From the NCBI GenBank assembly GCA_030837625.1, contig JAUPKF010000002.1, positions 168 through 64,167 on the forward strand: a stretch of DNA of 64,000 nucleotides. The letters are read 5' to 3'. This stretch comes from Patescibacteria group bacterium. GTDB lineage: Bacteria; Patescibacteriota; Minisyncoccia; Moranbacterales; UBA2206. The position numbers and the translations under genes were made by a program. The notes below the pieces were generated by a model. The model was not told where the DNA came from and did no database searches. It saw only the letters and a program-made list of their open reading frames with translations. Position 1 is the stretch's first letter. Every line of letters starts with the position of its first letter. Below are positions 1 through 64,000 of the stretch, in pieces.

Positions 1-133
1 CAAGCTTTCCTCTATCCTATCAAAAGAATGGCTATTAAAAACTACCTCTTATCGAGCACAAAGTAGCACGGGACGTTTGAATCAAGTAAATAAATTACTT
101 ATCAAAAATCCTCAAACATAAAGAATACAACCA

Positions 134-160
134 AAAAAGGCTTGATAAAGCCTTTTTTTG
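134..160. terminator. bidirectional rho-independent terminator hairpin (aaaaaaggcttgataaagccttttttt)
   Basis: perfect hairpin flanked by A-run and T-run, lies between tRNA genes. Confidence 0.6.
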
Positions 161-232
161 AGCGGGTAACGGGAATCGAACCCGTCTCTCGTCCTTGGCA
201 AGGACGTATAATAGCCACTATACGATACCCGC
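161..232 (-). tRNA. tRNA-Gly(GCC)
   Basis: hand-folded cloverleaf: acceptor gcgggta/tacccgc, anticodon loop ttGCCaa, T-loop ttcgatt. Confidence 0.85.
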
Positions 233-397
233 CTGCCGCATTTCCTTTTGATATTAAGTCCATAATACTCCATCAATAGATAATCCATAATCGGAGAGTA
301 ATAACTTTATATATCGTTAGGAAATGCCGCAGGCACGCCCATATCATTAGGAAATTTCGCGGGCGCGCCTGCTGCTTTTCATTTTTTAACTGTTTTT

Positions 398-473
<76 letters not shown>

Positions 474-477
474 GTGT

Positions 478-549
478 GGATCCTATAGGACTCGAACCTA
501 TGACATCTTCGATGTAAGCGAAGCGCTCTACCAACTGAGCTAAGGATCC
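478..549 (-). tRNA. tRNA-Val(TAC)
   Basis: acceptor ggatcct/aggatcc, anticodon stem cttcg/cgaag with loop ctTACat, T-loop ttcgagt. Confidence 0.8.
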
Positions 550-556
550 GAATATT

Positions 557-636
557 TAACGAATTGGGTAGACGAAGCGCTCTAGCCCCAGCCATAGGCT
601 GGTCAGCCTATGGCTGAAATTGAGCTAAGGATCCAA
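557..636 (-). pseudogene. truncated tRNA-Val-like 5' fragment with a 12-bp-stem hairpin inserted in the D-loop
   Basis: reverse complement reads ggatccttagctcaat[ttcagccataggctgaccagcctatggctg]gggctagagcgcttcg...; it shares the 5' acceptor/D and anticodon-stem 5' strand with the adjacent tRNA-Val(TAC) but lacks a 3' half. Confidence 0.5.
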
Positions 637-642
637 GAAGTG

Positions 643-727
643 TGCGAACGAGAGGACTTGAACCTCCATGGGATTGCTCCCACTACCACCTCAAGGTAGC
701 GCGTATACCAAGTTCCGCCACGTTCGC
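643..727 (-). tRNA. tRNA-Leu(GAG), class II with long variable arm
   Basis: acceptor gcgaacg/cgttcgc, anticodon loop ttGAGgt, variable arm tgggagcaatccca, T-loop ttcaagt. Confidence 0.85.
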
Positions 728-753
728 CTATCGCCTAAGCCAGCCAAAAAAAA

Positions 754-1224
754 CTATTTTTCCTCTTTGGTCATTTCTTTCGGGGCTTCTTCTTTCACTT
801 CCTCAACTGGCTTAACCGCTTCCGCCTGCGCGTATTGTTTGATATCCTTGTATTTCATCCGACTCTGCTTGGCGGTCAAGCTGCGGACATAATATAGCTT
901 GGCGCGCCGCACCTTGGCTCTTTTCACCAAGTCGATCTTCTCAATGTTTGGGGAATGGATTGGCAAGATCAATTCCACACCCACTCCGTGAGAGACTTTG
1001 CGAACGGTAATTTTCGGACTGGAGCTTTGGCGCGCAGAAATAGCGATAATCAGGCCTTCGAACATCTGGGTGCGTTCTTTCTCGCCTTCCTTGATGCGCA
1101 TATAAATTTTCACCACGTCTCCCGAGCGAAGGTCCGGCACAACTTTTGTCCTTTGATTCTTGTTGAATTCAATAACTTCCTGTCTCATATGATTTATTAT
1201 ATCAAAATTATTACTTTTAAACAA
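754..1224 (-). CDS. rplS: 50S ribosomal protein L19
   Basis: translation has the L19 core (GDVVKIY...ERTQMFEGLIIAI...ITVRKVSHGVGVE...KLYYVR) plus a Lys/Glu-rich C-terminal tail. Confidence 0.9.
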   Translation of the reverse strand: MFKSNNFDIINHMRQEVIEFNKNQRTKVVPDLRSGDVVKIYMRIKEGEKERTQMFEGLIIAISARQSSSPKITVRKVSHGVGVELILPIHSPNIEKIDLVKRAKVRRAKLYYVRSLTAKQSRMKYKDIKQYAQAEAVKPVEEVKEEAPKEMTKEEK

Positions 1225-1256
1225 AAAACAAGCTTTTAAAAGCTTTTTTGAAGCTT

Positions 1257-2213
1257 TTATATCCTATCTTCATTTCCAGCGTTTGTCAACGAATCCAGAA
1301 ATTTTTTCATATCTCCGGAGACATCCGTTTCGAAATAATACTTTTTGCCAAAAAGATTGAAACTTAGTTCTTTGGCGTGCAAAAGTTGCCTCCCGGCATC
1401 ATTTGCTCCGGAATATCTCTTGAGTTTATATATCTTGTCTCCCACAATCGGATGCCCGATTGATTTAAGATGAACCCTGATTTGATGCATTCGGCCGGTT
1501 TTTGGAGAAACTTCTACCAAAGAATAATCGGCAAATTTTTTTATAATCTTATATTCCGTAACAGCCTCCCTGATTTTAGTCTTGGTTTTTGTCCCAGCAA
1601 CGGTTTGTTTTTTATAATCAGCTGAACGCGCGATCGGTTTATCGATGATGCCGGAACTCCCCGGTTCGCCCAAATTGCCGTGCACTACCGCCCAGTAAGT
1701 TTTTTTAACTTCTCTTCTTTTGAATTTATTTTTAAGCTCCAAAAAGGTTTTCCGGTTGCGCGCCGCGATCATTATTCCGCTGGTGTCTTTGTCCAAGCGA
1801 TGAACTATTCCCGGCCGAACTTCCGGCGCGTCCCCGACGTTTTCAATTTCCGGAAACTTCGCCAAAAGCCCGCTGGCCAAAGTATCCTTCCTTTCCGCGC
1901 TGCTCGGATGGACAGTCAGTCCCGCCGGTTTATTGATAACAACAAAATTCTTGTCTTCAAAAATAATTTTGAATTTTATCTTCTCATTCGATCGTAACTT
2001 TATAATTTTTTCCGGAATATTTGTTTCTACTTTATCCCCTCCTTTTAGAATATAACTAGGCTTAACAGTTTTTTTATTCACTAAAACGTTTCCTTCTTTT
2101 ATATTTCGAACAATCTCGCCGCGAGTAGTGTTACCATTAAAAAAAATTTCCTCCTTGAGGAACTTATCAATTCTTTGACCTGAATTATTTTTTCCTGCAA
2201 TTATATTATTCAT
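1257..2213 (-). CDS. rluD: RluA-family 23S rRNA pseudouridine synthase (RluD-like, S4 domain + catalytic HRLDKDTSG)
   Basis: N-terminal S4-like RNA-binding region, catalytic motif HRLDKDTSGIMIAA, QIRVHL motif. Confidence 0.85.
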   Translation of the reverse strand: MNNIIAGKNNSGQRIDKFLKEEIFFNGNTTRGEIVRNIKEGNVLVNKKTVKPSYILKGGDKVETNIPEKIIKLRSNEKIKFKIIFEDKNFVVINKPAGLTVHPSSAERKDTLASGLLAKFPEIENVGDAPEVRPGIVHRLDKDTSGIMIAARNRKTFLELKNKFKRREVKKTYWAVVHGNLGEPGSSGIIDKPIARSADYKKQTVAGTKTKTKIREAVTEYKIIKKFADYSLVEVSPKTGRMHQIRVHLKSIGHPIVGDKIYKLKRYSGANDAGRQLLHAKELSFNLFGKKYYFETDVSGDMKKFLDSLTNAGNEDRI

Positions 2214-2215
2214 CG

Positions 2216-2299
2216 TGCGAATGAGAGGACTCGAACCTCCAAGGGATTGCTCCCACTAGCTCCTGAAGCTAGCGCGTATACCAATTCCGCCACATTCGC
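2216..2299 (-). tRNA. tRNA-Leu(CAG)
   Basis: acceptor gcgaatg/cattcgc, anticodon stem ctagc/gctag with loop ttCAGga, long variable arm tgggagcaatccc. Confidence 0.85.
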
Positions 2300-2320
2300 A
2301 AATTTATTACAGTGACTAAG

Positions 2321-2404
2321 TGCCGCGGGAGAGACTCGAACTCTCAAACCCTTGCGAGTACCAGTTCCTAAGACTGGCGCGTATGCCAATTCCGCCACCG
2401 CGGC
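2321..2404 (-). tRNA. tRNA-Leu(TAG)
   Basis: acceptor gccgcgg/ccgcggc, anticodon stem ccagt/actgg with loop ctTAGga, long variable arm. Confidence 0.85.
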
Positions 2405-2415
2405 TAATCTAGAAA

Positions 2416-2709
2416 TTATTCTAAGATATTCTTTAATCGTCTTACTTCATCTTTGAGCACCCCTTCGTTTTCATATTCCCCGTGATGGCGCGTTCCTTCT
2501 CCGTAAGTTTCCTTTTTCAAATCCAGATGGATATTTATCGTCATGTCCGCGCCGGACACTTTCACGTACATATGAAATCGCGGATAGCCTGACGCGCTGA
2601 ACGGCCGCACGAAACTCATCTCGTCCCCTTCGTGCCGCTGAAAAGCATACCCCGCCCGACGCAGCATACTGATAGCATTTTCTGTTATGTTTTTAATCTC
2701 TATAACCAT
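2416..2709 (-). CDS. hypothetical small protein (97 aa)
   Basis: intact ORF between the tRNA cluster and an AT-rich promoter-like region; no recognisable motif. Confidence 0.5.
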   Translation of the reverse strand: MVIEIKNITENAISMLRRAGYAFQRHEGDEMSFVRPFSASGYPRFHMYVKVSGADMTINIHLDLKKETYGEGTRHHGEYENEGVLKDEVRRLKNILE

Positions 2710-2804
2710 ATCGATTTTTTATCAAGACAAAGAAACTCTGTAAATGCAAAATGTAAATCTCAAAATGGAAAATTACAGATAAAAATTAAAAATATAATTT
2801 TAAA

Positions 2805-2860
2805 AATTTCACATTTTGCATTGTCATTTTTATTTTTGAGATTTGCATTTTGATTTGCTT
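2805..2860. repeat. low-complexity 'gatttgcattttgatt' repeat (GAATTT/GGATTTT family relative)
   Basis: cattttgcattgtcatttttatttttgagatttgcattttgatttg; related strings recur at 8455-8560. Confidence 0.5.
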
Positions 2861-2892
2861 GATTATTTATTCTTTACCACAAAGAATATCTT

Positions 2893-3741
2893 TTATAAAC
2901 TTAATATCTTTGTCGCAAGTATCGTATTCTTCACGAGCATCGCTATCGTCATCGGTCCGACTCCTCCTGGAACAGGAGTAATGGCGCCCGCCACATCCTT
3001 TACTTTTTCAAAATCAACATCCCCGATTATTTTTCCGTCTTCCGATCGATTAATTCCCACATCAATCACCGCCGCTCCCGACTTTATCATATCCGCGGTA
3101 ATCAAGCCGGCTTTTCCGGCGGCTGAAACCAAAATGTCCGCCTTCTCGCAATGGGCTTTCAAATCTTTAGTTCGAGAGTGGCATACCGTAACCGTCGCGC
3201 CCGCGTTGAGAAGCATCGCCGCCATCGGTTTTCCCACGATATTGCTCTTTCCGATAACCACCGCATCTTTCCCGACTATTTCAATTTCGTATTCTTTCAG
3301 CATTTCCATAACCCCCGCCGGAGTGCAAGGAAACATCCGACCGTTTCCGGAAAGCATCCGGCCGACATTCTCCGGATGGAAGCAATCCACGTCTTTTTTG
3401 GGATCAATCGCTTCAATGACTTCCTTTTCAACTATATGCCCAGGCAGCGGCAACTGGACTAGAATGCCGTGTATTTTTGAGTCGTTATTCAACTTTTCTA
3501 TCAAATTCATAACCTCCGCCTGATTTGTATCGCTATTGAGCCGATAAACTTTCGAATGAATTCCCAGCTCCTGACAAGCTTTTTCTTTATTGCTGACGTA
3601 AATCTTCGAAGCCGGATCATCCCCCGCCAACACCACAGCCAGCCCGGGAAAGACATTTCTTTCTTTCAACTCCTTAATGTCAACGCGAAGATTTTTTTTA
3701 ATTTTTCCAGAAAGCGCTTTGCCATCTATAATACATGCCAT
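2893..3741 (-). CDS. folD: bifunctional methylenetetrahydrofolate dehydrogenase/cyclohydrolase
   Basis: FolD hallmarks: GLAVVLAGDDPASKIYVSNK, GILVQLPLP, VIGKSNIVGKPMA, PVPGGVGPMTIAML. Confidence 0.92.
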   Translation of the reverse strand: MACIIDGKALSGKIKKNLRVDIKELKERNVFPGLAVVLAGDDPASKIYVSNKEKACQELGIHSKVYRLNSDTNQAEVMNLIEKLNNDSKIHGILVQLPLPGHIVEKEVIEAIDPKKDVDCFHPENVGRMLSGNGRMFPCTPAGVMEMLKEYEIEIVGKDAVVIGKSNIVGKPMAAMLLNAGATVTVCHSRTKDLKAHCEKADILVSAAGKAGLITADMIKSGAAVIDVGINRSEDGKIIGDVDFEKVKDVAGAITPVPGGVGPMTIAMLVKNTILATKILSL

Positions 3742-3742
3742 A

Positions 3743-4198
3743 CTATTTCCTTATCTTTATCTTGTTATGTTTCAAAAGTCCGTACATGGCCAGATAAGCC
3801 GCCGCCGCGATAATTAAAGCTATCATAAAAAATCCCAAAAGTAAAGGCAGAGTAAGATCAAGAAAAACAACTTTCCCGATAAAATATTCCCACCCAAAAT
3901 CAAATCCTTCCTTATATTGCATAGCCAAATCGGCGTAATCTTTGTCGGATATTTTGGCGCCGATAAATGCCGCCGCGGGCAAAAGGACTACCGACAGCCA
4001 AGTATTGGTGGCCATCGCTCCGGACAGCGCCGCCAACCGGTTCAACCCAAAAAAAGCGGCGATGCAAAGAGTGATGACCAAGCCCACTCCCGGGAAAATT
4101 CCGAAAAAAATGCCTAACGCAAAACCGCCGGCTATTTTTTCCGGCGTATCGTTGATTAAAAAAAACTTTTCAAAAAACCGCTTCACCCTGGATTTCAT
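3743..4198 (-). CDS. DUF2062-family membrane protein
   Basis: polytopic; GFALGIFFGIFPGVGLVITLCIAAFFGLNRLAA pattern typical of DUF2062; 1-nt gap to the folD stop, suggesting an operon. Confidence 0.7.
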   Translation of the reverse strand: MKSRVKRFFEKFFLINDTPEKIAGGFALGIFFGIFPGVGLVITLCIAAFFGLNRLAALSGAMATNTWLSVVLLPAAAFIGAKISDKDYADLAMQYKEGFDFGWEYFIGKVVFLDLTLPLLLGFFMIALIIAAAAYLAMYGLLKHNKIKIRK

Positions 4199-4344
4199 AA
4201 ATTTGAGACTTACGCACTTGGCGAGAAATTATTCCCTGACAACTAACTTCTCCGGAATAAACTGGCATTAAACAAGCAAGGGGTTTGGTAGTTTCCAAGC
4301 GGTTGTTTTAATAATTTTGAGCCAAGTGCGTAAGTCTCAAAAAA

Positions 4345-6015
4345 TCAAAACAAGCCTTCGATTACTCCTTTATCATTTACATCGATTTTCTCCGCCGCCG
4401 GGATTTTCGGCAGTCCCGGCATCGTCATGATGTCGCCGGCAATCGCCACAATAAAACCGGCTCCGTTGCTGAGTCGAAGCTCCGAAATTGTGATGGTGAA
4501 TTTTTTCGGCCGGCCAAGAATTTTTGGATCGTCCGTGAGAGAATATTGCGTCTTGGCGATGCAAACAGGAACTTTATCCAGTTTGTCTTTTTCGATTCGA
4601 TCCATCTGTTTTAAAACTTTCGAGCTAAATTCCACTTTCTGGGCGCCGTAAATTTTTTTGGCAATCGTTTCAATTTTAGTTTTGATATGTTGCGTTTCGC
4701 CGTAAAGCGTTTTGAAATTTGATTTCTTCTTCGCCAAGGTTTTCAGGACTTTCTCCGCTAATTCCTTTCCGCCATCCCCTCCTCGCGCCCACACCTCGCT
4801 AAGGGCCGCCTCCGCTCCCAGCGACTTGCATTTGGCCAGCACAAATTTGGTTTCCGCCGCCGTGTCGGTTGGAAAAACATTTATCGCCACCACCACCGGC
4901 ACGCCGAACTTTTTGAGATTTTCAATGTGTTTTTCCAAGTTAACTGTGCCGCGTTTGAGAAACATCAAGCTTGGCATAACCAGCGTATCCGCGTCCATTC
5001 CGCCGTTATATTTCAGCGCCCGCACCGTCGTCGTCAGCACCGCCGCGTCCGGTTTTAACCGGGCCAGGCGGCATTTGATATCGAAAAACTTTTCCGCTCC
5101 AAGATCGGCGCCGAAACCCGCTTCGGTAATCAAATAATCTCCGAGCTTCAGGCCATAACGCGTTGCTGCGATCGAATTGCACCCATGGGCGATGTTGGCA
5201 AAAGGCCCGCCGTGAATGAGAGCCGGGGTGTGTTCCAATGTTTGCACGAGATTCGGTTTCATCGCATCTTTCAGAAGCGCCGCCAACGCGCCGGCCGCTT
5301 TCAAATCTTTGGCGTACACCGGCTTTCCCGAGTATGAATAAGCGATAATTATTTTCTCCAGCTTTTTTTTCAAATCCGCCAAGTTTTCTGCCAAACATAA
5401 AATCGCCATAATTTCCGACGCGACCGTAATATTGAACCCGTCTTCCCGCGGCACTCCCTGCGCTTTTCCGCCGAGCCCGCAAACAACAAACCGTAGTTCC
5501 CGATCATTCAAATCCATACACCTTTTCCAAAGAATTTGCCGCGGATCGATTCCCAATTCGTTGCCCTGAAAAATATGATTATCAATCACCGCCGAAAGCA
5601 AATTGTTGGCGGTCGTGATAGCATGAATGTCACCGGTGAAATGCAAATTAATATCTTCCATCGGCATCACTTGGGAATATCCGCCGCCCGCCGCCCCGCC
5701 CTTCATTCCCATGCACGGCCCCAGCGATGGTTCACGAAGAGCCAGCATGGTTTTTTTGCCAAGCTTGTTCATCGCTTGCGCCAGACCGATGGAAGTAGTC
5801 GTCTTTCCCTCACCCATCGGAGTGGGGTTTATGGCCGTCACCAAAATCAGTTTTCCGTCTTTGTTATTTTTGATCCGCTCCCACAGCTCCGGCTTCAGCT
5901 TGGCCTTGTGGTCGCCGTAAAGCTCCAACTCATTTTCTCGGATGCCAACTTGCGCCGCGATTTCCTTGATATGTTTCATCTTCGCAACTTGCGCGATTTG
6001 AATGTCTGATTTCAT
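4345..6015 (-). CDS. fhs: formate--tetrahydrofolate ligase
   Basis: 556 aa; FTHFS motifs [52 protein letters not shown]. Confidence 0.95.
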
Positions 6016-6097
6016 ATAATTTACGAACTTACGAATTTAGCGAAAGTACGAAAAATAACACGTGTCTATTCGTAATTTCGTCAGATTCGTATTTTTG
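6016..6097. repeat. MITE-like 'tacgaa' element copy (TIR tttacgaacttacgaatttagcgaaagtacgaaa / ttcgtaatttcgtcagattcgtattt)
   Basis: inverted 'acgaa...ttcgt' ends; same family at 6546-6750, 18097-18195 and 21541-21580. Confidence 0.6.
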
Positions 6098-6101
6098 TGA
6101 A

Positions 6102-6545
6102 TTACTCCCCGATCATCTGCAGATTGATCATTCTCGGCCGGGCATTGTCGAGTTCGACTGCGAAGATTCTTTGCCATTTCCCCAATTGCAGTTTTTCTTC
6201 CACGATATTCAAAAACACGCCAGGAGTGAGAAACAAGGCTTTGCAATGAGAATGGCCGTTTATCGGTTCGTTGGGATTCATATTGACTGTGCGAATTTCG
6301 AAATTATCATGCATATATTTCATCGTCCGCGGCGCCACTTTCTCCAACGTCTTTTTAAGGTCGCCCAAAAGCAGCGGCTCGGCTTCTTGGATGATCACCG
6401 CCATGGTCGTATGCATCGACTGGATATTGATTACGCCGTCCTTTATCCCCTTCTCTTTGACAATTTTCACCACCTTGTCAGTGATATCGATAAAATCCAG
6501 CGTCGCGCTGGTAGTGAGTTTGATGATATGATTTTTTATTTTCAT
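6102..6545 (-). CDS. yjbQ: YjbQ/UPF0047 family protein (secondary thiamine-phosphate synthase-like)
   Basis: 147 aa; typical YjbQ pattern (ITD...VINIQSMHTTMAVII.E....DL...LE..AP). Confidence 0.75.
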   Translation of the reverse strand: MKIKNHIIKLTTSATLDFIDITDKVVKIVKEKGIKDGVINIQSMHTTMAVIIQEAEPLLLGDLKKTLEKVAPRTMKYMHDNFEIRTVNMNPNEPINGHSHCKALFLTPGVFLNIVEEKLQLGKWQRIFAVELDNARPRMINLQMIGE

Positions 6546-6750
6546 AGGTTACGAAATACGAAATTAACGAATTACGAAACGCTTTAATAAAATTAGTATT
6601 GCGCGGACACATTGTCCGCATTGCCATTAACTAAACTAAATCTGCCGTATTATTTACTCATTCAGCTATTCGATACATTGCGATACAATCATTACTACCT
6701 TTTAATGCGAAATGCTTTTCGTATTTCGCTTATTTCGTAGTTCGTAAAAT
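6546..6750. repeat. MITE-like 'tacgaa' element, about 200 bp, with terminal inverted repeats
   Basis: ggttacgaaatacgaaattaacgaattacgaaacgc ... gcttttcgtatttcgcttatttcgtagttcgtaaaat. Confidence 0.65.
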
Positions 6751-7388
6751 TATACGATTTCCAGACACACCTTCCCCAGAATCTCCACCGCTTTTTTGTT
6801 TTTTCTTAACTCTTCAACCGAAACCATAATCTCATTGAGGGCAAGTCTTGGTTGTTTATTTAAAAATATACGTATTGATCTATCATCCGGCTTCCCTTCC
6901 ACATACTTTGCCAAAATAGCATACCATAGATAAAAAGTTTCCTTTGTTACACCCACACCCGAATCAAAATAAGGCGGGTTATTGAAATAGCCGGTTATCT
7001 TTTCCCAGTTGTTATAATTCTCATAAACTATTTCGTCTTCCAGCATCTTTGCCGGATGATTATAAAGATCTGCCGCGTATTTCAAAGAATAAAAATCATA
7101 TTTATTCAAGATCTCTTCCCGCCGCATATCGCAAAAAAGATGAAACTTCCAGCCGGCTTCGAAAGAACTTAGCCCTTCAAAGTTTAAATCAAGCACAGGA
7201 AAACGCAAATGGGTATCTTTTCTTTTTATGTTGTCGTCAATGCGCCGGATATCCGGGAAAACGCATCCCAGCAAAAACTCGTCCCGATTCAAATTTTCGG
7301 GCGGAATATTATTATCGTCCGTTCCCATCTTATCCAACCGGTCGAAATATTTTTTCGCGTAAACAATGTGCGAAACTTGTGAAGCCAT
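6750..7388 (-). CDS. hypothetical protein (212 aa)
   Basis: intact ORF with coding-like composition; no motif recognised with confidence. Confidence 0.5.
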   Translation of the reverse strand: MASQVSHIVYAKKYFDRLDKMGTDDNNIPPENLNRDEFLLGCVFPDIRRIDDNIKRKDTHLRFPVLDLNFEGLSSFEAGWKFHLFCDMRREEILNKYDFYSLKYAADLYNHPAKMLEDEIVYENYNNWEKITGYFNNPPYFDSGVGVTKETFYLWYAILAKYVEGKPDDRSIRIFLNKQPRLALNEIMVSVEELRKNKKAVEILGKVCLEIV

Positions 7389-7519
7389 AAGAAAGTATCA
7401 GGTATCTTGTATGAAGTATAATGTATTCTTCCAAAAAAGAAAAACCGCCAAGCATACTGCCTGACAGCTTCTACTCATTCGCTCCCATTAGCGAAAATTA
7501 GCCCTGCTTTCGCGAGTAG

Positions 7520-9160
7520 TTATTCGACCCAGTACTTTTTTTTCATAAATTCTTCTTCTTTTTTATTCTCCTCCTCGATCTTATTCTTAGCCTGGTTTCG
7601 CAAGGTTCCGATATCTTCTTTATTCAATTCCGCGGATATTTTCAGCAAATCTTTTTTATTGTTCAGTTTGGGATCGTCAATAACTTTCATGAGCAAAACA
7701 TCCAAAATAGCTCCGATTTTCGGCCCGGGCCCCAGCGCCAATTTTTTTATCAAATCATCGCCGTTTATTTTCAGCTGTTTTACGGAAATGGCGTCACGCG
7801 AAACTTTTTCCACCATAAATTTGAAGTGACGGAGTTTATACGGCACGGCTTTTGGCACGCCCGAGCCAAGCCGATCAGCAATCCTGACGTCGATCAAATC
7901 ATTGATATTTTCCAAGCCGACTTTGCGAACCACCCGCCGCACACCGGCTTCCCCCACTTCATCAACGTTATAATAGAACATGTGATTTTTGACCAAAAGC
8001 GAAACCTTGTCGATTATATTTCTTGAAAACCTTAACCGCTCCAAAATCCTTTCAGCCATTTTCGCTCCGGCGTATTCGTGGTTATAAAAGGTCGCGTTTT
8101 CGCCCGCGCCTCTCTTAGTTTTCGGCTTGCCAATATCGTGCAGAAGCGCCGCCAGCCGCACTTCCAACTTTTCCGACGGACATTTTTCCAAACTAGCCAC
8201 CAAGTGTTTATAAACAGTATTATACGGGCCATAGTAATGATGATGGCTTTGAGTCACGCCGTATCCGGCTTCGATTTCGGGAATGATATATTGAAGCAAT
8301 CCTGTCTCATGAAGCAATTCAATCCCCCGCGCCGGAGCGGGAGATAGAATAATTTTCTCCAGTTCGTCTTTAATTCTTTCCGCTGAAATATATTTTAAAT
8401 TGGAAGCGTTTTTATTTATGGCCGCGAAAGTCTCGTTATCAATTTTCCAGCTTTGTATTTCTTTTTTATCATTTTTTAATTTTGCATTGTCATTTCGATT
8501 TTTTCGGCCAGAGGCTGATCCGCCTTTGGCGGAGATTTTTGATTTTTGATTTTCTAAAGTTACAGCAAACCTCACGGCGCGCATCATCCTCAACGCGTCT
8601 TCATCAAATCTTTCGTTCGCATCCCCTACTGCTTTAATAATTTTATTACTCAAATCCTCCCGCCCATTGTAAGGATCAACTATTCTATATTCACTCTCAT
8701 TCTCTTTAATTTGTTCCGCTTTAGCGAGTGCAATAGCGTTTATCGTAAAATCCCTTCTCGACAAATCTTCTTCCAAGCTTTTGGCAAACTTAATCTCATC
8801 CGGATGCCTCTTATCACTATATTTTGACTCAACCCGATAAGTAGTTATTTCAACTATGATGTACTTGTCTTCTTCTTTGCTGTTTTGGATTTTGTTTTTT
8901 GGATTTTGAGATTTATTTGGAATTTGGAATTTTGGATTTGGGATTTTAACAGCTACTGTCCCAAACTCATTCTCATACACACTATCCGGAAATAATTTCA
9001 AAATCTCCTCCGGCTTCGCGCTTGTCGCCACATCCCAATCTTTCGGAATTTTATCCAATAGCATATCCCGCACGCATCCGCCCACGACAAACGCCTCAAA
9101 GCCGTTTTCTTCAAGTTTTCCAATCACTTCAACAACATACTTTGGAATTTTTTTGATCAT
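7520..9160 (-). CDS. cca: CCA-adding tRNA nucleotidyltransferase / poly(A) polymerase family with HD domain, carrying in-frame repeat insertions
   Basis: N-term GGCVRDMLL...DWDVAT (PolyA_pol head), HD region HDIGKP; start set at the internal Met (MIKKIPKY, 9160) because the upstream 33 codons overlap the neighbouring gene; the segments NPKFQIPNKSQNPKNKIQNSKEE and KNDKKEIQSWKIDNE are encoded by GAATTT-family repeat DNA. Confidence 0.85.
   Translation of the reverse strand: MIKKIPKYVVEVIGKLEENGFEAFVVGGCVRDMLLDKIPKDWDVATSAKPEEILKLFPDSVYENEFGTVAVKIPNPKFQIPNKSQNPKNKIQNSKEEDKYIIVEITTYRVESKYSDKRHPDEIKFAKSLEEDLSRRDFTINAIALAKAEQIKENESEYRIVDPYNGREDLSNKIIKAVGDANERFDEDALRMMRAVRFAVTLENQKSKISAKGGSASGRKNRNDNAKLKNDKKEIQSWKIDNETFAAINKNASNLKYISAERIKDELEKIILSPAPARGIELLHETGLLQYIIPEIEAGYGVTQSHHHYYGPYNTVYKHLVASLEKCPSEKLEVRLAALLHDIGKPKTKRGAGENATFYNHEYAGAKMAERILERLRFSRNIIDKVSLLVKNHMFYYNVDEVGEAGVRRVVRKVGLENINDLIDVRIADRLGSGVPKAVPYKLRHFKFMVEKVSRDAISVKQLKINGDDLIKKLALGPGPKIGAILDVLLMKVIDDPKLNNKKDLLKISAELNKEDIGTLRNQAKNKIEEENKKEEEFMKKKYWVE
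8455..8560. repeat. GAATTT/GGATTTT low-complexity repeat inside the cca coding region
   Basis: attttttaattttgcattgtcatttcgatttt...gatttttgatttttgattttctaaag. Confidence 0.55.
8878..8952. repeat. GAATTT/GGATTTT low-complexity repeat inside the cca coding region
   Basis: gctgttttggattttgttttttggattttgagatttatttggaatttggaattttggatttgggattttaacagc; the gctgtt...aacagc ends are inverted. Confidence 0.65.
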
Positions 9161-9245
9161 AGCATCTTCATTATCCCTCTCTCCCATAATCGGGAGGGAT
9201 GTCCAACGTACTCGTTGGACAGAGAGGGCACAACCGCTGCTGGTA

Positions 9246-10010
9246 TTATACACTACCATCCACCGACGAAAAATTCAAATAATTTTCCCGTTCTATCGAA
9301 CTCCACACCATCTCAAACATCGACCGATACGTTGCAACTACATCCCCGCTTTCGATCACCACCGCCATTGGCGTGTCTTTGTAGGAAATGATTCCGACTT
9401 TGTTTCCAAAGATCACGTTATCGGTTGGAAGCATCCTCTCATTAGGCGCGATTTTGAATTGATGATTCTCGGAAGCATTGGTTTTGGCAAACTCGATTGA
9501 TTTTTCGTCACCTTGTAAAATCTCCCTGATCAGAACTTTCTCTTTCTTCACCACGTTCAGATATTTATTCACTTGCCGCAACACCCCCGGAGTTATTCGC
9601 CCGATTGATCCATAAAACAAAATTTCTTTTTCCTTGAATATCTCATCCCATAGCTTGGCCACGTTTTCTTCGCCTTGATAATACACCACTTTGGGCTTTT
9701 CTTTCTGGGAATTATATATAGCCATCAATTCTGGCAAATTTTGTTGGATTATCTCTTGCTTTTCTTCGTGTTCCTCCAAAAGTCTCTGCGGTGACTGAGC
9801 GGTATAGATAGCTTTTACTTTTTTAGGAAGCAGTGTCACTAGCCCCTTCATCCGCAATTCTTCCAAAAGGAGATAGGTAGTCGGCCGTTTTGTCCCGGCC
9901 TTAATCGAAATAGCCGGCACCGACCCGCTTCCCATCTGCAAAAGAGCCACATAAACCTTGGCTTGTTTTTCGTTTAGTCCCAGATGTTTCAGGGCTTCAA
10001 ATAGTTCCAT
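9246..10010 (-). CDS. TrmB-family transcriptional regulator
   Basis: N-terminal winged HTH (LGLNEKQAKVYVALLQMGSGSVPAISIKAGTKRPTTYLLLEELRMKGLV), TrmB-type C-terminal domain. Confidence 0.75.
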   Translation of the reverse strand: MELFEALKHLGLNEKQAKVYVALLQMGSGSVPAISIKAGTKRPTTYLLLEELRMKGLVTLLPKKVKAIYTAQSPQRLLEEHEEKQEIIQQNLPELMAIYNSQKEKPKVVYYQGEENVAKLWDEIFKEKEILFYGSIGRITPGVLRQVNKYLNVVKKEKVLIREILQGDEKSIEFAKTNASENHQFKIAPNERMLPTDNVIFGNKVGIISYKDTPMAVVIESGDVVATYRSMFEMVWSSIERENYLNFSSVDGSV

Positions 10011-10215
10011 ATTTCCACTATACCAGCCTGTACTAAAAAGTCAATACTTATGACAACATATTGTAGTTTTAGCGTGTATGAAGCAAAATATGGCATTATT
10101 TCTAGTCCTTGTTATTGACATTTTCCACTTTTTACACTATACTGACTTGTTAGGATGAAATGCCACCGGGGCTCCAATCCTGACCAGTATCGCACCTTTA
10201 AAAAGGAGAAGGAAA

Positions 10216-10455
10216 ATGAATACACCGGAAGATAAGAAAATTCTTATTACCAAAGAAGAGATGAAACAAATCCTCGAAGAAGAGGGGGCGGGCTATAATT
10301 TCTACCACTATGATCACTGGTTCGGCGTCCGCGTTGCCGCTGCGCTCTACTACAATGGACAGGAGATCAAGATCTGGCAATATGAAATGGATGCAGAACG
10401 ATTTCGGAAATATGTCCGCGAGCTTGTCCGGGCAAAGAAGCTCTATAATTGCTAA
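10216..10455 (+). CDS. hypothetical small protein (79 aa)
   Basis: strong RBS (aaaaggagaagg) 6 nt upstream of the ATG; followed by terminator hairpin 10498-10546. Confidence 0.55.
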   Translation: MNTPEDKKILITKEEMKQILEEEGAGYNFYHYDHWFGVRVAAALYYNGQEIKIWQYEMDAERFRKYVRELVRAKKLYNC

Positions 10456-10497
10456 CGCACTTTTAAAGCAGCTGATAGTTCCTTAACCACAACGTTT

Positions 10498-10546
10498 CGC
10501 CCGGACGCGTTCACCGCGAGCGCATCCGGGCTTTTTTATTTTTCAA
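10498..10546 (+). terminator. rho-independent terminator
   Basis: gcccggacgcgttcaccgcgagcgcatccgggc hairpin followed by ttttttatttttc. Confidence 0.6.
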
Positions 10547-10589
10547 AAATTCGTTATAATCACAACAATAATTAGCTAAGAAAAAAATA

Positions 10590-11048
10590 TGCTGGAAAAG
10601 CGAACAACTATTCTCGACCTTTTCGCCGAAAATGAACTCAAGATCAGCGAGTTATATGCCATATACTCCCGGAGATTTCCCGCTCATAAGGATTTCTGGA
10701 AAAAAACTTTCCGGTGAAGAAATTGTTCACTCTCAAGAAATTAAAGCGATGAAACAAGACAACTTTGAGAAGAATTTTCAAGAGAATAACTTTACCCGCG
10801 GCATCATCAAGTATGTCAGCAATTATGTGGACGAACAGCTCGAAGCCGCCAACAGCAAAAAACTTACCGTCGAAGAAGCGCTAAACATCGCTCTCCGCGT
10901 CGAGCAGTCTATGCTGGAAAAAAAATGTTTCGAAATTTTCATCCCAAACCACTCCACTCTCAAAGACGTGCTGGATCGTCTGAATAAAGACACCGACCGC
11001 CACGCCAATATGCTTCGTAAAGAACTGGAAAAAATTGCTAAGAAGTAA
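10590..11048 (+). CDS. hypothetical protein, possibly frameshifted at an A7 run (10590-10715 frame 1; 10632-11048 frame 2)
   Basis: the ATG at 10590 opens a 42-codon ORF (MLEKRTTILDLFAENELKISELYAIYSRRFPAHKDFWKKTF) that ends just after ggaaaaaaac, where the listed 138-aa ORF continues in the +1 frame. Confidence 0.45.
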   Translation, partial: CWKSEQLFSTFSPKMNSRSASYMPYTPGDFPLIRISGKKLSGEEIVHSQEIKAMKQDNFEKNFQENNFTRGIIKYVSNYVDEQLEAANSKKLTVEEALNIALRVEQSMLEKKCFEIFIPNHSTLKDVLDRLNKDTDRHANMLRKELEKIAKK

Positions 11049-11057
11049 ATCAACTTG

Positions 11058-11129
11058 TGTCCCCGCCAAGAATCGAACTTGGATCCAGAGCTTAGGAGTC
11101 TCTTGTTCTATCCGTTGAACTACGGGGAC
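11058..11129 (-). tRNA. tRNA-Arg(CCT)
   Basis: acceptor gtccccg/cggggac, D-arm gttcaacggatagaac, anticodon loop ctCCTaa, T-loop ttcgatt. Confidence 0.75.
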
Positions 11130-11142
11130 AGTAAATTCTTCG

Positions 11143-11215
11143 TGGACCCGAGGAGACTCGAACTCCTTACCTCCGCAATGCGAATGCGGCGCTCTACCAG
11201 ATGAGCTACGGGCCC
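11143..11215 (-). tRNA. tRNA-Ala(CGC)
   Basis: acceptor gggcccg with G3:U70 identity pair, anticodon stem ccgca/tgcgg with loop ttCGCat. Confidence 0.85.
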
Positions 11216-11324
11216 AGAACTAACGTGGACGATACTGGACTCCCCGCCTGCCGCGAAATCCCACATAGTCTCCTGTCAGTAAATTAGTTTTCTATCCTAA
11301 ATAATCAATAAGAATCTTTTTGGA

Positions 11325-11396
11325 GCGGCATTTCGGGCAGGGAACCAGTGACAGCCCGAATGTGAATCGAGCGCTCTAATTTATCCCCCCACCAAT
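11325..11396 (-). pseudogene. degenerate tRNA-Val(CAC)-like 3' portion (outer copy) adjacent to the intact tRNA-Val(CAC)
   Basis: reverse complement ggggggataaattagagcgctcgattcacattcgggctgtcactggttccctgcccga has an anticodon arm ctcga/ttCACat/tcggg but a degraded T-arm and acceptor; it parallels the intact outer copy at 28078-28150. Confidence 0.45.
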
Positions 11397-11400
11397 TGGG

Positions 11401-11474
<74 letters not shown>

Positions 11475-11534
11475 AATTGGTGGGGGGACGAGCTGAGCTA
11501 ATCGTCCAATAAATAGTACTGACACTTTTGATTG

Positions 11535-11607
11535 TGGACCCAAGGAGACTCGAACTCCTGACCCCTTCCATGCCATGGAAGTGCTCTACCAGCTGAGCTA
11601 TGGGCCC
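11535..11607 (-). tRNA. tRNA-Ala(GGC)
   Basis: acceptor gggccca with G3:U70, anticodon stem cttcc/ggaag with loop atGGCat. Confidence 0.85.
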
Positions 11608-11720
11608 ATATCTATATTATATCGAACTATAATTAATCATAGAGAACTAAACATAGTTAGTCAATAAAAAAATTAAGGCCGGCCGAAATGTTACCGACCG
11701 ACCTCGAGGAAAACTTACGA

Positions 11721-12830
11721 TCAAACCAGTGTACAGGCCTGGTCATACTCTTTAAGCAAGGAAGAAATCAACTCTTTTACTGACACAATATTGTCCACCT
11801 TGTAGGCGTTGTTGCCGGCGAAGGCAAAACCGTGTTTCAGGTTTCCCTTCTTGGCGTTGATCAAGGCGAAGGCAATGCAATAAGGGCTTTGTTTATAGTC
11901 GCACGTCGAAATGCAGTGATGGGGGCACTTGAAAGGCTTCTTCTTCCCGCTTTTCACGGCATCGAGGAACTCATTGCGGATGGCCCTTCCTGGCAGTCCC
12001 ACCGGACTCTGGATAACCACTAGGTCATCCTCTTTGGCATCGATGTACGACTGCTTGAAACGCATATCCGCGTCGCACTCGTGGGTGGCAACGAAGCGGG
12101 TCGCCATTTGCACCCCCGCCACTCCGAGCTTCAGGAACCTGCAAACATCCGCTCCAGTGTATATCCCTCCCGCGGCGATGATCGGGATATCCGCCTTCCG
12201 CTCCCAAGCGAACGACTTCACCGCCTCCAGAACTTCAGGGACGAGCTTATCCAGGGCGAAGTCGGGATTGTCCAGTTGGTTGGGAGAAAAACCGAGATGC
12301 CCTCCCGCCATGGGTCCTTCCACCACGAAGGCATCCGGCAGACGCTCAAACCTCGACAGCCACTTTTTGCAAATCAGCTTGGCGGCTCTCCCGGAGGAGA
12401 CTATGGGAACCAACTTGGTATTGATTCCATCCTTGAGATATTTCGGCAAGTCGAGGGGCAGCCCGGCACCGGAGAAGATAACGTCGATCCCCTCCTCGAT
12501 GGACGCCTTGACCATATCGGCAAAGTTGGTGAGCGCAACCATCACGTTGACGCCCAGGATGCCATTGGTCTTTTTCCTGGCCTTGCGGATTTCCTCTTTG
12601 AGTGCCCGTATATTGGCGTTCCTGTAGTCCGAATAGAAGTCTGGCTCGTTCATTCCGATTATGGCGGTGGCGATGACGCCGATCGCTCCTTCATTGGCAA
12701 CGGCCGAGGCAAGTCCGGAAAGGGAAATGCCTACTCCCATTCCACCCTGAATAATTGGGAGTTTTGCGATCAAATCGCCGATTTTCAGTGCCGGCATTTT
12801 TATTTCCATTGAACTCCTCCTCTTTTTCAA
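11721..12830 (-). CDS. nitronate monooxygenase / FabK-like enoyl-ACP reductase II family (NMO, FMN-binding TIM barrel)
   Basis: IIQGGMGVGIS, GAIGVI, PIIAAGGI, GVAGVQMATRF motifs; locally higher GC than the flanks. Confidence 0.8.
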   Translation of the reverse strand: MKKRRSSMEIKMPALKIGDLIAKLPIIQGGMGVGISLSGLASAVANEGAIGVIATAIIGMNEPDFYSDYRNANIRALKEEIRKARKKTNGILGVNVMVALTNFADMVKASIEEGIDVIFSGAGLPLDLPKYLKDGINTKLVPIVSSGRAAKLICKKWLSRFERLPDAFVVEGPMAGGHLGFSPNQLDNPDFALDKLVPEVLEAVKSFAWERKADIPIIAAGGIYTGADVCRFLKLGVAGVQMATRFVATHECDADMRFKQSYIDAKEDDLVVIQSPVGLPGRAIRNEFLDAVKSGKKKPFKCPHHCISTCDYKQSPYCIAFALINAKKGNLKHGFAFAGNNAYKVDNIVSVKELISSLLKEYDQACTLV

Positions 12831-12992
12831 TTATATATATTGCCAGAAAAAAATAAGTCCACATCGGACTTAGTGTTTTTTTAAAAAGAACTACTCGCAG
12901 TTTAGCACAAAGTTATTGAAAAAAGTAATTTTGTCCTCCCGCCAACACTGCTTTTCTTACTTTCTTAAAATACGCTATAATATAGCCAGTTT

Positions 12993-15083
12993 ATGGATAA
13001 TATTAAAACACTTTTTAAGAAAACAAAAAATCAACCAATTGATATATGGCTTTTCTTTTTATTTTTGTTGAGTTTTTCCTTAAGCGTAAGGAAAGTAGTC
13101 GACTATTTTCCTGTCGAAAGAACTGATCAAAGAACTTTTAATGAGTATGCCGGCATATACGTTTATATGTCCGATATATTCTTGACACTAGCCATAGTTT
13201 GTTGGATAGTATCTATACTATATAATAACTATATAAAACAGTCAAGTGTCAAGCTGTGGATAACTCTTCTTGTCCACAGAATACTCCTATATTTTAAAAA
13301 TATTGTTCCACCTGCCCGCTATGCTTCGAAATTTCACGCCGATAGTATTATCAGCAAAACCGTAAAACCTGACAAAGAAGGTACTCTGTCCCAATTGCAT
13401 AGCGAAGCAGGCGGGCGTGGAACAATCAAAAATAACGAGGCAGACGTGGAACGATTTTCTTTACAGGCTAGCATATTGTTTATTATTCCTTTGCTTTTAG
13501 TCATTTGGTCATTCATTTCGACTTTTTGGGCAAAAAATGAAACCGTTGCTTTATTTCGATCAATTAAACTGCTTGAGTTTTACCTACTATATGTTTACGT
13601 CGCCTTGCGATTAATTCCATTGTTCCATGCGGAACATAAATCAGCAACAATACTTACGAAAAACCAATCACACTACACCCCTCACGAAAATAGCTTCGAC
13701 AAAGTATCTATGATTGTTCCACGTGGAACAATCATAGGTGTCAAAGTGTTTGATGTATTTATATGGTTAATAATATTTATAGGCGTATTTCAGTCAATTA
13801 TCGCCATTTGGCAGTTCATAATCCAACACTCTGTCGGATTATTTTGGCTAAAGGAAAGCCTAATTTCGCCGGATGTTCCAGGAGTAGCTAAAATAGTTCT
13901 CAATAGTCATAAAATAATCCGGGCATACGGACTGTTTCCACATCCAAATATACTGGGCGGATTCTTACTGTTCTCAATAATTCTAACATTACTATACAAA
14001 AAATGTTCCACGTGGAACAATGCTAATGGTATTTCAACTGTTCTACATCAGTCTGCCGATAAAGCAAGCCAAACGATTGAAATAACCACCTGGACATCTC
14101 AAACCATTCGCTTTTTAACGAAAAAGTTAAGTTTGAGAAAAGTATGGCTTATCCAAGCCTCCCTGTTTATTCAGGCTTTGGCCTTATTTCTGACATTTTC
14201 CAAATCAGCCATAATCGGGATTATAATTGCTTTGGTATATATTAATGTTCCACCTGCCCGCTATGCTTCGAAATTTCACGCCAATAGTAGTATTGATAAA
14301 ACCGTAGAGTCTAATACAGAAGGTACTATGTCCCAATTGCATAGCGAAGCAGGCGGGCGTGGAACATATGATAAAAAATGGATATACAAAATGTTCCACG
14401 TGGAACAATGGCATGTGTTTTCCTTGGGTAGTAGAAAAGTAAGCAATACAAACAAGGCCAATAAAAATTCTCGTAATGGTAATTCCGTTGTTCCACGTGG
14501 AACAATGGGCAACAACCCACTGAAAGCCCAAAGTCACTCACTTTTCGGCAGAAAAGTCATTTTAATTCTGGTAATCCTTATTCTAAGCCTTTATTTGGCA
14601 AAGCCCGATTTAAGCGCTCTTTTTACCAAAAGCCTCAAAGAAAGGCTCTTTTATCTGAACGTTGCTTATGAGACAATTTTAGATAATCCGATCATTGGAG
14701 TGGGAGCGGGACAGTTCGTGTTGAACATTCCGCAGTATGCCAACCAAACTGTGGAACAATGGCAATTCCAACCCGTCCATAACATATTCCTACTAATTTG
14801 GTCGGAATTAGGTTTGGTCGGAGTGGGCGTATTTTTATGGTTTTTATGGGCTATTTGGAGAAAATCTATATTAAGCAATGATAGTCTAAACTTGTCAACT
14901 GCATTAATTCTGCGCTATTTCAAAGCAATTTTCCTCGGCTTTCTCTTTATTATGCTTTTCGATCACTATTTATGGGACATCCAACAGGGAAGCCTGCTAT
15001 TATGGACAACCCTCGGACTAATTGCCAGCATAGATAAAAGTTCACAAAGCTACCTAAATACAGAGAACCGACGGGGTTTATAG
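12993..15083 (+). CDS. O-antigen ligase (Wzy_C/WaaL)-like polytopic membrane protein carrying six in-frame repeat-element insertions
   Basis: C-terminal Wzy_C-like region (NPIIGVGAGQFVLN...QPVHNIFLLIWSELGLVGVGVF); two about 120-bp MITE copies (13304-13434, 14246-14366) are translated as VPPARYASKFHA...SQLHSEAGGRGT; four 16-bp palindromes tgttccacgtggaaca are translated as MFHVEQ/CSTWNN/VPRGT. Confidence 0.7.
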   Translation: MDNIKTLFKKTKNQPIDIWLFFLFLLSFSLSVRKVVDYFPVERTDQRTFNEYAGIYVYMSDIFLTLAIVCWIVSILYNNYIKQSSVKLWITLLVHRILLYFKNIVPPARYASKFHADSIISKTVKPDKEGTLSQLHSEAGGRGTIKNNEADVERFSLQASILFIIPLLLVIWSFISTFWAKNETVALFRSIKLLEFYLLYVYVALRLIPLFHAEHKSATILTKNQSHYTPHENSFDKVSMIVPRGTIIGVKVFDVFIWLIIFIGVFQSIIAIWQFIIQHSVGLFWLKESLISPDVPGVAKIVLNSHKIIRAYGLFPHPNILGGFLLFSIILTLLYKKCSTWNNANGISTVLHQSADKASQTIEITTWTSQTIRFLTKKLSLRKVWLIQASLFIQALALFLTFSKSAIIGIIIALVYINVPPARYASKFHANSSIDKTVESNTEGTMSQLHSEAGGRGTYDKKWIYKMFHVEQWHVFSLGSRKVSNTNKANKNSRNGNSVVPRGTMGNNPLKAQSHSLFGRKVILILVILILSLYLAKPDLSALFTKSLKERLFYLNVAYETILDNPIIGVGAGQFVLNIPQYANQTVEQWQFQPVHNIFLLIWSELGLVGVGVFLWFLWAIWRKSILSNDSLNLSTALILRYFKAIFLGFLFIMLFDHYLWDIQQGSLLLWTTLGLIASIDKSSQSYLNTENRRGL
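13304..13434. mobile_element. MITE copy (gttccacctgcccgctatgcttcgaaat ... agcgaagcaggcgggcgtggaac) inserted in-frame in the ligase-like gene
   Basis: same TIR core (ctgcccg..atgcttcgaa / ttcgaagcaggcggg) as the intergenic copies at 18853, 24778 and 39521. Confidence 0.65.
13718..14512. repeat. four dispersed 16-bp perfect palindromes tgttccacgtggaaca (near 13720, 14010, 14392, 14493); putative joined-TIR footprints
   Basis: identical palindromes matching the gttccac...gtggaac ends of the two full MITE copies in the same ORF. Confidence 0.55.
14246..14366. mobile_element. second in-frame MITE copy, nearly identical to 13304-13434
   Basis: gttccacctgcccgctatgcttcgaaatttcacgcc...ttgcatagcgaagcaggcgggcgtggaaca. 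Confidence 0.65.
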
Positions 15084-15159
15084 AAAAATAGGCAGAATAA
15101 TAAAGTAGAGCCGAGGCAATGCCTCGGCTCTACGCGTTTATATAATGCGCGTCTGTGGA

Positions 15160-17628
15160 TTATAATACCGTACTCGCCGATACTTTATCGCCTGGCTGCG
15201 GCCGCATAACCCTCACGCCTTGGGTGGCTCGGCCGAGAGCGGAAACGCTGGAAAGGGGAATGCGAATGATCTGGCCTTGTTCGGAAGTAAGAATTAAATC
15301 GGCTTCCAGCGCGTCAAGGTTCACAACATTGGCACCGATAAGTTTGCCGGTTTTAGCCGTCACACTGGCGGTTTTAATTCCCGATCCGCCGCGCTTTTGA
15401 ATTTTATATGATTTCAGATCCGATCTTTTGCCATAACCGTTTTCAGTAATAATCATCAGCTGATTGCCTTTTTGCCCTTTGAACGTTACGTCCATCCCGA
15501 CAACTTTGTCATCTGATTTCAATTTCATGCCCCGCACGCCGGTAGCTGACCTGCCCATCGGACGAACATCCGATTCTTTGAAGCGAATGGCTTGGCCACC
15601 CCGGGTAGCGATAACTATTTCGTCCGATCCAGTGGTAGCGTCCACCCAGCGAAGCGCGTCGCCTTTTTCCAGCTTTATGGCCAAAAGTCCGCTGCGGCGA
15701 ACATTGTCGAATTCGTCCAGGGTTGTTTTTTTGACCGTGCCGTTTTCCGTCGCCATAAAAAGATACTTGTAATTATCATCCTTGTTAAACGCCACCACCG
15801 CTGTTACTGACTCTTCCTGCGAAAGAGACAGGAAATTGACAATCGACTGACCCTTGGCAATCCGGGTCGATTCGGGAATTTCGTACGCCTTGGTCTGAAA
15901 AACTTTTCCCGTATTGGTAAAGAAAAGCAAGTTATCGTGCGCCATAACGCCCAAGAGTTTGGTAATTTCGTCGCCCTCCTTGGTAGTCGCCCCAATCACG
16001 CCTTTTCCTCCACGTTTTTGAACTTTGTAAACAGTCGGATTCATCCGTTTGATATAGCCTTCTTTGGAAATAGTGATAATGGCTTCTTCGTTTGGCACAA
16101 GATCTTCCTGTTTAAATTCTCCCACCGCGCCTTTTATAATCCGGGTTTTTCTTTCGTCGCCGTATTTTTCTTTAACACGCGCCAATTCATCCTTCACGAT
16201 ACCCAGAATTTTTTTCTCGCTTTTCAAGATTGCTTCCAGTTCGGTGATAAGTTTCAGTTTTTCCGCCAGCTCGTCTTCAATCTTCTTTCTTTCCAACCCG
16301 GCCAGAGTTTGCAAACGCATTTCCAAAATAGCCGTAGCTTGTTTTTCTGAAAGCTTGAATTTCTTTATCAAATTCCTGTGCGCTTCCTCTTTGGTGGGGG
16401 ATTTCTTGATCGTTTCAATAACCGCGTCAATATTGTCCAACGCGATTTTCAAGCCTTCCAAAATATGGGCTCGGTCGCGGGCTTTTTCCAAATCAAATTT
16501 GGTCCTTCGAGCAATGACGATTTTCCGATGCGCCACATATTCTTCCAAAATATCTTTCAGATTTAGGACTTTCGGTTCAATTCCGCCGACAAGCGCCAGC
16601 ATATTGACGCCGAAATTCTTTTGGAGATCGGTATAAGAATAAAGCTTATTGAGAACTTTCTGGGGATAGGCGTCTTTTTTGAGATCAATTACCACTCGCA
16701 CCCCGTCTTTGCTGGATTCGTCGCGAATGTCTCTGATACCGACTATCTTTCCCTCGCGCACCAAATCAGCCATTTTTTCAATAAGCGTGGCTTTGTTGGT
16801 GGCATAAGTCATTTCGGTCACGATTATTTGGAACGCTCCGGCTTTGGTTTCGGTAATTTCGACTTTAGCCCGGGTAAGGATTTTTCCCCGTCCGGTGCGA
16901 TACGCTTCTAAAATGTCTTTTTTGTTGTAAATTATGCCGCCGGTCGGAAAATCAGGCCCTTTCACGAATTCCCCCAGATCGTCCACCGACGCTTCTGGGT
17001 TTTCGATCAGATGGCTTATGCCGTCGATAAGCTCCGTAAGGTTATGCGGAGGAATATTAGTCGCCATTCCCACGGCGATTCCCATCGAACCGTTGAGGAG
17101 AAGCTGAGGAAGGCCGGCCGGCAACACGGTCGGTTCCTTGTGCTGGCCGTCAAAATTGGGTACAAAGTCCACCGTATCTTTTTCAATATCAAAAAGCATT
17201 TCCTCGGCAATGGCGGAAAGCTTGGCTTCGGTGTATCGATAAGCCGCTGGAGAATCGCCGTCCATTGAGCCAAAGTTTCCCTGACCGCGAACAAGCGGGT
17301 AGCGCAAAGAAAAATCCTGAGCCATGCGTACCATCGAATCATACACTGCCACGTCGCCGTGCGGATGATATTTCCCCAACACTTCTCCCACTACTGTGGC
17401 CGATTTTCGAAATTTGGCGTTAGCGCGCAGTCCCGTGTTCCACATGGAATATAAAATCCTGCGATGGACCGGCTTCAAGCCGTCTCGCACGTCCGGCAAA
17501 GCTCGCGCCACAATCACGCTCATCGCGTAATCCAGATAGGATTGGGAAATTTCCTCAGTTATCTCGCGAGGAGTGACATTATTTGGTTGAATATTCTCTT
17601 GTGGTTTGGTGTTTTTATGCATAATCAA
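15160..17628 (-). CDS. gyrA: DNA gyrase subunit A
   Basis: 822 aa; the active-site Tyr region is the [10 protein letters not shown] motif in the N-terminal DNA-breakage domain; multiple C-terminal beta-pinwheel repeats. Confidence 0.95.
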
Positions 17629-17629
17629 A

Positions 17630-17765
17630 AAATTACAAATTCAAAATTACAAATCACAAATAAATTCAAAAATCAAAACTCCAAAAATCAAAACTGTTTT
17701 TCTGCGTTTTGAATTTTGAAAATTGTAATTTATTTGGAATTTGTAATTTTGGATTTTGAATTTAT
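17630..17765. repeat. about 135-bp imperfect palindrome of the GAATTT/GGATTTT family immediately upstream of the gyrA start
   Basis: aaaattacaaattcaaaattacaaatcacaaataaattcaaaaatcaaaac ... gttttgaattttgaaaattgtaatttatttggaatttgtaattttggattttgaatttat. Confidence 0.7.
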
Positions 17766-17771
17766 ATCCAA

Positions 17772-18092
17772 CTATTCAGGCATAAATCCTTCTCCTCCAA
17801 TATTATTCTGTACATCGTCTAGATTTTTTTGGTTCTTAATCCCCTCCAACGCTCCTTTCATTTGCCCGGTTGTGTCTTGCAGGGATTTCTTTTGGGTTCC
17901 GAAATCTTCAAAAAGCTTTTTCTGGTCTTCGCTGATAAGCGGCTCGCGGTTAGCGTCTCTTTGAGCGGCTAGCGACAAAAACCAAACAGCCACTACCAAG
18001 GCCGTGAAAAAGATGGCGTATCCGCAAGCATACCGCATCCGGACGTGTTCTGGTTTTCGGCGAATTTGTTCAATTTTATTCTGAATACTCAT
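17772..18092 (-). CDS. hypothetical single-pass membrane protein (106 aa)
   Basis: one predicted TM (FFTALVVAVWFLSLAA) followed by a charged tail. Confidence 0.5.
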   Translation of the reverse strand: MSIQNKIEQIRRKPEHVRMRYACGYAIFFTALVVAVWFLSLAAQRDANREPLISEDQKKLFEDFGTQKKSLQDTTGQMKGALEGIKNQKNLDDVQNNIGGEGFMPE

Positions 18093-18096
18093 TCAT

Positions 18097-18195
18097 TTAC
18101 GAACTACGAAATAAGCGAATTACGAAATGCTCACAGCGACCCAGCAATCATAAGTCTTTTTTTCGTAGTTAGCTTATTTCGTAGTTCGTAAATTA
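18097..18195. repeat. MITE-like 'tacgaa' element (TIR tttacgaactacgaaataagcgaattacgaaatgc / ttttcgtagttagcttatttcgtagttcgtaaat)
   Basis: near-perfect terminal inverted repeats around a 30-bp core. Confidence 0.65.
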
Positions 18196-18852
18196 TTCAA
18201 CGGACATCAGTATTGTTTCCATGCTCTTTTCTTCTATATCTTTCTTTTTCAAACTTATTCTATTCACCTTTTGAGAAGGGCAGTTGCCCATTTCCGAGCA
18301 GAACTTCTTTTCATCGGACACGTCCACCGTGGAACCGTTGATTTTGTAGTGCATCGGGATAACCACATTCGGCTCGATTTTCCGGACAAGATCGCAAGCC
18401 TTTTCGCCGTCGATAGTGTATTTCCCGCCGATCGGCACCATCAATATATCCACTCCGTTTATCGCTTCCAACTGCTTTTCACTGAGATCATGCCCCAAAT
18501 CTCCCAGATGGCAAAGGCGCATTTCCTCCGATTCCAAAACAAAAATGGTGTTTTGTCCGCGCTCTGCGCCCTCTTTGGCATCGTGAAACGAGCTTATCCC
18601 CATGATATTCACTCCTCTCACGGAATATTCGCCGGGAATGTCCACCACATTCGGCTCGCCCTTCAGCGCCTCTACATTATTATGGTCGGGATGGTCATGC
18701 GTAACTAAAACCAAGTTAGCATTGCCTTGCGGCGGTCTGAGTCCCACGGATTTGTCAAACGGATCGATAAAAATCACCACATCCTCTTGCCCGCGGCCGG
18801 CGGGTTTGGTGGTTATCTTGAAGCAGGAATGGCCGTAATATTGGATTTGCAT
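18193..18852 (-). CDS. MBL-fold metal-dependent hydrolase (UPF0173 family)
   Basis: YYGHSCF...LVTHDHPDH motif. Confidence 0.8.
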   Translation of the reverse strand: MQIQYYGHSCFKITTKPAGRGQEDVVIFIDPFDKSVGLRPPQGNANLVLVTHDHPDHNNVEALKGEPNVVDIPGEYSVRGVNIMGISSFHDAKEGAERGQNTIFVLESEEMRLCHLGDLGHDLSEKQLEAINGVDILMVPIGGKYTIDGEKACDLVRKIEPNVVIPMHYKINGSTVDVSDEKKFCSEMGNCPSQKVNRISLKKKDIEEKSMETILMSVE

Positions 18853-18995
18853 AGTTTACGAACTACCTGCCCGAAATGCTTCGATACTAAATCAGATTAA
18901 TAATTTCTGACGGTTTAGTTTAAGTTGTCCAAGAAGTACTTAATAACAACTTGGCATTTCGAAGCAGGCGGGCGAAATTAACGAAATACGAAATT
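18853..18995. mobile_element. MITE, about 140 bp (tttacgaactacctgcccgaaatgcttcga ... ggcatttcgaagcaggcgggcgaaattaacgaaatacgaaa)
   Basis: 26-bp terminal inverted repeats; paralogs at 24778-24928 (inverted) and 39521-39665. Confidence 0.75.
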
Positions 18996-19234
18996 TTACT
19001 TATTCATTCTAACACGATAAAATCAGTTCATCAAGGTTGACGACAGGCTACTTTTACTGTACCTTAAGCATACAAAAAATAAGGAGGCTCGAGGATAAAC
19101 TTTTCTTCGGGATTTTTAATAATTGAGTTCATTGACAAACTACTACGTAATCCGAAGAAGTTTTCGGTTTTGAGATATGGGGGAAATAAAAGTTACTATC
19201 TTCAGAAATATGAACTCGAAGAGGAGAAAAGATC

Positions 19235-20128
19235 ATGGCAGAAATTATTGGTTTTAGACAGAAACTGATTAATCGTCAACGGAAAGTCGGATCACTTGTT
19301 TGCATGGGTCTCGACCCGATCATGGAGAAGTGCCCCGACATTATCCGGAAATCGTATCCGAGCGACTGGCGGCGATGTGCCAGATGGATGACCGAAGAAA
19401 TCGATGCATCCGCTCCATATATCTTGCATTTCAAGCCACAAGTCGCCCATTACGAGGCAATTGAAGATGGGCGTCGGGCTCTTCAGACAATCGTCGACCA
19501 CATCCACAAGTTTCACCCGGGCATCCCAGTCTTCCTCGATTGCAAAAGAGGGGACATCGACCGGACACAGCAACGTTACCGCATTGCACACTTGGAAATC
19601 GACGGTGTGGACGGCATGAATTTCAGTCCCTATATGGGATGGGAGTGCATGGAAAACTTGATCAGCAATACGACTCCCGGCAAAGCCATTGTCGGTCTTT
19701 GTTACACCAGCAACAAATCTGCACGTGAGGTTCAGGACGTCAAACTGACAGACGGAAGGCATTATTGGGAATTCATCGCCGACCGTATTATGAGTTGGGC
19801 AGAGAAATTTGGCGTCATGGCCGATGCAGGCCTCGTCATGGCAGCCGCCTACGAGCCTGAAAAGGGCTCCGGCAATATCTTTTCCTGGCACCTTTCCCGC
19901 TGTCGAGAAATCGTTAGGGATTACCTCTGGTTTCTCGTGCCTGGAATCGGAACACAGGAAGGATTCATTTTTCAGACAGTTCAGGCTGGTTATAGTGGTC
20001 CAGGAAGTATGTCAATCAACAACTCTTCCGGCATCAATTTCGCTTCCGCTGATTCTGACTTCGCTGAAGCATCTGCCAGAGTGGCCATGAAGATGCAAAA
20101 GAATATCAATGAGGCATTGGGAGCATAG
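19235..20128 (+). CDS. pyrF: orotidine 5'-phosphate decarboxylase (type 2, long form)
   Basis: VCMGLDP, DCKRGDI, LVPGIG motifs; locally elevated GC. Confidence 0.85.
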   Translation: MAEIIGFRQKLINRQRKVGSLVCMGLDPIMEKCPDIIRKSYPSDWRRCARWMTEEIDASAPYILHFKPQVAHYEAIEDGRRALQTIVDHIHKFHPGIPVFLDCKRGDIDRTQQRYRIAHLEIDGVDGMNFSPYMGWECMENLISNTTPGKAIVGLCYTSNKSAREVQDVKLTDGRHYWEFIADRIMSWAEKFGVMADAGLVMAAAYEPEKGSGNIFSWHLSRCREIVRDYLWFLVPGIGTQEGFIFQTVQAGYSGPGSMSINNSSGINFASADSDFAEASARVAMKMQKNINEALGA

Positions 20129-20178
20129 ACTATACAACCAAGTCCCGACGCAAGGTCGGGGCGGAAAGGAAGAACTTA

Positions 20179-20856
20179 ATGCTTACACGAGATCAAGAAA
20201 AGGTAGCAGTTAGAATTTTCATGAGAGGAGCGTTCAAATTTGGAGCTTTTAAGCTGAAGCTCCATGAAAAGAACCCGGGTGCTCCGCTCTCGCCGTTCTT
20301 CATCCACCTGCGAAACAAAACCAACCCGAAGCCTGGCCCGCTGATTGAGAAAGACTACTTGCTAATCGCGAAGTGTCTTCTAGAAACCATTTCCCAGAGC
20401 GATTTCGTGTTTGATGCCATTGCTGGGATACCTCGAGCCGGAGATCCAATTGTCGATGCTATTCAGTGGATGCAGGAATATGATCCCAAATTTCAGCAAG
20501 GTGACTTCCGAATCATCCGCCTTGCCAAAGAAGAAAAGGACGGTCTTCGGAAAATCGTCCCACTTCCTGGTTTCGAGTATAGAAAAGACGAGCGCGTACT
20601 CCTCATCGACGATTTAGTAACAAAAGCAGACACCAAGTTGGAGGCCATTAGAGCCGTGGAATCACAAGGGGCGATCGTTGTCGGTGTGGTAGTTTTGGTA
20701 GACCGACAGCAAGGCGGCAAGAACGAGCTGGAAAAAGCCGGATACAAGTTGCTTGCCTCGCTCACTGTTCGTGACCTTTTCAATTTCTACTTCCAGACGG
20801 AAATGATCTCCGCCGAAAAGTACCAAGAGGCGATAAACTACGTTTCCAATAATTAG
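20179..20856 (+). CDS. pyrE: orotate phosphoribosyltransferase
   Basis: PRTase motif VLLIDDLVTKADT; lies downstream of pyrF. Confidence 0.8.
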   Translation: MLTRDQEKVAVRIFMRGAFKFGAFKLKLHEKNPGAPLSPFFIHLRNKTNPKPGPLIEKDYLLIAKCLLETISQSDFVFDAIAGIPRAGDPIVDAIQWMQEYDPKFQQGDFRIIRLAKEEKDGLRKIVPLPGFEYRKDERVLLIDDLVTKADTKLEAIRAVESQGAIVVGVVVLVDRQQGGKNELEKAGYKLLASLTVRDLFNFYFQTEMISAEKYQEAINYVSNN

Positions 20857-20988
20857 GAACAAGCTACTTATTCCAACCCCGCGAAAAACACACAAAAGAA
20901 GGTGAAAACCTGTGTGGATCGCGTGGTTGGTTTTTTTATTTTCGAAATATACTTCCTACTTTCTGCATAATACTTTATACTCATTATT

Positions 20989-21540
20989 ATGGACATACTT
21001 GCGCACTCCCTTTGGGCCGGGGCGGCTGGAAAGGCCGTCAATATTAAGAAGAAAAAACCGCTAAAAGTCTGGGTTATGGCTTTTTTCGGCTTTTTCCCGG
21101 ATCTTTTCGCCTTTGCACCGGCTTTCGCCTATATGTTCGCCTCGTATATTTTCCCGGGAATTCCGAAAATGTACCATCCAGGACCGAATAATATCGAACC
21201 AGCTACCAGAGATACTCTGCTGATAAGCAACTTGACGCACAATCTGTATAATTTAAGCCACAGTTTAATCATATTCTTTCTAATCTTTGGCCTTGTTTGG
21301 CTCATTTTCAAGCGACCGATTTGGGAACTGGGAGGTTGGCTTGTTCATATTTTAATGGATATTCCTTCCCACTCCTATGATTTCTATCCCACGCCATTTC
21401 TCTGGCCGGTTTCTAATTTTATGATAAACGGAACCCACTGGGGAACGCCTTGGTTTATAATTGTTAACTATTCTCTTCTTATTGCTGTATATTTTATTTT
21501 TTGGATCATAAAAAGAAAGTCTTTAAGTCATAAGCCATAA
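20989..21540 (+). CDS. membrane-bound metal-dependent hydrolase (DUF457/YdjM-like)
   Basis: MDILAHSLWAGA start, multiple TMs, HILMDIPSH motif. Confidence 0.65.
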   Translation: MDILAHSLWAGAAGKAVNIKKKKPLKVWVMAFFGFFPDLFAFAPAFAYMFASYIFPGIPKMYHPGPNNIEPATRDTLLISNLTHNLYNLSHSLIIFFLIFGLVWLIFKRPIWELGGWLVHILMDIPSHSYDFYPTPFLWPVSNFMINGTHWGTPWFIIVNYSLLIAVYFIFWIIKRKSLSHKP

Positions 21541-21580
21541 TTTTTTCGTAGTTCGCTTATTTCGTAGTTCGTAAATGCAA
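21541..21580. repeat. solo TIR of the 'tacgaa' MITE family
   Basis: ttttttcgtagttcgcttatttcgtagttcgtaaatgc. Confidence 0.55.
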
Positions 21581-21782
21581 AAGTTTGACAATATAACAAT
21601 TTAACAATATACTCTAATCACGGTTAATTATTAAGAAAAATTGAATAGGGGATGGTTTAATCTCCTTTTATCCACCCCGTAAAGTTGCTTCGCAACCACG
21701 GGGCAAGCAGTAAGATGTGTGGATAACTTCTTAATAATTACCCTCCGCTGGGTATTTTTTAATTTTTAATAACTGTTTTACC

Positions 21783-23153
21783 ATGAATGACATTCTAGAC
21801 AATTTGGCCAAAGAAGTAGACAAGATATCTGAAGAAGACATCTCCTCAAAGCAAGAAACTCCTAAAGAAGCTCCATCCGAGCCAAAAAAAGAAACGGGAG
21901 ATGCGCCCGTTTCGGCAATGGACGCCCTTTTGTCCCAAATCAGTTATCCGGAAGTCGGCGACAATATCGTGGGAAAAGTGATCGAAGTTTCCTCTTCGGA
22001 AATTTACGTTGATTTGGCACCTTTCGGAACCGGCATAGTCCTGGGAAAAGAAATCAAGGACGGTATGGGCGGCGGCAAGGTAAAAATCGGCGATGAAATT
22101 TCCGCGGCGGTGATGGAAACGGAAAACGAAGACGGCTTCATCGAACTTTCCATCAGGGAAGCTTCGTATGAACGCGCCTGGGAAGACATTGAGGAGAAAA
22201 GAATCAAGAAAGAAAAAGTCGCTACCAAGATAATCAACGCCAATAAAGGCGGACTTTTGGTGGAAATCAACGGCATTTCCGGATTTTTGCCGGTTTCCCA
22301 GCTGTCCAGCGCCAATTATCCCCGCGTGGAAGACGGAGACCGCAACAAGATTCTCAATTTGCTCAAAAAACTGGTCGGCAAAGAGCTGGAAGTGCGTATT
22401 TTGGACGCGGACAGAGAAGCAGAGAAGCTGATTGTCAGTGAAAAAGCCGCCCAAAGCGAAAAAGACAAAAAAATAATTTCCAATCTTCATCTTGGCGACG
22501 TCATTTCCGGGGAAATAAGCGGCGTGGTTGATTTCGGCGCTTTCGTCAAGTTTTCTCCCGCCGGCGCGGATGATTCTGCCGGAGAAAAGCTGGAAGGCTT
22601 GGCGCATATATCGGAACTGGCCTGGCAGCTTATCGAAGACCCCAGGACTATCGTGAAAGTGGGGGACAAGGTAGAAGCGAAAATCATCGGCATCGACAAT
22701 GACAAGATTTCCCTTTCCCTTCGCGCTCTGCAAAAAGATCCTTGGAGCGAGATTGAAGAAAAATACAAGGCCGGCGACATCGTGGAAGGAACGGTGAACA
22801 AGATCAATCATTTCGGCGCTTTTGTTTACCTAGACAAAGACATCCACGGCTTGGCGCACATTTCCGAAATGTCGGAAGCTTACCCGGGGAAAACCCTGGG
22901 AGAACTCATCAAATTGGGCGAGTCTTACTCTTGGAAAATACTTTCCATTGAACCCAAGTCCCACCGCATGGGATTAGTTTTGGCTGACAAGAAAAAAGAA
23001 GGAGGAAGTGAGAAGAAAGAAGGAAAGAAAAAAGACGAAGAGGTTGTGGAAAAGAAAGAAGTAAAAAACAAGAAAAAAGAAAAAGTAGAAAAGAAAGAAA
23101 CCGAGAAAGAACCGGAGGAGAAAAAGAAAAAGACTTCCAAGAAGAAAGAATAA
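21783..23153 (+). CDS. rpsA: 30S ribosomal protein S1-like (multiple S1 domains) with a Lys/Glu-rich C-terminal tail
   Basis: repeated S1-domain signatures (GDIVEGTV..INHFGAFVYL, GDVISGEISGVVDFGAFVKF); about 60-aa KE-rich low-complexity tail. Confidence 0.8.
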   Translation: MNDILDNLAKEVDKISEEDISSKQETPKEAPSEPKKETGDAPVSAMDALLSQISYPEVGDNIVGKVIEVSSSEIYVDLAPFGTGIVLGKEIKDGMGGGKVKIGDEISAAVMETENEDGFIELSIREASYERAWEDIEEKRIKKEKVATKIINANKGGLLVEINGISGFLPVSQLSSANYPRVEDGDRNKILNLLKKLVGKELEVRILDADREAEKLIVSEKAAQSEKDKKIISNLHLGDVISGEISGVVDFGAFVKFSPAGADDSAGEKLEGLAHISELAWQLIEDPRTIVKVGDKVEAKIIGIDNDKISLSLRALQKDPWSEIEEKYKAGDIVEGTVNKINHFGAFVYLDKDIHGLAHISEMSEAYPGKTLGELIKLGESYSWKILSIEPKSHRMGLVLADKKKEGGSEKKEGKKKDEEVVEKKEVKNKKKEKVEKKETEKEPEEKKKKTSKKKE

Positions 23154-23200
23154 AAAAAATCGTTGCATACTGCCACTTTTAAACGTTACCCATTATTCAT

Positions 23201-23779
23201 ATGGCTAATATCTTTATTATTTCCGGCCCGTCGGGAGTCGGAGAAGATTCCGTGATTGAGGGTCTTCGGAAATACTTTGAAATTGAAAGGGTCAAAACAA
23301 CCACAACCCGTTCAATGCGGCCAGGAGAATCAGACGGGAATCCCTACTACTTCATATCCAAAGACGAATTCCGAAAAAATATACAGGGGGAAAAAATGGC
23401 AGAGTACGCCGAAGAATACAACAGTAATCTTTACGGCGTAACCGTTTCAGAACTTGATCGAGTTGCAAGCTCTCGCAGGATTGGCATCTGGAAAATTGAA
23501 TACAAAGGAGTGATCACCGCCAAAAAAAAATTTCCAGAAATAAAATCCATATACATCGCGGCGCCATCTTTGGATATTCTTAAAAAAAGAATATTAAAAA
23601 GAGACCCCGGCGTAAGTGAAAAATATCTAGCTGAAAGGATGGAATATACGAAAGAATGGATGAAGCATGAGAACATTTATGATTATAAAGTTGTCAATGA
23701 AGAAGGAAAGCTAGACGAAACGATAAAAAAGGTGGCGGAAATTATAAAAAGTAATTTAAATGCAGAGAAACTTGATTAA
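23201..23779 (+). CDS. gmk: guanylate kinase
   Basis: P-loop IISGPSGVGEDS, NPYYFIS...EFR, GNLYG motifs. Confidence 0.85.
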   Translation: MANIFIISGPSGVGEDSVIEGLRKYFEIERVKTTTTRSMRPGESDGNPYYFISKDEFRKNIQGEKMAEYAEEYNSNLYGVTVSELDRVASSRRIGIWKIEYKGVITAKKKFPEIKSIYIAAPSLDILKKRILKRDPGVSEKYLAERMEYTKEWMKHENIYDYKVVNEEGKLDETIKKVAEIIKSNLNAEKLD

Positions 23780-24734
23780 AAAAGTTCAAAATACTATCTT
23801 CCAATATAGCTTGTTAAAAAGAGACGATAAGATCATAGTTGCGGTTTCCGGCGGGCCGGATTCGACCGCGATGCTGGATATCTTTTCCAAGCTGAAAAAA
23901 AAATATGATCTTGATTTGATTGTCGCGCATGTGAATTATAATCTCCGCGGAAACGACAGCAAAAAAGACGAGGCGTTTGCGAGAAAACTGGCGGAGAAAT
24001 ATAATTTGGAAATTTTCGTTTTGCGTCCGGTAGAGACGCAAAATTTTGCGTCTCTACCACAGCGCAAAAAACACCCTTCCGAAAATACGTTGCGCGACAT
24101 TCGTTACGCTTTTTTTGAAAAGATAAGATTGGAAAATAAATTTGACCATATCGCCGTCGCGCACAACGCCGACGACCAAGTGGAAACGTTTTTGTCGCGC
24201 GTCATCCGGGGAGCGGGACTTCTCGGCCTTTCCGCGATGCGGCATAAAAATAACAGCATTATCCGACCACTTCTTGATGTTCCGCGCTGCGAAATTCTAA
24301 AGTATCTGAAAGAAAACAAACTCACTTACCGCGTCGACAAAACTAATTTGGAATCGGAATTTTTGCGCAATAAAATCCGCAACAAACTTCTGCCGTATCT
24401 GGAAAAAAATTTCAACCCGGCCATCCGCCAAACTATTTTTGACGCCACCGTTTCCATTTCAGAAGATTATTCCTTGGTTTCAAATTTGATCGAAAAAAAA
24501 TACAAGAAGCTGAACGAGCTCGACGTAAAAAATATAGAAAAACTGCATCCGGCCGTCCAAAAAGGCATCGTCAGAAAAATGCTGAAAGAAAAAAAAGGCA
24601 ACCTTCAAAACATTGGCGCGGCCAACATCGAAGAAATTCTAAAAATCATAAAAAGCACGAAAAACAAAGCCCAAACTGTAGTATTTAAAGGATTGAAAAT
24701 TACCCGCAAAGGTGATAAAATCAAAATAGAATAG
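23760..24734 (+). CDS. tilS: tRNA(Ile)-lysidine synthetase
   Basis: PP-loop VAVSGGPDSTAML; located upstream of ftsH (conserved synteny). Confidence 0.85.
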   Translation: MQRNLIKKVQNTIFQYSLLKRDDKIIVAVSGGPDSTAMLDIFSKLKKKYDLDLIVAHVNYNLRGNDSKKDEAFARKLAEKYNLEIFVLRPVETQNFASLPQRKKHPSENTLRDIRYAFFEKIRLENKFDHIAVAHNADDQVETFLSRVIRGAGLLGLSAMRHKNNSIIRPLLDVPRCEILKYLKENKLTYRVDKTNLESEFLRNKIRNKLLPYLEKNFNPAIRQTIFDATVSISEDYSLVSNLIEKKYKKLNELDVKNIEKLHPAVQKGIVRKMLKEKKGNLQNIGAANIEEILKIIKSTKNKAQTVVFKGLKITRKGDKIKIE

Positions 24735-24777
24735 CTTTTGTAAATTCAACTCATAACTCATTCTTTGCTTAATAATG

Positions 24778-24928
24778 AATTCGTATTTCGTACATTCGTA
24801 CAAATTCGCCCGCCTGCTTCGAAATGTTAAGCGGCTATTAAGTACCCAACCCTGTCAGATTATATTTTTAAAAAAACCTATTACCAGCTCAATTAGTATC
24901 GAAGCATTTCGGGCAGGTAATTCGTAGA
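24778..24928. mobile_element. MITE (ctgcccgaaatgcttcga family), inverted orientation
   Basis: ttcgtatttcgtacattcgtacaaattcgcccgcctgcttcgaaatg ... atcgaagcatttcgggcaggtaattcgtag. Confidence 0.75.
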
Positions 24929-24936
24929 GATTATAC

Positions 24937-26814
24937 ATGAATAGTCTAATAAAAAACATCGGTATCGTTCTCTTGGTTTTTTTGTTCCTTTCGGGAATAT
25001 TCGTCCTTTACGGAGCTCCCCAGCAAAAACCCCAGAGCGTCACGCTTTCCGAACTGGTGACCCAAATCAACGAAAGCCGAGTCAAAAAAATAACCATCAG
25101 CAACGACGATTTGTCCATCGAGCTCAATGAAGGAAAGGTGGAAAAATCTATCAAAGAACGCGAATCGGGACTAACTGAATCGCTCAAAAACTACGGAGTG
25201 GACAGCGAAAAACTCCGCGAGGTGGATATCGCCATTAAAGAAGAATCCTCGATGGGAATATTTCTAGGAAGCGTCCTGCCGTTCCTCTTGCCATTTGTCC
25301 TCATCGCCGCTTTTATCTGGTTTATGCTTAAACAAGCGCAAAGAGGCAACAGCCAAGCCCTTTCTTTCGGGATGTCCAAAGCTCGCATGCTTGACCCGAA
25401 AAACAAACAACAGCGGATTACATTCAAAGACGTAGCTGGAGCCAAAGAAGCCAAGGAGGAACTCTATGAAATCGTGGAATTTTTGAAAAATCCCAAGAAA
25501 TTTTTGGGACTAGGTGCGAAAATACCCAAAGGCGTTTTGCTTCTAGGACAGCCTGGAACAGGGAAAACTCTCATTTCCAAAGCCGTGGCCGGCGAAGCCA
25601 ATGTGCCATTTTTTAATATTTCCGGCTCGGAATTTGTGGAAATGTTTGTCGGAGTAGGCGCATCTCGAGTACGCGACCTTTTCAAGCAAGCCAAAAAAAA
25701 CGCTCCCTCAATTATATTCATTGACGAAATTGACGCTGTCGGGCGCCATCGCGGAGCCGGATTGGGAGGGGGACACGATGAGCGCGAACAAACTCTAAAC
25801 CAGATTTTGGTGGAAATGGATGGATTTGATACCAACACTAATGTCATTATTATCGCCGCTACCAACCGCCCTGACGTTCTCGACCCGGCGCTTCTTCGCC
25901 CCGGACGCTTTGACCGCCGGGTGGTAATGGACTTGCCTGATATCGAAGAGCGCATCTCTATCCTAAAAATCCACGCCAAAAACAAACCCCTATCTAAAGA
26001 AACTAACCTAAGAGTGATCGCCCAAAGAACGCCGGGATTTTCCGGCGCTGATTTATCCAATCTTCTCAATGAAGCGGCCATTCTCGCCGCCCGGCGCAAC
26101 AAAAAAATTATCGACATGTCGGAACTGACTGAATCCATTGAAAAAGTAATTTTGGGTCCAGAACGCAAGAGCAAACGAATCGATGAAGATGAAAAGAAAA
26201 TAATTGCTTACCATGAAGCCGGACACGCCCTCATCGGAGCCACTCTTGAAAATGCCGACCCTATCCAGAAAGTTTCCATTATCTCGCGGGGGCACGCCGG
26301 AGGATATACTTTGAGCGCTCCGCAAAAAGACAAACGATTGCTTTCTAAAAACTATTTTATCGACGAGCTATCGGTGCTTTTAGGGGGATACGTCAGCGAG
26401 AAAATGATTTTCGGCGACGTGACCACTGGGGCATCCAACGATTTGGAGAGAGCAACTAACATTGCCAGAAATCTGGTGACTCGCTACGGAATGAGCAACC
26501 TTGGACCGCGAACTTTCGGACACAAAGAAGAAATGATCTTTCTAGGCAAAGAACTCCACGAAGAAAAAAACTATTCTGAAAAAACTTCCGAGGATATCGA
26601 CAAGGAAATTTTCCAATTCATCGGCGATGCCTACAAAGTGGCTGAGAAAATTCTTATCGAAAAGAAACCTGTTTTGGAAAAAATTACAGCAGTCCTTCTG
26701 GAAAAAGAAACTATCGAGCAGGAAGAATTCAATAAACTAGCGGGAATAAAAAAGGAAAAGGAAGAAGATGATAAGGAATTAAAAAATATTCCTCTGCCGG
26801 AAAATTTAGCCTAA
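24937..26814 (+). CDS. ftsH: ATP-dependent zinc metalloprotease FtsH
   Basis: Walker A GQPGTGKT, second region of homology, HEAGHAL zinc site, N-terminal TM pair. Confidence 0.95.
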
Positions 26815-26886
26815 AATCTAGTTTTCTGGTTAAACTGGTTAGCTGGTTAGTTATAACAGCTAAGTCCGCTTCAGTTAAAAACGCTT

Positions 26887-27873
26887 ATGCGTAAAGTAAA
26901 TTACATCGGCGCAGTAAAAGATGCCTGGAATATAACCTGGCGCAACCGCTATCTTTGGTGGCTGGGCTTTCTGGCGTCTCTTTGCGGTTTTGGCGGAATG
27001 AATTATATCTCTAATAACGGCCAGCTGGAAAATAACGAATTTGAAAAACAAGCGTTGGATTTCATTTCCCAAAGTTACCAGTGGTTTTTATGGTTGGGCA
27101 TATTCCTCGTTTTGATATTCATCCTGCTATTGGTCGCGTCCACCATCGGTCGAGCGGGACTCATCGCCTCAATCAACTCGGAAATAAAGGGAGAAAAGAA
27201 AACTTTCAAGGAGGGTTGGCGGGAGGGTAAAAAGTATTTTTGGAAGTTTTTGCTTTTGGGTTTTTTTCTGATATTATCCATTTTGGCAATAATCATTATT
27301 TTAGCCACTCCAATCGCCGTCCTTTTCGCCAGCCACGCTTATTTCACCGGCGCGTTTCTTTCGATGTTTGCCGTCCTTATCATAATTCCAATCATTTTTC
27401 TTCTGGTGTTTCTCAAAATATACGGGCAAATTTACATAGCCGTGGGAAAACTTTCCGTCCGCGCGGCTGTGGAAAACGCCTGCCGCCTTTTCCAAAAAAA
27501 TCTCTGGGAAAGCGTTGTGATGAGTTTGTTCTTTATCCCGCTGGGAATCGTCTGGTTTTTCTCCGTCATCACGCTCCTCATTCCATTCTTAATTGTTTTC
27601 GGCGCTTCGGCTTTCGTTATCTATTTATTGGCCGGAAAAATCGGCGCCATTGCCATCGCTTCCATCGGGTTTATACTGTTTTTAGCCGGCGTCCTTTTCC
27701 TGCGTTCAGTCTATGAAACTTTCGCCCAATCTATCTGGATTTTCTTCTTCCGCGAGATCGCTTCTCCAAAAGAAGAAGAAAAAGTAACTGAACCTGAAAC
27801 CGAAAAAGAAACATCCCCGCTCGCCGCGCCAACTCCCGCCGCACCGATCAAGACAGCAGGAATAGAAAAATAG
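26887..27873 (+). CDS. hypothetical polytopic membrane protein (328 aa)
   Basis: 6-7 predicted TMs; C-terminal EEEK/Pro-Ala tail. Confidence 0.55.
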   Translation: MRKVNYIGAVKDAWNITWRNRYLWWLGFLASLCGFGGMNYISNNGQLENNEFEKQALDFISQSYQWFLWLGIFLVLIFILLLVASTIGRAGLIASINSEIKGEKKTFKEGWREGKKYFWKFLLLGFFLILSILAIIIILATPIAVLFASHAYFTGAFLSMFAVLIIIPIIFLLVFLKIYGQIYIAVGKLSVRAAVENACRLFQKNLWESVVMSLFFIPLGIVWFFSVITLLIPFLIVFGASAFVIYLLAGKIGAIAIASIGFILFLAGVLFLRSVYETFAQSIWIFFFREIASPKEEEKVTEPETEKETSPLAAPTPAAPIKTAGIEK

Positions 27874-27952
27874 TTACCGTGAAAAATTAAATCCGCTCCT
27901 TTTGAGCGGTTTTATTGACTCGAGAGATGTTTTGAAATAGTATGGATATTAG

Positions 27953-27988
27953 CAGGGGTCTGTAGCTCAGCTCGTCCCCCCACCAATT
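27953..27988 (+). pseudogene. 5' part of an outer tRNA-Val(GAC)-like gene (acceptor + D-stem 5' strand) interrupted in its D-loop
   Basis: gggtctgtagctcagct then cgtccccccaccaattgg leads into the inner tRNA; together with 28078-28150 it folds as a tRNA with a 6/7-paired acceptor. Confidence 0.45.
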
Positions 27989-28062
27989 GGGTGTTTAGCT
28001 CAGCTGGTTAGAGCGCCACATTGACATTGTGGAGGTCACTGGTTCGAGTCCAGTAATACCCA
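27989..28062 (+). tRNA. tRNA-Val(GAC), nested inside the D-loop of an outer tRNA-Val-like gene
   Basis: acceptor gggtgtt/aataccc, anticodon stem ccaca/tgtgg with loop ttGACat, T-loop ttcgagt; flanked by the 18-bp perfect inverted repeat ccccccaccaattgggtg / cacccaattggtgggggg. Confidence 0.85.
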
Positions 28063-28077
28063 CCCAATTGGTGGGGG

Positions 28078-28150
28078 GATAAATCAGAGCGCTACATTGA
28101 CATTGTAGAGGTTTCAGAGGTTCGAGTCCTCTCACGCCCACAGGAAGTTT
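28078..28150 (+). pseudogene. 3' part of the outer tRNA-Val(GAC)-like gene (D-stem 3' strand, anticodon arm, T-arm, acceptor 3' strand)
   Basis: ataaatcagagcgc tacattgacattgta(anticodon GAC) gaggtttc agaggttcgagtcctct cacgccc a. Confidence 0.5.
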
Positions 28151-28165
28151 TTTAAAAAAATGATT

Positions 28166-28458
28166 GGGACCATAGCTCAGCGGTAGAGCAGGCGGCTCAA
28201 AAAATATTTAGGGCTGTTTGAGAAGTAATTTTCAAGCGAATATCTGTCAAACTCGGGGAAACCTAAGGCGCCAAAAGCGCTACGGCAATCCCGAGCCAAG
28301 CCCCGACGCGTGTCGTGGAAGGTGTAGAGACTAGACGGCAGACATCCCGATATCATCGGGATGAAGGGATAGTCCAGCTCCCAAACTCGAGAGGGGTTGC
28401 GAAAGCAATAGTGAGAAGCATAACCGCTTGGTCGCTGGTTCGAATCCAGCTGGTCCCA
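28166..28458 (+). tRNA. tRNA-Met(CAT) (elongator-type or tRNA-Ile2 precursor) interrupted by a group I intron; exons 28166-28197 and 28419-28458
   Basis: exon1 gggaccatagctcagcggtagagcaggcggct + exon2 cataaccgcttggtcgctggttcgaatccagctggtccca folds into a canonical cloverleaf with anticodon CAT; G1:C72, so it is not an initiator. Confidence 0.8.
28198..28418 (+). other. group I intron (221 nt) in the anticodon loop of tRNA-Met(CAT), inserted after U33
   Basis: 5' exon ends in U and the intron ends in G; conserved group I core elements R (gtgtagagactagacgg) and S (gaagggatagtccag) pair gacta/tagtc to form P7. Confidence 0.75.
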
Positions 28459-28501
28459 CAGATAAAAAACTCGACTTTTTAAAAAGCCGAGTTTTTTAAA
28501 T

Positions 28502-29491
28502 TTATTTTTTTCTTCTCCTTCCGTGAAACGCTTGATGGACTTCTTTGAGCTGCTTGTTGGTAACGTGGGTGTAAATTTGGGTGGTGGTGATGGAAGAATG
28601 GCCGAGCATAGCTTGCACCGAGCGGATGTCGGCGCCATTAATCAGTAAATCCGTAGCAAAAGAATGGCGAAGCGTGTGCGGATGGACATCTTTGACAATT
28701 CCGGCTTTGGCGGCGTAATATTTGACGATTCTCTGGACGGAGCGGGGGGTTAATCTTAAACCAGCGTTATTATCCGTAGGGGTTCGATTAATCGAACCCC
28801 TACTTTTATTTTCGAATTTTGCCAGTCCTTTAACATCTCTCACAAACAAAGCCGGATCAATATCCATCCGCTTATCCAGATACGTCTCCAGCGCTTTCTT
28901 GGCACTTTCTGAAATAAAAACCACCCGAATTTTGTCGCCTTTTCCTCGCACGGAGAGTTCCCCGGATCCCAAATTCAACTTATCCCGATTGATGCTGACG
29001 AGTTCCGATACTCGCATTCCGGCCGAAAAAAGCATCTCCAGCATCGCTCGGTCGCGAAGCGACTTAAAATCAATTCCAGACGCCGCCCCGATAATCCTTT
29101 CCACTTCTTCCGGTTCCAAAAATTCAATTTCGCGCGCCGGAGATTTCCCAATCTCGACCTTTTCCGCGATCAATGTCTTAATGTCCCGCTTTGCCAGATA
29201 TTTAAGAAAGCTTCGAAGGGCTATAACGTAATAGCCCTGGGTAGCTTTTTTCAAGCCTTTTCCATTCTCATCTTTGTAGCGGCTCAGATGCAAGCGAAAG
29301 TTTCTTACCAATTCATCTGTAATTTCGGACGGCTTCGCTATTTTTGCCCAATCAAAAAACACCCGCAAATATCGACTATAATTTTCAATAGTCTTTTGCG
29401 AACGGTTCTTTTCTATTTCAAGATATTCCAGAAACTGAGTTTTTAGTCGCTCAATTCCACTTTTTTGTATCTTTTCTGTTTCATGTTTCAT
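28502..29491 (-). CDS. xerC: tyrosine site-specific recombinase (XerC/XerD-like integrase)
   Basis: catalytic region HTLRHSFATDLLINGADIRSVQAMLGHSSITTTQIYTHV; N-terminal SAM-like core-binding domain; 3' end lies 44 bp from the tRNA-Met 3' end. Confidence 0.85.
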   Translation of the reverse strand: MKHETEKIQKSGIERLKTQFLEYLEIEKNRSQKTIENYSRYLRVFFDWAKIAKPSEITDELVRNFRLHLSRYKDENGKGLKKATQGYYVIALRSFLKYLAKRDIKTLIAEKVEIGKSPAREIEFLEPEEVERIIGAASGIDFKSLRDRAMLEMLFSAGMRVSELVSINRDKLNLGSGELSVRGKGDKIRVVFISESAKKALETYLDKRMDIDPALFVRDVKGLAKFENKSRGSINRTPTDNNAGLRLTPRSVQRIVKYYAAKAGIVKDVHPHTLRHSFATDLLINGADIRSVQAMLGHSSITTTQIYTHVTNKQLKEVHQAFHGRRRKK

Positions 29492-29546
29492 GTTTTATGC
29501 TTCATGATAATGTGCGACATTCCCATTATACAGTGGATAACTTGCT

Positions 29547-29578
29547 TTGACAAAAAACCTCCTCTTGTGTATACTAAG
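29547..29578 (+). promoter_or_regulatory. sigma70-like promoter (TTGACA-17-TATACT)
   Basis: ttgacaaaaaacctcctcttgtgtatactaagc, upstream of the LysM/CHAP gene. Confidence 0.5.
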
Positions 29579-29709
29579 CGGCAGGTAAAAATTAGGGTTT
29601 TGGGCGGGCGGAATCAGCCGAAAAGCGTTTTTTTGGAGATTCCCAAGTCAAAACCAATGAAAGGTTTAACGCCATTAGTAAACTAGTTATTGCCATATCT
29701 CGAAGTTTA

Positions 29710-30861
29710 TTGGGCCGTGAAAATCTATACAGCTTTGCTGAAAAAGTTCAGCTTACCCAGAAAAATATCGTCAGTTTCATAAAAGAGCGAAGGACCGTCA
29801 AAGTCCTTCACTTGCTGAGAAATTATTCCGCTTTGATTGTCGTAATTTCCAGCGCTCTTTTGGTTTCTGCCACAAACTTAGCCGCAGGGCGGGAGTCCAG
29901 TGGTTTTTTATTTGGCTATTTTGGCTCGGGAGACAACTACGAAAACCCGCTGAAAGACAAAATGTATCTAAAAACCAGCGCCAAATCAAGTCTGGCCCTG
30001 GCCCCCCTAGCTCAAGCTAACACTAATCCCGATCCGGAAATGAACAATACTGAAGAGGCTGAAGCTCCCATATTGCAAGGGCAAGCTTTGGTGGCCGGAA
30101 CATGCCCCGTTAAAAAAGATCCTGAGGAAGAAGGGGGACTGATAATTTACGAAGTGAAAGACGGCGACACGGTAAGTGCCATCGCCGCTAACAATAATAT
30201 CACTGTCAATACAATACTCTGGGCGAACGAGTTGGACAATGTCAATTCCATTATGCCTGGCGATAAAATATTCATCTTGCCCATTTCCGGCCTTTCCTAC
30301 ACGGTCAAAAAAGGAGACACTATCGACAGCATTGCCGATAAATATAAGGCTGAAAAAGACAAAATTATCGCGTTCAACGAACTTCCTGCCAACGGAGAGC
30401 TGAAAGAAAGCCAGGAAATAGTTATCCCGGGCGGGGAAAAAGAAATTCCCGTAACTCAAAACACTCCTTCACAAAGCGGAAGTTTGGGAATCGCCCAGCG
30501 CCCTTACGAATCATTTGAATCAACCGGCAAATCCACCCTGTCCGGACGAGCCGGCGCCGGACACAGTTTCCCTTACGGGTACTGTACTTGGTACGTGGCG
30601 CAAAGGAAATATGTTCCTTGGGGAGGAAACGCCGGAACCTGGCTATATCACGCCAAAGCGGCCGGATACGCCACTGGAAAAACTCCGCGAGTCGGATCCA
30701 TTATGGTCTCCTCCGAATCTTGGTGGGGACACGTCGGCATCGTAGAAAAAGTCAGCGGCGGAAGCATCACTATTTCCGAGATGAACTACAAAGGCTGGGC
30801 CAAAAAATCCACCCGCACCCTCAGCGCCTCCAGCCGGGTGATTAAGGGATTCATTTACTAA
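29710..30861 (+). CDS. LysM-repeat + CHAP-domain peptidoglycan hydrolase
   Basis: two LysM motifs (YEVKDGDTVSAIAANNNITVNTILWANEL; YTVKKGDTIDSIADKYKAEKDKIIAFNEL); C-terminal CHAP (CTWYVAQRKYVPWGGNAGTW...GHVGIVE); TTG start in the ORF track, so the true start may be downstream. Confidence 0.8.
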   Translation: MGRENLYSFAEKVQLTQKNIVSFIKERRTVKVLHLLRNYSALIVVISSALLVSATNLAAGRESSGFLFGYFGSGDNYENPLKDKMYLKTSAKSSLALAPLAQANTNPDPEMNNTEEAEAPILQGQALVAGTCPVKKDPEEEGGLIIYEVKDGDTVSAIAANNNITVNTILWANELDNVNSIMPGDKIFILPISGLSYTVKKGDTIDSIADKYKAEKDKIIAFNELPANGELKESQEIVIPGGEKEIPVTQNTPSQSGSLGIAQRPYESFESTGKSTLSGRAGAGHSFPYGYCTWYVAQRKYVPWGGNAGTWLYHAKAAGYATGKTPRVGSIMVSSESWWGHVGIVEKVSGGSITISEMNYKGWAKKSTRTLSASSRVIKGFIY

Positions 30862-30930
30862 ATTCAACACTTCTGAATATTTAAAAAGCTTCGGTTTATA
30901 CCGGAGCTTTTTGCTTTATGAGAACCATAT

Positions 30931-31083
30931 CAAATTTCTAATTCACCTAATTTCTAATTCACCTAATAAAATTCAAAATTCATCAATACCTAATACAAAA
31001 AGTTATTTAGATTTTAACATTTTATTTTGCTATTTTGACTTTTATTAGGTGAATTAGGTAATTAGACAATTAGGTGAATTTTT
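30931..31083. repeat. about 150-bp imperfect palindromic element with 'ttcacctaatt' arms (copy 1)
   Basis: ttcacctaatttctaattcacctaataaaattc ... ttttattaggtgaattaggtaattagacaattaggtgaattt; the arms are exact reverse complements of the arms at 47028-47201. Confidence 0.75.
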
Positions 31084-33442
31084 AAACCCTCTTCAGCTTC
31101 GCGATACTCGCCGAAAGCTTCTTGAGACCAACTTTATTGAAAGCCACTGTCACAACATCTCCCTGCGACGCCACAATCATTCCCTCGCCAAAAGCTTCGT
31201 GACAAACGCGGTCACCATCTTTGAAATTGGTATTTGATATTTTGTATCCAGTGTCTAATGTTCCAAGTTTTGAATTTTGCTTGCCCGCCAAAGCGTTAGC
31301 GGCGGCGGGGTCATTGGAATTTTGATATTGTTTGGAATTTAGTGCTTGTGATTTGGAATTTGCGCTTTCGAAAAGGTGTTCGGGGACATCTTCAAGAAAG
31401 CGCGAGGGGGGATTGATTTGCGTCGATCCGTAAATATTTCTTTCCATCGTGAAAAGCAAATAAACTTTCTTTCTGGCCCGCGTAATTCCTACATACATTA
31501 GCCGCCGCTCTTCTTCCATTTGATTGGGATCAAGCATACTGCGCGAATGCGGCATAATCCCTTCTTCAAGACCCGCGATAAAAACATACTCGAATTCCAA
31601 GCCCTTGGCGCTGTGAAGTGTCATAAGATGCACCGCGTCGGACGCCTGATCGATTTTATCCGTGTCAGCTTGAAGCGCGATTTCTTCCAAAAACAAATTC
31701 AGGCCTTCCCCGCCTCGCGTCGACAAGCGATTGTCTTCGCGAGTCGAGGCGGGTTCAGCTTCGTATTCATCATATTTTTTGGCGACACTCAGAAGTTCCT
31801 GAACATTCTCATGACGCATCATTCCTTCGTCAGTTCCATCCAGCAGAAACTTTTCATACCCGGATTCAACATAAACTTTCTGGATTAGATCGGTCAGTTG
31901 CAACTTATTCTTCAACTCCGACATCCGTTTTATAAATTCACAAAACTTCGCGATTGGATCCAGTTTTGAATTTTGTATTTTGTATTTGGAATTTATTTGT
32001 AATTTGTAATTTGTAATTTGTAATTTCAAACCAAGTTCAATCGGACTTACATTTTCTTCTTTGGCGCCTTTCAGCCAATGTGCAAGAGTAACTCCCCCGA
32101 TAGAACGCCTCGGTTCATTGATTATCCTCTCCAGCGAAACCTCGTCATTAAAATTATTGATCAGCCGCAAATACGCCACCATGTCTTTTATTTCTTTCCG
32201 CTGGTAAAACTTCACCCCGCCGATTATCCGATAGGGAACGGAATTTCTAAGCATCGCTTCTTCAATAATCCGCGACTGAGCGTTAGTGCGATAGAGAACG
32301 ACAAAGCTGTTTAGGTTAATATTCTCTTTGTTTCTTAATTCATCGATCTCTGAAATTATGAACTCCGCTTCGTCCCGCTCGTTGTCCGCTTCGTATGAAG
32401 TTATCAAATGCCCGCCTTTGTTTTCGGTCCAAATTTTTTTATCTTTCCGGTTGACGTTTTTGGAAATGACGCCGTAAGCCGCGTCCAAAATCGTTTGCGT
32501 CGAACGATAATTTTGCTCCAATTTCACCACCGTCGCATCCGGATAATCTTTTTCAAAATCCAGTATATTTTGAATATCCGCCCCCCGCCAAGAATACACT
32601 CCTTGCCAATCGTCTCCACACACCCAGATATTGCGATACTTTTGCGAAAGCATTTTCACCAAAGTATATTGCGCGTGATTAGTGTCCTGGTATTCGTCCA
32701 CCATAATGTAGCGGAAAAAGTTTTGATATTTTTCCAAGATTTCCGGATAAGCTTTAAAGATTTTTACCGTCAGCATCAAGATATCGTCAAAGTCCAGCGC
32801 GTCCTGATCTTTCAATCTTTTTTGATAAGCGGTATAAATTTTTGCCACTACATCTTCCCAGTACCCACCCGCGCCTGCCGCAAATTTTTCCGCTTCAACG
32901 AGTTCGTTTTTAGCTTTGGAAATGGCGCCCAAGATCGCTTTCGGCTTGAACTGATCAATATTGATCTGCATCTCCTTCATCACTTTCTTCATCAGCGACT
33001 GCTGATCCTGATCATCGAAAATATTAAACGAGCTTTTATATCCAACCTTCTCAATCTCCCGCCTGAGAATTTTCACGCAAACCGAATGAAAAGTCCCAAT
33101 CGTCGGCAACCGATTCGAATCTACGGATGTATGCGAATCTTCGAATCTACGAATGCCCCCATCTTGTGATTCGTGAATTCGTGAATTCGGATTCATTCGT
33201 TGATTCGCATCGGATAATAATTTCATAATCCTCTCTTTCATCTCGCTCGCCGCCTTATTGGTAAACGTCACCGCCAAAATCCGCCTTGGCGAAATCTTTT
33301 TCTCCAAAATCAAATACGCCACCCGATGCGTCAGCGCCCGCGTTTTCCCCGACCCCGCCCCGGCGATAACAAGTACCGGCCCTTCCGTCGTCTCCACCGC
33401 CTGGCGTTGGGGAGGATTAAGTTTTTTGAGAATTTCACTCAT
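31082..33442 (-). CDS. uvrD: UvrD/PcrA-family ATP-dependent DNA helicase with three in-frame repeat insertions
   Basis: Walker A AGAGSGKT, motifs Ia/II (VDEYQDTN), VI (VGITRAR); start set at MSEILKK (33442); insertions: REP/MITE 33110-33214 (...HTSVDSNRL...), GAATTT repeats 31958-32032 (NYKLQINSKYKIQNSKL) and 31290-31340. Confidence 0.9.
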   Translation of the reverse strand: MSEILKKLNPPQRQAVETTEGPVLVIAGAGSGKTRALTHRVAYLILEKKISPRRILAVTFTNKAASEMKERIMKLLSDANQRMNPNSRIHESQDGGIRRFEDSHTSVDSNRLPTIGTFHSVCVKILRREIEKVGYKSSFNIFDDQDQQSLMKKVMKEMQINIDQFKPKAILGAISKAKNELVEAEKFAAGAGGYWEDVVAKIYTAYQKRLKDQDALDFDDILMLTVKIFKAYPEILEKYQNFFRYIMVDEYQDTNHAQYTLVKMLSQKYRNIWVCGDDWQGVYSWRGADIQNILDFEKDYPDATVVKLEQNYRSTQTILDAAYGVISKNVNRKDKKIWTENKGGHLITSYEADNERDEAEFIISEIDELRNKENINLNSFVVLYRTNAQSRIIEEAMLRNSVPYRIIGGVKFYQRKEIKDMVAYLRLINNFNDEVSLERIINEPRRSIGGVTLAHWLKGAKEENVSPIELGLKLQITNYKLQINSKYKIQNSKLDPIAKFCEFIKRMSELKNKLQLTDLIQKVYVESGYEKFLLDGTDEGMMRHENVQELLSVAKKYDEYEAEPASTREDNRLSTRGGEGLNLFLEEIALQADTDKIDQASDAVHLMTLHSAKGLEFEYVFIAGLEEGIMPHSRSMLDPNQMEEERRLMYVGITRARKKVYLLFTMERNIYGSTQINPPSRFLEDVPEHLFESANSKSQALNSKQYQNSNDPAAANALAGKQNSKLGTLDTGYKISNTNFKDGDRVCHEAFGEGMIVASQGDVVTVAFNKVGLKKLSASIAKLKRV
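33110..33214. mobile_element. REP/MITE (ccgattcgaatctacgaatg family) inserted in-frame inside uvrD between helicase motifs I and Ia
   Basis: ccgattcgaatctacggatgtatgcgaatcttcgaatctacgaatgcccccatcttgtgattcgtgaattcgtgaattcggattcattcgttgattcgcatcgg. Confidence 0.7.
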
Positions 33443-33460
33443 AACTAACCAATTATAGCA

Positions 33461-33500
33461 CAAAAGAAAAAAAACCCCGATTAACGCTGTCATCGGGGTG
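33461..33500 (-). terminator. rho-independent terminator (minus strand)
   Basis: ccccgatgacagcgttaatcgggg followed by ttttttttt on the minus strand. Confidence 0.6.
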
Positions 33501-33517
33501 GAACCGAGAGAAATCTT

Positions 33518-33690
33518 ACACGAATTTATCCTCACTGAGCCATTTTATAGCCCGCTCAATGAGTTTTTTCTGCCTCTCTGAAACATCTTCCCATGTATCT
33601 TCTTTCGCTGAATTCCAATACTCAGAGCTTTCATCTTCAAATAAGTATCTACCTTCATATACCGTTTCAACCTCTATCTTTATCCTCATT
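33518..33690 (-). CDS. hypothetical small protein (57 aa, MRIKIEVETVYEGRYLFEDESSEYW...)
   Basis: ORF not in the supplied track (below 60 aa), found by reading; followed by the terminator. Confidence 0.35.
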
Positions 33691-33736
33691 TTTTCTTATC
33701 CTTTTTTAAAGAGTTTGCTTGCAAACGACCAAATGG

Positions 33737-34027
33737 TTAATTTTTGTCTACGCCAGTTACTTTCCCCATGTAATCAAACATTTTTTCCTCGAGTATTTTT
33801 TCCCAAGCATCAGCTTCTCTCTGCAAATGACATAGTGCCCATTTAATTTCTCGGGTAGCACTAAGACTTTTTAGGAAATCATTTCTTGAACTCAAGTCAG
33901 CTTCTGAGTTTAGTTCGGCCTCTATCGTGATAGTTCTTTCGCCATCCGAAATCTGAACCATAACTTTTCTTATACTCACATCGCTCTCCTTTTTAATGAG
34001 CTGTTTGTTATTTGCCATACCTTTCAT
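33737..34027 (-). CDS. hypothetical protein (96 aa)
   Basis: intact ORF upstream of and co-oriented with the 57-aa ORF. Confidence 0.45.
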   Translation of the reverse strand: MKGMANNKQLIKKESDVSIRKVMVQISDGERTITIEAELNSEADLSSRNDFLKSLSATREIKWALCHLQREADAWEKILEEKMFDYMGKVTGVDKN

Positions 34028-34135
34028 TTCTCATCTTAACAACCCATTATATATCAAAATATACTTTTTGTCAATATTGATTGATGATAATAAATATGAT
34101 ATTATGAAGCCATAAATAAGCTAATATCATAAATT

Positions 34136-34903
34136 ATGTCAAATAATATTGATAAAAACAAAAAAAGCGAAATTCTGACGGACTTAAAATCACTCGGCTT
34201 AAGCGAGAAAGAAATAGAAGTATATATCGCCCTTTTGGGCTTGGGGGAAGTGGGAAGCTCAAAAATAGTTAAAAAAACCGGCCTTCACGGCCAATTCGTC
34301 TACAATGCGCTTGGTAGTTTGGAAGAAAAAGGCTTAGTTGGACATATAATCAAGCGTGGGAGAAAAAAATTCAATGCTAAAAATCCTCGTGTTTTGGAAA
34401 GACTAGCCGAGCATCAAAAAAGAATCGCTCAAAGCGTGGCGGAAAAGCTTAATCAAATAATGGTTTTACCGGCCGAACAAGAATATGAGGTTTTTCAGGG
34501 CAAAGAATCCTATATCGCGCACGAATTCGAACTTCTGGAAAAAGCGGACGAGAATAGCGAGTTGCTAATTATCGGAGGATCGGGTGATGAATTTATCGCC
34601 CATATGAAAGATGAATTTAAGAGATACGAGAAAATAAGGAGAAACAAAAAAATTCGCATAAAGTACCTCGGAAGCGAAGACCAGTTGGAATATTTAAAAG
34701 ATAACGCTAAAAGTAGGGATTTCTTTGAGTATAAAGTCCTGCCCGGGCTTTTTACTGGAATGGTCAACACTAATATTTGGCAAGGATTTATCGCATTCAA
34801 TATTTTTGGAGAACCAGTCACAAGTTTTGTAGTTTTAAATCCAATTATCGCCAGCTCCTACAAGCAATTCTTTGAAACTTTATGGCGATTAGCAAAAAAA
34901 TAG
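34136..34903 (+). CDS. TrmB-family transcriptional regulator
   Basis: HTH LGLSEKEIEVYIALLGLGEVGSSKIVKKTGLHGQFVYNALGSLEEKGLV; paralog of 9246-10010 and 35929-36672. Confidence 0.75.
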   Translation: MSNNIDKNKKSEILTDLKSLGLSEKEIEVYIALLGLGEVGSSKIVKKTGLHGQFVYNALGSLEEKGLVGHIIKRGRKKFNAKNPRVLERLAEHQKRIAQSVAEKLNQIMVLPAEQEYEVFQGKESYIAHEFELLEKADENSELLIIGGSGDEFIAHMKDEFKRYEKIRRNKKIRIKYLGSEDQLEYLKDNAKSRDFFEYKVLPGLFTGMVNTNIWQGFIAFNIFGEPVTSFVVLNPIIASSYKQFFETLWRLAKK

Positions 34904-34924
34904 GGCTTTTGCCACAAGGGTTCC

Positions 34925-34960
34925 GGCGAGTTTGCGCAGTGCGCAGCTCGCCTTTTTTTA
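34925..34960 (+). terminator. rho-independent terminator
   Basis: ggcgagtttgcgcagtgcgcagctcgcc hairpin followed by tttttttatttg. Confidence 0.65.
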
Positions 34961-35057
34961 TTTGAAAAAGAAGTTATCCACAGATAATCCTTGCGCAAAG
35001 CTGGACAAATCTTATTTAAAATGATACTATATCACTGTAATAATTTAATCCAACAAA

Positions 35058-35894
35058 ATGGAGAAAACAAAAATTGCCTTATGGCAAGGAAATGAAATCA
35101 GAAGAACAATTTTTGACAATACTTGGTGGTTCGTTGTGGAAGATATAGTATTGGCACTCATTGATTCGAATGACCCTAAACAATACATACAAAGAATGAA
35201 ACAACGAGACGAAGAATTAACCAAAGGATGGGTACAAATTGTACATACCCTTGATGTGCCAACTAAGGGCGGCAAACAAAAAATGAATTGCGCCAATGTT
35301 GAAGGCATTCTTCGTATAGTTCAATCTATCCCATCCTCCAAGGCCGAGCCATTTAAACGCTGGCTGGCGAAAGTGGGCTATGAAAGAGTGCAGGAAATTG
35401 AAAATCCAGAGCTAGCAGCTCAAAGAGCAAGAACACTTTATCGCGTCAAAGGTTATCCCGAAAGCTGGATAGAAAAAAGAATGCGTGGAATTGAAGTGCG
35501 AGAAACCCTGACCAATGAGTGGAAAAATCGCGGCGCTAAAGAGAATATCGAATTTGGAATTCTTACCAATGAAATTTTGAAAGGCGCTTTCGATATGACA
35601 GCGGGAGATTATAAAAAATTCAAAGGCCTAAAAAGAGAGAGCTTGCGCGATCATATGGACGACATCGAACTCGTCCTTACCATACTCGGCGAAGCGACCA
35701 CCACCCGACTTCATCAAGGCAGAGATTCTCGGGGATTTCAACCACTTAAAAAGGATGCGAAAGACGGCGGAGATATCGCCGGCAGAACCAGAAAGGACAT
35801 CGAGCAAAAGTTAGGCAAACCGGTAATTTCCAGAAAAAATTTCAAACATTTGAACAATAAGAATAAACTGAGAAGCGGCCGAAGTTTACAATAA
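35058..35894 (+). CDS. Bro-N domain protein (DinD / phage antirepressor-like)
   Basis: N-terminal Bro-N-like region (WWFVVEDIVLAL...); a typically phage-associated family. Confidence 0.6.
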   Translation: MEKTKIALWQGNEIRRTIFDNTWWFVVEDIVLALIDSNDPKQYIQRMKQRDEELTKGWVQIVHTLDVPTKGGKQKMNCANVEGILRIVQSIPSSKAEPFKRWLAKVGYERVQEIENPELAAQRARTLYRVKGYPESWIEKRMRGIEVRETLTNEWKNRGAKENIEFGILTNEILKGAFDMTAGDYKKFKGLKRESLRDHMDDIELVLTILGEATTTRLHQGRDSRGFQPLKKDAKDGGDIAGRTRKDIEQKLGKPVISRKNFKHLNNKNKLRSGRSLQ

Positions 35895-35928
35895 TCATTG
35901 TAAAGATCCTCAATAAAGAGCAAGCAAT

Positions 35929-36672
35929 TTAAAATACGACGCAAGAGCGGACAGTCAAATCCCAAATCACTTCAAAAAAACTTTTTTGCGTGTCGTGGAT
36001 TTTCTGGCTTTCAATAATAATCGCGATTTCTTCGTCATAGGACACCAGACCGACTTTATTATTCCCATAAATCACCATTTCAATTTCAACTTTGAACTTA
36101 TCCGACAAAACCAACTTGCTTTGAAAAAAATGCTCTTTTTCGTTTTGGGCAACACCTCGAAGTTCCGGATTATCCTGAAAAAGAATTCTCGCCCAGATCT
36201 TTTTCTCTTTTCTTTTGGGAATGAAGTATTCCGTGAAGTAATTACCATAATTCCAAAATTTTTCATTGAACGTGCCTAACATTTCGTTGTCCGGATATTT
36301 CAAAACATCGCCAAAAACATCCTTGTAGGATTCTTTTCCTTCGAAATAACGAATTTTGGGCTTTTTGTCGATGAGATTGTTAAAAGCCAGAAGCTCCGGC
36401 AGAATTTTGTCGAGAGCTCTTTTCTTGTTTTCGAGCATTTCCGCGAGCTTTTTAGGGTTCTCGGCATAGCAAATAATGACGTTATTGCGATGATATTCAC
36501 TCATTAAGCCTTTTTCTTTCAAGTTTTCCACCGCCAAATACGTCGTCGTCCTTTTTACGCCAGATTTCTTAGCCAGGCGATAGACGCTAGTTTCCCCCAA
36601 TTCCAACGCCGCCATATATACTTTAGCCTCGTTTTCGCTTAATCCAGCATTTTTTAGTTCATCAATATGCAT
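35929..36672 (-). CDS. TrmB-family transcriptional regulator
   Basis: HTH AGLSENEAKVYMAALELGETSVYRLAKKSGVKRTTTYLAVENLKEKGLM. Confidence 0.75.
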   Translation of the reverse strand: MHIDELKNAGLSENEAKVYMAALELGETSVYRLAKKSGVKRTTTYLAVENLKEKGLMSEYHRNNVIICYAENPKKLAEMLENKKRALDKILPELLAFNNLIDKKPKIRYFEGKESYKDVFGDVLKYPDNEMLGTFNEKFWNYGNYFTEYFIPKRKEKKIWARILFQDNPELRGVAQNEKEHFFQSKLVLSDKFKVEIEMVIYGNNKVGLVSYDEEIAIIIESQKIHDTQKSFFEVIWDLTVRSCVVF

Positions 36673-36897
36673 GATTTCGATACTTTAGAGTTACTGTCAT
36701 CAATTATGACGACACTACGATTGTAACATATAATATAAAAAATGCAATGTTAAAGCCACTAATATTATACTTGCCATGTTCGTACTCTCTTGATTAGTCT
36801 CTCTGTATGGACTAATAGCCGAAATAATGTTATACTACGCAGTCAAGCTGGAGAAGGGCTTCAGTAAGACAAGAACCTTAAAAAATGGAGACGGAAA

Positions 36898-37224
36898 ATG
36901 AAGAAGAAAAAAGCATCGATAGAAGAAATTATCGCCGTAATCAAGAAGATTAGGGACGACTACGAAATTGGAGAACGGGTCTGTGAAAAGGTGCTTGAAA
37001 AATATAAGAGTGGCGAGTTAACGTATTACTACGAAACTGAAGAAATGGACCTCTACTACCTTAGGATACAAATAGAAGCGAATATCGAAAAAACCTTACG
37101 GGATTCTTGGCTACCAAGCATATGTTACGGGCCACGTGCGGGGAATAGTGGCATCTTTGTTGAGTTATCGCCCCAGAATACTTTAAAACCATACTTTTGG
37201 AGAGTTAAACGACGAGGAAGATGA
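36898..37224 (+). CDS. hypothetical protein (108 aa)
   Basis: GGAG RBS; its stop overlaps the start of the next gene (atga), indicating an operon. Confidence 0.5.
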   Translation: MKKKKASIEEIIAVIKKIRDDYEIGERVCEKVLEKYKSGELTYYYETEEMDLYYLRIQIEANIEKTLRDSWLPSICYGPRAGNSGIFVELSPQNTLKPYFWRVKRRGR

Positions 37225-37874
37225 GAAGTTTTCAGAAGAAAGGAGGTGACAGTTCTTTTACCACAAGGGTTTTGGCGGGCATGTGCAAAGCATACACATC
37301 GCTCGCCTTTTTTATTATTCAAAAATTATGGTATAATAAGCAAATGCGAAAAGAAAAACAAAATTTAGAAGAAGTTGTTATTGATCCAGGAACAAGGGCC
37401 AAGTTTTTGGCAGGAATACTTGATAAGCAAACCAAATTGCTCCAACATTTAGATTCTCAAACAAATATCTTAATCGGCATCAGCTCGGCTATGTTTGCAT
37501 TCATGACTGCCGGATTTCGTCTTAACAACTTGTCCTGGCCGCAAATCATCCTTGGATTCTTCTCGGCATTAACAGCTCTATTAGGTTTGTATGCGATACA
37601 TCCTCCAAGATTCATGAGGAAAAAGGGTCAAAAAGAAAGCGTCATGTATAGCGGTAAGATATCTGATTTTTCTTCTCCTTCTATTTACAAGAAAGAGCTG
37701 GGAAACATTGTATCTGATCAAAATAAAATGCTCGAGCAATATTCGATAGAAATATACAACGTGGCTAAATATTATTATGACCCCAAACGCAAAATTTTCA
37801 AAATTGCCCGCAACATTCTTTTGATTGGGTTTTTTATAAGTATAATACTTTTTTTGGCGCCTCTATTTTCCTAA
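37221..37874 (+). CDS. hypothetical membrane protein (2 central TMs + C-terminal TM)
   Basis: translationally coupled to 36898-37224; TMs ILIGISSAMFAFMTAGF, IILGFFSALTALLGLYAI, ILLIGFFISIILFLAPLF. Confidence 0.5.
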   Translation: MRSFQKKGGDSSFTTRVLAGMCKAYTSLAFFIIQKLWYNKQMRKEKQNLEEVVIDPGTRAKFLAGILDKQTKLLQHLDSQTNILIGISSAMFAFMTAGFRLNNLSWPQIILGFFSALTALLGLYAIHPPRFMRKKGQKESVMYSGKISDFSSPSIYKKELGNIVSDQNKMLEQYSIEIYNVAKYYYDPKRKIFKIARNILLIGFFISIILFLAPLFS

Positions 37875-37937
37875 ACATAAACAGCCAACAATCTTTTATA
37901 TCCAGAAAATAACGAGTACAACTCGTTTTTTGTTTGC

Positions 37938-38534
37938 TCATAAGTCTTCTTTGACAAATCGCAATTTCTTGGATTCATACCTGAAACCTTTTGCCGGAGT
38001 ATACCTTATTTGAAGATGGAACCCTTTCACTATTTCATCCAGCGCTTTGTTGGAACTTTTCCCATTATCCAAATCAGCAATCGCCCTTGACATATCATAG
38101 CCGAAAAAGGGATTCAGATCCCCCTCAATCAACTGTGTACTCTTGGTTTTTCTCAAAGTTATATACCCACATACCTCTCCCGTGTCAATATCTCTTTGGG
38201 CGATATGCATAGCATTTTGCCTTGAACCGAATTTTTGCGATAAAAAATGACCCAAGTCATCCCCACTGGGAGTGGCGACCAACATAGGTTCTTCTTCTCT
38301 GCCAACAAAAGAGTGCTCATGCAGAGTCGAATAATTTCCTGAATAATCCCTGGTTGCCAATTCAGTCTTTTCCATATCGACGTCGACGCTATCTCGGGAT
38401 GATACTTTCGAAACGTCGACCATCTCCTTGCCAGGCACGCGCAAATAAGCATGCTCGACAGCAGGATCGGTTTTTTCAATAATTTCTTTCGGGCTGATTT
38501 TTTTAATCACTCCTTCATATTTTGATTCTTTCAT
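37938..38534 (-). CDS. hypothetical protein (198 aa)
   Basis: intact ORF, no recognised motif. Confidence 0.45.
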   Translation of the reverse strand: MKESKYEGVIKKISPKEIIEKTDPAVEHAYLRVPGKEMVDVSKVSSRDSVDVDMEKTELATRDYSGNYSTLHEHSFVGREEEPMLVATPSGDDLGHFLSQKFGSRQNAMHIAQRDIDTGEVCGYITLRKTKSTQLIEGDLNPFFGYDMSRAIADLDNGKSSNKALDEIVKGFHLQIRYTPAKGFRYESKKLRFVKEDL

Positions 38535-38754
38535 ACTCTTTTTTTAAAGTTAACCTTTTAAACGACGCTTCCTGTTTCTAATATTACCAAAATCAACCCG
38601 CAACATCAAGAACATGTACAAGTCCACCCACAATATGCAATTGACTGGACAAAAGTCCATTTGTAGTATATGGTTAATCCATAATAATCTTATCTAGCCG
38701 ACACTGGTTTTGCCGACGGGGGATTCCCGCAACGAGTGTCTGGCCGAAAAAACT

Positions 38755-39024
38755 ATGGCATTGAACGCCAAGCAGAAGCAAAAAGTCACCAAAGAAGTGG
38801 TGCGGCACGAAAAGGACACCGGTTCGCCGGAATACCAGATCGCGCTTTTTACCGAGCAAATTAAGAAACTCACCGCTCATCTCAAAAAAAACGCTAAAGA
38901 TTTCCACTCCCGCCGCGGACTTTTGAAAATGGTTTCCAAAAGAAAAAAACTGATGGAATACCTGAAGAAAACTAATGAGAAAGCGTACAAAGCGGTTATT
39001 AAAAAATTAGGATTAAAAGGATAA
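38755..39024 (+). CDS. rpsO: 30S ribosomal protein S15
   Basis: [11 protein letters not shown]...[50 protein letters not shown] matches S15 throughout; start set at the internal ATG. Confidence 0.9.
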
Positions 39025-39521
39025 TGTCAATTTACAAAGAACAACGTGTCGGCGTGCTCGTCGACATTCAAAATCTCTACTACTCCGCCAAAGTCATCCA
39101 TCAAAAAAAGGTTAACTTTGGAGCGGTTTTGAAAGCGGCGGTGGGCGATCGCAAACTTATACGCGCCATCGCTTACGGCATCAAAACGATGGAAGGATTG
39201 GAAGAAAAGTTTTTTGAAGCTTTGGAAAAACAGGGGTTTGAAGTCAAAACCAAAGACTTGCAAATTTTTCCCGGCGGAGCCAAAAAAGGCGACTGGGACG
39301 TGGGCATCGCCGTGGATGCTATCAAAATGTCCAAAAGCTTGGATGCCATCGTTCTGATTTCCGGCGATGGGGATTACATCCCGCTGGTGAAATACATCCA
39401 ATCCACCACCGGCTGCCGCGTCGAAGGCGCCGCCTTCAAAGAATCCACTAGCGGAAAATTGGTCGAAGAACTGGATGACTTCATCAACATCAGCGAGAAC
39501 AAGAAAAAATTTCTTATTTAA
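39024..39521 (+). CDS. NYN-domain (LabA-like, PIN-like) protein
   Basis: VGVLVDIQNLYYS...VLISGDGDYIPLV, typical NYN pattern; lies between rpsO and pnp. Confidence 0.7.
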   Translation: MSIYKEQRVGVLVDIQNLYYSAKVIHQKKVNFGAVLKAAVGDRKLIRAIAYGIKTMEGLEEKFFEALEKQGFEVKTKDLQIFPGGAKKGDWDVGIAVDAIKMSKSLDAIVLISGDGDYIPLVKYIQSTTGCRVEGAAFKESTSGKLVEELDDFINISENKKKFLI

Positions 39522-39665
39522 TTTACGAACTACCTGCCCGAAATGCTTCGACGCTATCTGAGGTTAAATAATAACCTACGAGCTGAATTAGTTAATCAGT
39601 GTCGATAATAAGCAACCAGTTGGCATTTCGAAGCAGGCGGGCGAAATTAACAGCATACGAAAAAT
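39521..39665. mobile_element. MITE (ctgcccgaaatgcttcga family)
   Basis: aatttacgaactacctgcccgaaatgcttcgacgc ... ggcatttcgaagcaggcgggcgaaattaacagcatacgaaaaatg. Confidence 0.75.
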
Positions 39666-39923
39666 GCCCGAAAGGGCGTTTTTTATACCAAAAATTTGAC
39701 AAAGCGCTTGAAATAAGCTATATTTTATCCACTAATCAAAGTAAATTTATAACTAAACAAGGGCTTTTTTGAGCGAAGGTAAGCTCAAAGATTAGAATCA
39801 GAAAACAAAGCCACAACCCAGAGCTTAAAGAATTAAGTTTTGAGTTGTAGTTTTGACTTCTTTTTCTAACTTCCGCCTATGGCGGAGAATTTACTTCTAT
39901 CGCGCGAAAGGCCTTGCATAATT

Positions 39924-42026
39924 ATGCAAGCAAAAAAATGGTCTCTCCAAATCGGAGGGAGAATTCTTGAGGTTGAAACCGGACTTTTAGCCGGACAAGC
40001 CAACGGAGCAGTGACTGCGCGCTATGGCGACACGGTCGTTTTAGCCACCGCGGTTATGAGCAAATCGGCTTCGAGAATAAGCGGCTATTTTCCACTGATG
40101 GTGGATTTTGAAGAGCGCTATTACGCTGCCGGAAAAATCAAAGGTTCCCGCTTTATCAAACGCGAAGGCCGGCCGTCAGACGACGCAGTTCTGGCCGGAC
40201 GGGCGGTTGATCGAACTATCCGACCGCTTTTCAATTCCCGGATGAGAAATGACGTGCAAGTAATTTGCACCGTTTTGAGTTACGATGGAGAGAACGACCC
40301 AGATATCGTGGCTATCATCGCCGCCTCCACCGCCCTTTCCATTTCCAACATCCCTTGGAACGGACCAGTGGCAGCTGTTCGCGTGGGGCAAGTTGGAGAA
40401 GAATTGATTCTTAATCCGGTAAACGGAGAACTCGCTGAAGGAAAATTAGACCTAGTTCTTTCGGGAACCGAGAATAAGATAAATATGGTTGAATGCGCCG
40501 CCAAAGAAGTGCCGGAAGACGAAGTGCTCAAGGCTTTTAGCTTTGGACAAGAAGCCATAAACAAAATTGCTTTATTTATAAAAGAAATCCAAAAAGAAGT
40601 CGGGAAAGAAAAAATGACGCCAGCCTTGGTGCAAGGAACTCCGGAATTTGAAGCCAAGATAAAAGAAATTTTGATGACCGAAGGATTAGCCGAAGCGCTG
40701 TACGACAAAGATAAACAGGTTATTGAAGAAAAAACCAAAGCCATCGGTGAAAAAGTTAATGAATACATAACCTCTAATTTTTCTGAAGGGATTGATAAAT
40801 TAAAAGAAATCGCCGAAATTGTCACAGAAGAGGTTTCCGACGAAATTGTGCATAAGAACGTTCTGGAAAAAGAACAGCGCCCAGACGGCCGGAAATTGGA
40901 CGAGATCAGAAACATCGATTGTCAAGTCGGCATTTTGCCCCGAACGCACGGCACCGGACTTTTCACTCGCGGAGAAACCCAAGCCCTCACAGTAACCACG
41001 CTCGGCGCGCCTGGCGATCAACAAGTTATCGACACGATGGAAGTGGATATGAAAAAAAGATACATTCATCTGTATAACTTCCCTCCATATTCAGTCGGCG
41101 AAGTCCGCCCGATGCGAGGACCAGGAAGGCGCGAAGTGGGCCACGGAGCGCTAGCTGAAAAAGCGCTTGTTCCCGTACTTCCTGATAAAGACGAGTTTCC
41201 CTACACCATACTTCTAGTTTCAGAAGTGCTTTCTTCCAACGGATCATCCTCGATGGCTTCCACCTGCGGATCAACCTTGTCCTTGATGGACGCCGGCGTG
41301 CCAATCAAGCGTCCGGTCAGCGGAATCGCCATGGGGATAATCGTTGGTGATGATAAATTCAAAGTATTGACCGATATCCAGGGACTGGAAGATCATTACG
41401 GAGATATGGATTTCAAAGCGGCCGGAACGGAAAAAGGACTGACCGCACTGCAAATGGACGTCAAAGTCGACGGAGTAACTCTGGAAATGCTGGAAGCCGT
41501 TCTTAAACAGTCGCATAACAACCGAATGGATATTCTCGAAAAAATCGTTGCCGCCATCCCCGCGCCTCGAACTGAAATGAGCCAATACGCGCCTAGGATT
41601 GTCATCATGCACATCAATCCGGACAAGATTCGAAACGTCATCGGCACCGGCGGAAAAATTATCAACGAAATAATCGACGAAACCGGAGTGGAAATCGACA
41701 TCGAAGACGACGGCTCAATATTCATCACCTCCACCGACAAAACTTCCGCCCAAAAAGCTCAGGAATGGATCGACAACCTCACTCATGAAGTAAAAGCTGG
41801 AGAAATATTCAACGCCAAGGTAACCCGCATCATGAACTTCGGAGCTTTCGCCGAAATCCTTCCTGGGCAAGAAGGACTGATTCATATTTCCGAAATTGCC
41901 GACCGCCGGATTGACCACGTGGAAGATGTCTTGAAAGTCGGAGATATAGTGCCGGTAAAAGTCAAAGAAATCGACCAGCAAGGCCGGATAAATCTATCCG
42001 CCCGAGCCGCGGCCAAAATATCCTAG
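39924..42026 (+). CDS. pnp: polyribonucleotide nucleotidyltransferase (PNPase)
   Basis: two RNase PH domains, KH (IGTGGKIINEI) and S1 (GEIFNAKVTRIMNFGAFAEI) domains; start set at MQAKKWS. Confidence 0.95.
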   Translation: MQAKKWSLQIGGRILEVETGLLAGQANGAVTARYGDTVVLATAVMSKSASRISGYFPLMVDFEERYYAAGKIKGSRFIKREGRPSDDAVLAGRAVDRTIRPLFNSRMRNDVQVICTVLSYDGENDPDIVAIIAASTALSISNIPWNGPVAAVRVGQVGEELILNPVNGELAEGKLDLVLSGTENKINMVECAAKEVPEDEVLKAFSFGQEAINKIALFIKEIQKEVGKEKMTPALVQGTPEFEAKIKEILMTEGLAEALYDKDKQVIEEKTKAIGEKVNEYITSNFSEGIDKLKEIAEIVTEEVSDEIVHKNVLEKEQRPDGRKLDEIRNIDCQVGILPRTHGTGLFTRGETQALTVTTLGAPGDQQVIDTMEVDMKKRYIHLYNFPPYSVGEVRPMRGPGRREVGHGALAEKALVPVLPDKDEFPYTILLVSEVLSSNGSSSMASTCGSTLSLMDAGVPIKRPVSGIAMGIIVGDDKFKVLTDIQGLEDHYGDMDFKAAGTEKGLTALQMDVKVDGVTLEMLEAVLKQSHNNRMDILEKIVAAIPAPRTEMSQYAPRIVIMHINPDKIRNVIGTGGKIINEIIDETGVEIDIEDDGSIFITSTDKTSAQKAQEWIDNLTHEVKAGEIFNAKVTRIMNFGAFAEILPGQEGLIHISEIADRRIDHVEDVLKVGDIVPVKVKEIDQQGRINLSARAAAKIS

Positions 42027-42122
42027 TCGAAGCCTAGCCAATAATCAGAGTTTGTTGTAAAATAAAGGTGGATTGATTTCCATCTTTATTTTTATTTTTA
42101 AAAAGAACCCTCCAACAAAAAA

Positions 42123-43382
42123 ATGTTTGAAAACAAAAACTTTTCTTTCGGCAAAAAAAGCTCGCCGGCCGCAATTCCAAGCTCAAGCGGAATAGACGCA
42201 AGCGCCCCCATCTATACTATGGAAAAAGATCTGGCAAGCCTGGAAACATCAACCGCAGATCTCCCGCAAAATAAAAAAATATCTTTCCAGGATCTATCCC
42301 GCGAAACAAAGCTAGACAAAAAAGAACCGACTTCCGCTCCGGAGAAAAACTACGTCCCAAGTCCTTTTTTAGCAGCTTCCGCGCCGGCGAGCGCTCCCGC
42401 GGAGAAGAAATTTGCCCCAACTTTACCCGGCAATAACCTCTCTAATAACATTCCCGTCAAAACCCCCGTCAAAAAAGAGGCTTACACCCAAAACATAACT
42501 GCGCATCCTTCGATAAAAATAACAAAAACAGCGTCCATTTGGGGAAAAACTATCCACATATCCGTGACTATTTTTATCATCCTTCTTCTGGCTTCAGGCG
42601 GCTATTATTATTTTCTCAATTATGGCGCGAATCTTTCCGGTTTTGAAAAAATAACAAACTTGCTTAAATCAGTTATGCCTGGAGAAAACCCTCCCGCCGC
42701 CGATAAAAATAATCCAATTGAGCCAGTAGGAGAAACAGCAGAAGAAACCGAGGAAATTGTTCCGAAAAACATTCTTTTTTCGATTGAAAATCCCAACTAT
42801 CTCAACGTGAATCAGGAAGATCTGACCGCGAACAAAGCAAAAGAAATATTGCTCCAGCAAGGCAAAAAAATTAAGGAGCAAAGTATAAGCACTCCCGTAG
42901 AATTTATCGTTTCTGACAAAAGCAATAACCCAATCGGATTCAAAGTTTTCTCCGCCGCGCTGGGAATAAACCTTTCCCAAACAACACTCTCCGGATTAGG
43001 AGAAGATTTCAGCCTGTTTCTTTACAACGAAAACGGCATAACCAAATTAGGACTGTCCATAACATCAATTGAAGACAAGGAACTGGAAAAATCCATCTTG
43101 GCCGAAGAAAAGAACCTCGCTCGCGCCATCGAACCGCTATTTTTGTCCAACAATTACACCATCATCGATAAAGACTTTTCCTCAAGCTCGCACGGCGACG
43201 CCAAAATCCGCTTCATAAATATAGTTTCCCCGGAAGACCTTTCCATCGACTGGACGGTTTACAAAGGAAAACTGATGATCGGAACCACCCGAATGACGCT
43301 CCGATCCATAATTGACTATACTGCCAAAACGAATAATTCTAGTTTGCTTGAAAATAGCGAACAAACTGTGGATAACTTGTAG
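42123..43382 (+). CDS. hypothetical protein with Ala/Pro-rich N-terminus and one TM (419 aa)
   Basis: TM IHISVTIFIILLLASGGYYYF; low-complexity N-terminal region. Confidence 0.5.
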   Translation: MFENKNFSFGKKSSPAAIPSSSGIDASAPIYTMEKDLASLETSTADLPQNKKISFQDLSRETKLDKKEPTSAPEKNYVPSPFLAASAPASAPAEKKFAPTLPGNNLSNNIPVKTPVKKEAYTQNITAHPSIKITKTASIWGKTIHISVTIFIILLLASGGYYYFLNYGANLSGFEKITNLLKSVMPGENPPAADKNNPIEPVGETAEETEEIVPKNILFSIENPNYLNVNQEDLTANKAKEILLQQGKKIKEQSISTPVEFIVSDKSNNPIGFKVFSAALGINLSQTTLSGLGEDFSLFLYNENGITKLGLSITSIEDKELEKSILAEEKNLARAIEPLFLSNNYTIIDKDFSSSSHGDAKIRFINIVSPEDLSIDWTVYKGKLMIGTTRMTLRSIIDYTAKTNNSSLLENSEQTVDNL

Positions 43383-43526
43383 GAAACCCTCCCGAATCGC
43401 TCTTTCTATAAGTTCTAAGCAAATAAAGAGATTCTCTTTTCTCCCGAGAAGCCAGCGATAAATTTAAAAGATAATCGAACAAGAAGCAAAAATACTGTTA
43501 TAAGAGGGCTTTTCTGGATTTCACAT

Positions 43527-43555
43527 TGACGCGCTGCCGATTTTTTGCTATAATG
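43527..43555 (+). promoter_or_regulatory. near-consensus sigma70 promoter (TTGACG-17-TATAAT) driving a non-coding region
   Basis: ttgacgcgctgccgattttttgctataat. Confidence 0.55.
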
Positions 43556-43561
43556 AACAAG

Positions 43562-43725
43562 TAGATTGGAACTTTAACAACTCGTTTCTCTCCAAACGAA
43601 TGGCAGAAAAGTTTTCAATCGCAATTTCCCCCTATTTGCGATTGAAAACTTTTCTGCTGTCCAAGTGTCCCGACCAACGCGTCGAGACCGCTCCGACTTC
43701 TGATATCGGAGACCCTAAACAAAAA
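43562..43725 (+). ncRNA. candidate small structured RNA of unknown class
   Basis: immediately downstream of the promoter; 22-bp perfect hairpin ggcagaaaagttttcaatcgcaa/ttgcgattgaaaacttttctgc and a second hairpin tccgacttctgatatcgga; no ORF. Confidence 0.3.
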
Positions 43726-44066
43726 CAAAAAATTTTTTATTAAAATAAAAATAAAAAATAAAAAATAAGTTCTTTTCAATCCAAAGGCTAAAAGCCAGAG
43801 GATGGCAGAAAAAAGGCAAGTTAAATCAGAAACTATGCCATAAAAAGTCGTACATAAAATACACGCGGTCTAATAATCGTCGAATATGCCTCTCACCCGG
43901 GCTATAACGGTTGCCGACCCACGTGTTAGTATGACCAACACTGTGGGCGTCAGCCTATAATTTTTATTTATCGGGCTTCGACGCCCACGGTTTCCAACCA
44001 AAAAAGTCATTTTTGAGGAACGCCGTGAGGCTGTTTTTTTGTTGCTTTTTACTCTATAATACGCAT

Positions 44067-44453
44067 ATGACAATTACACCAAAACGAAACTTCGGCGATC
44101 TGGGCGAGAAATTAGCCGCCAAATACCTGAAAGACAAAGGTTATCAAATTTTAGATACCAATTTTCAAAATAACCTGGGGCGAAGATTGGGCGAAATAGA
44201 CATAATCGCCAAAGACACCGCCAAAAATGAATTGGTTTTCGCGGAAGTGAAAACCAGGGAACTGTCAAAATACGGCGATACTCTGCCGGAAGAAAACATC
44301 ACCCGCGGCAAAATGATTCGCCTCGCAAAAATCGCCGGCGCCTACATCCGACTCAAACGACTAGAAGATATGGATTATCGTTTTGACGCCTTGTCCGTCT
44401 GGCTGGACGCGCTATCTAAAAAAGCCAAAATCAAACACATAGAAAGCCTGTAG
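44067..44453 (+). CDS. yraN: YraN-family endonuclease (UPF0102)
   Basis: LGEKLAAKYLKDKGYQILDTNF...GEIDIIA...VFAEVKTR...RFDALSV pattern; -10 tataat at 44054. Confidence 0.75.
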   Translation: MTITPKRNFGDLGEKLAAKYLKDKGYQILDTNFQNNLGRRLGEIDIIAKDTAKNELVFAEVKTRELSKYGDTLPEENITRGKMIRLAKIAGAYIRLKRLEDMDYRFDALSVWLDALSKKAKIKHIESL

Positions 44454-44541
44454 ACAATAAATATTTTTCTTGCTAGAGTTGTAGTATAACAGCCCGTAAA
44501 CTTATAAATTCATAAAGCAATAAGCGGTTATTGTTTTTTGA

Positions 44542-44913
44542 GTGGTTGAAAAACATATGACACTGGACAAAAAAACATTAGAAGAACTTAGGACGACGCT
44601 CTTGAAGGAAAAAGAAGAATTGGAAAAAAACTTAGGAAAAATCGCGCGCCCGATTGACAAGGAAGAAGGGGATTATGAAACAACTTTTTCCGAAATCGGA
44701 ACCGACAAGGAGGATAATGCCACGGAAGTGGACCAATACACCCAAAATCTCTCCGTGGAAAACACCTTGGAAAAGAAGCTCCAGGATGTTTTGGACGCGC
44801 TGGAACGCTTTGAAAACGGAACTTACGGAAAATGCGAAAATTGCGACAAGGAAATCCCGCTCGAAAGGCTTAAAGCTAATCCATCCGCTAGAACATGCAT
44901 AAAATGTAAATAA
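44542..44913 (+). CDS. DksA/TraR-family C4 zinc-finger protein
   Basis: coiled-coil N-terminus; C-terminal CENCDKEIPLERLKANPSARTCIKC. Confidence 0.75.
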   Translation: MVEKHMTLDKKTLEELRTTLLKEKEELEKNLGKIARPIDKEEGDYETTFSEIGTDKEDNATEVDQYTQNLSVENTLEKKLQDVLDALERFENGTYGKCENCDKEIPLERLKANPSARTCIKCK

Positions 44914-44953
44914 CCCGATTCGAATCTGCGAATGAATCCGAATTTACGAATGA
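44914..44953. repeat. REP/MITE half-element (cccgattcgaatctgcgaatgaatccgaatttacgaatg) at the dksA-like stop / lspA start
   Basis: begins at the taa stop codon; supplies the atgaatccgaat (MNPN) start of the next ORF. Confidence 0.65.
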
Positions 44954-45450
44954 AACACATTGTTCTATCTTTTCCTATATTATTTTTGATTTCCATCGAC
45001 CAGCTTTCTAAATATATTATCCGCGTAAAAGGCGGATTTTATATTTGCAACACCGACCTGGCTTTTGGATTGAAACCATCGTATTTTTTAGTATTTGCTA
45101 TAATATTAATAGCTATATTATCCTTAGTCGCGGTCGGAAATAGCAAATTCAAAATTACAAATTTCAAACAAATAACAATATCAAAATGCAAAACTCAAAA
45201 ATCGCTCTGGTTTGAAAAATTTGAATTTGTAATTTTGAATTTATTTGGAATTTGGAGTTTTGGATTTGGGATTTTACTCATTGCCTCCGGTGCGATATCA
45301 AATATAATCGACAGAGTATTATATGGCTGCGTCATCGACTTCATCGACCTTCATTTCTGGCCGGTATTCAATTTGGCGGATGCCTTTATCACGATTGGTG
45401 GTATAATGATAATCATGAAACACGTAGCATACAACACGAAACAACCATAG
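44932..45450 (+). CDS. lspA: lipoprotein signal peptidase II with an in-frame GAATTT-repeat insertion
   Basis: LspA motifs ([23 protein letters not shown]); the segment [20 protein letters not shown]...[18 protein letters not shown] is encoded by repeat 45118-45262; the N-terminal MNPNLR is repeat-derived and the true start may be MKHIV (44950). Confidence 0.75.
45118..45262. repeat. GAATTT/GGATTTT repeat with internal dyad symmetry inside lspA
   Basis: aaattcaaaattacaaatttcaaacaaata...aaatttgaatttgtaattttgaatttatttggaatttggagttttggatttgggatttt. Confidence 0.65.
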
Positions 45451-45494
45451 CAAATTTCTTGTTGTATGTTTCATGTTTTATGCTTCATGAGCTT

Positions 45495-47021
45495 ATGTCT
45501 TCCAAAGTACTCTCCGCCACAACTATCGGACTCAAAAGCGAGCTTGTCGAAGTGGAAGCGGACACGGTTACGGCCGGCCTTCACCAGTTCAATATTGTGG
45601 GGCTACCTGACGCGGCCGTCAAAGAATCGCGTGACCGAGTCGGCGCGGCTATCAGAAATTCCGGTTTCAAGCCGCCGCACCGAGCCGGACGCGTCACGGT
45701 CAACCTGGCTCCGGCCGATCTGAAAAAAGAAGGGCCGATTTATGATCTGCCCATCGCTCTCGGCTTTCTCCTGACGACAAAGCAAGCTTTTTTCGATTTC
45801 AAGAACAAACTATTTCTGGGAGAACTGTCCCTGGATGGAAAAGTGCGGCCAGTAAAAGGAGTCCTTTCGATGGCGATTTTTGCCAAAGAAAAAAATATCG
45901 CCGAAATATACGTTCCGCGTGAAAACGCCCAGGAAGCCTCCGTTATAGAGGAAATTTCCGTTATTCCAGTCGGCTCTCTCTTGGAAGTTTTAGCCCATTT
46001 GGCGGGAGAAACGCTAATCGCCCCCGCGCCCAAAATAAATCTCGATGAACTTTTTCTTGACGAGGAGCATCTAGTGGATATGTCTCACATCAAGGGCCAG
46101 GAACACGCCAAACGCGCTTTGGAAATCGCCGCGTCCGGAGGACATAATGTCATCCTTAATGGTCCGCCCGGATCGGGAAAAACCCTTTTGGCTAAAACGA
46201 TGGTTTCCATTTTGCCCAAACTTACTATCCCGGAAGCTCTGGAAGTAACCAAGATATTTTCCATTGCCGGACAACTTCCGCGCGGCCAAGCTCTTATCAC
46301 CAAGAGGCAATTCCGCTCACCGCACCATAGCGCCAGCGCCGTATCGCTGGTGGGCGGAGGAACGTTTCCTAAACCCGGAGAGATCAGCCTGGGTCACCGC
46401 GGAATTTTATTTTTAGACGAGTTTCCCGAATTCCAGCGTTCGGTTTTGGAAAACCTCCGCCAGCCCCTGGAAAACGGCATGATTTCCGTTTCCCGGGCGC
46501 AAGGCACGTTGGAGTTTCCCGCCCGTTTCACACTGGTGGCCGCCATGAACCCTTGCCCTTGCGGCAACGCCACCGATCCGGAAAAGGCCTGCTCTTGCAA
46601 TCCCGCCTCGGTCATACGATACCAGCAAAAAATTTCCGGTCCGATTATGGACAGAATCGACCTTCACGTAGAAGTGCCCCGCCTAAAATTCGAAAAGTTG
46701 TCCCAAAGCTCGACCAGCGAAGATTCGAAAGCGATCAGAGAAAGAGTGGAAAAAGCCAGAACCATCCAAAAAGAAAGATTTTCCGGCTCCAAAATAGTCA
46801 CCAACAGCGAAATGGAAAGCGAGCAAATCAAAAAGTTTTGCCAACTCGACTCTTCTTGCATTGAGCTGATGAAAAGCGCAGTCACCAGTTTGCACTTGAG
46901 CGCGCGCTCATATTATCGTATAATCAAAGCCGCCCGCACCATCGCCGATCTGAGCCAATCCGAAAACATCCGACAAGAACATATCGCCGAAGCGCTGCAG
47001 TATAGGTTTAAAACAGAGTAG
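45495..47021 (+). CDS. comM: YifB/ComM-family Mg-chelatase-like AAA+ ATPase
   Basis: N-terminal Lon-like domain (ELVEVEADTV...FNIVGLPD), Walker A GPPGSGKT, Walker B ILFLDEFPEF, C-terminal Mg-chelatase domain; start set at MSSKVL. Confidence 0.9.
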   Translation: MSSKVLSATTIGLKSELVEVEADTVTAGLHQFNIVGLPDAAVKESRDRVGAAIRNSGFKPPHRAGRVTVNLAPADLKKEGPIYDLPIALGFLLTTKQAFFDFKNKLFLGELSLDGKVRPVKGVLSMAIFAKEKNIAEIYVPRENAQEASVIEEISVIPVGSLLEVLAHLAGETLIAPAPKINLDELFLDEEHLVDMSHIKGQEHAKRALEIAASGGHNVILNGPPGSGKTLLAKTMVSILPKLTIPEALEVTKIFSIAGQLPRGQALITKRQFRSPHHSASAVSLVGGGTFPKPGEISLGHRGILFLDEFPEFQRSVLENLRQPLENGMISVSRAQGTLEFPARFTLVAAMNPCPCGNATDPEKACSCNPASVIRYQQKISGPIMDRIDLHVEVPRLKFEKLSQSSTSEDSKAIRERVEKARTIQKERFSGSKIVTNSEMESEQIKKFCQLDSSCIELMKSAVTSLHLSARSYYRIIKAARTIADLSQSENIRQEHIAEALQYRFKTE

Positions 47022-47027
47022 GAAAAA

Positions 47028-47201
47028 ATTCACCTAATTGTCTAATTACCTAATTCACCTAATAAAATTCCCAAACGACCCAAGGTCAAATAAAATTCCT
47101 AATGCCCGAATCAAAAAACATTTGGAACTTGGAATTTTACTGAAGAATTTTTAATTTGACATTTTATTAGGTGAATTAGAAATTAGGTGAATTAGAAATT
47201 T
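47028..47201. repeat. about 170-bp imperfect palindromic 'ttcacctaatt' element (copy 2), inverted relative to copy 1
   Basis: ttcacctaattgtctaattacctaattcacctaataaaattc ... ttttattaggtgaattagaaattaggtgaattagaaattt. Confidence 0.75.
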
Positions 47202-47210
47202 GGGCACAAT

Positions 47211-48170
47211 ATGTTTCCACTAAATCTAAAAAGAATACTTAAATTATCCATCTTTCTGCTCATCATCTTTTCATCCTTCAGGGTTTTCGCTTTCTTCTCC
47301 GACCCCAAAGAAACGGCTGATTTTTCTTCTTCCAAAAAAACAGTGCGCATTAACGACAACGGTTTTGAATTCAGAACTGCGTCTTTAGGAAATACCGTCG
47401 GAGATTTGCTGGAAGAGAAGAACATAAAACTTTCCCAATATGATCAAATCATCCCCGGCAAAACGGAAAAAATATTTCCCGGAACCAATATAGAAATCAA
47501 GCGGGCGATAAAAGTTAAAATCGAAGTTGACGGCAAAACATTCGAAAAAAATACTCTGCAAAAAAATATCGGGCTGGTCTTGGGAGAAAGCGATATCAAA
47601 TTGGGACGGCTCGACAAAGTGTCTCCGGATGTTAATGGTTCGCCGCGAAACAATGAAACAATTTCCGTCACCCGAATAAACGTGGAAGAAAAAGTTGTCC
47701 CCGGAGAAATCGATTTCAAGACGACAATCAAAAACGATCCCAAACTGGGCTGGCGCGAGAAAAAGATCGAAACAAAAGGGGAAAAAGGAATCAAAGAAGT
47801 AAAATACAAGATCACATACAAAGACGGAAAAGAAGTTTCGCGCGTAGTTTTAGAAAAAAACATAACCAAAGAACCGGTCACGCAAGTTGAAACCCAAGGC
47901 ACGTACGTCAAATGCGGCAAAGCCAACAAGGGCCAGGCGACCTGGTACGCGTATCAAGGCGGAATGTTCGCCGCCAGCACAACCATTCCCAAAGGGGGTT
48001 ACGCCAAAGTAACCAGCACCGCCACGGGAAAATCCGTCATTGTCCAAATAAACGACTACGGCCCGCAAGGCAAAGGACGCGTCATCGATCTCGACAAGGT
48101 CGCTTTCCAAAAACTCGCTTCGCTCGGCGCCGGCGTGATTGGAGTGAAAGTGGAAGAAGTGCTCAACTAA
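47211..48170 (+). CDS. secreted G5-domain + RlpA-like double-psi beta-barrel (3D) protein
   Basis: signal peptide/TM, central G5-like region, C-terminal GQATWYAYQGGMFAASTTIPKGGYAKVTSTATGKSVIVQINDYGP (RlpA/DPBB signature). Confidence 0.7.
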   Translation: MFPLNLKRILKLSIFLLIIFSSFRVFAFFSDPKETADFSSSKKTVRINDNGFEFRTASLGNTVGDLLEEKNIKLSQYDQIIPGKTEKIFPGTNIEIKRAIKVKIEVDGKTFEKNTLQKNIGLVLGESDIKLGRLDKVSPDVNGSPRNNETISVTRINVEEKVVPGEIDFKTTIKNDPKLGWREKKIETKGEKGIKEVKYKITYKDGKEVSRVVLEKNITKEPVTQVETQGTYVKCGKANKGQATWYAYQGGMFAASTTIPKGGYAKVTSTATGKSVIVQINDYGPQGKGRVIDLDKVAFQKLASLGAGVIGVKVEEVLN

Positions 48171-48320
48171 TTTTTTCGTAAGAAAAAATTAGTTGAGCAT
48201 CCTGAGCGAAAGCGAAGGATCTATTTTTGCTTGAAAGTTTCCAGATAACTCGCTAGAATAAACAACTGATGCGAAGTTGGAAAATTTAAAAGGGCAATTC
48301 CTGAAATTAGGAATCGCCCC

Positions 48321-48530
48321 TTAGAAAAGATTCAGATAAACTTGTACGGCGCCTAGGAAGAGGAACCAAAGGATAAACGCTATGCGCGCCGCCCTTTCCT
48401 CCTGATAGTGCTTGTAGCACTGAAAGTCCATTGCGTCAATTTCCACCGCGCTTATAAAAAAATAAATGGAAAGCGCGCCGGACAAAAAAAGAGCTGTGAT
48501 ACTGAAAACATAATTTAAAAAAACCCGCAT
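48321..48530 (-). CDS. hypothetical small membrane protein (69 aa)
   Basis: two hydrophobic helices; weak support. Confidence 0.3.
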   Translation of the reverse strand: MRVFLNYVFSITALFLSGALSIYFFISAVEIDAMDFQCYKHYQEERAARIAFILWFLFLGAVQVYLNLF

Positions 48531-48592
48531 ATCCTCCTCCTCCTTTTCTTGAGAGAAAATCTTTTAAGTCAATATACCACATTTTATACTTT

Positions 48593-49459
48593 ATGCAACC
48601 AAAGAAATCACTAGGACAGAATTTCCTCAGAGATAAAAATATTCTTGATAAAATAATCCGAGCCGCTGATTTAAAGGCGGATGATTTTGTAATTGAAATT
48701 GGTCCCGGAGAAGGCGTACTGACTCTTAAGCTAATTAAACATACTAGTAAGGTTATTGCCATTGAGAAAGACGAGAATCTGGCGGAAAAGTTAGCTAAGA
48801 ATTTTCAATTTTCAATTTTCAGTTTTCAATCAATTTCCAATGATCCAATTTTAAATTTTAAAAATAAAGCCGCTGTTATTGTCGGAGATATGCTTAAAGC
48901 TAACTTGCCCTTACTCATAGAAAATAATTTCGTAAATTCGGATTTATTCGTAGATTCGAATCGGTTTAATTATAAAGTTATCGCCAATATTCCGTATTAC
49001 ATAACGTCGCCGATTATTAAGTTGTTTTTGGAAACAAAATATCCGCCCAAGGAAATGATTCTGATGGTGCAAAAAGAAGTGGCGGAGCGTATCTGCGCCA
49101 GCCCCGGACAAATGAGCATCTTGGCGGTGAGCGTGCGATATTACGCCAAAGCAGAGCTGTTATTTCACGTCGACAGAAAAAGTTTTTGGCCGGCGCCGGA
49201 AGTGGATTCGGCGGTGATACGAATTCATGAAACACGAAACATGAAACATGAAACAAAAGAAGACACAAAGAACTTTTTTAGAATAGTTAAGGCTGGGTTT
49301 TCGGCTAAAAGAAAAATGTTATTAAATAATTTATCCAGCAGTTTGCATTTGGAGAAAAAAATAGTCGAGGAAAAATTGAAAAAGGTCGGGATAGATCCTA
49401 GTCGAAGAGCGCAAGAACTTTCTGTTGAAGAATGGAAAAAATTAGCGAAAATTATGTAG
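48593..49459 (+). CDS. ksgA: 16S rRNA (adenine1518/1519-N6)-dimethyltransferase with three in-frame repeat insertions
   Basis: SLGQNFL, EIGPGEGVLT motifs; inserted segments NFQFSIFSFQSISNDPILNFKNK (GAATTT repeat), FVNSDLFVDSNRF (REP/MITE 48930-48964), IRIHETRNMKHETKED (catgaaac repeat). Confidence 0.85.
   Translation: MQPKKSLGQNFLRDKNILDKIIRAADLKADDFVIEIGPGEGVLTLKLIKHTSKVIAIEKDENLAEKLAKNFQFSIFSFQSISNDPILNFKNKAAVIVGDMLKANLPLLIENNFVNSDLFVDSNRFNYKVIANIPYYITSPIIKLFLETKYPPKEMILMVQKEVAERICASPGQMSILAVSVRYYAKAELLFHVDRKSFWPAPEVDSAVIRIHETRNMKHETKEDTKNFFRIVKAGFSAKRKMLLNNLSSSLHLEKKIVEEKLKKVGIDPSRRAQELSVEEWKKLAKIM
48930..48964. repeat. REP/MITE right-end fragment inserted in-frame in ksgA
   Basis: tcgtaaattcggatttattcgtagattcgaatcgg. 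Confidence 0.6.
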
Positions 49460-49533
49460 GGATTTGATTTATCAAATCCGCCCCGAGGTTTAATAAATTA
49501 CCCCTACACACCAGGGTTTAATAAATTAAACCC

Positions 49534-51300
49534 CTACAGAAAAACAACCCTTACTAAAATCACCCCATAAACAAACACCAACCCCAAAACCGGCCAAAAC
49601 AACTGGCGCGGTTTTATTTTAGGCGAATTTACAACCAAGAACGTCAACGTCCCAAAAATCACCGCCCAAAGAAAAAGATTCAGTTCGTTTAAGAAAAAAA
49701 CGCTTAGCATATACGAGATAAAAAGGTTCGCGGCCACAATAAGTCGTCCTTTTTTTTCGCCAAAAATTACCGGCACCGTCCATATTTCCCCGGCCTTGTC
49801 GCCGGCAATGTCCTTGAAATCCTTAATCGGCAAGGAAATAGTGTACGCAATCAGCAAAAGCAAAGATATTTTCCAGGACAAACTGTGGATAGACTGATCG
49901 TCAGCCGCTAAAATATAGCCCAGAAACAAAATCATAAGCAAAGCCAGCGAGCTGGTGAAAGTCGCCAAAAAAGGAAACTTTTTGAGCCGATATGGAGGCG
50001 CGCTATAAAACCAAGCCAGAATCTGGTACGCCAAAAGCAAGGCGGCAAATGGAAATCCCAGCGTAAGACCGCCCAAAAGCGAGAGTAAAAAACAGGTTAT
50101 CCCCAGCTCCGCGTACTCTTTTGGCTGAAGCACGCCTTTTTGCAAAGGACGCTCCGGATTGGAAATGGCGTCTATTTCAAAATCATATATGTCATTTACC
50201 ACCACTGAAGCAAACCACGCCAGCCAAACGCTGATAAGCAAGGCGAAAACCGCCCCCACGGAAAACAGAGTCAGCTCAAAATTGCCGGGATACGCCAATA
50301 TTCCCAAGCCCAAACCTGCCAAAAACAGCCCCGAATGGTAAACAACCTGTGGATAACGATAGTTTTTTAGCACTGCCGCCAGTTTTTCCCGACTTATTAA
50401 ATAAAATAAGGCCGAGAGTAAAAGGACTAGAAACGGAAAGTAAATTATGTCAAGTTTCCAGGCAAAGGCGTATTTGAGGCTTTCGAAATTAATGCCCCAA
50501 AGCTTGCCTGAAGCGCCAAAAAATTGGGCAATATGAAAGCCCTGGATATCGGAAACAGCCATTTTTCCGCTGAAAAAGTTAAAAACAAAGAAAAAAACTG
50601 ACGGAAATGCTCCCATAAAGAACAGAACAATATATGTTCCCACTGCCGAGAACGCGGTTTTTGCCCAATCTTTTGTCCTCAAAAAAACAAAGGCTGAAAT
50701 AAGGCCGATCGCCAAAAGAAAAGTGATTTTGGTGCCAAAATAGACAATTCCACTGGGCAAATTGCCAAATATCGAAACAAAATAGCCAAACAGCTCTTTG
50801 GGACCGCCCAAAAGGTAAAAACTCCAGAATATTTCTCCGCCGGTTCTGGCCATATCGATAAGCGGGGGAAGAAGCATAAGGAGAAACGACCAAACAAAAA
50901 GATAAGCCAGTTTTTGCGGCTTGGTTTTGAGAACAAGACTTATGAATATCCAAATCAGAAGATAGGTCAGGGAAAAGAAAAATAAGTTATGCGCCAATTC
51001 GATGACCGCTTCTTCCGGCGTAACCGGCGAAGTAAGGGCAATAAATTGTTCGATGAAATTACGCAAAATCAAAATCGCCAAAAAAATCGCCACGCATGAA
51101 ACGAGTCTGATTTCTTTTTTGGTGATTTCCCTCGCGAAAGACGCCAATCTTTTCATATTTTCAATGTAACAGACAAAAGATATTCCAGCAACTATAAAAA
51201 AGTTATCAACAGCCATATTTTCTTTTCCGAATTTACAAAAAGTGTGGTATAATTTTGTCAAGAATGAATACTCCAAAGACAGCCAAGCTAATTTTGGCAA
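49534..51300 (-). CDS. polytopic membrane protein: N-terminal membrane domain fused to a UbiA-family prenyltransferase domain
   Basis: Asp-rich motif VNDIYDFEIDAI at about aa 370 followed by UbiA-like TMs; about 10 N-terminal TMs. Confidence 0.6.
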   Translation of the reverse strand: MPKLAWLSLEYSFLTKLYHTFCKFGKENMAVDNFFIVAGISFVCYIENMKRLASFAREITKKEIRLVSCVAIFLAILILRNFIEQFIALTSPVTPEEAVIELAHNLFFFSLTYLLIWIFISLVLKTKPQKLAYLFVWSFLLMLLPPLIDMARTGGEIFWSFYLLGGPKELFGYFVSIFGNLPSGIVYFGTKITFLLAIGLISAFVFLRTKDWAKTAFSAVGTYIVLFFMGAFPSVFFFVFNFFSGKMAVSDIQGFHIAQFFGASGKLWGINFESLKYAFAWKLDIIYFPFLVLLLSALFYLISREKLAAVLKNYRYPQVVYHSGLFLAGLGLGILAYPGNFELTLFSVGAVFALLISVWLAWFASVVVNDIYDFEIDAISNPERPLQKGVLQPKEYAELGITCFLLSLLGGLTLGFPFAALLLAYQILAWFYSAPPYRLKKFPFLATFTSSLALLMILFLGYILAADDQSIHSLSWKISLLLLIAYTISLPIKDFKDIAGDKAGEIWTVPVIFGEKKGRLIVAANLFISYMLSVFFLNELNLFLWAVIFGTLTFLVVNSPKIKPRQLFWPVLGLVFVYGVILVRVVFL

Positions 51301-52313
51301 GCTTAGTTTTTTTAAGCTTGGTTTTTCGTTTTTCCATTGAAAACAGTCTTGGCACTACCAACAATATTTTTCTTGATTCCGACCAAGACGGACTTACTGA
51401 CGCCGAAGAAAGAACTTACGGCACCGATCCGCGAAACCGCGACACGGACAGCGACAGCTACTGCGACGGCGCGGAAGTAAAGGCTGGTTACGACCCGCTG
51501 AAACCGGCGCCAGGCGACAGGATTGTGAGTGCGGAAATAACACCCAGTGAGAAGAACGACACAGTGAGCGAGGTGCTTGGAGAAAACACGGAAAACAAAA
51601 ATTTGACCCAGGAGATGGCGGAAAAGTTATCCGAGATAACCAAAGAAATCGACTCGGAAAACCAAGAAGTAACTTTGGAAGAAATCCAGAGCCTCATCGA
51701 TGACGCTTTGAACTCGGGACAAAAAGAAATCGAACTGCCGGAAGTTACCAAAGACGACATTCAAATCAAAAAACAAAACTACTCCGGACTCTCCGAAGAA
51801 GAAGCGCAAGAAAGAAGAAAAGAAGATTTTTCCGAGTACATCATCGGCGTTTACTATATTTTCTCCAGCAATTCGCCCAAACCCATCACCTCTTTTTCCG
51901 ACATCAACAAAGTTATGTCATCCTTCACTAATGAAATCATTTACGCCCTCGATTCCAAAAGTTCGTCTTCCTTGGACGATTTGAGCCAAATCAGCGAAAA
52001 GTCCCTGGAACAGCTCCAAGACGTGGAAGTGCCGGAAGAATTGGTTGACTTGCATATCAAAGCTCTGAAATTCGCCATGTACGCCCAGTCTCTCAAAAGC
52101 AACATCGATTCCGAACAGGACGATCCGTTGGAAGACATTGTCCGGCTTTCCAAAATCCAGGTCTACGTGGAAAATCTGATGAGTTTTTCCACCGAAGCCG
52201 CCATGAAGTTCGAAGAATACGGAATGGAATACGACGACGGCACCAAAGAAATTTTGAAAAAATACGGACTGGAGTTTGAAAATGAGAGCGAGGAGGATGA
52301 TGAGGATGAATAA
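51255..52313 (+). CDS. secreted acidic protein with thrombospondin-type-3-like Ca-binding repeat (DSDQDGLTDAEE...DTDSDSYCDG)
   Basis: signal peptide; DxDxDG repeats; highly acidic C-terminal tail. Confidence 0.55.
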   Translation: MSRMNTPKTAKLILASLVFLSLVFRFSIENSLGTTNNIFLDSDQDGLTDAEERTYGTDPRNRDTDSDSYCDGAEVKAGYDPLKPAPGDRIVSAEITPSEKNDTVSEVLGENTENKNLTQEMAEKLSEITKEIDSENQEVTLEEIQSLIDDALNSGQKEIELPEVTKDDIQIKKQNYSGLSEEEAQERRKEDFSEYIIGVYYIFSSNSPKPITSFSDINKVMSSFTNEIIYALDSKSSSSLDDLSQISEKSLEQLQDVEVPEELVDLHIKALKFAMYAQSLKSNIDSEQDDPLEDIVRLSKIQVYVENLMSFSTEAAMKFEEYGMEYDDGTKEILKKYGLEFENESEEDDEDE

Positions 52314-52315
52314 AC

Positions 52316-52440
52316 GTATACTAAAATCCAAATTTCCAAATCCAAATGTCAAATAAAACCCCAAATCAAAAATCCAAAATTTGTCATTGAGATTTGGGAT
52401 TTTGTTGGATATTGAGATTTTGTCATTGGGATTTTTGAAA
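52316..52440. repeat. GGATTTT/CCAAAT low-complexity repeat, intergenic
   Basis: ctaaaatccaaatttccaaatccaaatgtcaaataaaaccccaaatcaaaaatccaaaatttgtcattgagatttgggattttgttggatattgagattttgtcattgggatttttgaaag. Confidence 0.6.
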
Positions 52441-52447
52441 GTTTTTT

Positions 52448-53434
52448 ATGTTAAATATAAAAACAATATATAAAAAATTCTTCACCGTAATCTTCGTCTT
52501 TGTTGTTTTCCTGTTTTCTCCCATAAAATCAGCCAACGCCGCGCTCTGGCCGGCCATTGATCCGCAGTACAAGCAGATGCTGGAAGAAATCCACGAGCGC
52601 ATCACCGGCATTATGCTGGGAATGCTCAAGCAACAAGCTATGACGATGCTCAACCAGCAAATCAGCAAACTGGTCGGCGGCAGTTCCACGTCTTCCGCTA
52701 TGTTCATCACCGATTGGCAAAGCTACCTGGTCAAAGAACCGGAGGAGAAAACCAAACTGTATATGAACGATTATTTGAGCCAAGTCACCAAAGGCCGCGG
52801 CTCGTCAACAGGTTACATCGGCGAAGGATTTTCCGGCTCGGGAAATTATTCCAAGCAGTTGGTGGAAATCGGCAAGAAAACCACCGTGGACAAACCGGCC
52901 GTTCCACAGATGACCTATGAAGGCGATCCGTCGCAAATGTTCGCCGGCGGAAATTTCAAAAACCTGAGCCTGTATCTTTCCGGCATCAACAACCCCTGGG
53001 CTTTTTCCATCAACGCCCAAAGCGAATATCAGAAAAAACTGGAAGAGGAAAAGAAAATCGCCGAAACCAAAGCCGTCGCCAACGAAGCTTTCAAGAGCAA
53101 CGAAAAAAAAGTTGACGACAAGGGCAAGACCATCGTAATCACGCCCGGTTCGCTCATCAAAGAAAATATGGCCAATGTCCAAGATCTTGGCAACAAGATC
53201 ATCGCCTCCGCCACCCATCCGGAAGAAATCATTTCAGCCGTCGTCCAGCAAATGATCACCAAAGCCATCCAGCAAGGCGTCGGAGAGATTGAAAAAGCGG
53301 TTCAGAAAGAATTCGACAGTGTCAGCGGAAAAATCGGCACCCAGCTCAACACCCAAACATCCACCAGCGGTCCCGGAACGCAATACAAAACCGAATACGC
53401 CAAGTGGCTGGAGAAGATGAAAACAGGGAACTAA
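52448..53434 (+). CDS. secreted hypothetical protein (328 aa)
   Basis: signal peptide ...PIKSANAA; the 5' leader and first codons (MLNIK) are near-identical to those of the gene at 53925. Confidence 0.55.
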   Translation: MLNIKTIYKKFFTVIFVFVVFLFSPIKSANAALWPAIDPQYKQMLEEIHERITGIMLGMLKQQAMTMLNQQISKLVGGSSTSSAMFITDWQSYLVKEPEEKTKLYMNDYLSQVTKGRGSSTGYIGEGFSGSGNYSKQLVEIGKKTTVDKPAVPQMTYEGDPSQMFAGGNFKNLSLYLSGINNPWAFSINAQSEYQKKLEEEKKIAETKAVANEAFKSNEKKVDDKGKTIVITPGSLIKENMANVQDLGNKIIASATHPEEIISAVVQQMITKAIQQGVGEIEKAVQKEFDSVSGKIGTQLNTQTSTSGPGTQYKTEYAKWLEKMKTGN

Positions 53435-53464
53435 TCAGCAGAAAATCCAAATTTCCAAATCTCA

Positions 53465-53863
53465 ATGCCAAACAAAATCCAAAATCCCAACAAAAATAGC
53501 AACAGCTACGACCTCATAGAAAGAACGGCTAAATTTGGAGAAGATGTTATTGAGTTTGCCGGAACATTACCTAGAAATGAAATTAATCGACCACTTTTAA
53601 GTCAAATAGTGAGATCTGGAACAAGCATTGGAGCTAATTATATGGAAGCCGATGGAGCAGTATCGAAAAAAGATTTTGAAAACAAGATTGGCATTTGCCG
53701 AAAAGAAGCTAAGGAGAGTATGCATTGGTTTAGAATGATTGCCAAAGCCAACCCGAACCATAAAGACAAATGCAGAGAGCTATATAAAGAATCCCAGGAA
53801 TTTGTATGGATATTTTCATCCATCATAAATAGTTCCAAAAACAACAGCAAGAACAAAAAATAA
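53465..53863 (+). CDS. four-helix-bundle protein (TIGR02436-like)
   Basis: YDLIERTAKFGEDVIEF...SQIVRSGTSIGANYMEADGAVSKKDFENKIGICRKEAKESMHW, typical of this family. Confidence 0.7.
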   Translation: MPNKIQNPNKNSNSYDLIERTAKFGEDVIEFAGTLPRNEINRPLLSQIVRSGTSIGANYMEADGAVSKKDFENKIGICRKEAKESMHWFRMIAKANPNHKDKCRELYKESQEFVWIFSSIINSSKNNSKNKK

Positions 53864-53920
53864 TTGTGATTTGGGATTTTATTGGATATTGAGATTTTGT
53901 CATTGAGATTTTTGAAAGCT
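53862..53920. repeat. GGATTTT repeat / duplicated leader
   Basis: aattgtgatttgggattttattggatattgagattttgtcattgagatttttgaaagc, near-identical to 52380-52440. Confidence 0.6.
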
Positions 53921-53924
53921 TTTT

Positions 53925-56060
53925 ATGTTAAATATAAAAATAAAAAATAACTTAATTCTGGCTGTCTTTTTTATCATGGCGGTTGTTTTGGGATTTGGCG
54001 CCGTCAAAGTCGAAAGCGCAAGCGCTTGGGATTGCGTCTGTGCAGGGAAAAACCTTACAGATCCAGGAACAATCATTCGCGTAAAGTGTAATGACACTGG
54101 TTGGTGGCCAACTCAAGACTGTAGAGATGTCTGTAGTAAGGATTGTAAAGATAAAGGATTTACCGGAGGAGTAATATCAGTAACAGGAGCCCCTCCTGGA
54201 GCCAAGATGGAAGGAGCAAATGATGTATGCCAAGGGCTTGGCATTACCACCGCCAGCGTATCCACATTGTTCAATTGTCTATTGCTTCATGTACTAAACT
54301 TTTTAACTTGGATTCTACAGGCAGCGGCATCCCTTTTTATAGCCATAATCGATCCGAAAAATTTAACCGATGTTATAAGCAATAAAATCATATACGAGAT
54401 ATGGACACTGGTTAGAGACACACTGAACGTCGCTTTTATTTTGACGCTTCTTTTTTCCGCCTTCGCTACTATTTTCCAGGTAGACAAATTCAGCTATAAG
54501 AAAATCCTCCTCACGCTCGTCATTATGGCGCTTCTGGTCAATTTCAGTTTTCCTATCGCCCGCGTCATTATTGATTTCTCCAATGTCATAATGTATTACT
54601 TTCTCAATGGACTTGAGTTCAAACTTCAAAACAAGACAGGAATAAGCAGCTTGTTCTCCAACATAGCCGATTTTGGAAGACTTAAAGACATTTTACATCC
54701 TAAGGCTGGAATTTATGCAGATACTTCATACCTGGTAGCCTCCGTTATTTTTGTTTTCATTTTGGGAGTAACTTTCCTGACTATCGCTATCCTATTCGTT
54801 ATACGAACCATCGCTCTAGGCGTCCTAATGATTTTCTCTCCTCTGGCCTTTGTCGGATCAATTGTCCCATTTCTTTCTTCCCACGCCAGCAAATGGTGGA
54901 CTAATCTTTTCAATTATTCTTTTTTTGGACCAATAATGGTTTTTATGATCTATGTTTCCGTGAGAATGATGGACTCGATTAGCGTTGCAGGAGCATCCAT
55001 AGACAGCATTGCATCCACCACGTCCGGAGACCCAAGCGTTGTTGCGGCTATCTCATTTTTTGCCATTCCCATCGTCATCCTTTGGATCGGCATCGGCACC
55101 GCGCAAAGTATGTCCATCGCCGGCGCCGGCGCGGTAGTGGGGAGAGCGAATAAGTTTATGAATTGGGCGGGAATGAAGTTCAGTGGCCTTGATTGGGGAA
55201 ATAGAAGACTTAAGGCGTACCAAACAGAAAGAAAGAAAAGAGCAGATGAACGATTCAAGGATAATTGGGGTCAAAGATTGGGACGAAGTATCAACAGGAC
55301 ACAAGACAGAATTCATGGCGCATTGCCTATCCCAGGCAGAGCAAGAGCTCAAAGAAGATTGGAGAATTTGCACAATGCCGACGTCAGAGAACATATGCAA
55401 AGAATCAATGACATAACAAATGAAGATGAGCTAGCAAATCTATTTGATCAAGCAGGAAGTGAGGCTGAAAGGGAAGCTATTCTTAGAAGAGCGGCTGCAA
55501 TTGGCGGCACAAGCACCATTTTGAATAGAGCAGGACAAACCAACGACATTGATGGTTTCACCACTTTCATGCAAAATAACTTCGGAAATACTGACAGATC
55601 GGCAAGGCTCGCATCTACAATATCTGGTTTGGAGAGCGCTCGACACAATACTCAATTTAGCGGAGTTTCATCATATGTTGGAAATCAATATCAATATAAT
55701 CAAGGAACGCCTGGTGGAGCGAATCGCATCGATGATGCGGTTTTCGCCGCAGTTGCTGGAGAACATCAGCAAAATATGTTCAGGAACCTAAGAGCCGGGC
55801 AAATAGTTACACGGGGTGCCGGAGGAAACATAGTAGGAATGAACAACCAATTTGAAGCTGTTTTGCAAAGAGTGGGGGATGATGCCTTGTTCGGCCAATA
55901 TATAACTCCGGCCGCGGGAAATAACAATTATCAATTAAATCAAGTTCCTCAAGCTGTTGTTGACCAATTGACACAAGCGGTAAACGCGGGACACCTACCA
56001 CCTGCCGGATCAAGAACGGAAGCCTTCTTTGAAGCTCTTAGAGCACAAGGAAGAATTTGA
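53925..56060 (+). CDS. VirB6/TrbL-like polytopic membrane protein with N-terminal Cys-rich ectodomain and Gln/Asn/Gly-rich C-terminal tail
   Basis: signal peptide; 8-Cys module (WDCVCAGKN...KCNDTGWWPTQDCRDVCSKDCKDKGF); at least 8 TMs; low-complexity tail; neighbours are VirB3/VirB4 homologs. Confidence 0.6.
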   Translation: MLNIKIKNNLILAVFFIMAVVLGFGAVKVESASAWDCVCAGKNLTDPGTIIRVKCNDTGWWPTQDCRDVCSKDCKDKGFTGGVISVTGAPPGAKMEGANDVCQGLGITTASVSTLFNCLLLHVLNFLTWILQAAASLFIAIIDPKNLTDVISNKIIYEIWTLVRDTLNVAFILTLLFSAFATIFQVDKFSYKKILLTLVIMALLVNFSFPIARVIIDFSNVIMYYFLNGLEFKLQNKTGISSLFSNIADFGRLKDILHPKAGIYADTSYLVASVIFVFILGVTFLTIAILFVIRTIALGVLMIFSPLAFVGSIVPFLSSHASKWWTNLFNYSFFGPIMVFMIYVSVRMMDSISVAGASIDSIASTTSGDPSVVAAISFFAIPIVILWIGIGTAQSMSIAGAGAVVGRANKFMNWAGMKFSGLDWGNRRLKAYQTERKKRADERFKDNWGQRLGRSINRTQDRIHGALPIPGRARAQRRLENLHNADVREHMQRINDITNEDELANLFDQAGSEAEREAILRRAAAIGGTSTILNRAGQTNDIDGFTTFMQNNFGNTDRSARLASTISGLESARHNTQFSGVSSYVGNQYQYNQGTPGGANRIDDAVFAAVAGEHQQNMFRNLRAGQIVTRGAGGNIVGMNNQFEAVLQRVGDDALFGQYITPAAGNNNYQLNQVPQAVVDQLTQAVNAGHLPPAGSRTEAFFEALRAQGRI

Positions 56061-56075
56061 TTATTTTAGACTTAT

Positions 56076-57383
56076 ATGCAAAATAGCTTAGAACAAACAA
56101 GAAAAAGGCTTGAAGAAATAATTGCCTTGGATGACATTCAAAAAGCTTTTAAGCTTGAAAAAGAATTAGAAGAGGGCTTAAAAAAATATCATTTTTCTGA
56201 TAACGATAAGAATATTTGGTCAAGCTTGCTTTACAAGCTACGTGGACATTTTTTGCCATGGGCCACATCTAACAAGTTTGAGAATCTGATACAAAATGAT
56301 CTTTTGAATTTATTGCAAAGCATAGACATTAACCTAAAAGATCGCTTTAATTTGCGAGTCATGCCCTTTCCCAAAGATTCGCAAGATTTTGTAAAAATTG
56401 ATTACCTGAAAATGTTTCTAAAAAACAGGGAATTTATTGGCAAAATAACTATATCGCGCTGGCTCAAGGAATATGAAGAGTTTGTAAATTACAAACAAGG
56501 AACAAGCCTTGACAAAAAAAATTTCTTAGCCAGTAATAAAAACTCCACGGAACTAATCGATGAAGAAAAGACTACTTTAATAAAGGTTCTGGATATTTTC
56601 GACTATATCAAACCAAGCTTCGATTACAAAGACGACATAATCAATCAAAAAATTTATGATACGCCCTCGACTGAAGCAGCTGTAGCGACAAGAAGTGCAC
56701 TTAACAACATGCCTCCTGAAGCTAAGCTGATAAAACTATCTTTCTCCGACGCGCTGAAGAAATATCCCGAGCTGGGCGAACAGTTGGTGACGTCGAATAA
56801 AATCAGGCTGAAAAGTTTTCCCGATTCGGTGCGGCCGTCGATCAAGAACTGGCTGTCGGATTATACTTTTAATCTGGGATACGAAAACCACAACACCATC
56901 GTTCGCGGAAATTATTTGTTCCAAAACGAAAACGCGCGAGCGTTGAATTCACTTGATCGGGAAAAACTTAGCTATGTTTTGAAAAGTTTTGATGAAAACG
57001 GATTGGTGACAGTGAACATAACAACTAAGCAAATTGTGTTTCCGGCACCGTCAAGGAGCAATGAGCAAGAAACAATGAACAATAGAATTTCTAATCCGCC
57101 TAATAAAATTACAAATCCCTCTGTAGGCTCAGGTTTCCGCCCTGAACCTGCAAGCAGAAATATTGAACCTGAGATAAGAACAGAAAGAATTCCTGAACCG
57201 GCAAAAACCAGCCTGCCTTCCAACAACAATATGGACAAAATGCAATTTTCCTCTCCGCAAACGCTGCCTTTCGAAAAAGAAAAACTCGCACCCCAAAGCC
57301 TGCCTCTCCGCATCACACCCATCCCCAGGAAGAATGTTGAAGAAAGAGAACTGCCGAGGAACTTGGTGAACTTAAAAGAGTAA
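56076..57383 (+). CDS. hypothetical protein with Pro-rich C-terminus (435 aa)
   Basis: intact ORF inside the secretion-like cluster; followed by a REP/MITE at the stop codon. Confidence 0.5.
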   Translation: MQNSLEQTRKRLEEIIALDDIQKAFKLEKELEEGLKKYHFSDNDKNIWSSLLYKLRGHFLPWATSNKFENLIQNDLLNLLQSIDINLKDRFNLRVMPFPKDSQDFVKIDYLKMFLKNREFIGKITISRWLKEYEEFVNYKQGTSLDKKNFLASNKNSTELIDEEKTTLIKVLDIFDYIKPSFDYKDDIINQKIYDTPSTEAAVATRSALNNMPPEAKLIKLSFSDALKKYPELGEQLVTSNKIRLKSFPDSVRPSIKNWLSDYTFNLGYENHNTIVRGNYLFQNENARALNSLDREKLSYVLKSFDENGLVTVNITTKQIVFPAPSRSNEQETMNNRISNPPNKITNPSVGSGFRPEPASRNIEPEIRTERIPEPAKTSLPSNNNMDKMQFSSPQTLPFEKEKLAPQSLPLRITPIPRKNVEERELPRNLVNLKE

Positions 57384-57452
57384 CCCGATTCGAATCTACG
57401 AATAGCATTCGTAAATTCGCAGATTTGTAGACATTCGTTGATTCGAATCGGA
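57384..57452. mobile_element. REP/MITE (ccgattcgaatctacgaat...attcgttgattcgaatcgg)
   Basis: starts at the taa stop; terminal inverted repeats ccgattcgaatc / gattcgaatcgg. Confidence 0.7.
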
Positions 57453-57460
57453 TAAAGATT

Positions 57461-57850
57461 ATGCTATTCAACGTCCCACAATTCATCGACATCGAAGACA
57501 AAATCGTCGGCCCGCTGACCGCCAAACAGCTGGGCTGGTTGGGATTGGCCGGAGTGATTCTTCTGATTCTCTGGAATTTTCTCGACACTCAAGCGATGAT
57601 CATCGCCGCCGTTGTCGTCGGCGGAGTTTTCGGCGCGCTGGCGTTCTACCGCCCGTACAACCAATCTCTCATCCAATTTATTTTTTCCTCATTCCTCTTC
57701 GCCACCCGCCCCAAAATCTATATCTGGCGGAGATTCTATGATAGTATGAATACAGAAAAGAAAACCGACAAAAAAATTGAAATCGTTAAGGAAAGAAAAA
57801 AGTTGAACAGGGAGAAGATAGGAGAAATAGCGAAGAGACTGAATTCTTAA
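57461..57850 (+). CDS. PrgI/VirB3-like small membrane protein
   Basis: N-terminal VPQFIDIEDKIVGPLTAKQLGWLGLAGV, matching the PrgI-family signature; two TMs. Confidence 0.6.
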   Translation: MLFNVPQFIDIEDKIVGPLTAKQLGWLGLAGVILLILWNFLDTQAMIIAAVVVGGVFGALAFYRPYNQSLIQFIFSSFLFATRPKIYIWRRFYDSMNTEKKTDKKIEIVKERKKLNREKIGEIAKRLNS

Positions 57851-57888
57851 CCCGATTCGAATCTACGAATGAATCCGAATTCACGAAT
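57851..57888. repeat. REP/MITE left-half element
   Basis: cccgattcgaatctacgaatgaatccgaattcacgaat, starting at the stop codon; contains the atgaatccgaat used as the start of the next ORF. Confidence 0.65.
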
Positions 57889-58270
57889 AATAAAAACAAG
57901 CATAAATGTTTTATATCCGGAACTATCTTACACTATAAACGGGATTTGTTTTAATGTGCATAATAAATTAGGAAGGTTTTGCAGAGAAGTTCAATACGCC
58001 GATGAATTGGAAGCGGAACTTATCAAGAAAAAAATTCCCTATAAAAGAGAATCCAGAATATTAAAACAAGATAAATTTACTCGGAACATAATCGACTTTA
58101 TTGTAAACGACTGCATAATACTGGAACTCAAGGCAAAAAGCATTATAACAAAAGATGATTATTATCAAGCAAAGAGATACCTGATCTCATCCAATAAACA
58201 ACTGTGTCTTATTGTCAACTTCAGAGATACCTACTTAAAGCCTAAAAGAATTTTGCATAATAATTCGTAA
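57869..58270 (+). CDS. GxxExxY-family protein (PD-(D/E)XK-like)
   Basis: LSYTINGICFNVHNKLGRFCREVQYADELEAEL...IIDFIVNDCIILELKAKS...YYQAKRYLISSNKQLCLIVNF matches the GxxExxY family; the N-terminal MNPNSR is repeat-derived. Confidence 0.65.
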   Translation: MNPNSRIIKTSINVLYPELSYTINGICFNVHNKLGRFCREVQYADELEAELIKKKIPYKRESRILKQDKFTRNIIDFIVNDCIILELKAKSIITKDDYYQAKRYLISSNKQLCLIVNFRDTYLKPKRILHNNS

Positions 58271-58307
58271 ATTCGCAGATTCGCATACATTCGTAGATTC
58301 GAATCGG
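58264..58307. repeat. REP/MITE right-half element
   Basis: ttcgtaaattcgcagattcgcatacattcgtagattcgaatcgg. Confidence 0.65.
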
Positions 58308-58311
58308 TATT

Positions 58312-59001
58312 ATGGAGACTCTACATTCCTCACAACTAGCCAACAAAGCCACGACCACCGCCACCCAAAAGTATCTCGACGTTGCGGAAGTTAAGGAAGA
58401 CGTGGTGGTTTTGAAATCCGGATCTATTCGGGCGATTTTAGCCGTATCGGCTATCAATTTCGAGCTCAAATCCACCGAGGAACAGGAAGCGATTATCGGG
58501 CAATACCAGAACTTTCTCAATTCCATCGATTTTCCCTTGCAAATCCTCATCAGCTCCCGGCGGCTCAATATGGAAAATTATTTGAGTTTCCTAACCGATA
58601 AAGAAAAGCAGCAGCCCAACGAGCTTTTGCGGATGCAAATCGCCGAATACAAAAACTTCATCGACCAGCTCGTCAGCGTTTCCAACATAATGGACAAGAA
58701 TTTCTACATCATCGTTCCTTTTTCGCCGATTGAAAACAAAGACAAGGGATTCTTCTCCAAAGTTTCCAGTATGCTAAACCCCAAAAGAGAAATTATGGAA
58801 AAAAGAGAAAGTTTTGAAATGATGAAAAGCCAGCTATACCAAAGAGTCGACCACATCATCGCCGGACTGGCCGGCATTGGTCTTCGCATAATTCCGCTCA
58901 AAACCGAAGAACTGATCGAACTGCTGTTCAACTCCTACAACCCCAGCGTGTACAATTCAGTGGAATTGAAGGAAGTAAGCAAGCTGGAGCTACTGAAATA
59001 A
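58312..59001 (+). CDS. virB4: VirB4/TrbE N-terminal domain, encoded as a separate ORF
   Basis: YLDVAEVKEDVVVLKSGSIRAILAVSAINFELKSTEEQEAIIGQYQNFLNSIDFPLQILI fits the conserved VirB4 N-terminal pattern; 229 + 604 aa together match full-length VirB4. Confidence 0.6.
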   Translation: METLHSSQLANKATTTATQKYLDVAEVKEDVVVLKSGSIRAILAVSAINFELKSTEEQEAIIGQYQNFLNSIDFPLQILISSRRLNMENYLSFLTDKEKQQPNELLRMQIAEYKNFIDQLVSVSNIMDKNFYIIVPFSPIENKDKGFFSKVSSMLNPKREIMEKRESFEMMKSQLYQRVDHIIAGLAGIGLRIIPLKTEELIELLFNSYNPSVYNSVELKEVSKLELLK

Positions 59002-59152
59002 CCCGATTCGAATCTACGAATGAATCCGAATTCACGTATCCGAATAGCCTGCTACGAATAGGCACATTCGAATGGGCGCATTCGTAGCGCGCTATTCGGA
59101 TGCTTTCATTCGTAAATTCGCAGATTCGCATACATTCGTAGATTCGAATCGG
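59002..59152. mobile_element. full-length REP/MITE, about 150 bp, separating the two VirB4 ORFs
   Basis: cccgattcgaatctacgaatgaatccgaattcacg...internal palindrome ccgaatagcctgctacgaataggcacattcgaatgggcgcattcgtagcgcgctattcgg...cattcgtaaattcgcagattcgcatacattcgtagattcgaatcgg. Confidence 0.75.
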
Positions 59153-59159
59153 CTAAATT

Positions 59160-60974
59160 ATGTTTAATCTATTCAAAAAACAAAATACCGCCGAGAATCT
59201 GGATGAAATCATCGCTTCTGAGAAATTCTATCAAGAGGGCGTGGCGCGCCTCAATGATTTGATCGCGCCCGCGGCCATCAAAATCACGCCGCGCCACATC
59301 CGCGTGGGCGAAACCTTGGCGGAAACGATATTCATCATCACTTACCCCCGCTACCTCCACAGCAACTGGTTTTCTCCGATCATAAACATCGACATGCCGA
59401 TTGATATTTCAATGTTTATCCATCCCATCGAAACCTATGATATCTTGAAGACTCTTCGCAAAAACGCCACCCGGGTGGAATCCCAAGTCCATATCGAACA
59501 GGAGAAAGGACTTATCCGCGATCCGGCTTTGGAAACAGCTATGCAAGACATTGATGAACTGCGCGACAAGCTCCAGCAAGGAACGGAAAAGTTTTTCCGC
59601 TACGGCCTCTATATCACCGCTTACGGCGAGACGGAAAAAGAACTCAACGAACTGGTTCGCAGCATTGAAGCCATTTTGGAAGCGCAGTTGGTTTACGTGA
59701 AACCGGCTATTTTCAAAGCCGAACAAGGCTACAATTCTTCTTTGCCTTTAGCCAACGACGAACTGGACATCGGCACCAGCATGAACAGCGCGCCGCTTTC
59801 CACCACCTTTCCTTTCGTTTCCTCAACCTTGTCTTCCAACACCGGCATCCTCTACGGTGTCAACCGCCACAACAACAGTTTGGTCATCTTTGACCGCTTC
59901 AGCATGGAAAACGCCAATATGGTCATTTTCGCCAAGTCCGGCGCCGGAAAAAGCTATACTGTGAAATTGGAAGTTTTGCGTTCGATGATGCTGGGCACGG
60001 ACGTCGTCATCATCGACCCGGAAAACGAATACAAGCATCTCTGTGAAACTGTCGGTGGAAACTTCGTAAAAATCTCTTTGAATTCCAAAAATCATCTCAA
60101 TCCGTTCGATCTGCCGAAAGTGGCCGAAGATGAAGATCCGGCCGACATTCTCCGAAACAACATTGCTTCACTTTTGGGACTTTTGCACATAATGCTCGGC
60201 AATATCACGCCGGAAGAAGATTCGGTACTCGACCGCGCCATCCGGGAAACTTACGACGCCCGCGACATCACAGCGCAGTCCAATTTGAATATGCTCACGC
60301 CGGAATCCTTTCCCACGATGACTGACCTTTACCAAATTCTCCGCAGTCTGGAAGGCGGAGAAAACTTGGCCATCCGCTTGGAAAAATATACTGAAGGAAT
60401 TTTCGCCGGATTTCTCAACAACACCACCAACATCAAATCCGACAATCAGCTGACGGTTTTCAACATCCGCGATATGGAAGAAGAACTGCGCCCGGTGGCG
60501 ATGTATACCGTCATGCAGTTCATCTGGAACGAAATGCGGACCAACCTGAAAAAAAGATTGGTACTGGTGGACGAAGCCTGGGTAATGATGAAATATGAAG
60601 ACGCCGCTTCCTTTATGTTTGGAATTGCGAAAAGGTGTCGAAAATATTATACTGGACTTACCACCGTCACCCAGGACGTGAATGATTTTTTGAGCTCGCG
60701 CTACGGCAAAGCCATCGTAACCAACTCCTCCATCCAACTGCTTCTCAGACAATCTCCGGCCGGCATCGACGTTATCTCGGAAACATTTTATCTGACCGAT
60801 CAGGAAAAGTTTTTGCTTTTGGAATCCAACGTCGGAGAAGGAATATTTTTCGCCGGCACCAAGCACGTCGCCATCCGCGTGGAAGCATCGTACTCTGAAG
60901 ACCAAATCATCACCACCGACCCCGCCCAGCTTTTGGAAATTGAGAGGGCCAAGAAGGAGTTTGAGGAAGAATAA
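59160..60974 (+). CDS. virB4: VirB4/TraC-type conjugative ATPase (ATPase domain)
   Basis: Walker A FAKSGAGKSYT, Walker B LVLVDEAWVMM, TTVTQDVNDF motif. Confidence 0.8.
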   Translation: MFNLFKKQNTAENLDEIIASEKFYQEGVARLNDLIAPAAIKITPRHIRVGETLAETIFIITYPRYLHSNWFSPIINIDMPIDISMFIHPIETYDILKTLRKNATRVESQVHIEQEKGLIRDPALETAMQDIDELRDKLQQGTEKFFRYGLYITAYGETEKELNELVRSIEAILEAQLVYVKPAIFKAEQGYNSSLPLANDELDIGTSMNSAPLSTTFPFVSSTLSSNTGILYGVNRHNNSLVIFDRFSMENANMVIFAKSGAGKSYTVKLEVLRSMMLGTDVVIIDPENEYKHLCETVGGNFVKISLNSKNHLNPFDLPKVAEDEDPADILRNNIASLLGLLHIMLGNITPEEDSVLDRAIRETYDARDITAQSNLNMLTPESFPTMTDLYQILRSLEGGENLAIRLEKYTEGIFAGFLNNTTNIKSDNQLTVFNIRDMEEELRPVAMYTVMQFIWNEMRTNLKKRLVLVDEAWVMMKYEDAASFMFGIAKRCRKYYTGLTTVTQDVNDFLSSRYGKAIVTNSSIQLLLRQSPAGIDVISETFYLTDQEKFLLLESNVGEGIFFAGTKHVAIRVEASYSEDQIITTDPAQLLEIERAKKEFEEE

Positions 60975-60977
60975 AAC

Positions 60978-61106
60978 CCGATTCGAATCTACGAATGAAT
61001 CCGAATTCACGAATAAAGGCATCCGAATAGCACACTACAAATGTGCCCATCCGAATAACTTCATTCGTGAATTCGTAGATTCGCATACATTCGTAGATTC
61101 GAATCG
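60978..61106. mobile_element. full-length REP/MITE
   Basis: cccgattcgaatctacgaatgaatccgaattcacgaat...catccgaatagcacactacaaatgtgcccatccgaata...attcgtgaattcgtagattcgcatacattcgtagattcgaatcgg. Confidence 0.75.
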
Positions 61107-61115
61107 GATAACGAA

Positions 61116-61688
61116 GTGCTATACGATTACCAAAAACAACAAGCGCTGGAAGAGGCGAGGAGGAGAGATAAAGAGAAAAAAGCCAGAGAAACACTGAAAA
61201 AATACAATGCTGGAAAAAATAAAGGACAGGCAAAAAACGTAACTCAAGACGTTAAAAACAACGCTGAAGCCATAAAGAAAGCTATGACACCGCTGGGATT
61301 CCTCTCGCTTCTTTTCCAAATAAGTATTTTTTCCGATTGGATGTATGGACTGGCTATTTTCGCCGCCGTTCTCAAAGACATCATCGATTTCACCGGACTC
61401 GGCTCACTCCCGGGAATCGGCACTGTCATCACTTTTTGCATATCGATTTTCATCGGCTTTATGATGCTCCTGGGGAGCTTTACGAACGGCGCAGGGAGAA
61501 GACACCAAAAGATTATCAAAAGCTGGTTGATCCTGCTTGGCGGGACAACGATCGAAATGCTTTTTGGCCTAAATTTTCTGCCCGTAGAAACCCTGACTGT
61601 TTTATCCGTTTATGTCTTATATTTAGCCGGCAAGAAACAAGCCCGGGAAGAAAATAAAAGAACATCCGCGCAAGAAAGCTACGCGTGA
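61116..61688 (+). CDS. hypothetical membrane protein (190 aa), member of the secretion-like cluster
   Basis: charged N-terminus followed by 4 TMs. Confidence 0.5.
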   Translation: MLYDYQKQQALEEARRRDKEKKARETLKKYNAGKNKGQAKNVTQDVKNNAEAIKKAMTPLGFLSLLFQISIFSDWMYGLAIFAAVLKDIIDFTGLGSLPGIGTVITFCISIFIGFMMLLGSFTNGAGRRHQKIIKSWLILLGGTTIEMLFGLNFLPVETLTVLSVYVLYLAGKKQAREENKRTSAQESYA

Positions 61689-61693
61689 TAAAA

Positions 61694-61791
61694 CCCGATT
61701 CGAATCAACGAATATATGCAAATCTACAAATACTTCCCTTGTTATTATTTGTAGATTCGTGAATTCGAATTCATTCGTGGATTCGAATCGG
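61694..61791. mobile_element. REP/MITE copy
   Basis: cccgattcgaatcaacgaat...tgtagattcgtgaattcgaattcattcgtggattcgaatcgg. Confidence 0.7.
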
Positions 61792-61802
61792 AATTAGAAG
61801 TT

Positions 61803-62456
61803 ATGTTTATTCTCTCAAAAACATTAATTCAAAACAAAGAATTTCTGACAACCCTGGCGGTGATTTCGGTTTGCCTGGTTTTGCTATTGGCTTTTCCGGC
61901 CGAAAACTCCGCCCAAAACATTACCAAAAGTTTTTTCTTTCTGGTTTTGCTTCCGGCGCTATACATAAAATTTATTCTCAAAAAAAACTTGGCTGAATAC
62001 GGATTAAACGTAAACAATAAAAAGCGCGGAATCGTTTGGGGAGCTTTCGGACTGGCTTTCTCGCTGGCAATCTTTTATTCTCTGGCCAATTACACAAGCC
62101 TCTCCTCCAATTATATTCTGCCCGCTTACGCCATAAGCGATTTCCGTTTTTTCCTGCTGTACGAACTCACTTTCGTTCTTTTCTTTCTTTTTATTAACGA
62201 ATTTTTTTGGCGGGGATTTGTCCTGTTCAGCTTGTCGGAAAAACTTTTTTGGCTGTCCGTGCCGACACAAGCGCTGATTTACCTCACTTTGGCCGCAATC
62301 ACCAAAACTTCCCTCTGGCAGTTGGCACCCTATTTCATATTGTCAGTCACCAGTGGGATTGTCGCCTATAAGACCAAATCGATTGCTTTTTCTTTTGCCG
62401 CTGGAATGTTATTTTTCATAATTTCCGACAGCTACATAGTTTATTCTCTAAAATAA
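61803..62456 (+). CDS. CPBP-family intramembrane glutamic endopeptidase (CAAX protease-like)
   Basis: EExxxR-type motif (INEFFWRGFVLFSL) and a multi-TM topology. Confidence 0.65.
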   Translation: MFILSKTLIQNKEFLTTLAVISVCLVLLLAFPAENSAQNITKSFFFLVLLPALYIKFILKKNLAEYGLNVNNKKRGIVWGAFGLAFSLAIFYSLANYTSLSSNYILPAYAISDFRFFLLYELTFVLFFLFINEFFWRGFVLFSLSEKLFWLSVPTQALIYLTLAAITKTSLWQLAPYFILSVTSGIVAYKTKSIAFSFAAGMLFFIISDSYIVYSLK

Positions 62457-62457
62457 A

Positions 62458-64000
62458 ATGTCAAAACTAAACAAAAAACTCGCGTCAATCTTTATTCTGA
62501 TTTCACTGCTATTTTTTTCCGCAATACCCGGCGCGTCAGCCTTTGGCGACTTGGCCGATATTAGCGCGCCGAGCGCGATGAATGACGTTATGAGTGATCT
62601 GGGCGTTGACAAGGACGAATTGAAATACCACATCCAAACTTTCAATGTTTCCCGCCGAAAAAAACAACAGCCGCAGGTCCAGATCAATTTTGATCCCGCC
62701 AATCCCGCCCCGGGCAGAAAAGTCACCGCGGTCGCCACTCCTCTCTATTTTATGAACGATTCGGAAGATTTGTATTTCACCTGGTACCTAAAACCGGCCA
62801 TTTGCCCAGACGAAAGAGAACCTAATGTCACGGGTGAAAAAAAAGAAAAATGCGACCTGAACGGCGACGGCGACGCCACCATCGAGGACTACAAGATAAA
62901 GGCGATGCGGACTTTGGCTAACAATGATTTTGAATGGGAAAAAGAAAGCTATTCCAGCGACTCCGACGGCGACGGCTATAAGGCTATTTGGGGAGGCGAC
63001 GATCAGGGAGGGAAAGAGGAATATTGCTTTATTCATAATATAGACTCAGGCGATGAATATGAAATCGAGTGCGACCAGCATCTTTTCCCCAATATGGATT
63101 CGGACAGCGACATTGAGGCGGGCGACGGATCTTTCGGCGTAAGCGAGGAAGAATTTTGGCGCACCAATCCTCACGACCCGGACACGGCCGACACGGGAAA
63201 CGGCGACGAAGCCAATGTTATCGGACTTGGAATGACTTCTTTTTCCTGGTTTTATGAAGCCGGCGATGAAATCGGCGTAGTTGTTGAAGGCGTTTCCGTC
63301 GAACCGACCCAAGAAGAAGATTCCTCTTATCGCACGATGTGGGCGCTGGTCAACAATAAATGCGAAACAGGCGGAGATGACACTGATTATCCAAAAACAG
63401 ACATAACCGGTCCGACCACCGAAGATGCCGGGGACTGCGTTGACGGATTTGGGACAAAGACGGGGGATACTAACAGACAAACGACGATTGAAAAAGAAGA
63501 ATTCATCGTATCCAACGCCGCCAACATCGCCACCATACGAACAAAATACACCACCACAGTGAGAACCGACGCCGATTGCGACGGACAATATTCCGCTGGC
63601 GAAACTGTCGTCACGATTACAGCATCTTGCCCCGGCGGCGATCTTGATAACGGAGATGCTCATCCCGATATAAATGGCGCTACTTGCAGCGGCATAGATG
63701 TGCCCGAAAATCTCGGCGGCGAATTTACTTCCGAAGACATAAAAAAGGCCTCCGATATCAACGGCTGTTTGTATAGCAACTTGATTGATCCGATGGACGG
63801 CGGAGGGATCGCGGAAAAAATGGAAGTTAATCTATCCTACTTGCCGGAATTTCCCATCAATGACACCAGCGACAACAAAGACGGCGACCAGCTGGTTGTC
63901 CACTCCACCGTGACCAATGCTATGAATACTGGCTATCTGAACTACAAATGGGAAGTATTTGAAAACGACGAACCCAACCCGGATTCCTGGGGAGACGCTA
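62458..64000 (+). CDS. large secreted Asp/Gly-rich (Ca-binding-like, DGDG/DSDSD repeat) protein, 5' partial (runs off the window)
   Basis: signal peptide ...AIPGASAFG; open frame to the window end; repeated DxDxDG, DSDGDG and Cys pairs. Confidence 0.6.
   Translation, partial: MSKLNKKLASIFILISLLFFSAIPGASAFGDLADISAPSAMNDVMSDLGVDKDELKYHIQTFNVSRRKKQQPQVQINFDPANPAPGRKVTAVATPLYFMNDSEDLYFTWYLKPAICPDEREPNVTGEKKEKCDLNGDGDATIEDYKIKAMRTLANNDFEWEKESYSSDSDGDGYKAIWGGDDQGGKEEYCFIHNIDSGDEYEIECDQHLFPNMDSDSDIEAGDGSFGVSEEEFWRTNPHDPDTADTGNGDEANVIGLGMTSFSWFYEAGDEIGVVVEGVSVEPTQEEDSSYRTMWALVNNKCETGGDDTDYPKTDITGPTTEDAGDCVDGFGTKTGDTNRQTTIEKEEFIVSNAANIATIRTKYTTTVRTDADCDGQYSAGETVVTITASCPGGDLDNGDAHPDINGATCSGIDVPENLGGEFTSEDIKKASDINGCLYSNLIDPMDGGGIAEKMEVNLSYLPEFPINDTSDNKDGDQLVVHSTVTNAMNTGYLNYKWEVFENDEPNPDSWGDA

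Follow-up and report, generated by a model that had tools for sequence, protein, structure and literature searches.

A chromosomal, probably non-conjugative type IV secretion gene cluster of Moranbacterales with palindromic cassettes in its gene gaps

The 64,000-nucleotide stretch of DNA analysed here (the window) carries between 51.2 and 64 kb a co-directional operon with type IV secretion system (T4SS) genes on the + strand, on which all cluster features described below lie. We consider it likely that this cluster is a chromosomal, non-conjugative T4SS typical of the ultra-small Patescibacteria/CPR in the form of the Moranbacterales (class Paceibacteria), and we hold its descent from a conjugation apparatus of monoderm bacteria (type MPF_FATA), with membership of a mobile element since lost, to be just as probable. 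An earlier note on this DNA had read the genes as a T4SS-derived module; all its reading frames are present on the + strand where it had placed them, and profile matches for VirB4, TrsD-type and PrgI proteins together with the AlphaFold model of a VirB6-like protein support that reading. The minimal machine it proposed is not of a new kind, as this class of machine has already been described (Patescibacteria T4SS, papers of 2023-2025) and the Moranbacteria locus is a further member of it.

The ATPase and the membrane proteins

The 604-aa VirB4-type ATPase (59160..60974) represents the C-terminal two-thirds of canonical VirB4. It matches the NCBIfam model NF045971 (CD1110, VirB4-like) with an E-value of 1e-109 and 368 bits (cutoff 325), the Pfam families P-loop_TraG (6e-29), AAA_10 and TraC_F_IV and, in the PDB, VirB4 (4ag5, E 2.6e-51) and TrwK (2.9e-9), and its Walker A (GAGKS) and Walker B (LVLVDE) motifs are read intact off the translation. 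When a non-T4SS class (HerA/FtsK-only) was considered, the protein classified as VirB4, and other T4SS profiles match in the cluster as well. Among the 120 best of 8,000 matches, VirB4 identity is 80-87%.

The TrsD-like protein (58312..59001) is a free-standing VirB4 N-terminal domain according to NCBIfam (VirB4_plasma 2.7e-9; TrsD/TraD 6.2e-9), and its orthologs carry the precomputed annotation PF26593 TraC-like. Both proteins cover the CD1110 profile in a complementary manner, the TrsD-like protein at positions 15-119 and the ATPase at 185-734. The description as a split VirB4 is correct in that N-domain and ATPase reside on two genes, but this is not a disruption: every related locus having both genes (79 adjacent pairs) encodes a TrsD-like protein of ~228 aa followed by a VirB4 of ~600-620 aa, with a gap of 31 nt in the median and -1 at minimum, and this arrangement is reported to be the trait most often seen in the T4SS of Patescibacteria (PMC12102498). 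The two-gene VirB4 is the ancestral TrsD+VirB4 arrangement, and the palindrome between the two genes inserted into an already existing gap. The TrsD-like protein is 96% identical to its ortholog in the related locus L001 (dN/dS 0.024), and values of ~0.02 for VirB4 and TrsD indicate extreme constraint.

PrgI/VirB3 is represented by a small membrane protein (57461..57850) with two hydrophobic helices by hydropathy and a match to Pfam PrgI (37.5 bits, gathering cutoff 27). The 711-aa extended VirB6-like polytopic protein (53925..56060) is assigned by the structure prediction that the earlier note had proposed, the best structural matches of its AlphaFold model being TrwI/VirB6 and DotA. It consists of an N-terminal signal/anchor, a Cys-rich ectodomain (~34-110), a TM core (~112-400) and a K/R-rich, helical C-terminal domain of ~300 aa. 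All eight Cys lie within residues 37-118; across 94 homologs the commonest Cys count is six, and five of the eight positions are kept in 59-72 sequences, showing that the Cys-rich ectodomain, taken before as a peculiarity of this protein, characterises the family in general. The distribution of Cys and charges, together with the analogy to VirB6, suggests a topology with the N-terminus out and the C-terminus in. The terminal domains are hypervariable, and dN/dS amounts to 0.31-0.34 for VirB6 and p435. Compared to other extended VirB6 proteins (TrwI/VirB6 of R388, DotA of Legionella and the Rickettsiales extended VirB6), sequence identity is 12%, and the protein is distinguished by its disulfide-type Cys-rich ectodomain of ~80 aa at the N-terminus and its ~300-aa helical C-terminal domain, both fast-evolving.

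Gene order and comparison with conjugation and DNA-uptake systems

The first cluster gene (51255..52313) encodes a secreted/anchored protein with bacterial thrombospondin type 3 (TSP3) repeats (Pfam TSP3_bac, 38.3 bits, cutoff 25) and a hydrophobic segment near the N-terminus (residues 9-30), and is syntenic in ~46 species loci. It is followed by p328 (52448..53434), a conserved all-alpha protein that is secreted or membrane-anchored; its fold is not of the NTF2 type, and neither a VirB8-like nor a VirB1-like component could be recognised in the cluster. The conserved, probably cytoplasmic protein p435 (56076..57383), encoded between VirB6 and PrgI in ~60 species, comprises a variable N-terminal half, a conserved central domain of ~115 aa and a Pro-rich tail, which are 17%, 75% and 56% identical to the L001 ortholog, respectively; it shows no TM segment by hydropathy, no Pfam or NCBIfam match and no significant PDB match. 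Directly 3' of VirB4 in ~60 species lies the syntenic gene for p190 (61116..61688), a small membrane protein with a Lys-rich N-terminus, putatively multi-TM by eye from the translation, of which a single hydrophobic segment (residues 94-126) passes the hydropathy scan, and which has no family match in Pfam or NCBIfam. The CPBP/Rce1-like intramembrane protease (61803..62456), correctly named in the earlier note (Pfam Rce1-like 25.3 bits, cutoff 22.4), is conserved in position in relatives. The last frame read (62458..64000) gives the N-terminal 514 aa of a secreted Cys-/Asp-rich surface protein running past the window end, the orthologs of which have 792-1212 aa and follow CPBP in relatives; the L003 ortholog has 14 Cys and a C-terminal hydrophobic segment (anchor, 916-950). 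This protein has no Pfam match, and its description as Ca-binding-like finds no HMM support, only Asp-rich motifs being visible.

The order TSP3, p328, VirB6, p435, PrgI, TrsD, VirB4, p190, CPBP, big protein, d295, pilin, d381 is shared, next to KsgA/UbiA, by ~50 or more Moranbacterales species-level genomes. The flank beyond position 64000, to which the earlier note had pointed, was checked via relatives, which carry VirB2-like pilin genes ~5-6 kb beyond the point matching the window end. Nine of ten downstream ORFs tested from relatives match only Pfam T4SS_pilin, three of them above cutoff, and the L003 pilin exceeds this cutoff, too; by synteny, the Moranbacteria source genome itself probably has pilin genes, too.

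The cluster is surrounded by housekeeping genes and has the GC content of its neighbourhood. Relaxase, T4CP (VirD4) and VirB11, reported before as absent from the window, were not found in a Pfam scan of 30 other window ORFs, made up of every non-overlapped ORF with 280 aa or more plus some shorter ORFs, with several of 150-255 aa outside the scan. This search spans 64 kb of a source contig of 110 kb, and genes for a T4CP or relaxase may lie in other parts of the genome. Housekeeping surroundings and the lack of a detected relaxase or T4CP in 64 kb agree with the earlier view of the cluster as not conjugative-looking.

Helicobacter ComB and archaeal Ced work without relaxase or coupling protein, and a DNA-uptake (competence) T4SS of this type, the suggestion of the earlier note, would fit the T4CP and relaxase not being found in the window, the weak matches of the ATPase to CedB (2e-14) and CedD (5e-6) and a ComM-like gene 6 kb upstream (45252-47021). 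We regard this as improbable, since the CedB and CedD scores of 53 and 25 bits are far under both their cutoffs (700 and 600) and the VirB4 scores and reflect the shared ATPase fold only, ComM is a common housekeeping gene, and competence in Southlakia relies on type IV pili and ComEC, comEC being dispensable and the T4SS essential (PMC12857230). An integrated conjugative element or remnant, with relaxase, T4CP and integrase outside the window, is suggested by the top profile, a Clostridioides conjugative-transposon VirB4, by the NCBI name 'conjugal transfer protein TraC' for the VirB4-type protein and by a tyrosine recombinase gene at 28502-29491. However, this gene is 22 kb off and separated from the cluster by PNPase, ComM, LspA and KsgA, an identical chromosomal neighbourhood (RpfB-like, KsgA, UbiA) and gene order recur in dozens of species, purifying selection is extreme, no compositional anomaly is seen, and relaxases occur in only 103 Patescibacteria genomes and rarely near virB4 (PMC12102498), making such an element very improbable.

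The non-conjugative T4SS favoured here has its closest counterpart in the Patescibacteria-clade T4SS (Quinonero-Coronel et al. 2025, PMC12102498; Wang et al. 2023 Cell, Southlakia epibionticum), the repertoire of which includes a VirB4 clade that forms the sister group of MPF_FATA, TrsD as the most frequent partner, PrgI, VirB6 and VirB2-like pilins; it has no relaxase, the T4CP is mostly encoded at a distance, and KsgA is frequently a neighbour (PMC12102498). Common to both are the chromosomal location, an MPF_FATA-like VirB4, a separate TrsD-like gene immediately 5' of virB4, PrgI/VirB3, VirB6, VirB2-like pilins in the vicinity (in relatives), the absence of relaxase and adjacent T4CP, and KsgA in the neighbourhood. 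In contrast, the accessory p328, p435, p190 and ~900-aa surface protein, as well as d295 and d381 seen in relatives, are not named in that set (PMC12102498); none of the six has a Pfam or NCBIfam hit, apart from a weak pilin-like match of d295. Furthermore, a pilin array is not seen, there usually being one pilin and one pilin-like gene, and a VirB1-like hydrolase is not located immediately downstream, an RpfB-like G5/DPBB protein being encoded three genes upstream. As in MPF_FATA systems (TrsC-TrsD-TrsE of pGO1/pSK41, PrgH-PrgI-PrgJ of pCF10, CD1110 of CTn2), VirB4, which is closest to the CD1110 family, comes after PrgI and a VirB6/PrgH-like protein, TrsD and VirB4 are split as in the pGO1 subclass, and an outer-membrane core complex is absent. 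Unlike these, relaxase, T4CP, PrgK-type hydrolase, PrgL/VirB8 and PrgB adhesin were not detected here, VirB2-like pilins are present in relatives, and the Moranbacterales cluster is chromosomally fixed, in the manner of a core gene set. To our knowledge, Gram-positive conjugation systems lack VirB2-like pilins.

Palindromic elements and cassettes in the gene gaps

The palindromes that had been termed REP/MITEs are real: the window contains 14 arm matches where 0.02 would be expected, and the folding z-scores of the gap hairpins range from -4.5 to -10.7. They lack an ORF and are empty versions of inverted-repeat cassettes that, when filled, carry GxxExxY or four-helix-bundle genes, and each ORF type has its own arms of iterated motifs: type A, (A/G)CGAAT, with GxxExxY, and type B, A/T-rich CCAAAT/TTTCAA, with the four-helix-bundle gene.

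The type B cassette (53442..53912; arms 53442-53490 and 53864-53912) surrounds the four-helix-bundle/23S_rRNA_IVP gene (53465-53863), an identification secured by TIGR02436 (79 bits) and Pfam 23S_rRNA_IVP (54.8 bits). Its flanks reach an inverted-repeat score of 21.5 (shuffled maximum 12), and the gene is missing from the p328-VirB6 gap in most species. The empty element in the TSP3-p328 gap (52323..52435; arms 52323-52367 and 52387-52435) has the same arm type and an RNA fold of -31.2 kcal/mol (z -2.3 with dinucleotide-preserving, -4.3 with mononucleotide shuffles). The duplicated leader seen previously is an 88-nt repeat (52386-52473 and 53863-53950, 92% identical).

The type A cassette (57848..58311; arms 57848-57888 and 58271-58307, 86% complementary; flank score 24.5, shuffled maximum 10) surrounds the GxxExxY/PD-(D/E)XK gene (57869-58270), recognised as such before and by TIGR04256 (71.6 bits) and PDDEXK_3 (71.2 bits). 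Empty type A elements occupy the gaps p435-PrgI (57381..57458, starting at the TAA stop codon; z -4.5), TrsD-VirB4 (58999..59159, nested; -69 kcal/mol, z -10.1), VirB4-p190 (60974..61115; -60.1 kcal/mol, z -10.7) and p190-CPBP (61691..61800; z -5.1). In L001, the site orthologous to the GxxExxY cassette holds an empty 133-nt hairpin, and the TrsD-VirB4 gap a GxxExxY-filled cassette instead of an empty element.

The gene gaps have thus probably been colonised secondarily by two families of palindromic elements. That the palindromes are functional operon RNA, i.e. processing/stabiliser hairpins setting T4SS component stoichiometry, and not selfish insertions, appears unlikely to us: they do start at a stop codon and end ~8-12 nt ahead of the next start codon, fold very stably, lack the T-run terminator signature and are found in many species, but they are sporadic (median gaps 1-55 nt; strong hairpins in 67 of just 144 gaps of 60-300 nt), genome-specific and not position-specific in sequence, have ORF-carrying versions, and the same palindrome also lies within unrelated housekeeping operons and is inserted in-frame in KsgA, UvrD and MiaA. 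Both roles are not mutually exclusive. The cassettes resemble 23S rRNA intervening sequences (IVS) and MITE/REPIN-type elements, Rickettsia palindromic elements among them, in their long inverted-repeat stem with a small ORF or none in the loop, one ORF family being the Pfam '23S rRNA IVS protein', and, like these, are multi-copy, genome-specific and in-frame in housekeeping genes. They differ in residing in tight gaps of protein-coding operons and not in rRNA, RNA processing being only putative here, in having no associated transposase and in their iterated-motif arms.

A model for the secretion machine

As a summary, the constraint on VirB4/TrsD, the hypervariable VirB6 ends and p435 N-terminal half, and the families of ORF-filled and empty cassettes in the gene gaps are new here. 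In a model drawn from the R388 T4SS structure and the Southlakia work, VirB4 with TrsD would dock on VirB3 and VirB6 in a single membrane and power extraction and polymerisation of VirB2-like pilin and/or substrate passage via a VirB6-based channel. The Cys-rich VirB6 ectodomain would face outward, with the K/R-rich C-terminal domain and soluble p435 in the cytoplasm. Tn-seq showed T4SS and pilin genes, but not comEC, to be essential for epibiotic growth of Southlakia (PMC12857230), a member of the Saccharimonadia and hence of a class different from the Paceibacteria to which the Moranbacterales belong. By analogy to Southlakia, the product may be a host-contact structure for an epibiotic lifestyle, rather than for plasmid or ICE transfer, of which the VirB6 ectodomain, its C-terminal domain and p435 would be the fast-evolving, possibly specificity-determining parts.

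The VirB4 ATPase and its TrsD partner

The 604-aa protein encoded at 59160-60974 is matched by the NCBIfam profile CD1110 (NF045971) with an E-value of 1e-109 and 368 bits against a curated cutoff of 325, as well as by the NCBIfam profiles Mbov_0397 VirB4, TraC-F and VirB4_CagE and the Pfam families P-loop_TraG, AAA_10, DUF87 and TraC_F_IV. Its nearest solved structure is the C-terminal domain of Thermoanaerobacter VirB4 (4ag5, E 2.6e-51), followed by TrwK of R388, and both a Walker A (GAGKS) and a Walker B motif (LVLVDE) are readable in the translation. These profile and PDB matches suggest a VirB4 of the monoderm, MPF_FATA-like type. The HMM check proposed in an earlier note, made by a model from the sequence alone, thereby assigns the ATPase to the VirB4 family, and PrgI likewise exceeds its Pfam cutoff (37.5 bits versus 27). 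The window VirB4 is 100% identical to a MAG protein labelled 'Patescibacteria group bacterium' and 99% identical to a protein of Candidatus Moranbacteria RIFOXYA12_FULL_44_15; the 120 best of 8,000 VirB4 matches show 80-87% identity and are all about 600-620 aa long.

Immediately upstream, the 229-aa protein at 58312-59001 aligns to VirB4 profiles in their N-terminal part only (CD1110 positions 15-119) and otherwise just to the TrsD/TraD family, and CD1110 positions 185-734 are covered by the 604-aa protein. As the profile coverage is complementary, TrsD and VirB4 together correspond to one canonical VirB4. The TrsD profile match (E 6e-9, 36 bits) lies under the curated cutoff of 200, PF26593 is annotated on the orthologs, and a search of the TrsD profile against PDB sequences gave no significant match. 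In the window the two proteins are encoded by two ORFs, with a stop codon and 158 nt between them, rather than as a single chain. The earlier note had called this VirB4 split; understood as a disruption this does not hold, since TrsD (~228 aa) is separate from VirB4 in every related locus containing both, the median gap being 31 nt and the smallest -1. The same observation rules out that a palindrome split the gene: the 158-nt palindrome between TrsD and VirB4 is a later insertion into a pre-existing gap.

Patescibacteria possess a T4SS whose VirB4 forms a clade related to MPF_FATA (Quinonero-Coronel et al. 2025, PMC12102498). TrsD is its most abundant partner, with 1,664 copies beside virB4; PrgI/VirB3, a VirB6 that HMMs pick up with difficulty and VirB2-like pilins are also present, VirB8 is almost absent, relaxases are nearly absent, the T4CP is usually distant and KsgA is often nearby (PMC12102498). 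The window locus fits this MPF_FATA-derived clade in every testable feature, including a separate TrsD-like gene adjoining virB4 as in all related loci, and it is a real member of the published class. The earlier reading of the module as T4SS-derived and non-conjugative was right, but the system type was already known (PMC12102498).

VirB6 and the other cluster proteins

The ORFs described in the earlier note are all present, co-directional and tightly packed, and most of their assignments are backed by profile searches, among them GxxExxY, the four-helix-bundle protein (4HB) and the CPBP protease; the TSP3 assignment is backed likewise. The 711-aa protein encoded at 53925-56060 has no direct Pfam match at E<=1, TrbL (PF04610) included, and NF046089 (E 0.003) is its sole NCBIfam match in the VirB6/TrbL test. 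Its homologs (E about 1e-96) do match TrbL/VirB6, one of them, P0179, with 31.1 bits against a cutoff of 25.9. As the profile search of PDB sequences returned low-complexity noise only, a structure was needed for identification; the modelled polytopic helical core is superposable on solved VirB6, pointing to a VirB6 fold. PrgI/VirB3 and VirB6, the latter assigned via structure and the TrbL matches of its homologs, lie next to virB4.

All eight Cys residues of the window VirB6 fall within the N-terminal ~118 residues. Among 94 homologs the N-terminal region usually contains six or eight Cys, and five of the eight window positions are kept in 59-72 of them; Cys is nearly absent from the TM core and from the ~300-aa C-terminal domain. 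The Cys-rich ectodomain noted earlier as unusual is therefore real but not peculiar to this gene, being a trait of the Moranbacterales VirB6 family.

The conserved protein p328 (52448-53434) is secreted or anchored and all-alpha, has no structural match and was rejected as a VirB8 since it does not have the VirB8 fold. Profile searches found no recognisable family for p435 (56076-57383), p190 (61116-61688) or the big surface protein, and the p435 profile gave no significant match against PDB sequences. An 88-nt direct repeat (52386-52473 and 53863-53950, 92% identical) covers the right arm of a palindromic element of type B (see below), the start codon and the first ~8 codons of p328 and VirB6, both of which start with MLNIK; it seems that the type B element, or gene conversion between the copies, supplies the translation start of both genes. 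The VirB6/p435 gap of seven species (L001, L023, L034, L043, L046, L048 and L050) contains a ~133-aa ORF with one hydrophobic segment, for which neither flanking inverted repeats nor a Pfam match were found and which is probably a genuine accessory gene, not a cassette.

Palindromic elements within and beyond the operon

Two families of palindromic elements are present in the operon. Type A, with arms such as CCGATTCGAATCTACGAATGAATCCGAATTCACGAAT, occupies five gaps between 57381 and 61800, running from the stop codon to about 8-12 nt short of the next start codon, and its hairpins fold with z-scores of -4.5 to -10.7. Type B, which is A/T-rich with CCAAAT-type motifs, occupies two gaps (52323-52435 and 53442-53912). 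Type A arms enclose the GxxExxY ORF, the product of which is predicted to be a PD-(D/E)XK nuclease, and type B arms enclose the 4HB ORF; filled elements and empty, ORF-less hairpins have arms in common. The window has 14 arms where 0.02 would be expected, and these multi-copy terminal inverted repeats and their ORF-carrying relatives with the same arms substantiate the REP/MITE-type elements recognised in the earlier note. Flanks are A/T-rich (TAA ... ATAA/CTAA) with no clear target-site duplication visible, and promoter and terminator scans stayed at chance level, with no hairpin called as a terminator.

The PrgI/TrsD gap is filled in the window and empty in L001, the closest accessible relative, and the TrsD/VirB4 gap is empty in the window and filled in L001. 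Of the 15 GxxExxY or 4HB inserts that could be tested across species, 13 lie between inverted repeats that outscore all shuffled controls. Such repeats do not flank ORF6N or the recurrent 133-aa ORF (L1_133) of the relatives, which were not grouped with the cassettes. GxxExxY arms contain iterated (A/G)CGAAT motifs in four of seven cases and 4HB arms iterated A/T-rich motifs (CCAAAT/TTTCAA), the arm sequences being uniform within a genome and different between genomes. HMM searches identified 17 cassette genes, each of them running in the direction of the operon. Since most gaps in most species are tiny and hairpins occur in 67 of 144 gaps of 60-300 nt, the elements are sporadic insertions.

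A metagenome scan with a 19-nt arm recovered 48 contigs, about half of which have a convergent partner arm forming a hairpin of 65-105 nt; in two, the arms lie about 465 nt apart around a GxxExxY gene. The element occupies narrow gaps within housekeeping operons (Tig/ClpP, HisRS/HIT, upstream of RpoA, GT2/UDP-glucose dehydrogenase), and in-frame copies occur as well, e.g. in MiaA. Specific targeting of the T4SS operon by the cassettes (17 of 17 inside, P about 1e-6) was dropped because the same element is present in many housekeeping operons; the elements are genome-wide and the T4SS operon is heavily colonised, not a unique target.

In-frame insertions are also visible in the window. KsgA (48593-49459) contains at about 48938-48967 a 10-aa insert, SDLFVDSNRF, which is a translated type A arm; in other Moranbacterales this position of KsgA holds palindrome-derived peptides of different sequence, with a second hot-spot after NFQF, a pattern resembling the Rickettsia palindromic elements. 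UvrD (31082-33535, minus strand) contains a complete type A palindrome with both arms (33110-33213, fold -43.6 kcal/mol), encoding in-frame a 35-aa peptide (residues 108-142) inside the N-terminal helicase domain (Pfam match residues 39-332).

23S_rRNA_IVP ORFs are known from CPR rRNA insertions (PMC11270868). In contrast to 23S rRNA intervening sequences, which occupy helices of 23S rRNA and are removed by RNase III, the elements described here lie between or inside protein-coding genes, and the window contains no rRNA gene. Our literature searches found no paper describing GxxExxY or 4HB cassettes. We tentatively propose, at a probability a little short of even, that the GxxExxY (PDDEXK_3) and 4HB families are each the cargo of their own class of inverted-repeat cassette, and that cassettes and ORF-less derivatives act as 'intervening sequences' of mRNA operons, the T4SS operon being one heavily colonised example. 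According to this model, both forms would spread in CPR genomes into gaps of a few nt within co-directional operons, in every case in the direction of transcription, as well as in-frame into housekeeping genes such as KsgA, UvrD and MiaA; a stem that is neutral, or that undergoes RNA-level processing, would explain why they are tolerated. Through the repeats, two widespread protein families become accessible to testing, and annotators of CPR genomes should be aware that a palindromic element can lie behind a 'split' gene or an odd peptide insert.

A conserved chromosomal locus with frozen and fast-evolving parts

The window has the gene content of an ordinary chromosome (gyrA, PNPase, FtsH, UvrD, KsgA, FTHFS, LspA, ComM and 11 tRNAs). 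Away from the operon, a ~221-nt group I intron interrupts the anticodon loop of a tRNA-Met(CAU) gene at 28166-28458 (exon 1, 28166-28199; exon 2 from 28421). This gene was missed when the intact sequence was scanned for tRNAs, and ARAGORN called tRNA-Met(cat) only with the exons joined. A tyrosine recombinase gene (28502-29491, minus strand) adjoins the tRNA genes and is followed by a LysM-CHAP hydrolase, UvrD and a lower-GC stretch at 34-38 kb (GC 0.37-0.39) with TrmB-like regulators, a Bro-N protein and a PycTM-like protein (Pycsar effector, below cutoff). The region 28502-38534 may be an integrated element or defence islet.

Gene neighbourhoods of relatives and of 80 species-representative loci show the neighbours of the cluster being fixed in about 50 species, in the order [RpfB-like, KsgA, UbiA(-)], TSP3, p328, VirB6, p435, PrgI, TrsD, VirB4, p190, CPBP, a ~900-aa surface protein, d295, (d176), pilin, d381, where d295, d176 and d381 are genes downstream of the cluster in relatives. 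The RpfB-like protein (47211-48170; a DUF348-G5-DPBB lytic transglycosylase), located upstream of the operon together with KsgA and UbiA in many species, may substitute for the missing VirB1 hydrolase. The module is rearranged in a Moranbacterales subclade with about 70% VirB4 identity (L056-L063), in which pilin, d295, PrgI, TrsD, VirB4 and p190 are directly followed by RpfB-like and KsgA, with no VirB6 or p435 upstream of PrgI. The pilin evidence comes from syntenic relatives, as the window stops about 5-6 kb short of the expected position and the L001 locus ends within the big surface-protein gene: the downstream ~150-aa gene encodes a VirB2-like pilin (in L003 27.6 bits against a T4SS_pilin cutoff of 26.6), and nine of ten further downstream orthologs match T4SS_pilin only.

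The chromosomal setting is without an associated relaxase within the 64 kb. As the earlier note had stated, no relaxase, T4CP (VirD4) or VirB11 was found in a scan of the cluster genes and 30 further window ORFs, among them every non-overlapped ORF of 280 aa or more; relaxase and T4CP were also absent among the called genes of L001, L003 and L004. Conjugative T4SSs and ICEs encode a MOB relaxase and a T4CP alongside their mating-pair-formation genes, neither of which was found among the ORFs scanned here. That the cluster is the remnant of an ICE is less likely: it shows no signs of mobility, its neighbours being fixed, its GC (0.40-0.48) being that of the flanks and its VirB4 being under strong constraint compared to L001. 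In this comparison VirB4 (99% identity, dN/dS 0.02) and TrsD (96%, 0.024) contrast with VirB6 (48%, 0.31) and p435 (51%, 0.34), the ratios being rough since dS is near saturation. Despite the 99% VirB4 identity L001 is not the same strain, DNA identity being only 71-86%. Divergence is focused on three stretches: identity is 29% in the ectodomain of VirB6, 20% in its C-terminal domain and 17% in the adjoining N-terminal half of p435. This pattern of frozen VirB4/TrsD and fast VirB6/p435 is a new detail over the published class.

The locus encodes an intact VirB4 ATPase, with its N-domain supplied in trans, and a membrane platform of VirB3 and VirB6, accompanied by secreted and surface proteins, the CPBP protease and, in relatives, pilins. 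In the mechanism we propose by analogy to the R388 structure, VirB4 would dock on VirB3/VirB6 and power pilin extraction and pilus growth or substrate passage, the VirB6 platform being the site of either process, and the role would be host contact, not conjugation. A role in DNA uptake, ComB- or Ced-like and already considered in the earlier note, is less likely. In Southlakia, the only species in which the requirement was shown, the T4SS and the pilin array are essential for epibiotic growth while comEC is dispensable (2025 FEMS review PMC12857230, on Wang et al. 2023). In a second proposal, compatible with that on the cassettes, the hypervariable VirB6 ectodomain, VirB6 C-terminal domain and p435 N-terminal half possibly form the module that sets host or substrate specificity in a machine whose other parts are frozen.

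The T4SS is one of few candidate CPR host-interaction machines and is essential in the only species tested; the window locus represents its full Moranbacterales version. It provides a concrete list of conserved unnamed partners, i.e. p328, p435, p190, the CPBP protease and the surface proteins, and its frozen (VirB4, TrsD) and fast (VirB6 termini, p435) parts can guide the choice of structural targets and host-range studies.

Follow-up and report, generated by a model that had tools for sequence, protein, structure and literature searches.

Palindromic Repeats Between the Genes of a T4SS-Like Operon

Consecutive genes of a secretion-like operon in an uncultured Patescibacteria bacterium (MAG) are separated by palindromes that begin at or next to stop codons. 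This raises the question of what these palindromes are, how they reached such positions and whether they serve the neighboring genes. The initial annotation described them as a REP/MITE family. The family was counted in a 64-kb stretch of DNA, hereafter the window, and compared with its counterparts in other genomes. They are best read as IVS-like and MITE-like mobile palindromes.

Census of the Repeat Family

The arms of the palindrome CCGATTCGAATC...GATTCGAATCGG (family A) were searched on both strands with the 20-mer CCGATTCGAATCTACGAATG, allowing up to three mismatches and using shuffled sequences as background. The window contained 14 arms against 0.02 expected, so the claimed repeat family is real. 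These matches made up four complete hairpins, a 457-bp ORF-bearing element, a 104-nt hairpin (33110-33213) and two lone arms. The arms were 37-45 nt long, which agrees with the terminal inverted repeats of about 40 nt and the multi-copy palindromic family proposed before. They were composed of ATTCGNAN octamer units and ended in CCGAT (ends CCGATTCGAATC), and the near-identical ends of 20-40 nt shared by the copies were far above chance. Folded as RNA, the complete copies reached -26 to -77 kcal/mol (z = -3.9 to -11.8).

The ORF-less intergenic hairpins measured 68-151 nt and all lay on the plus strand. E1 (57384-57451, 68 nt; dG -25.9, z -4.7) was located between a 435-aa gene (stop 57381-57383) and a PrgI/VirB3-like gene starting at 57461. 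E3 (59002-59152, 151 nt; dG -77.2, z -11.1), which contains a second, internal palindrome at 59027-59112, occupied the junction of the VirB4 N-domain and VirB4 ATPase genes, where many relatives are empty. E4 (60977-61107, 131 nt; dG -60.1, z -11.8) followed the VirB4 ATPase gene and preceded a 190-aa gene with a GTG start at 61116. E5 (61694-61791, 98 nt; dG -36.5, z -6.4) was found between the 190-aa gene and a CAAX-protease-like gene, with its arm types ordered oppositely to those of E1-E4. Full copies had been described as 100-150 bp; copies of 104, 131 and 151 nt exist, but one full copy has only 68 nt. The claimed half-copies are represented by lone left-type arms at 44914-44953 (plus strand, directly 3' of a dksA/traR-like stop codon) and 48929-48968 (minus strand, inverted), whereas 57851 and 58264 are the two ends of the 457-bp element.

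Two copies were located in coding sequence and were absent as such from the earlier list of copies. The 104-nt hairpin is complete and is translated in frame within uvrD/pcrA (31082-33535, minus strand), where it adds ∼34 aa between residues 84 and 89 of PcrA (1pjr). The insertion is orthologous in L086, and the two copies have near-identical arms but a diverged loop and diverged flanks. The arm at 48929-48968 is read in frame within ksgA/rsmA (48593-49459), where it adds 8 aa compared with B. subtilis KsgA (6ifs).

Position Relative to Stop Codons

Between 57.3 and 61.8 kb, five genes in a row had a family-A arm adjoining the stop codon. TAA codons ended at 44913, 57383, 57850 and 59001, with CCCGATTCG starting directly after each, and the TAA at 60974 was followed by AA and then E4. 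Of the seven copies said to adjoin a TAA, those at 44914, 57384, 57851, 59002 and 60977 did so; upstream of the copy at 61694 the first stop was a TGA (61686-61688), followed by TAAAA. The supposed copy at 58264 was rejected as one starting after a stop codon, as this sequence forms the right arm of the element at 57851 and contains the TAA of the cargo gene (58268-58270). The association with gene boundaries extended to other genomes: a stop codon of an ORF of at least 100 aa abutted 14 of 62 family-A termini, compared with 123 of 9800 random positions.

The outer flank of the termini read T (47/83), then A or T (74/83), then A or T (77/83), and TAA or TTA was present within 5 nt in 60 of the 83 termini. 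The arrangement TAA-N-element-N-TAA was observed at E1, E3, E4 and in L180, and no target-site duplication was found in the other copies and families examined. An SD-like motif preceded only 7 of the 43 window genes, and the spacers therefore need carry no ribosome-binding site.

The ORF-Bearing Element and Its Relatives

The 457-bp element (57851-58307, plus strand; left arm 57851-57888, right arm 58264-58307) carries a GxxExxY/PDDEXK_3 gene (57869-58270) that takes its ATG from the left arm and its TAA from the right arm. The protein matched TIGR04256 and PF13366 above the curated cut-off and has a PD-(D/E)XK fold with predicted nuclease activity. GxxExxY proteins are not known to be transposases. 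The same architecture, with the gene between two terminal inverted repeats (TIRs), recurred in L071, L190/L191 and L180, placing a GxxExxY gene between the arms in at least four genomes, and the position of the ATG in the left arm was identical in L071 and L191. The unit was inserted between a glycosyltransferase and a UDP-glucose dehydrogenase gene in L071 and L190-195, between murA and mreB in L180-189, and between two MacB/FtsX genes in L197.

In other genomes the GxxExxY genes were always flanked by inverted repeats, and these co-varied with the protein. Elements whose proteins were 60-100% identical ended in CCGAT(T/G)CGAA..., and homologues at 59, 49 and 30% identity had the ends AGTATCGATGCTAAT, AGCGATACGAATGAC and GTTTTACTAAATAC, respectively. 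The arms of ORF-less hairpins in L100 and L116 matched the GxxExxY copy of the same genome. Four-helix-bundle and GIY-YIG cargo was found within hairpins at the same operon junctions. As the four-helix-bundle cargo lacks a nuclease fold and occupies equivalent hairpins, the ORFs could be mere passengers.

Filled and Empty Junctions in Orthologous Operons

Four junction types were surveyed in 80 orthologous T4SS-like operons, giving 239 spacers, with spacers of at least 60 nt counted as long. Long spacers numbered 104, and the remaining ∼56% were minimal, with TAA, 1-10 nt and ATG, as in ...aaaTAAaATG.... The filled junctions held hairpins from many unrelated sequence families. Because most spacers are minimal and the others carry unrelated hairpins, the hairpins are insertions and not conserved punctuation of the operon; the proposal that the element systematically separates the genes of the secretion-like operon does not survive this comparison. 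Of 70 distinct long spacers, 48 each consisted of one dominant hairpin, which started a median of 3 nt past the stop codon and ended at a median distance of 8 nt from the start codon. Individual genomes repeated one hairpin family at several junctions, which was the case for the window, for L100 and for L114/L116/L157. L100, the closest relative (VirB4 ATPase 98-99% identical by protein), had a different hairpin family at three junctions and was empty at the junction where the window has E5.

Where insertions were orthologous, their arms were identical at 46 of 47 and 40 of 43 positions, whereas the ORF core reached 81% identity and the flanking genes 75%. Junk alone would not keep arms above coding DNA across species without gene conversion or function. 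Palindromes nested within palindromes were present in L112, L116 and L157. In L043, seven successive ribosomal-protein spacers were occupied by the same half-unit, in one orientation and 7-10 nt from each ATG; this half-unit forms only a weak hairpin, so hairpin formation is not the whole story. A search of IMG/VR found no family-A copy and thus identified no vector for spread between genomes.

Comparison With Known Elements

Judged by sequence organization, family A resembles 23S rRNA intervening sequences (IVSs) more closely than classical REP repeats. Hosts of 23S rRNA IVSs include Coxiella, Leptospira and Salmonella. The Coxiella IVS is 428-444 nt long and combines tandem heptamers with a terminal stem of 28 bp and a loop with a small ORF (PMC4990558), and CPR rRNA genes contain non-intron insertions that either encode 23S_rRNA_IVP or GIY-YIG proteins or are short and lack an ORF (10.1101/2024.02.27.582315). 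Shared features are a length of ∼430-460 nt with an ORF and ∼90-150 nt without, a long terminal inverted repeat as basal stem, tandem heptamer or octamer units, a small loop ORF starting near or within the stem, cargo families that include four-helix-bundle S23p/23S_rRNA_IVP and GIY-YIG proteins, and a sporadic distribution (PMC4990558; 10.1101/2024.02.27.582315). [quoted passage not shown] IVSs differ in residing in helix 25 or 45 of 23S rRNA, whereas the present copies lie in mRNA spacers or coding sequences and Rfam reported no rRNA in the window. The family-A cargo is a GxxExxY PD-(D/E)XK protein, its coding copies are translated rather than removed, and excision by RNase III, a trait of IVSs, is putative here.

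In-frame translated insertions, here in uvrD and ksgA, are shared with the Rickettsia palindromic elements, which are ∼100-150 bp long and lie in frame in housekeeping genes, whose proteins thereby acquire extra surface loops (PMC10969869). Family-A copies are, however, mostly intergenic, at stop/start spacers, and they belong to a patescibacterial lineage, presumably have other sequences and possess an ORF-bearing relative. The MITE part of the initial annotation was largely borne out: family A has TIRs, small size and multiple copies without a transposase, and it is polymorphic for presence and absence (spacers bimodal across the 80 operons, E5 site empty in L100). The longer relative with the same TIRs encodes the putative GxxExxY nuclease, where an autonomous IS would encode a transposase. 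Terminal inverted repeats, small size, co-transcription with neighbors and polymorphism between strains are likewise features of Correia (CREE), ERIC and other MITEs, from which family A differs in having no related DDE-transposase IS in the window, arms built as octamer arrays and insertion almost exactly between stop and start. Arrays of 7-8-nt units just 5' of RBS-less starts, sometimes overlapping the upstream stop codon, are known as the heptamers (e.g., TAACTGA) of cyanobacteria and Beggiatoaceae (PMC4679880), but these heptamers are direct repeats and have neither a palindromic counterpart nor a cargo gene.

Origin and Maintenance of the Hairpins

We consider it probable that family A is mobile and largely selfish, a palindrome of the IVS type that here resides in protein-coding operons. 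The full unit of ∼460 bp consists of two ∼40-nt inverted arms of ATTCGNAN octamers around the GxxExxY nuclease gene, and the 68-151-nt hairpins would be ORF-less, MITE-like derivatives that retained the arms. Copies may land at T/A-rich sites, with TAA/TTA as the putative target, and would persist chiefly where 1-10 nt separate stop from start in co-directional operons and, in a few cases, in frame within protein loops that accommodate them. Their tolerance is probably due to folding of the transcript into a hairpin between stop and start: the base of this hairpin would bring the upstream stop next to the downstream start, and co-transcription and SD-independent re-initiation could continue past the looped-out hairpin. 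The anatomy, the multi-copy identity, the filled and empty states of orthologous sites, the arms that accompany GxxExxY genes and co-vary with them and the in-frame coding copies were observed directly. From these we infer that the GxxExxY nuclease may recognize the arms and drive their spread or maintenance, and that the hairpin may be looped out of the mRNA or cut in it by RNase III. Against mobility counts that the copies compared yielded neither a transposition event nor an excision footprint, and no target-site duplication free of ambiguity.

The hairpins might instead be kept by the host as punctuation of polycistronic mRNA, with mobility only their means of arrival; as RNase III processing sites, 3'-end stabilizers or translation-coupling modules for neighboring cistrons they would be possible variants of this explanation. 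The conservation of the arms above coding DNA at orthologous sites, the stem base at the stop codon with the end close to the next start, the fully occupied ribosomal-protein operon of L043 and the scarcity of SD motifs would all fit, as would the RNase III cleavage of Correia transcripts at the TIR stem and of IVSs and the altered mRNA decay caused by ERIC elements (PMC10969869; PMC4990558). We nevertheless regard host selection as unlikely, since more than half of the orthologous junctions are empty and the filled ones carry unrelated sequences. Selection at the RNA level would also create an asymmetry between sense and antisense strands, which was not seen (stability 26 vs 28, G-U pairs 138 vs 177); the hairpins have no U-tract and no Rfam family in the window, and cleavage of the uvrD and ksgA copies would be harmful. 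The suggested terminator role can be dismissed as far as intrinsic terminators are concerned, as the right flanks read (N)TAAA... rather than T-runs and none of the hairpins falls on a terminator-like site.

Origin in place, by slippage or hairpin-templated expansion of 7-8-nt units with gene conversion and no transposition, would account for arms that are short-unit tandem arrays, for dozens of unit sequences at the same junction across genomes and for the unclear target duplication. It is rendered quite improbable by identical 20-40-nt ends at unlinked loci in many species, by the recurrence of a complex unit with a conserved gene in different genomic contexts and by the nested insertions. 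The REP attribution does not fit. REP, BIME and REPIN sequences are likewise extragenic palindromes of operon spacers that may influence mRNA stability, and high copy number at gene ends, with only 64 kb of the genome visible, would suit a REP/REPIN system whose RAYT (HUH tyrosine) transposase is encoded in another part of the genome. REP/REPINs are described as imperfect palindromes of 20-40 nt with a conserved GTAG or CGTC head (PMC3733652), and family A differs in size (arms 37-45 nt, elements 68-151 nt), in its CCGAT... ends and in the associated gene, which is GxxExxY and lies between the arms in at least four genomes; Pfam matched no RAYT (Y1) or other transposase among the ∼57 window ORFs scanned, and such a system is very improbable. 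Hardly credible is an integron-like cassette array with the palindromes as attC sites. Imperfect palindromes with conserved ends and variable centers do follow each ORF, but the syntenic operon is kept in 80 loci with or without hairpins, a gene order that already contradicts an array; no integron integrase (intI) is adjacent, the only tyrosine recombinase being Xer-like and 28 kb away (28502-29491), and copies also occur within coding sequences.

A bolder extension of the mobile-element reading, which we hold to be doubtful, is that GxxExxY, four-helix-bundle and GIY-YIG hairpins and their ORF-less derivatives form one unrecognized 'intercistronic' mobile superfamily in Patescibacteria and beyond, with the classical 23S rRNA IVSs as no more than its rRNA-resident members. 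The small protein of each element would then recognize its arms sequence-specifically, which would account for arms conserved above coding DNA. Homing to the TAA/ATG cistron boundary, with the element bringing its own stop codon and an A/U-rich restart region, would allow low-cost colonization even of ribosomal-protein operons and essential genes.

Implications and Start Codons Within the Arms

The mobile-element reading would place the long unexplained 23S rRNA IVSs, together with the highly abundant 'GxxExxY' and 'four helix bundle' proteins, in a genomic context and assign them a role that can be tested, as components of a mobile palindrome. Reduced CPR genomes, usually considered repeat-poor, are riddled with palindromic insertions. 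These make spacers longer, give essential enzymes (UvrD, KsgA, LspA) additional peptide loops, cause breaks in assemblies and lead gene callers astray on start and stop codons. The exact stop/start placement also offers a natural system for SD-independent translation across long intercistronic hairpins.

The arms had further been credited with donating start codons. The left-arm ATGAATCCGAAT indeed opens the ORFs 44932-45450 (MNPNLR...) and 57869-58270 (MNPNSR...), but the latter is the element's own GxxExxY cargo. The former is the longest lspA ORF, whose ATG at 44932 lies in the lone arm 44914-44953; a second in-frame ATG at 44950 (MKHIVLSF...) is at least as plausible as the lspA start.

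Anatomy of the family-A palindromes in the window

With up to three mismatches allowed, CCGATTCGAATCTACGAATG matched 14 times on both strands of the window, against 0.02 matches expected from dinucleotide-preserving shuffles. Sequence reading and repeat tables placed four complete, ORF-less palindromes at 57384-57451, 59002-59152, 60977-61107 and 61694-61791 (E1, E3, E4 and E5), a 457-bp unit with arms on either side of an ORF at 57851-58307, and two lone arms at 44914-44953 and 48929-48968. A further complete palindrome of 104 nt was found in frame in the minus-strand gene uvrD/pcrA (33110-33213). These elements, called family A, are multi-copy palindromes with conserved ends. Their arms were built as an imperfect octamer run, e.g., cATTCGTAa ATTCGCAg ATTCGCAtac ATTCGTAg ATTCGAAtcgg. 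Each complete copy, folded as a single strand, gave a single long hairpin of -26 to -77 kcal/mol (z from -3.9 to -11.8), and the two larger ones, E3 and E4, contained a second palindrome inside.

The region from 53.9 to 62.5 kb is a type-IV-secretion-like operon encoding a CD3337/EF1877-like membrane protein, a 435-aa protein, a PrgI/VirB3-like protein, a VirB4 N-domain protein (TrsD-like), the VirB4 ATPase, a 190-aa protein and a CAAX-protease-like protein. A protein look-up assigned the source to a Patescibacteria MAG. The initial annotation had described a REP/MITE family placed at the stop codons of consecutive genes. Stop-codon adjacency was correct for the elements starting at 44914, 57384, 57851, 59002 and 60977, and the one at 61694 begins 5 nt past a TGA and 2 nt past a following TAA. 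What had been taken for a separate copy at 58264 forms the right arm of the unit starting at 57851. A mobile palindromic repeat at gene boundaries is what stands of that reading; the family and the half-copies had been misassigned, and a function specific to the operon was overstated.

The ORF enclosed by the 57851 unit (57869-58270) encodes a GxxExxY protein (TIGR04256, 71.6 bits; PF13366 PDDEXK_3), with its ATG within the left arm and its TAA within the right arm. Direct reading of the translation showed the D...ExK motif of PD-(D/E)XK nucleases (...IIDFIV...ILELKAK...), and D76 and K88 were invariant among 44 homologues. A PDB sequence search returned nothing significant for this protein, PADLOC gave no match, and PHROGs returned only a family of unknown function.

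Judged from the reading frames, the in-frame copies are presumably translated. In the uvrD/pcrA copy, alignment to 1pjr showed query residues 84-117 as extra sequence inserted after PcrA residue 84 and before residue 89, and the arm at 48929-48968 corresponded to an 8-aa insertion in KsgA relative to 6ifs. The possibility that the lone arms at 44914 and 48968 delimit a 4-kb composite element was rejected because the N-terminal half of ksgA would fall inside the element, the right arm lying in frame within that gene. Other families with heptamer units also contributed palindromes or arms, read in frame, to housekeeping genes of the window, namely lspA (45132-45275), uvrD (31957-32032, reading ITNYKLQINSKYKIQNS), ksgA (about 48800-48870, a 15-aa FQFSIFSFQSISND insertion) and the CCA-adding enzyme ORF 7520-9259 (8873-8946). 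At least six coding insertions of palindromes or arms were counted in the 64-kb window.

Filled and empty junctions in orthologous operons

Scanning metagenomes with the VirB4 ATPase yielded 80 loci that keep this gene order, at 71-99% identity. Insertion was polymorphic at orthologous sites: spacer lengths were bimodal at each junction, many genomes having minimal spacers of a TAA, 1-10 nt and an ATG, and 104 of 239 spacers over four junction types measuring at least 60 nt, some of them 445-534 nt. The hairpins found in the long spacers belonged to many unrelated sequence families, each with its own 7-9-nt unit, and several junctions of one genome tended to share one hairpin family. Of the 70 distinct spacers of 60-230 nt, 48 each consisted of a single dominant hairpin, its stem starting a median of 3 nt past the stop and ending a median of 8 nt ahead of the start. 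In the closest relative (L100), whose VirB4 ATPase is 98-99% identical at the protein level, three junctions carried another family and the E5 site was empty. The 445-534-nt inserts carried genes for GxxExxY (the window, L100 and L116), four-helix-bundle (L140 and L148) or GIY-YIG (L112) proteins. VirB4 is divided into two ORFs in all 74 relatives, also in those with empty junctions, which rules out the element at 59002 as the cause of the split.

In L112, the GIY-YIG nuclease gene lies in the spacer between the genes for the 435-aa and the PrgI/VirB3-like proteins, within a GTCATCCTGAGCG...CGCTCAGGATGAC palindrome, which in turn lies inside another hairpin; the GCATCCTGAGCGAAAGCGAAGGATC motif of this palindrome recurs in the window at ∼48185-48225, after a gene ending at 48170. 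The arms of L116 and L157 contained small nested G+C-rich palindromes (CCGCCTCGACTCGC...GCGAGGCTGG).

Family A and GxxExxY genes in other genomes

Pattern scans of genome contigs gave many chance matches in high-GC genomes, and only the low-GC CPR loci among the matches listed were informative. Among the matches listed for species-representative genomes, the family-A terminus (the outer arm end) with a second CGAATCTACGAAT unit was present in many different CPR MAGs, including Moranbacteria, Parcubacteria and Paceibacterota. A scan of IMG/VR gave no family-A copy. Clear family-A arms were also seen in low-GC MAGs labelled 'uncultured Bdellovibrionales' (L013, L018/L090, L040 and L099); the family may reach beyond Patescibacteria, or else the assignment of these bins is wrong.

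The elements are linked to GxxExxY genes and co-vary with them. Inverted repeats surrounded every GxxExxY gene examined and the repeat sequence shifted with protein divergence, as in a homologue with 60% identity, situated between murA and mreB, whose arms read CCGATGCGAAAC...; in L100 and L116, ORF-less hairpins shared the arms of the GxxExxY copy of the same genome. Complete units of 456-466 bp, with the gene between both terminal inverted repeats, were located in L071 and L190/L191 between genes for a glycosyltransferase and UDP-glucose dehydrogenase. At this orthologous insertion (L071 versus L191) the left arms were identical at 46 of 47 and the right arms at 40 of 43 positions, compared with 81% for the ORF core and 75% for the flanking genes; arms at orthologous insertions are thus conserved better than coding DNA. 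Likewise, the uvrD copies of the window and L086 had near-identical arms, with diverged loop and flanks.

The association with gene boundaries was also found in copies elsewhere, where a long-ORF stop codon abutted 14 of 62 family-A termini versus 123 of 9800 random positions. By base counts the flanks are T/A-rich: next to the terminus a T was followed by A/T and A/T (47/83, 74/83 and 77/83), and TAA or TTA occurred within 5 nt of 60 of the 83 termini. A clean TAA-N-[element]-N-TAA arrangement was present at E1, E3, E4 and L180, and the exact configuration in L116 and L197 is TA|AGT...ACT|ATG. Comparison of filled and empty sites for a target-site duplication gave TAA/TTA flanks only, which is suggestive; in other families no target duplication was found.

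Nature, proposed spread and possible function of the elements

The elements are IVS-like or MITE-like palindromes. The 23S rRNA intervening sequence (IVS) of Coxiella, 428-444 nt long, has a terminal inverted-repeat stem of 28 bp, tandem heptamers and, within its loop, a four-helix-bundle ORF; RNase III cuts it out (PMC4990558). Of the insertions in CPR rRNA genes that are not introns, some encode 23S_rRNA_IVP or GIY-YIG proteins and others are short, with no ORF (10.1101/2024.02.27.582315). The elements described here have the same anatomy and cargo repertoire; however, they are located in mRNA spacers and coding sequences. The Rickettsia palindromic elements offer a parallel to the copies read in frame within genes; for function, the closest precedents are that RNase III cleaves Correia elements and that ERIC affects mRNA (PMC10969869). 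Membership in the REP/RAYT group had to be abandoned, as size, end motif and associated gene all mismatch; Pfam scans of all major window ORFs detected no transposase or RAYT, only an Xer-like recombinase (28502-29491). They are also not attC sites, because the genes form a conserved syntenic operon. Rfam returned no family for the hairpins at gathering or permissive thresholds, and in the literature we searched these elements were not described for CPR operons. New and testable are the GxxExxY association, the precise colonisation of cistron boundaries in many CPR genomes and the arm conservation above that of coding DNA.

We propose that the elements spread at the DNA level, aided by an arm-recognising protein for which the enclosed predicted nuclease would be the obvious candidate, with TAA/TTA as the probable target. 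Copies in stop-start spacers or tolerant loops would be those that survive. A transcript hairpin would bring the upstream stop within ∼10 nt of the downstream start, and re-initiation could thereby persist in an organism that rarely uses Shine-Dalgarno sequences; such a motif preceded only 7 of 43 window genes. TTCGTA-type repeat units were observed 3-10 nt ahead of many window gene starts.

That the hairpins serve the host is a rather unlikely alternative to such spread, although arm conservation at old orthologous copies speaks for it, as does a ribosomal-protein operon of a Moraniibacteriota MAG (L043, 3265-7892, rplB...rplX). There, seven successive spacers carry the same ∼90-nt family-A-derived half-unit, consisting of an internal module and one arm, which forms a weak hairpin only, has a single orientation and places its terminus 7-10 nt before each ATG. 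Simple junk explains neither of these two observations. Against a host function, fold stability was equal for sense and antisense strands (26 vs 28) and G-U pairs were not enriched in sense (138 vs 177), and therefore no signature of selection on transcript structure was detected. The terminator role suggested in the initial annotation was not borne out: the hairpins lack a U-tract, and a promoter and terminator scan of the window gave no excess of sites and none at the hairpins.

Other repeats and loci in the window

A gene for a four-helix-bundle '23S rRNA IVS protein' (53465-53863) is nested in a palindrome of a family other than A (53442-53912, AAATCCAAAT.../...ATTTGGGATTT), ORF-less copies of which were located at 17627-17766 and 52323-52435. 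An 88-nt direct repeat (52386-52473 and 53863-53950, 92% identical) takes in the right arm of this palindrome. It covers the ATG and first ∼8 codons (MLNIK...) of two different downstream genes, 52448-53434 and 53925-56060, and really supplies the start of both host ORFs.

A match to a group I intron (71 bits) spans 28188-28394, at a distance of 126 nt downstream from the tRNA gene at 27989-28062, and is followed by the Xer-like tyrosine recombinase gene; at 11359-11500, a 142-nt segment of the 27963-28394 region, including the tRNA gene, recurs as an inverted copy (90%). The perfect palindrome TGTTCCACGTGGAACA occurs four times between 13301 and 14507, and a 124-nt direct repeat (89%) at 13301-13424 and 14243-14366, all inside or adjoining an O-antigen-ligase-like ORF (12993-15083). 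The segment 34136-37874, with a TrmB-like regulator cluster (TrmB-like also at 9246-10010), a BRO-N domain protein (35058-35894) and a Pycsar-effector-like membrane protein below the Pfam cut-off (37221-37874), may represent an islet of mobile or defence genes.

Follow-up and report, generated by a model that had tools for sequence, protein, structure and literature searches.

The window analysed here, a stretch of 64,000 nucleotides (64 kb) of contig JAUPKF010000002.1 from a Patescibacteria group bacterium, holds two adjacent open reading frames (ORF1 and ORF2) that together resemble one VirB4 protein of a T4SS, and a hairpin element of 150 nt fills the gap between them. The locus raises the question of whether the element cut a continuous virB4 gene, as an earlier note on this DNA had proposed, or entered between two genes that were already separate. 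With high confidence, we regard ORF1 and ORF2 as two separate ancient T4SS genes of Patescibacteria (Moranbacteria-type), ORF2 starting where ORF1 ends, and the hairpin as a later arrival in an existing spacer. The features are listed in Table 1.

Table 1. Genes and repeat elements in the window
Feature	Position	Strand	Remarks
In-frame copy of the repeat	33110..33213	+	34-aa insert in minus-strand pcrA/uvrD (31082..33535); ORF read through; Pfam UvrD-helicase 1.7e-92
Solo left arm	44915..44951	+	Follows the stop codon of a DksA/TraR-like ORF immediately; overlaps the lspA start
Solo right arm	48925..48964	+	In frame inside rsmA/ksgA (48593..49459; Pfam RrnaAD 6e-58); 8-aa insert as compared to KsgA 6ifs
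Short gene-less copy, 67 nt	57385..57451	+	Fills the junction 435-aa gene / PrgI
PrgI/VirB3-like small membrane protein	57461..57850	+	Pfam PrgI 3.5e-9
Gene-bearing repeat member with GxxExxY / PDDEXK_3 gene (57869-58270)	57852..58307	+	Fills the PrgI - ORF1 junction; Pfam PDDEXK_3 1.2e-19, TIGR04256 6.8e-20
ORF1, TrsD-like: VirB4 N-terminal part as a separate polypeptide	58312..59001	+	229 aa, intact
Gene-less hairpin element, 150 nt	59003..59152	+	Outer arms as in the PDDEXK_3 cassette; fills the ORF1-ORF2 gap
TAA right behind the element	59154..59156	+	Possibly a duplicate of the ORF1 stop TAA 58999-59001 (target-site duplication), as read from the sequence
ORF2, VirB4 ATPase without the first ~180-240 profile positions	59160..60974	+	604 aa, intact
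Gene-less copy	60978..61107	+	Fills the junction VirB4 / 190-aa membrane protein gene
Gene-less copy	61695..61791	+	Fills the junction 190-aa gene / Rce1-like gene

Gene organisation and selection

The PrgI gene is the first of a conserved core, PrgI - TrsD-like - VirB4, whose order is the same in the relatives L001, L002 and L003. Both ORFs are open over their full length, as had been claimed, and the statement that their lengths add up to a canonical VirB4 also holds (229 + 604 = 833 aa, as compared to 823 aa for TrwK). The reading frames of ORF1 and ORF2 differ, whether the element is present (the window) or absent (L001). In the translation of ORF2, Walker A (GAGKS) and Walker B (LVLVDEAW) are both intact.

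Comparison with the closest sequenced relative, L003 (dS 0.7-1.0), gives an omega of 0.024 for ORF1 (dS 1.0) and 0.021 for ORF2; purifying selection on both genes is strong (dN/dS about 0.02). One option in the earlier note was a recently inactivated VirB4, a pseudogene whose halves would be open by chance. The chance of this is negligible: the inserted repeat is present and nothing beyond it points that way, whereas the dN/dS of both halves at this divergence, the intact Walker motifs, the score of ORF2 above the CD1110 cutoff (see below) and the conservation of both genes over hundreds of lineages all speak against it.

Correspondence to VirB4

ORF1 gave no match at E<0.1 in a local copy of Pfam, and a protein without VirB4 homology was considered on the strength of this empty search; the idea was discarded, as NCBIfam, PF26593 and the fold search contradict it. 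The NCBIfam matches of ORF1 include VirB4_plasma (2.7e-9), TrsD (6e-9), CD1110 (3e-6) and TIGR00929 (3e-4); four VirB4 models of this collection match (E between 2.7e-9 and 2.6e-3), each at the N-terminal positions of the model. PF26593 (TraC-like) is precomputed for P0391, a protein identical to ORF1. The AF2 model of ORF1 has a pLDDT of 87.8, and the best 14 Foldseek matches are all TrwK/VirB4 chains (probability 1.00, TMq up to 0.53; next 0.16). A search of the PDB sequences with the ORF1-family profile found no match; TrwK was found by fold comparison only. Together, the profile matches and the fold search, which returned TrwK/VirB4 only, bear out the assignment of ORF1 as the VirB4 N-domain. 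Against the curated TrsD/TraD family (NCBIfam NF041427), ORF1 scores 36 bits, as compared to a cutoff of 200. ORF1 is thus TrsD-like, a remote relative of staphylococcal TrsD that lies outside the NF041427 subfamily.

ORF2 exceeds the cutoff of the CD1110-type VirB4 family (NCBIfam NF045971; 1e-109, 367.9 bits, cutoff 325), with residues 29-572 aligned to profile positions 185-734 of 752; its score is under the cutoffs of TIGR00929 and of the TraC-F-type model. Pfam assigns P-loop_TraG (6.3e-29) and AAA_10 (2.8e-13). ORF2 matches the VirB4 C-terminal domain in PDB 4ag5 (2.6e-51), and its residues 115-552 align with residues 292-735 of TrwK.

The counterpart of ORF1 in canonical VirB4 is the stretch of the first ~180-280 positions. 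On VirB4_plasma, residues 14-136 of ORF1 occupy positions 100-234, the ORF1 family covers 92-282 (the homologues P0136 and P0218 reach 280-282) and residue 7 of ORF2 falls at 277 of 894. On CD1110, residues 31-135 of ORF1 occupy positions 15-119 and residue 29 of ORF2 falls at 185; on TIGR00929, ORF1 extends over positions 18-170 and ORF2 sets in at 242 of 792. In the joint alignment, a check that the earlier note had proposed, ORF1 and ORF2 are collinear with the fused VirB4 profiles; nothing is lost or duplicated at the junction, where the resolution is about +/-30 residues. As the profile positions that they cover do not overlap, the two proteins are complementary, not redundant.

Alternatively, a duplication of the VirB4 N-domain could have given rise to ORF1 as an independent accessory protein, with ORF2 alone a complete VirB4. 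Residues 103-198 of ORF2 align to the end of the Pfam models TraC_F_IV and CagE_TrbE_VirB N-domain, so part of the N-terminal region is kept in ORF2. However, ORF2 begins only at position 185 (CD1110), 277 (VirB4_plasma) or 242 (TIGR00929), and the earlier positions are covered without overlap by ORF1 and its homologues, which makes this alternative very unlikely. In the two-gene reading, the products of ORF1 and ORF2 would assemble into one VirB4-like unit. The total length, the order of domains, the ATPase motifs and the fold of both parts agree with canonical single-chain VirB4 (TrwK of R388; CD1110, 752 positions), the difference being that a separate polypeptide makes up the first ~180-280 positions here.

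The gene boundary in relatives

The sample of relatives comprised 78 loci holding both genes, in related genomes from about 80 GTDB species; the genome scan for these loci used an alignment of 10 closer sequences. In all 78, a TrsD-like gene lies directly upstream of virB4 and in the same direction, and none contains a fused ORF1-ORF2 gene; the search for unsplit versions, also proposed in the earlier note, therefore found none. The spacer between the two genes is usually -1 to 30 nt. Half of the loci (39 of 78) have a gap of <=30 nt with no repeat in it, and several gaps measure only 4 nt, among them that of L001, which reads TAA-ATTC-ATG CTT AAT... without the repeat. The N-terminus of ORF2 (MFNLFKK or MLNLFKK) and the stop codon upstream of it are conserved in repeat-free relatives. 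The gene boundary, with the ORF1 stop and the ORF2 ATG, is inherited and is present in every relative examined.

Database searches gave the same picture. With the concatenated ORF1 and ORF2 as query, the best 120 matches were all of 587-628 aa and covered ORF2 only; with ORF1 as query, the best 120 were all of 220-244 aa. Of the 2311 clusters (50% identity) with a match to ORF1, the best 150 representatives all lack the ATPase part, the longer ones among them having low-complexity tails.

The boundary occurs in element-free relatives, and therefore the element neither split the gene nor supplied the start codon. The claim that it did supply this codon fails at the locus as well: the ATG of ORF2 lies 7 nt past the last paired base of the hairpin, follows an in-frame TAA (59154-59156) and is homologous to the start of the repeat-free orthologues. 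That a continuous VirB4 was cut by a 150-bp REP/MITE, which donated the ATG of the second half, is accordingly extremely improbable. The element does fill the whole gap, and the two lengths do sum to a canonical VirB4, but these points stand against the unfused 78 loci, the 4-nt gaps, the conserved ORF2 start outside the hairpin, the differing frames with and without the element, and the occurrence of the pair on plasmids of Bacillota. The coincidence of the break with a full-length element is real but not causal, and the functional two-polypeptide VirB4 of the earlier note survives as a working arrangement (dN/dS 0.02), not as a product of REP/MITE insertion.

The pairing of TrsD and VirB4 over Patescibacteria is already published: the paper describes TrsD as remotely homologous to the VirB4 N-terminus and counts 2272 homologues in Patescibacteria, of which 1664 adjoin virB4 (PMC12102498, Microb Genom 2025). 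Nothing essential differs between these MPF-FATA-like systems and the present one, which has the same order of PrgI/VirB3, TrsD-like protein and VirB4; additional here are the palindromic elements in every junction and the PDDEXK_3 cassette between the PrgI and TrsD-like genes. Comparable pairs in Bacillota are TrsD/TraD with TrsE/TraE (staphylococcal pGO1/pSK41-type, NF041427) and unannotated pairs of Pontibacillus and Bacillus cereus, in which the gene for a VirB4-N homologue of ~200-270 aa directly precedes that for a VirB4 ATPase of ~620 aa and often overlaps it. On the Pontibacillus and B. cereus plasmids (L175 and L176), the TrsD-like gene overlaps the gene for the ~620-aa VirB4 (hhalign probability 99.9 and 99.0). 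The Bacillota pairs differ in that their hosts are conjugative plasmids, whereas the present system is chromosomal in an epibiotic Patescibacterium. As to evolutionary direction, a full VirB4 could have undergone fission, or other lineages could have fused a TrsD-like protein to a core ATPase.

The TrsD-like/VirB4 pair is the ancestral state, strongly selected and already documented. The significance of the result is mainly corrective, in that neither automated nor by-eye annotation of T4SS loci in Patescibacteria should score such pairs as broken or as made by a repeat. In repeat-free relatives, ORF2 would be translated by coupling to ORF1.

Some hairpin or a longer spacer separates the genes in about 30 of the 78 relatives. 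The larger spacers hold unrelated hairpin families that differ between genomes. The 'gaps' of 447 nt and 206 nt in L079, L080 and L084 looked like insertions but belong to ORF2, which has a P/T-rich N-terminal extension in these loci and starts a few nucleotides past the ORF1 stop. The boundary between the polypeptides is flexible and tolerant of insertions among the relatives, with long low-complexity tails on either side in some and spacer hairpins in many. Such a boundary is useful when modelling or expressing the machine.

The hairpin and its repeat family

The hairpin between ORF1 and ORF2 is near-perfect, with an RNA MFE of -77.9 kcal/mol (z = -10.1); none of 200 shuffled sequences was as stable. 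Its stem begins 2 nt after the ORF1 stop. Removal of the element and one TAA leaves TAA-ATT-ATG, which can be compared with the empty site TAA-ATTC-ATG in L001. The copies at 57385 (57383/57453) and 59003 have TAA on either side, whereas the copy ending at 58307 lacks this pattern; every flank is rich in A/T. The 150-nt element is missing from the orthologous junctions of most relatives. The hairpin probably came later, into a small pre-existing spacer beside the TAA stop. Its insertion may have been tolerated because both codons were left intact, and folding would bring the ORF1 stop and the ORF2 start together again.

The window contains 14 occurrences of the end motif, a 19-mer (CCGATTCGAATCTACGAAT), in 7 left and 7 right ends, as compared to 0.02 expected. 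The element ends read AACCCGATTCGAATC and GATTCGAATCGG, without a GTAG or CGTC head, and each arm consists of four C-N-AAT sub-repeats. The hairpin is probably a gene-less member of this repeat family, the gene-bearing form of which, 700 nt upstream, has a gene for a GxxExxY PD-(D/E)XK nuclease. An origin of the gene-less hairpins as deletion derivatives of that cassette was considered and rejected; only the arms of ~37-45 nt are common to both, and the inner part of 59003-59152 is a palindrome of its own. Where the family enters the pcrA gene, the insert separates two stretches that align to PcrA 2pjr, residues 32-111 of the product matching residues 5-84 and residues 146-252 matching residues 89-195.

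MITEs are marked by terminal inverted repeats, small size, many copies, a target-site duplication and an autonomous IS with a transposase sharing their ends. REP/REPIN-RAYT systems are palindromes of 20-40 nt with a GTAG or CGTC head that flank a RAYT (Y1 transposase) gene. The present family resembles both, and also the Rickettsia palindromic elements (RPEs), in being short, multi-copy, fully palindromic and located in intergenic spacers of operons. It is also RPE-like in that copies lie in frame inside pcrA and rsmA, although the copy at 59003-59152 is itself intergenic. Of the marks of a MITE, the 150-nt palindrome has the terminal inverted repeats, the small size and the copy number. Within the window, no IS or transposase with the same ends was found; a gene for the GxxExxY nuclease is the only one seen between the arms, both there and in 72 of the 76 cassettes from metagenomes. 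No RAYT lies between any pair of arms within the window, and neither a transposase nor a RAYT adjoins the element. Unlike REPs, the family has no GTAG/CGTC heads, and its arms enclose no gene other than that of the 133-aa PD-(D/E)XK (GxxExxY) nuclease.

A function of the hairpin in the operon transcript, as an RNase III site, as a stabiliser of the mRNA or as a brake that sets the TrsD:VirB4 ratio, would be compatible with two ancient genes and could explain its retention. The structure is very stable, copies occupy five consecutive junctions of one operon, always in the same orientation, L003 also has hairpins at these junctions, with arms of another family, and the hairpins or longer spacers of about 30 of the 78 relatives fit such a role. 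We nevertheless consider it unlikely, as half of the relatives have a gap of <=30 nt and no hairpin, and the hairpin families vary from genome to genome. No credible match turned up in Rfam, and scans for promoters and terminators found no signal above chance. Family copies inside coding regions suit a selfish element better than a regulator.

The nuclease cassette

The gene-bearing member between PrgI and ORF1 has inverted arms of 37 nt (57852-57888 and 58271-58307) that are 86% complementary. In L001, the PrgI and ORF1 genes overlap by 1 nt and there is no insert. Similar iteron-like inverted arms bracket 72 of 76 GxxExxY (PDDEXK_3) genes in metagenomes, and these cassettes occupy precisely the space from the stop codon of one operon gene to the start codon of the next. 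The PDDEXK_3 protein had no match in PADLOC and matched nothing in PHROGs except, weakly, a family of unknown function. A fold search with its model gave weak, generic nuclease-fold matches (Hjc resolvases, tRNA-splicing endonuclease and Cas4; E 0.04-0.2), which are insufficient to indicate a substrate.

A tentative reading, about which we are more doubtful than confident, is that these cassettes are an undescribed class of selfish element. Each would consist of a gene for a GxxExxY nuclease of ~130 aa and arms of ~40 nt (four C-N-AAT, about one helical turn apart), land stop-to-start and co-oriented, and be able to leave persistent hairpins in junctions and, in frame, in essential genes. Recognition of its own arms, in hairpin or cruciform form, would let the nuclease drive the spread by homing or by cut-and-copy, and 59003-59152 would be a gene-less relic or satellite. 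If this reading is true, the cassette would be a nuclease-based counterpart of REPIN-RAYT.

That hairpin-bracketed GxxExxY cassettes exactly fill operon junctions is a well-supported regularity, and full-text searches of the literature on GxxExxY, PDDEXK_3 and palindromic elements of Patescibacteria found no description of it. The regularity gives the GxxExxY family, whose listed function is unknown, a testable role, and it offers a handle on genome dynamics in very small genomes. Around 17 other cassettes, gene-less arm copies were found nearby in 2 loci only; the dense gene-less array of the present operon is not a general rule.

Two genes that together cover VirB4

ORF1, the TrsD-like gene, and ORF2 are both open and lie in different frames (Table), and their 158-nt spacer is nearly all one palindrome; the two open frames with a palindromic repeat in the gap, reported in the earlier note, are real. 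ORF2 is a VirB4 ATPase. It matches P-loop_TraG in Pfam (6e-29), the CD1110 family of VirB4-like ATPases in NCBIfam over the curated cutoff (1e-109; residues 29–572 on profile positions 185–734 of 752) and the VirB4 C-terminal domain 4ag5 in the PDB (2.6e-51), where TrwK residues 292–735 align with its residues 115–552. It carries the motifs GAGKS (Walker A) and LVLVDEAW (Walker B). ORF1 has no match in the local Pfam copy; a database protein identical to it carries a precomputed match to PF26593 ('TraC-like'). Other matches place it at the VirB4 N-terminus. It aligns with N-terminal positions in four VirB4 models, namely VirB4_plasma (100–234 of 894, 2.7e-9), CD1110 (15–119 of 752, 3e-6), TIGR00929 (18–170 of 792, 3e-4) and PRK13853 (positions 7–67). 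A match to the TrsD/TraD model (6e-9) is yet well under that model's cutoff. The AlphaFold2 model of ORF1 (64 homologues as input, pLDDT 87.8, pTM 0.78) was compared with PDB folds; the 14 top matches are all TrwK/VirB4 chains of the R388 system (probability 1.00, TM at most 0.53 across about 204 columns), and with the following match the probability drops to 0.16. Members of the ORF1 family extend to VirB4_plasma position 280–282 and ORF2 begins at 277, so the pieces are complementary, with no duplication and nothing sizeable lost. Homology of both frames to VirB4, and their contiguity on its profile, are thus borne out.

Features of the locus, its relatives and the repeats (sequence is the window unless a locus of another genome is named)
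Feature	Sequence	Position	Strand	Remark
ORF1	window	58312..59001	+	229 aa
ORF2	window	59160..60974	+	604 aa
Paired copy	window	33110-33213		inside pcrA/uvrD
Paired copy	window	57385-57451		
Paired copy (cassette)	window	57852-58307		
Paired copy	window	59003-59152		ORF1-ORF2 spacer
Paired copy	window	60978-61107		
Paired copy	window	61695-61791		
Solo left arm	window	44915-44951		overlaps lspA start
Solo right arm	window	48925-48964		inside rsmA/ksgA
GxxExxY cassettes	L003	5517-5993, 124-612		
GxxExxY cassette	L012	6638-7154		
GxxExxY cassette	L085	9984-10445		
GxxExxY cassette	L089	9948-10430		
GxxExxY cassettes	L095-L174			
pcrA/uvrD	window	31082..33535	-	
lspA	window	44932..45450		signal peptidase II
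rsmA/ksgA	window	48593..49459		
RsmA inserts 1 and 2	window	around 48790-48850 and 48925-48964		
AAATTACAAATTCAAAATTACAAAT... family	window	45132-45275, 17630-17763, 31957-32032, 8878-8946		first copy inside lspA
TTACGAAATACGAAAT type	window	6549-6749, 18087-18193, 21541-21584		intergenic
CTAATTCACCTAAT type	window	30931-31083, 47024-47202		intergenic
CATGAAACA type	window	29472-29507, 45413-45490, 49225-49256		intergenic
Extended boundary form	L079	2151-2599		
Extended boundary form	L080	4687-5135		
Extended boundary form	L084	4681-4888		
Gene upstream of virB4	L175	1609-2433		Pontibacillus plasmid
Gene upstream of virB4	L176	1812-2462		B. cereus p30102_3

Origin of the gene boundary

The earlier note had proposed that a repeat insertion split VirB4 and supplied the second start codon, and that unsplit versions be sought in relatives. 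The best 120 matches to a joined ORF1+ORF2 query (80–100% identity) are all of 587–628 aa and cover the ORF2 part alone, and the 120 proteins listed for ORF1 are of 220–244 aa. A comparison with 1.84 billion cluster representatives gives 2311 relatives for ORF1, and the ATPase part is absent from all of the best 150; the few long relatives owe their extra length to low-complexity P/T/Q-rich tails. A one-genome-per-species scan gave 80 Moranbacteria-type loci, to which four further loci were added. The genes are separate in 78/78 loci with both (none fused), with a median gap of 31.5 nt (≤10 nt in 19, ≤30 nt in 39). The related locus L001 reads CAA AAA TAA ATTC ATG CTT AAT, a 4-nt gap without a repeat, and its ORF2 begins MLNLFKK (MFNLFKK in the window and in L003). 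As the same stop and start occur in repeat-free relatives, both are inherited and neither derives from the element, and the proposed splitting falls. The stop (58999–59001) is 2 nt ahead of the hairpin stem; the ATG is 7 nt past it, preceded by an in-frame TAA (59154–59156). Without the element and one TAA the junction would read TAA-ATT-ATG, close to the L001 state. Larger gaps in relatives are filled by hairpins from unrelated sequence families, so elements have entered this spacer more than once.

Purifying selection on both genes is strong (against L003, dN/dS 0.024 at dS 1.0 for ORF1 and 0.021 at dS 0.68 for ORF2), which excludes the recently inactivated gene also considered in the earlier note.

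TrsD, a remote homologue of the N-terminus of VirB4, is the T4SS component most often met with in Patescibacteria: 2221 assemblies contain 2272 homologues, of which 1664 adjoin virB4, and the one in Ca. Southlakia epibionticum is essential (PMC12102498, Microbial Genomics 2025). Two Bacillota plasmids share the two-gene form: a gene for 274 aa (Pontibacillus) or 216 aa (B. cereus) overlaps the 5' end of a VirB4/TraE gene of ~620 aa, and its product matches the ORF1 family profile (hhalign probability 99.9, E 7e-35, and 99.0, E 6e-18, respectively). This makes the two-polypeptide form old, and, having been described before, the arrangement is not new. It may be a fission of VirB4, or full-length VirB4 may be the product of a fusion. 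Both plasmid proteins, although clear TrsD-like homologues, are labelled 'hypothetical protein'; the split form is under-annotated there.

Extended forms occur at the boundary in L079, L080, L084 and proteins P0265, P0136 and P0142. Either ORF2 is extended at its N-terminus by 70–150 P/T-rich aa or, in other relatives, the TrsD-like protein ends in a low-complexity C-terminal tail of 200–370 aa; the boundary is thus a disordered, expandable linker region.

The hairpin in the spacer

Both genes of the locus are conserved, and the hairpin between them is secondary. As RNA, 58990–59170 folds into a single long hairpin (stem base 59003/59152, −77.9 kcal/mol; shuffles −39.3 ± 3.8, z = −10.1, 0/200 folding equally well). 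The TrsD-like protein would supply the missing VirB4 N-terminal part in a PrgI/VirB3–VirB4 membrane complex. The tight or overlapping junction of repeat-free relatives suggests translational coupling; the folded hairpin would restore a stop-to-start distance of ~9 nt, which may explain why it is tolerated. The hairpin may have a regulatory use, but nothing specific favours this: it has no match in Rfam, and promoter and terminator signals do not exceed the chance level.

The repeat family and its cassettes

The end motif CCGATTCGAATCTACGAAT (19-mer, ≤3 mismatches) occurs 14 times in the window, seven per strand (0.02 expected). The spacer element has its outer 37–45 nt in common with the unit 700 nt upstream, a cassette in which arms 57852–57888 and 58271–58307 (86% complementary) flank a 133-aa GxxExxY/PDDEXK_3 gene. 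Gene-less copies in the window share the arms alone with this cassette; the relation is thus one of same ends, and we rejected their being its deletion derivatives. Around other cassettes, arm pairs without a gene are uncommon (2/17 loci).

The cassette fills the junction between PrgI (a VirB3-like small membrane protein gene) and ORF1, which in L001 is a 1-nt overlap. The related genome L003 has the swapped layout: the ORF1-ORF2 junction contains a PDDEXK_3 cassette and the PrgI-ORF1 junction a gene-less hairpin, both differing from the window in arm sequence. L085, from another genome, has a PDDEXK_3 gene with 75% identity to that of the window and arms of the same family, placed between glycosyltransferase and UDP-glucose dehydrogenase genes; in L089 a gene with 60% identity separates murA from mreB. 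As locations differ among genomes, the cassette would be mobile. The nuclease may take part in this mobility. The catalytic D...E-x-K residues are conserved and the predicted fold shows a weak likeness to small structure-specific PD-(D/E)XK nucleases (Hjc resolvases, tRNA-splicing endonuclease, Cas4; E 0.04–0.2).

Generality was tested on 80 metagenome loci with related genes (76 genes testable, 215 shifted controls). An inverted repeat scoring ≥12 flanks 72/76 genes and 3/215 controls; at ≥14 the counts are 68/76 and 0/215 (Mann–Whitney p = 3e-37). Neighbours are co-directional (46/51 upstream, 41/44 downstream), the left arm begins ≤12 nt from the upstream stop in 40/46 cases and the right arm ends ≤12 nt from the next start in 34/41. 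GxxExxY genes are thus arm-bracketed cassettes, co-oriented and placed exactly between operon stop and start codons. The arms (~40 nt) share a design, cGAT-x-C-N-AAT, TAC-N-AAT, AT-x-C-N-AAT, TAC-N-AAT, of four C-N-AAT sub-repeats ~8–10 nt apart, with N mostly uniform inside one cassette. No description of this pattern was found in the literature searched; its regularity, together with the copies that lie in frame within pcrA and rsmA, may be new. Many close PDDEXK_3 homologues are on 0.5–3 kb contigs, the pattern expected from repeat-broken metagenome assemblies.

In-frame copies and other repeats

The full copy of the CGAAT-arm element in pcrA/uvrD is read in frame and adds 34 aa to the protein, between the positions that correspond to residues 84 and 89 of PcrA, similar in behaviour to the Rickettsia palindromic element. 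Compared with KsgA of B. subtilis, RsmA has two inserts in frame, one of ~15 aa contributed by a TTTTCAATTTTCA-type repeat, the other of 8 aa by the CGAAT-family solo right arm. In lspA, an apparent in-frame palindromic element belongs to the different AAATTACAAATTCAAAATTACAAAT... family. At least three further short palindromic or low-complexity intergenic families are present, and for a genome of this size class the number of such elements is unusually high. A 142-nt inverted repeat pair (11359–11500/27963–28104) is 16 kb apart and 90% identical, a 124-nt direct repeat (13301–13424/14243–14366) is 89% identical, and the palindrome TGTTCCACGTGGAACA occurs four times (13705–14507) inside or near ORF 12993..15083.
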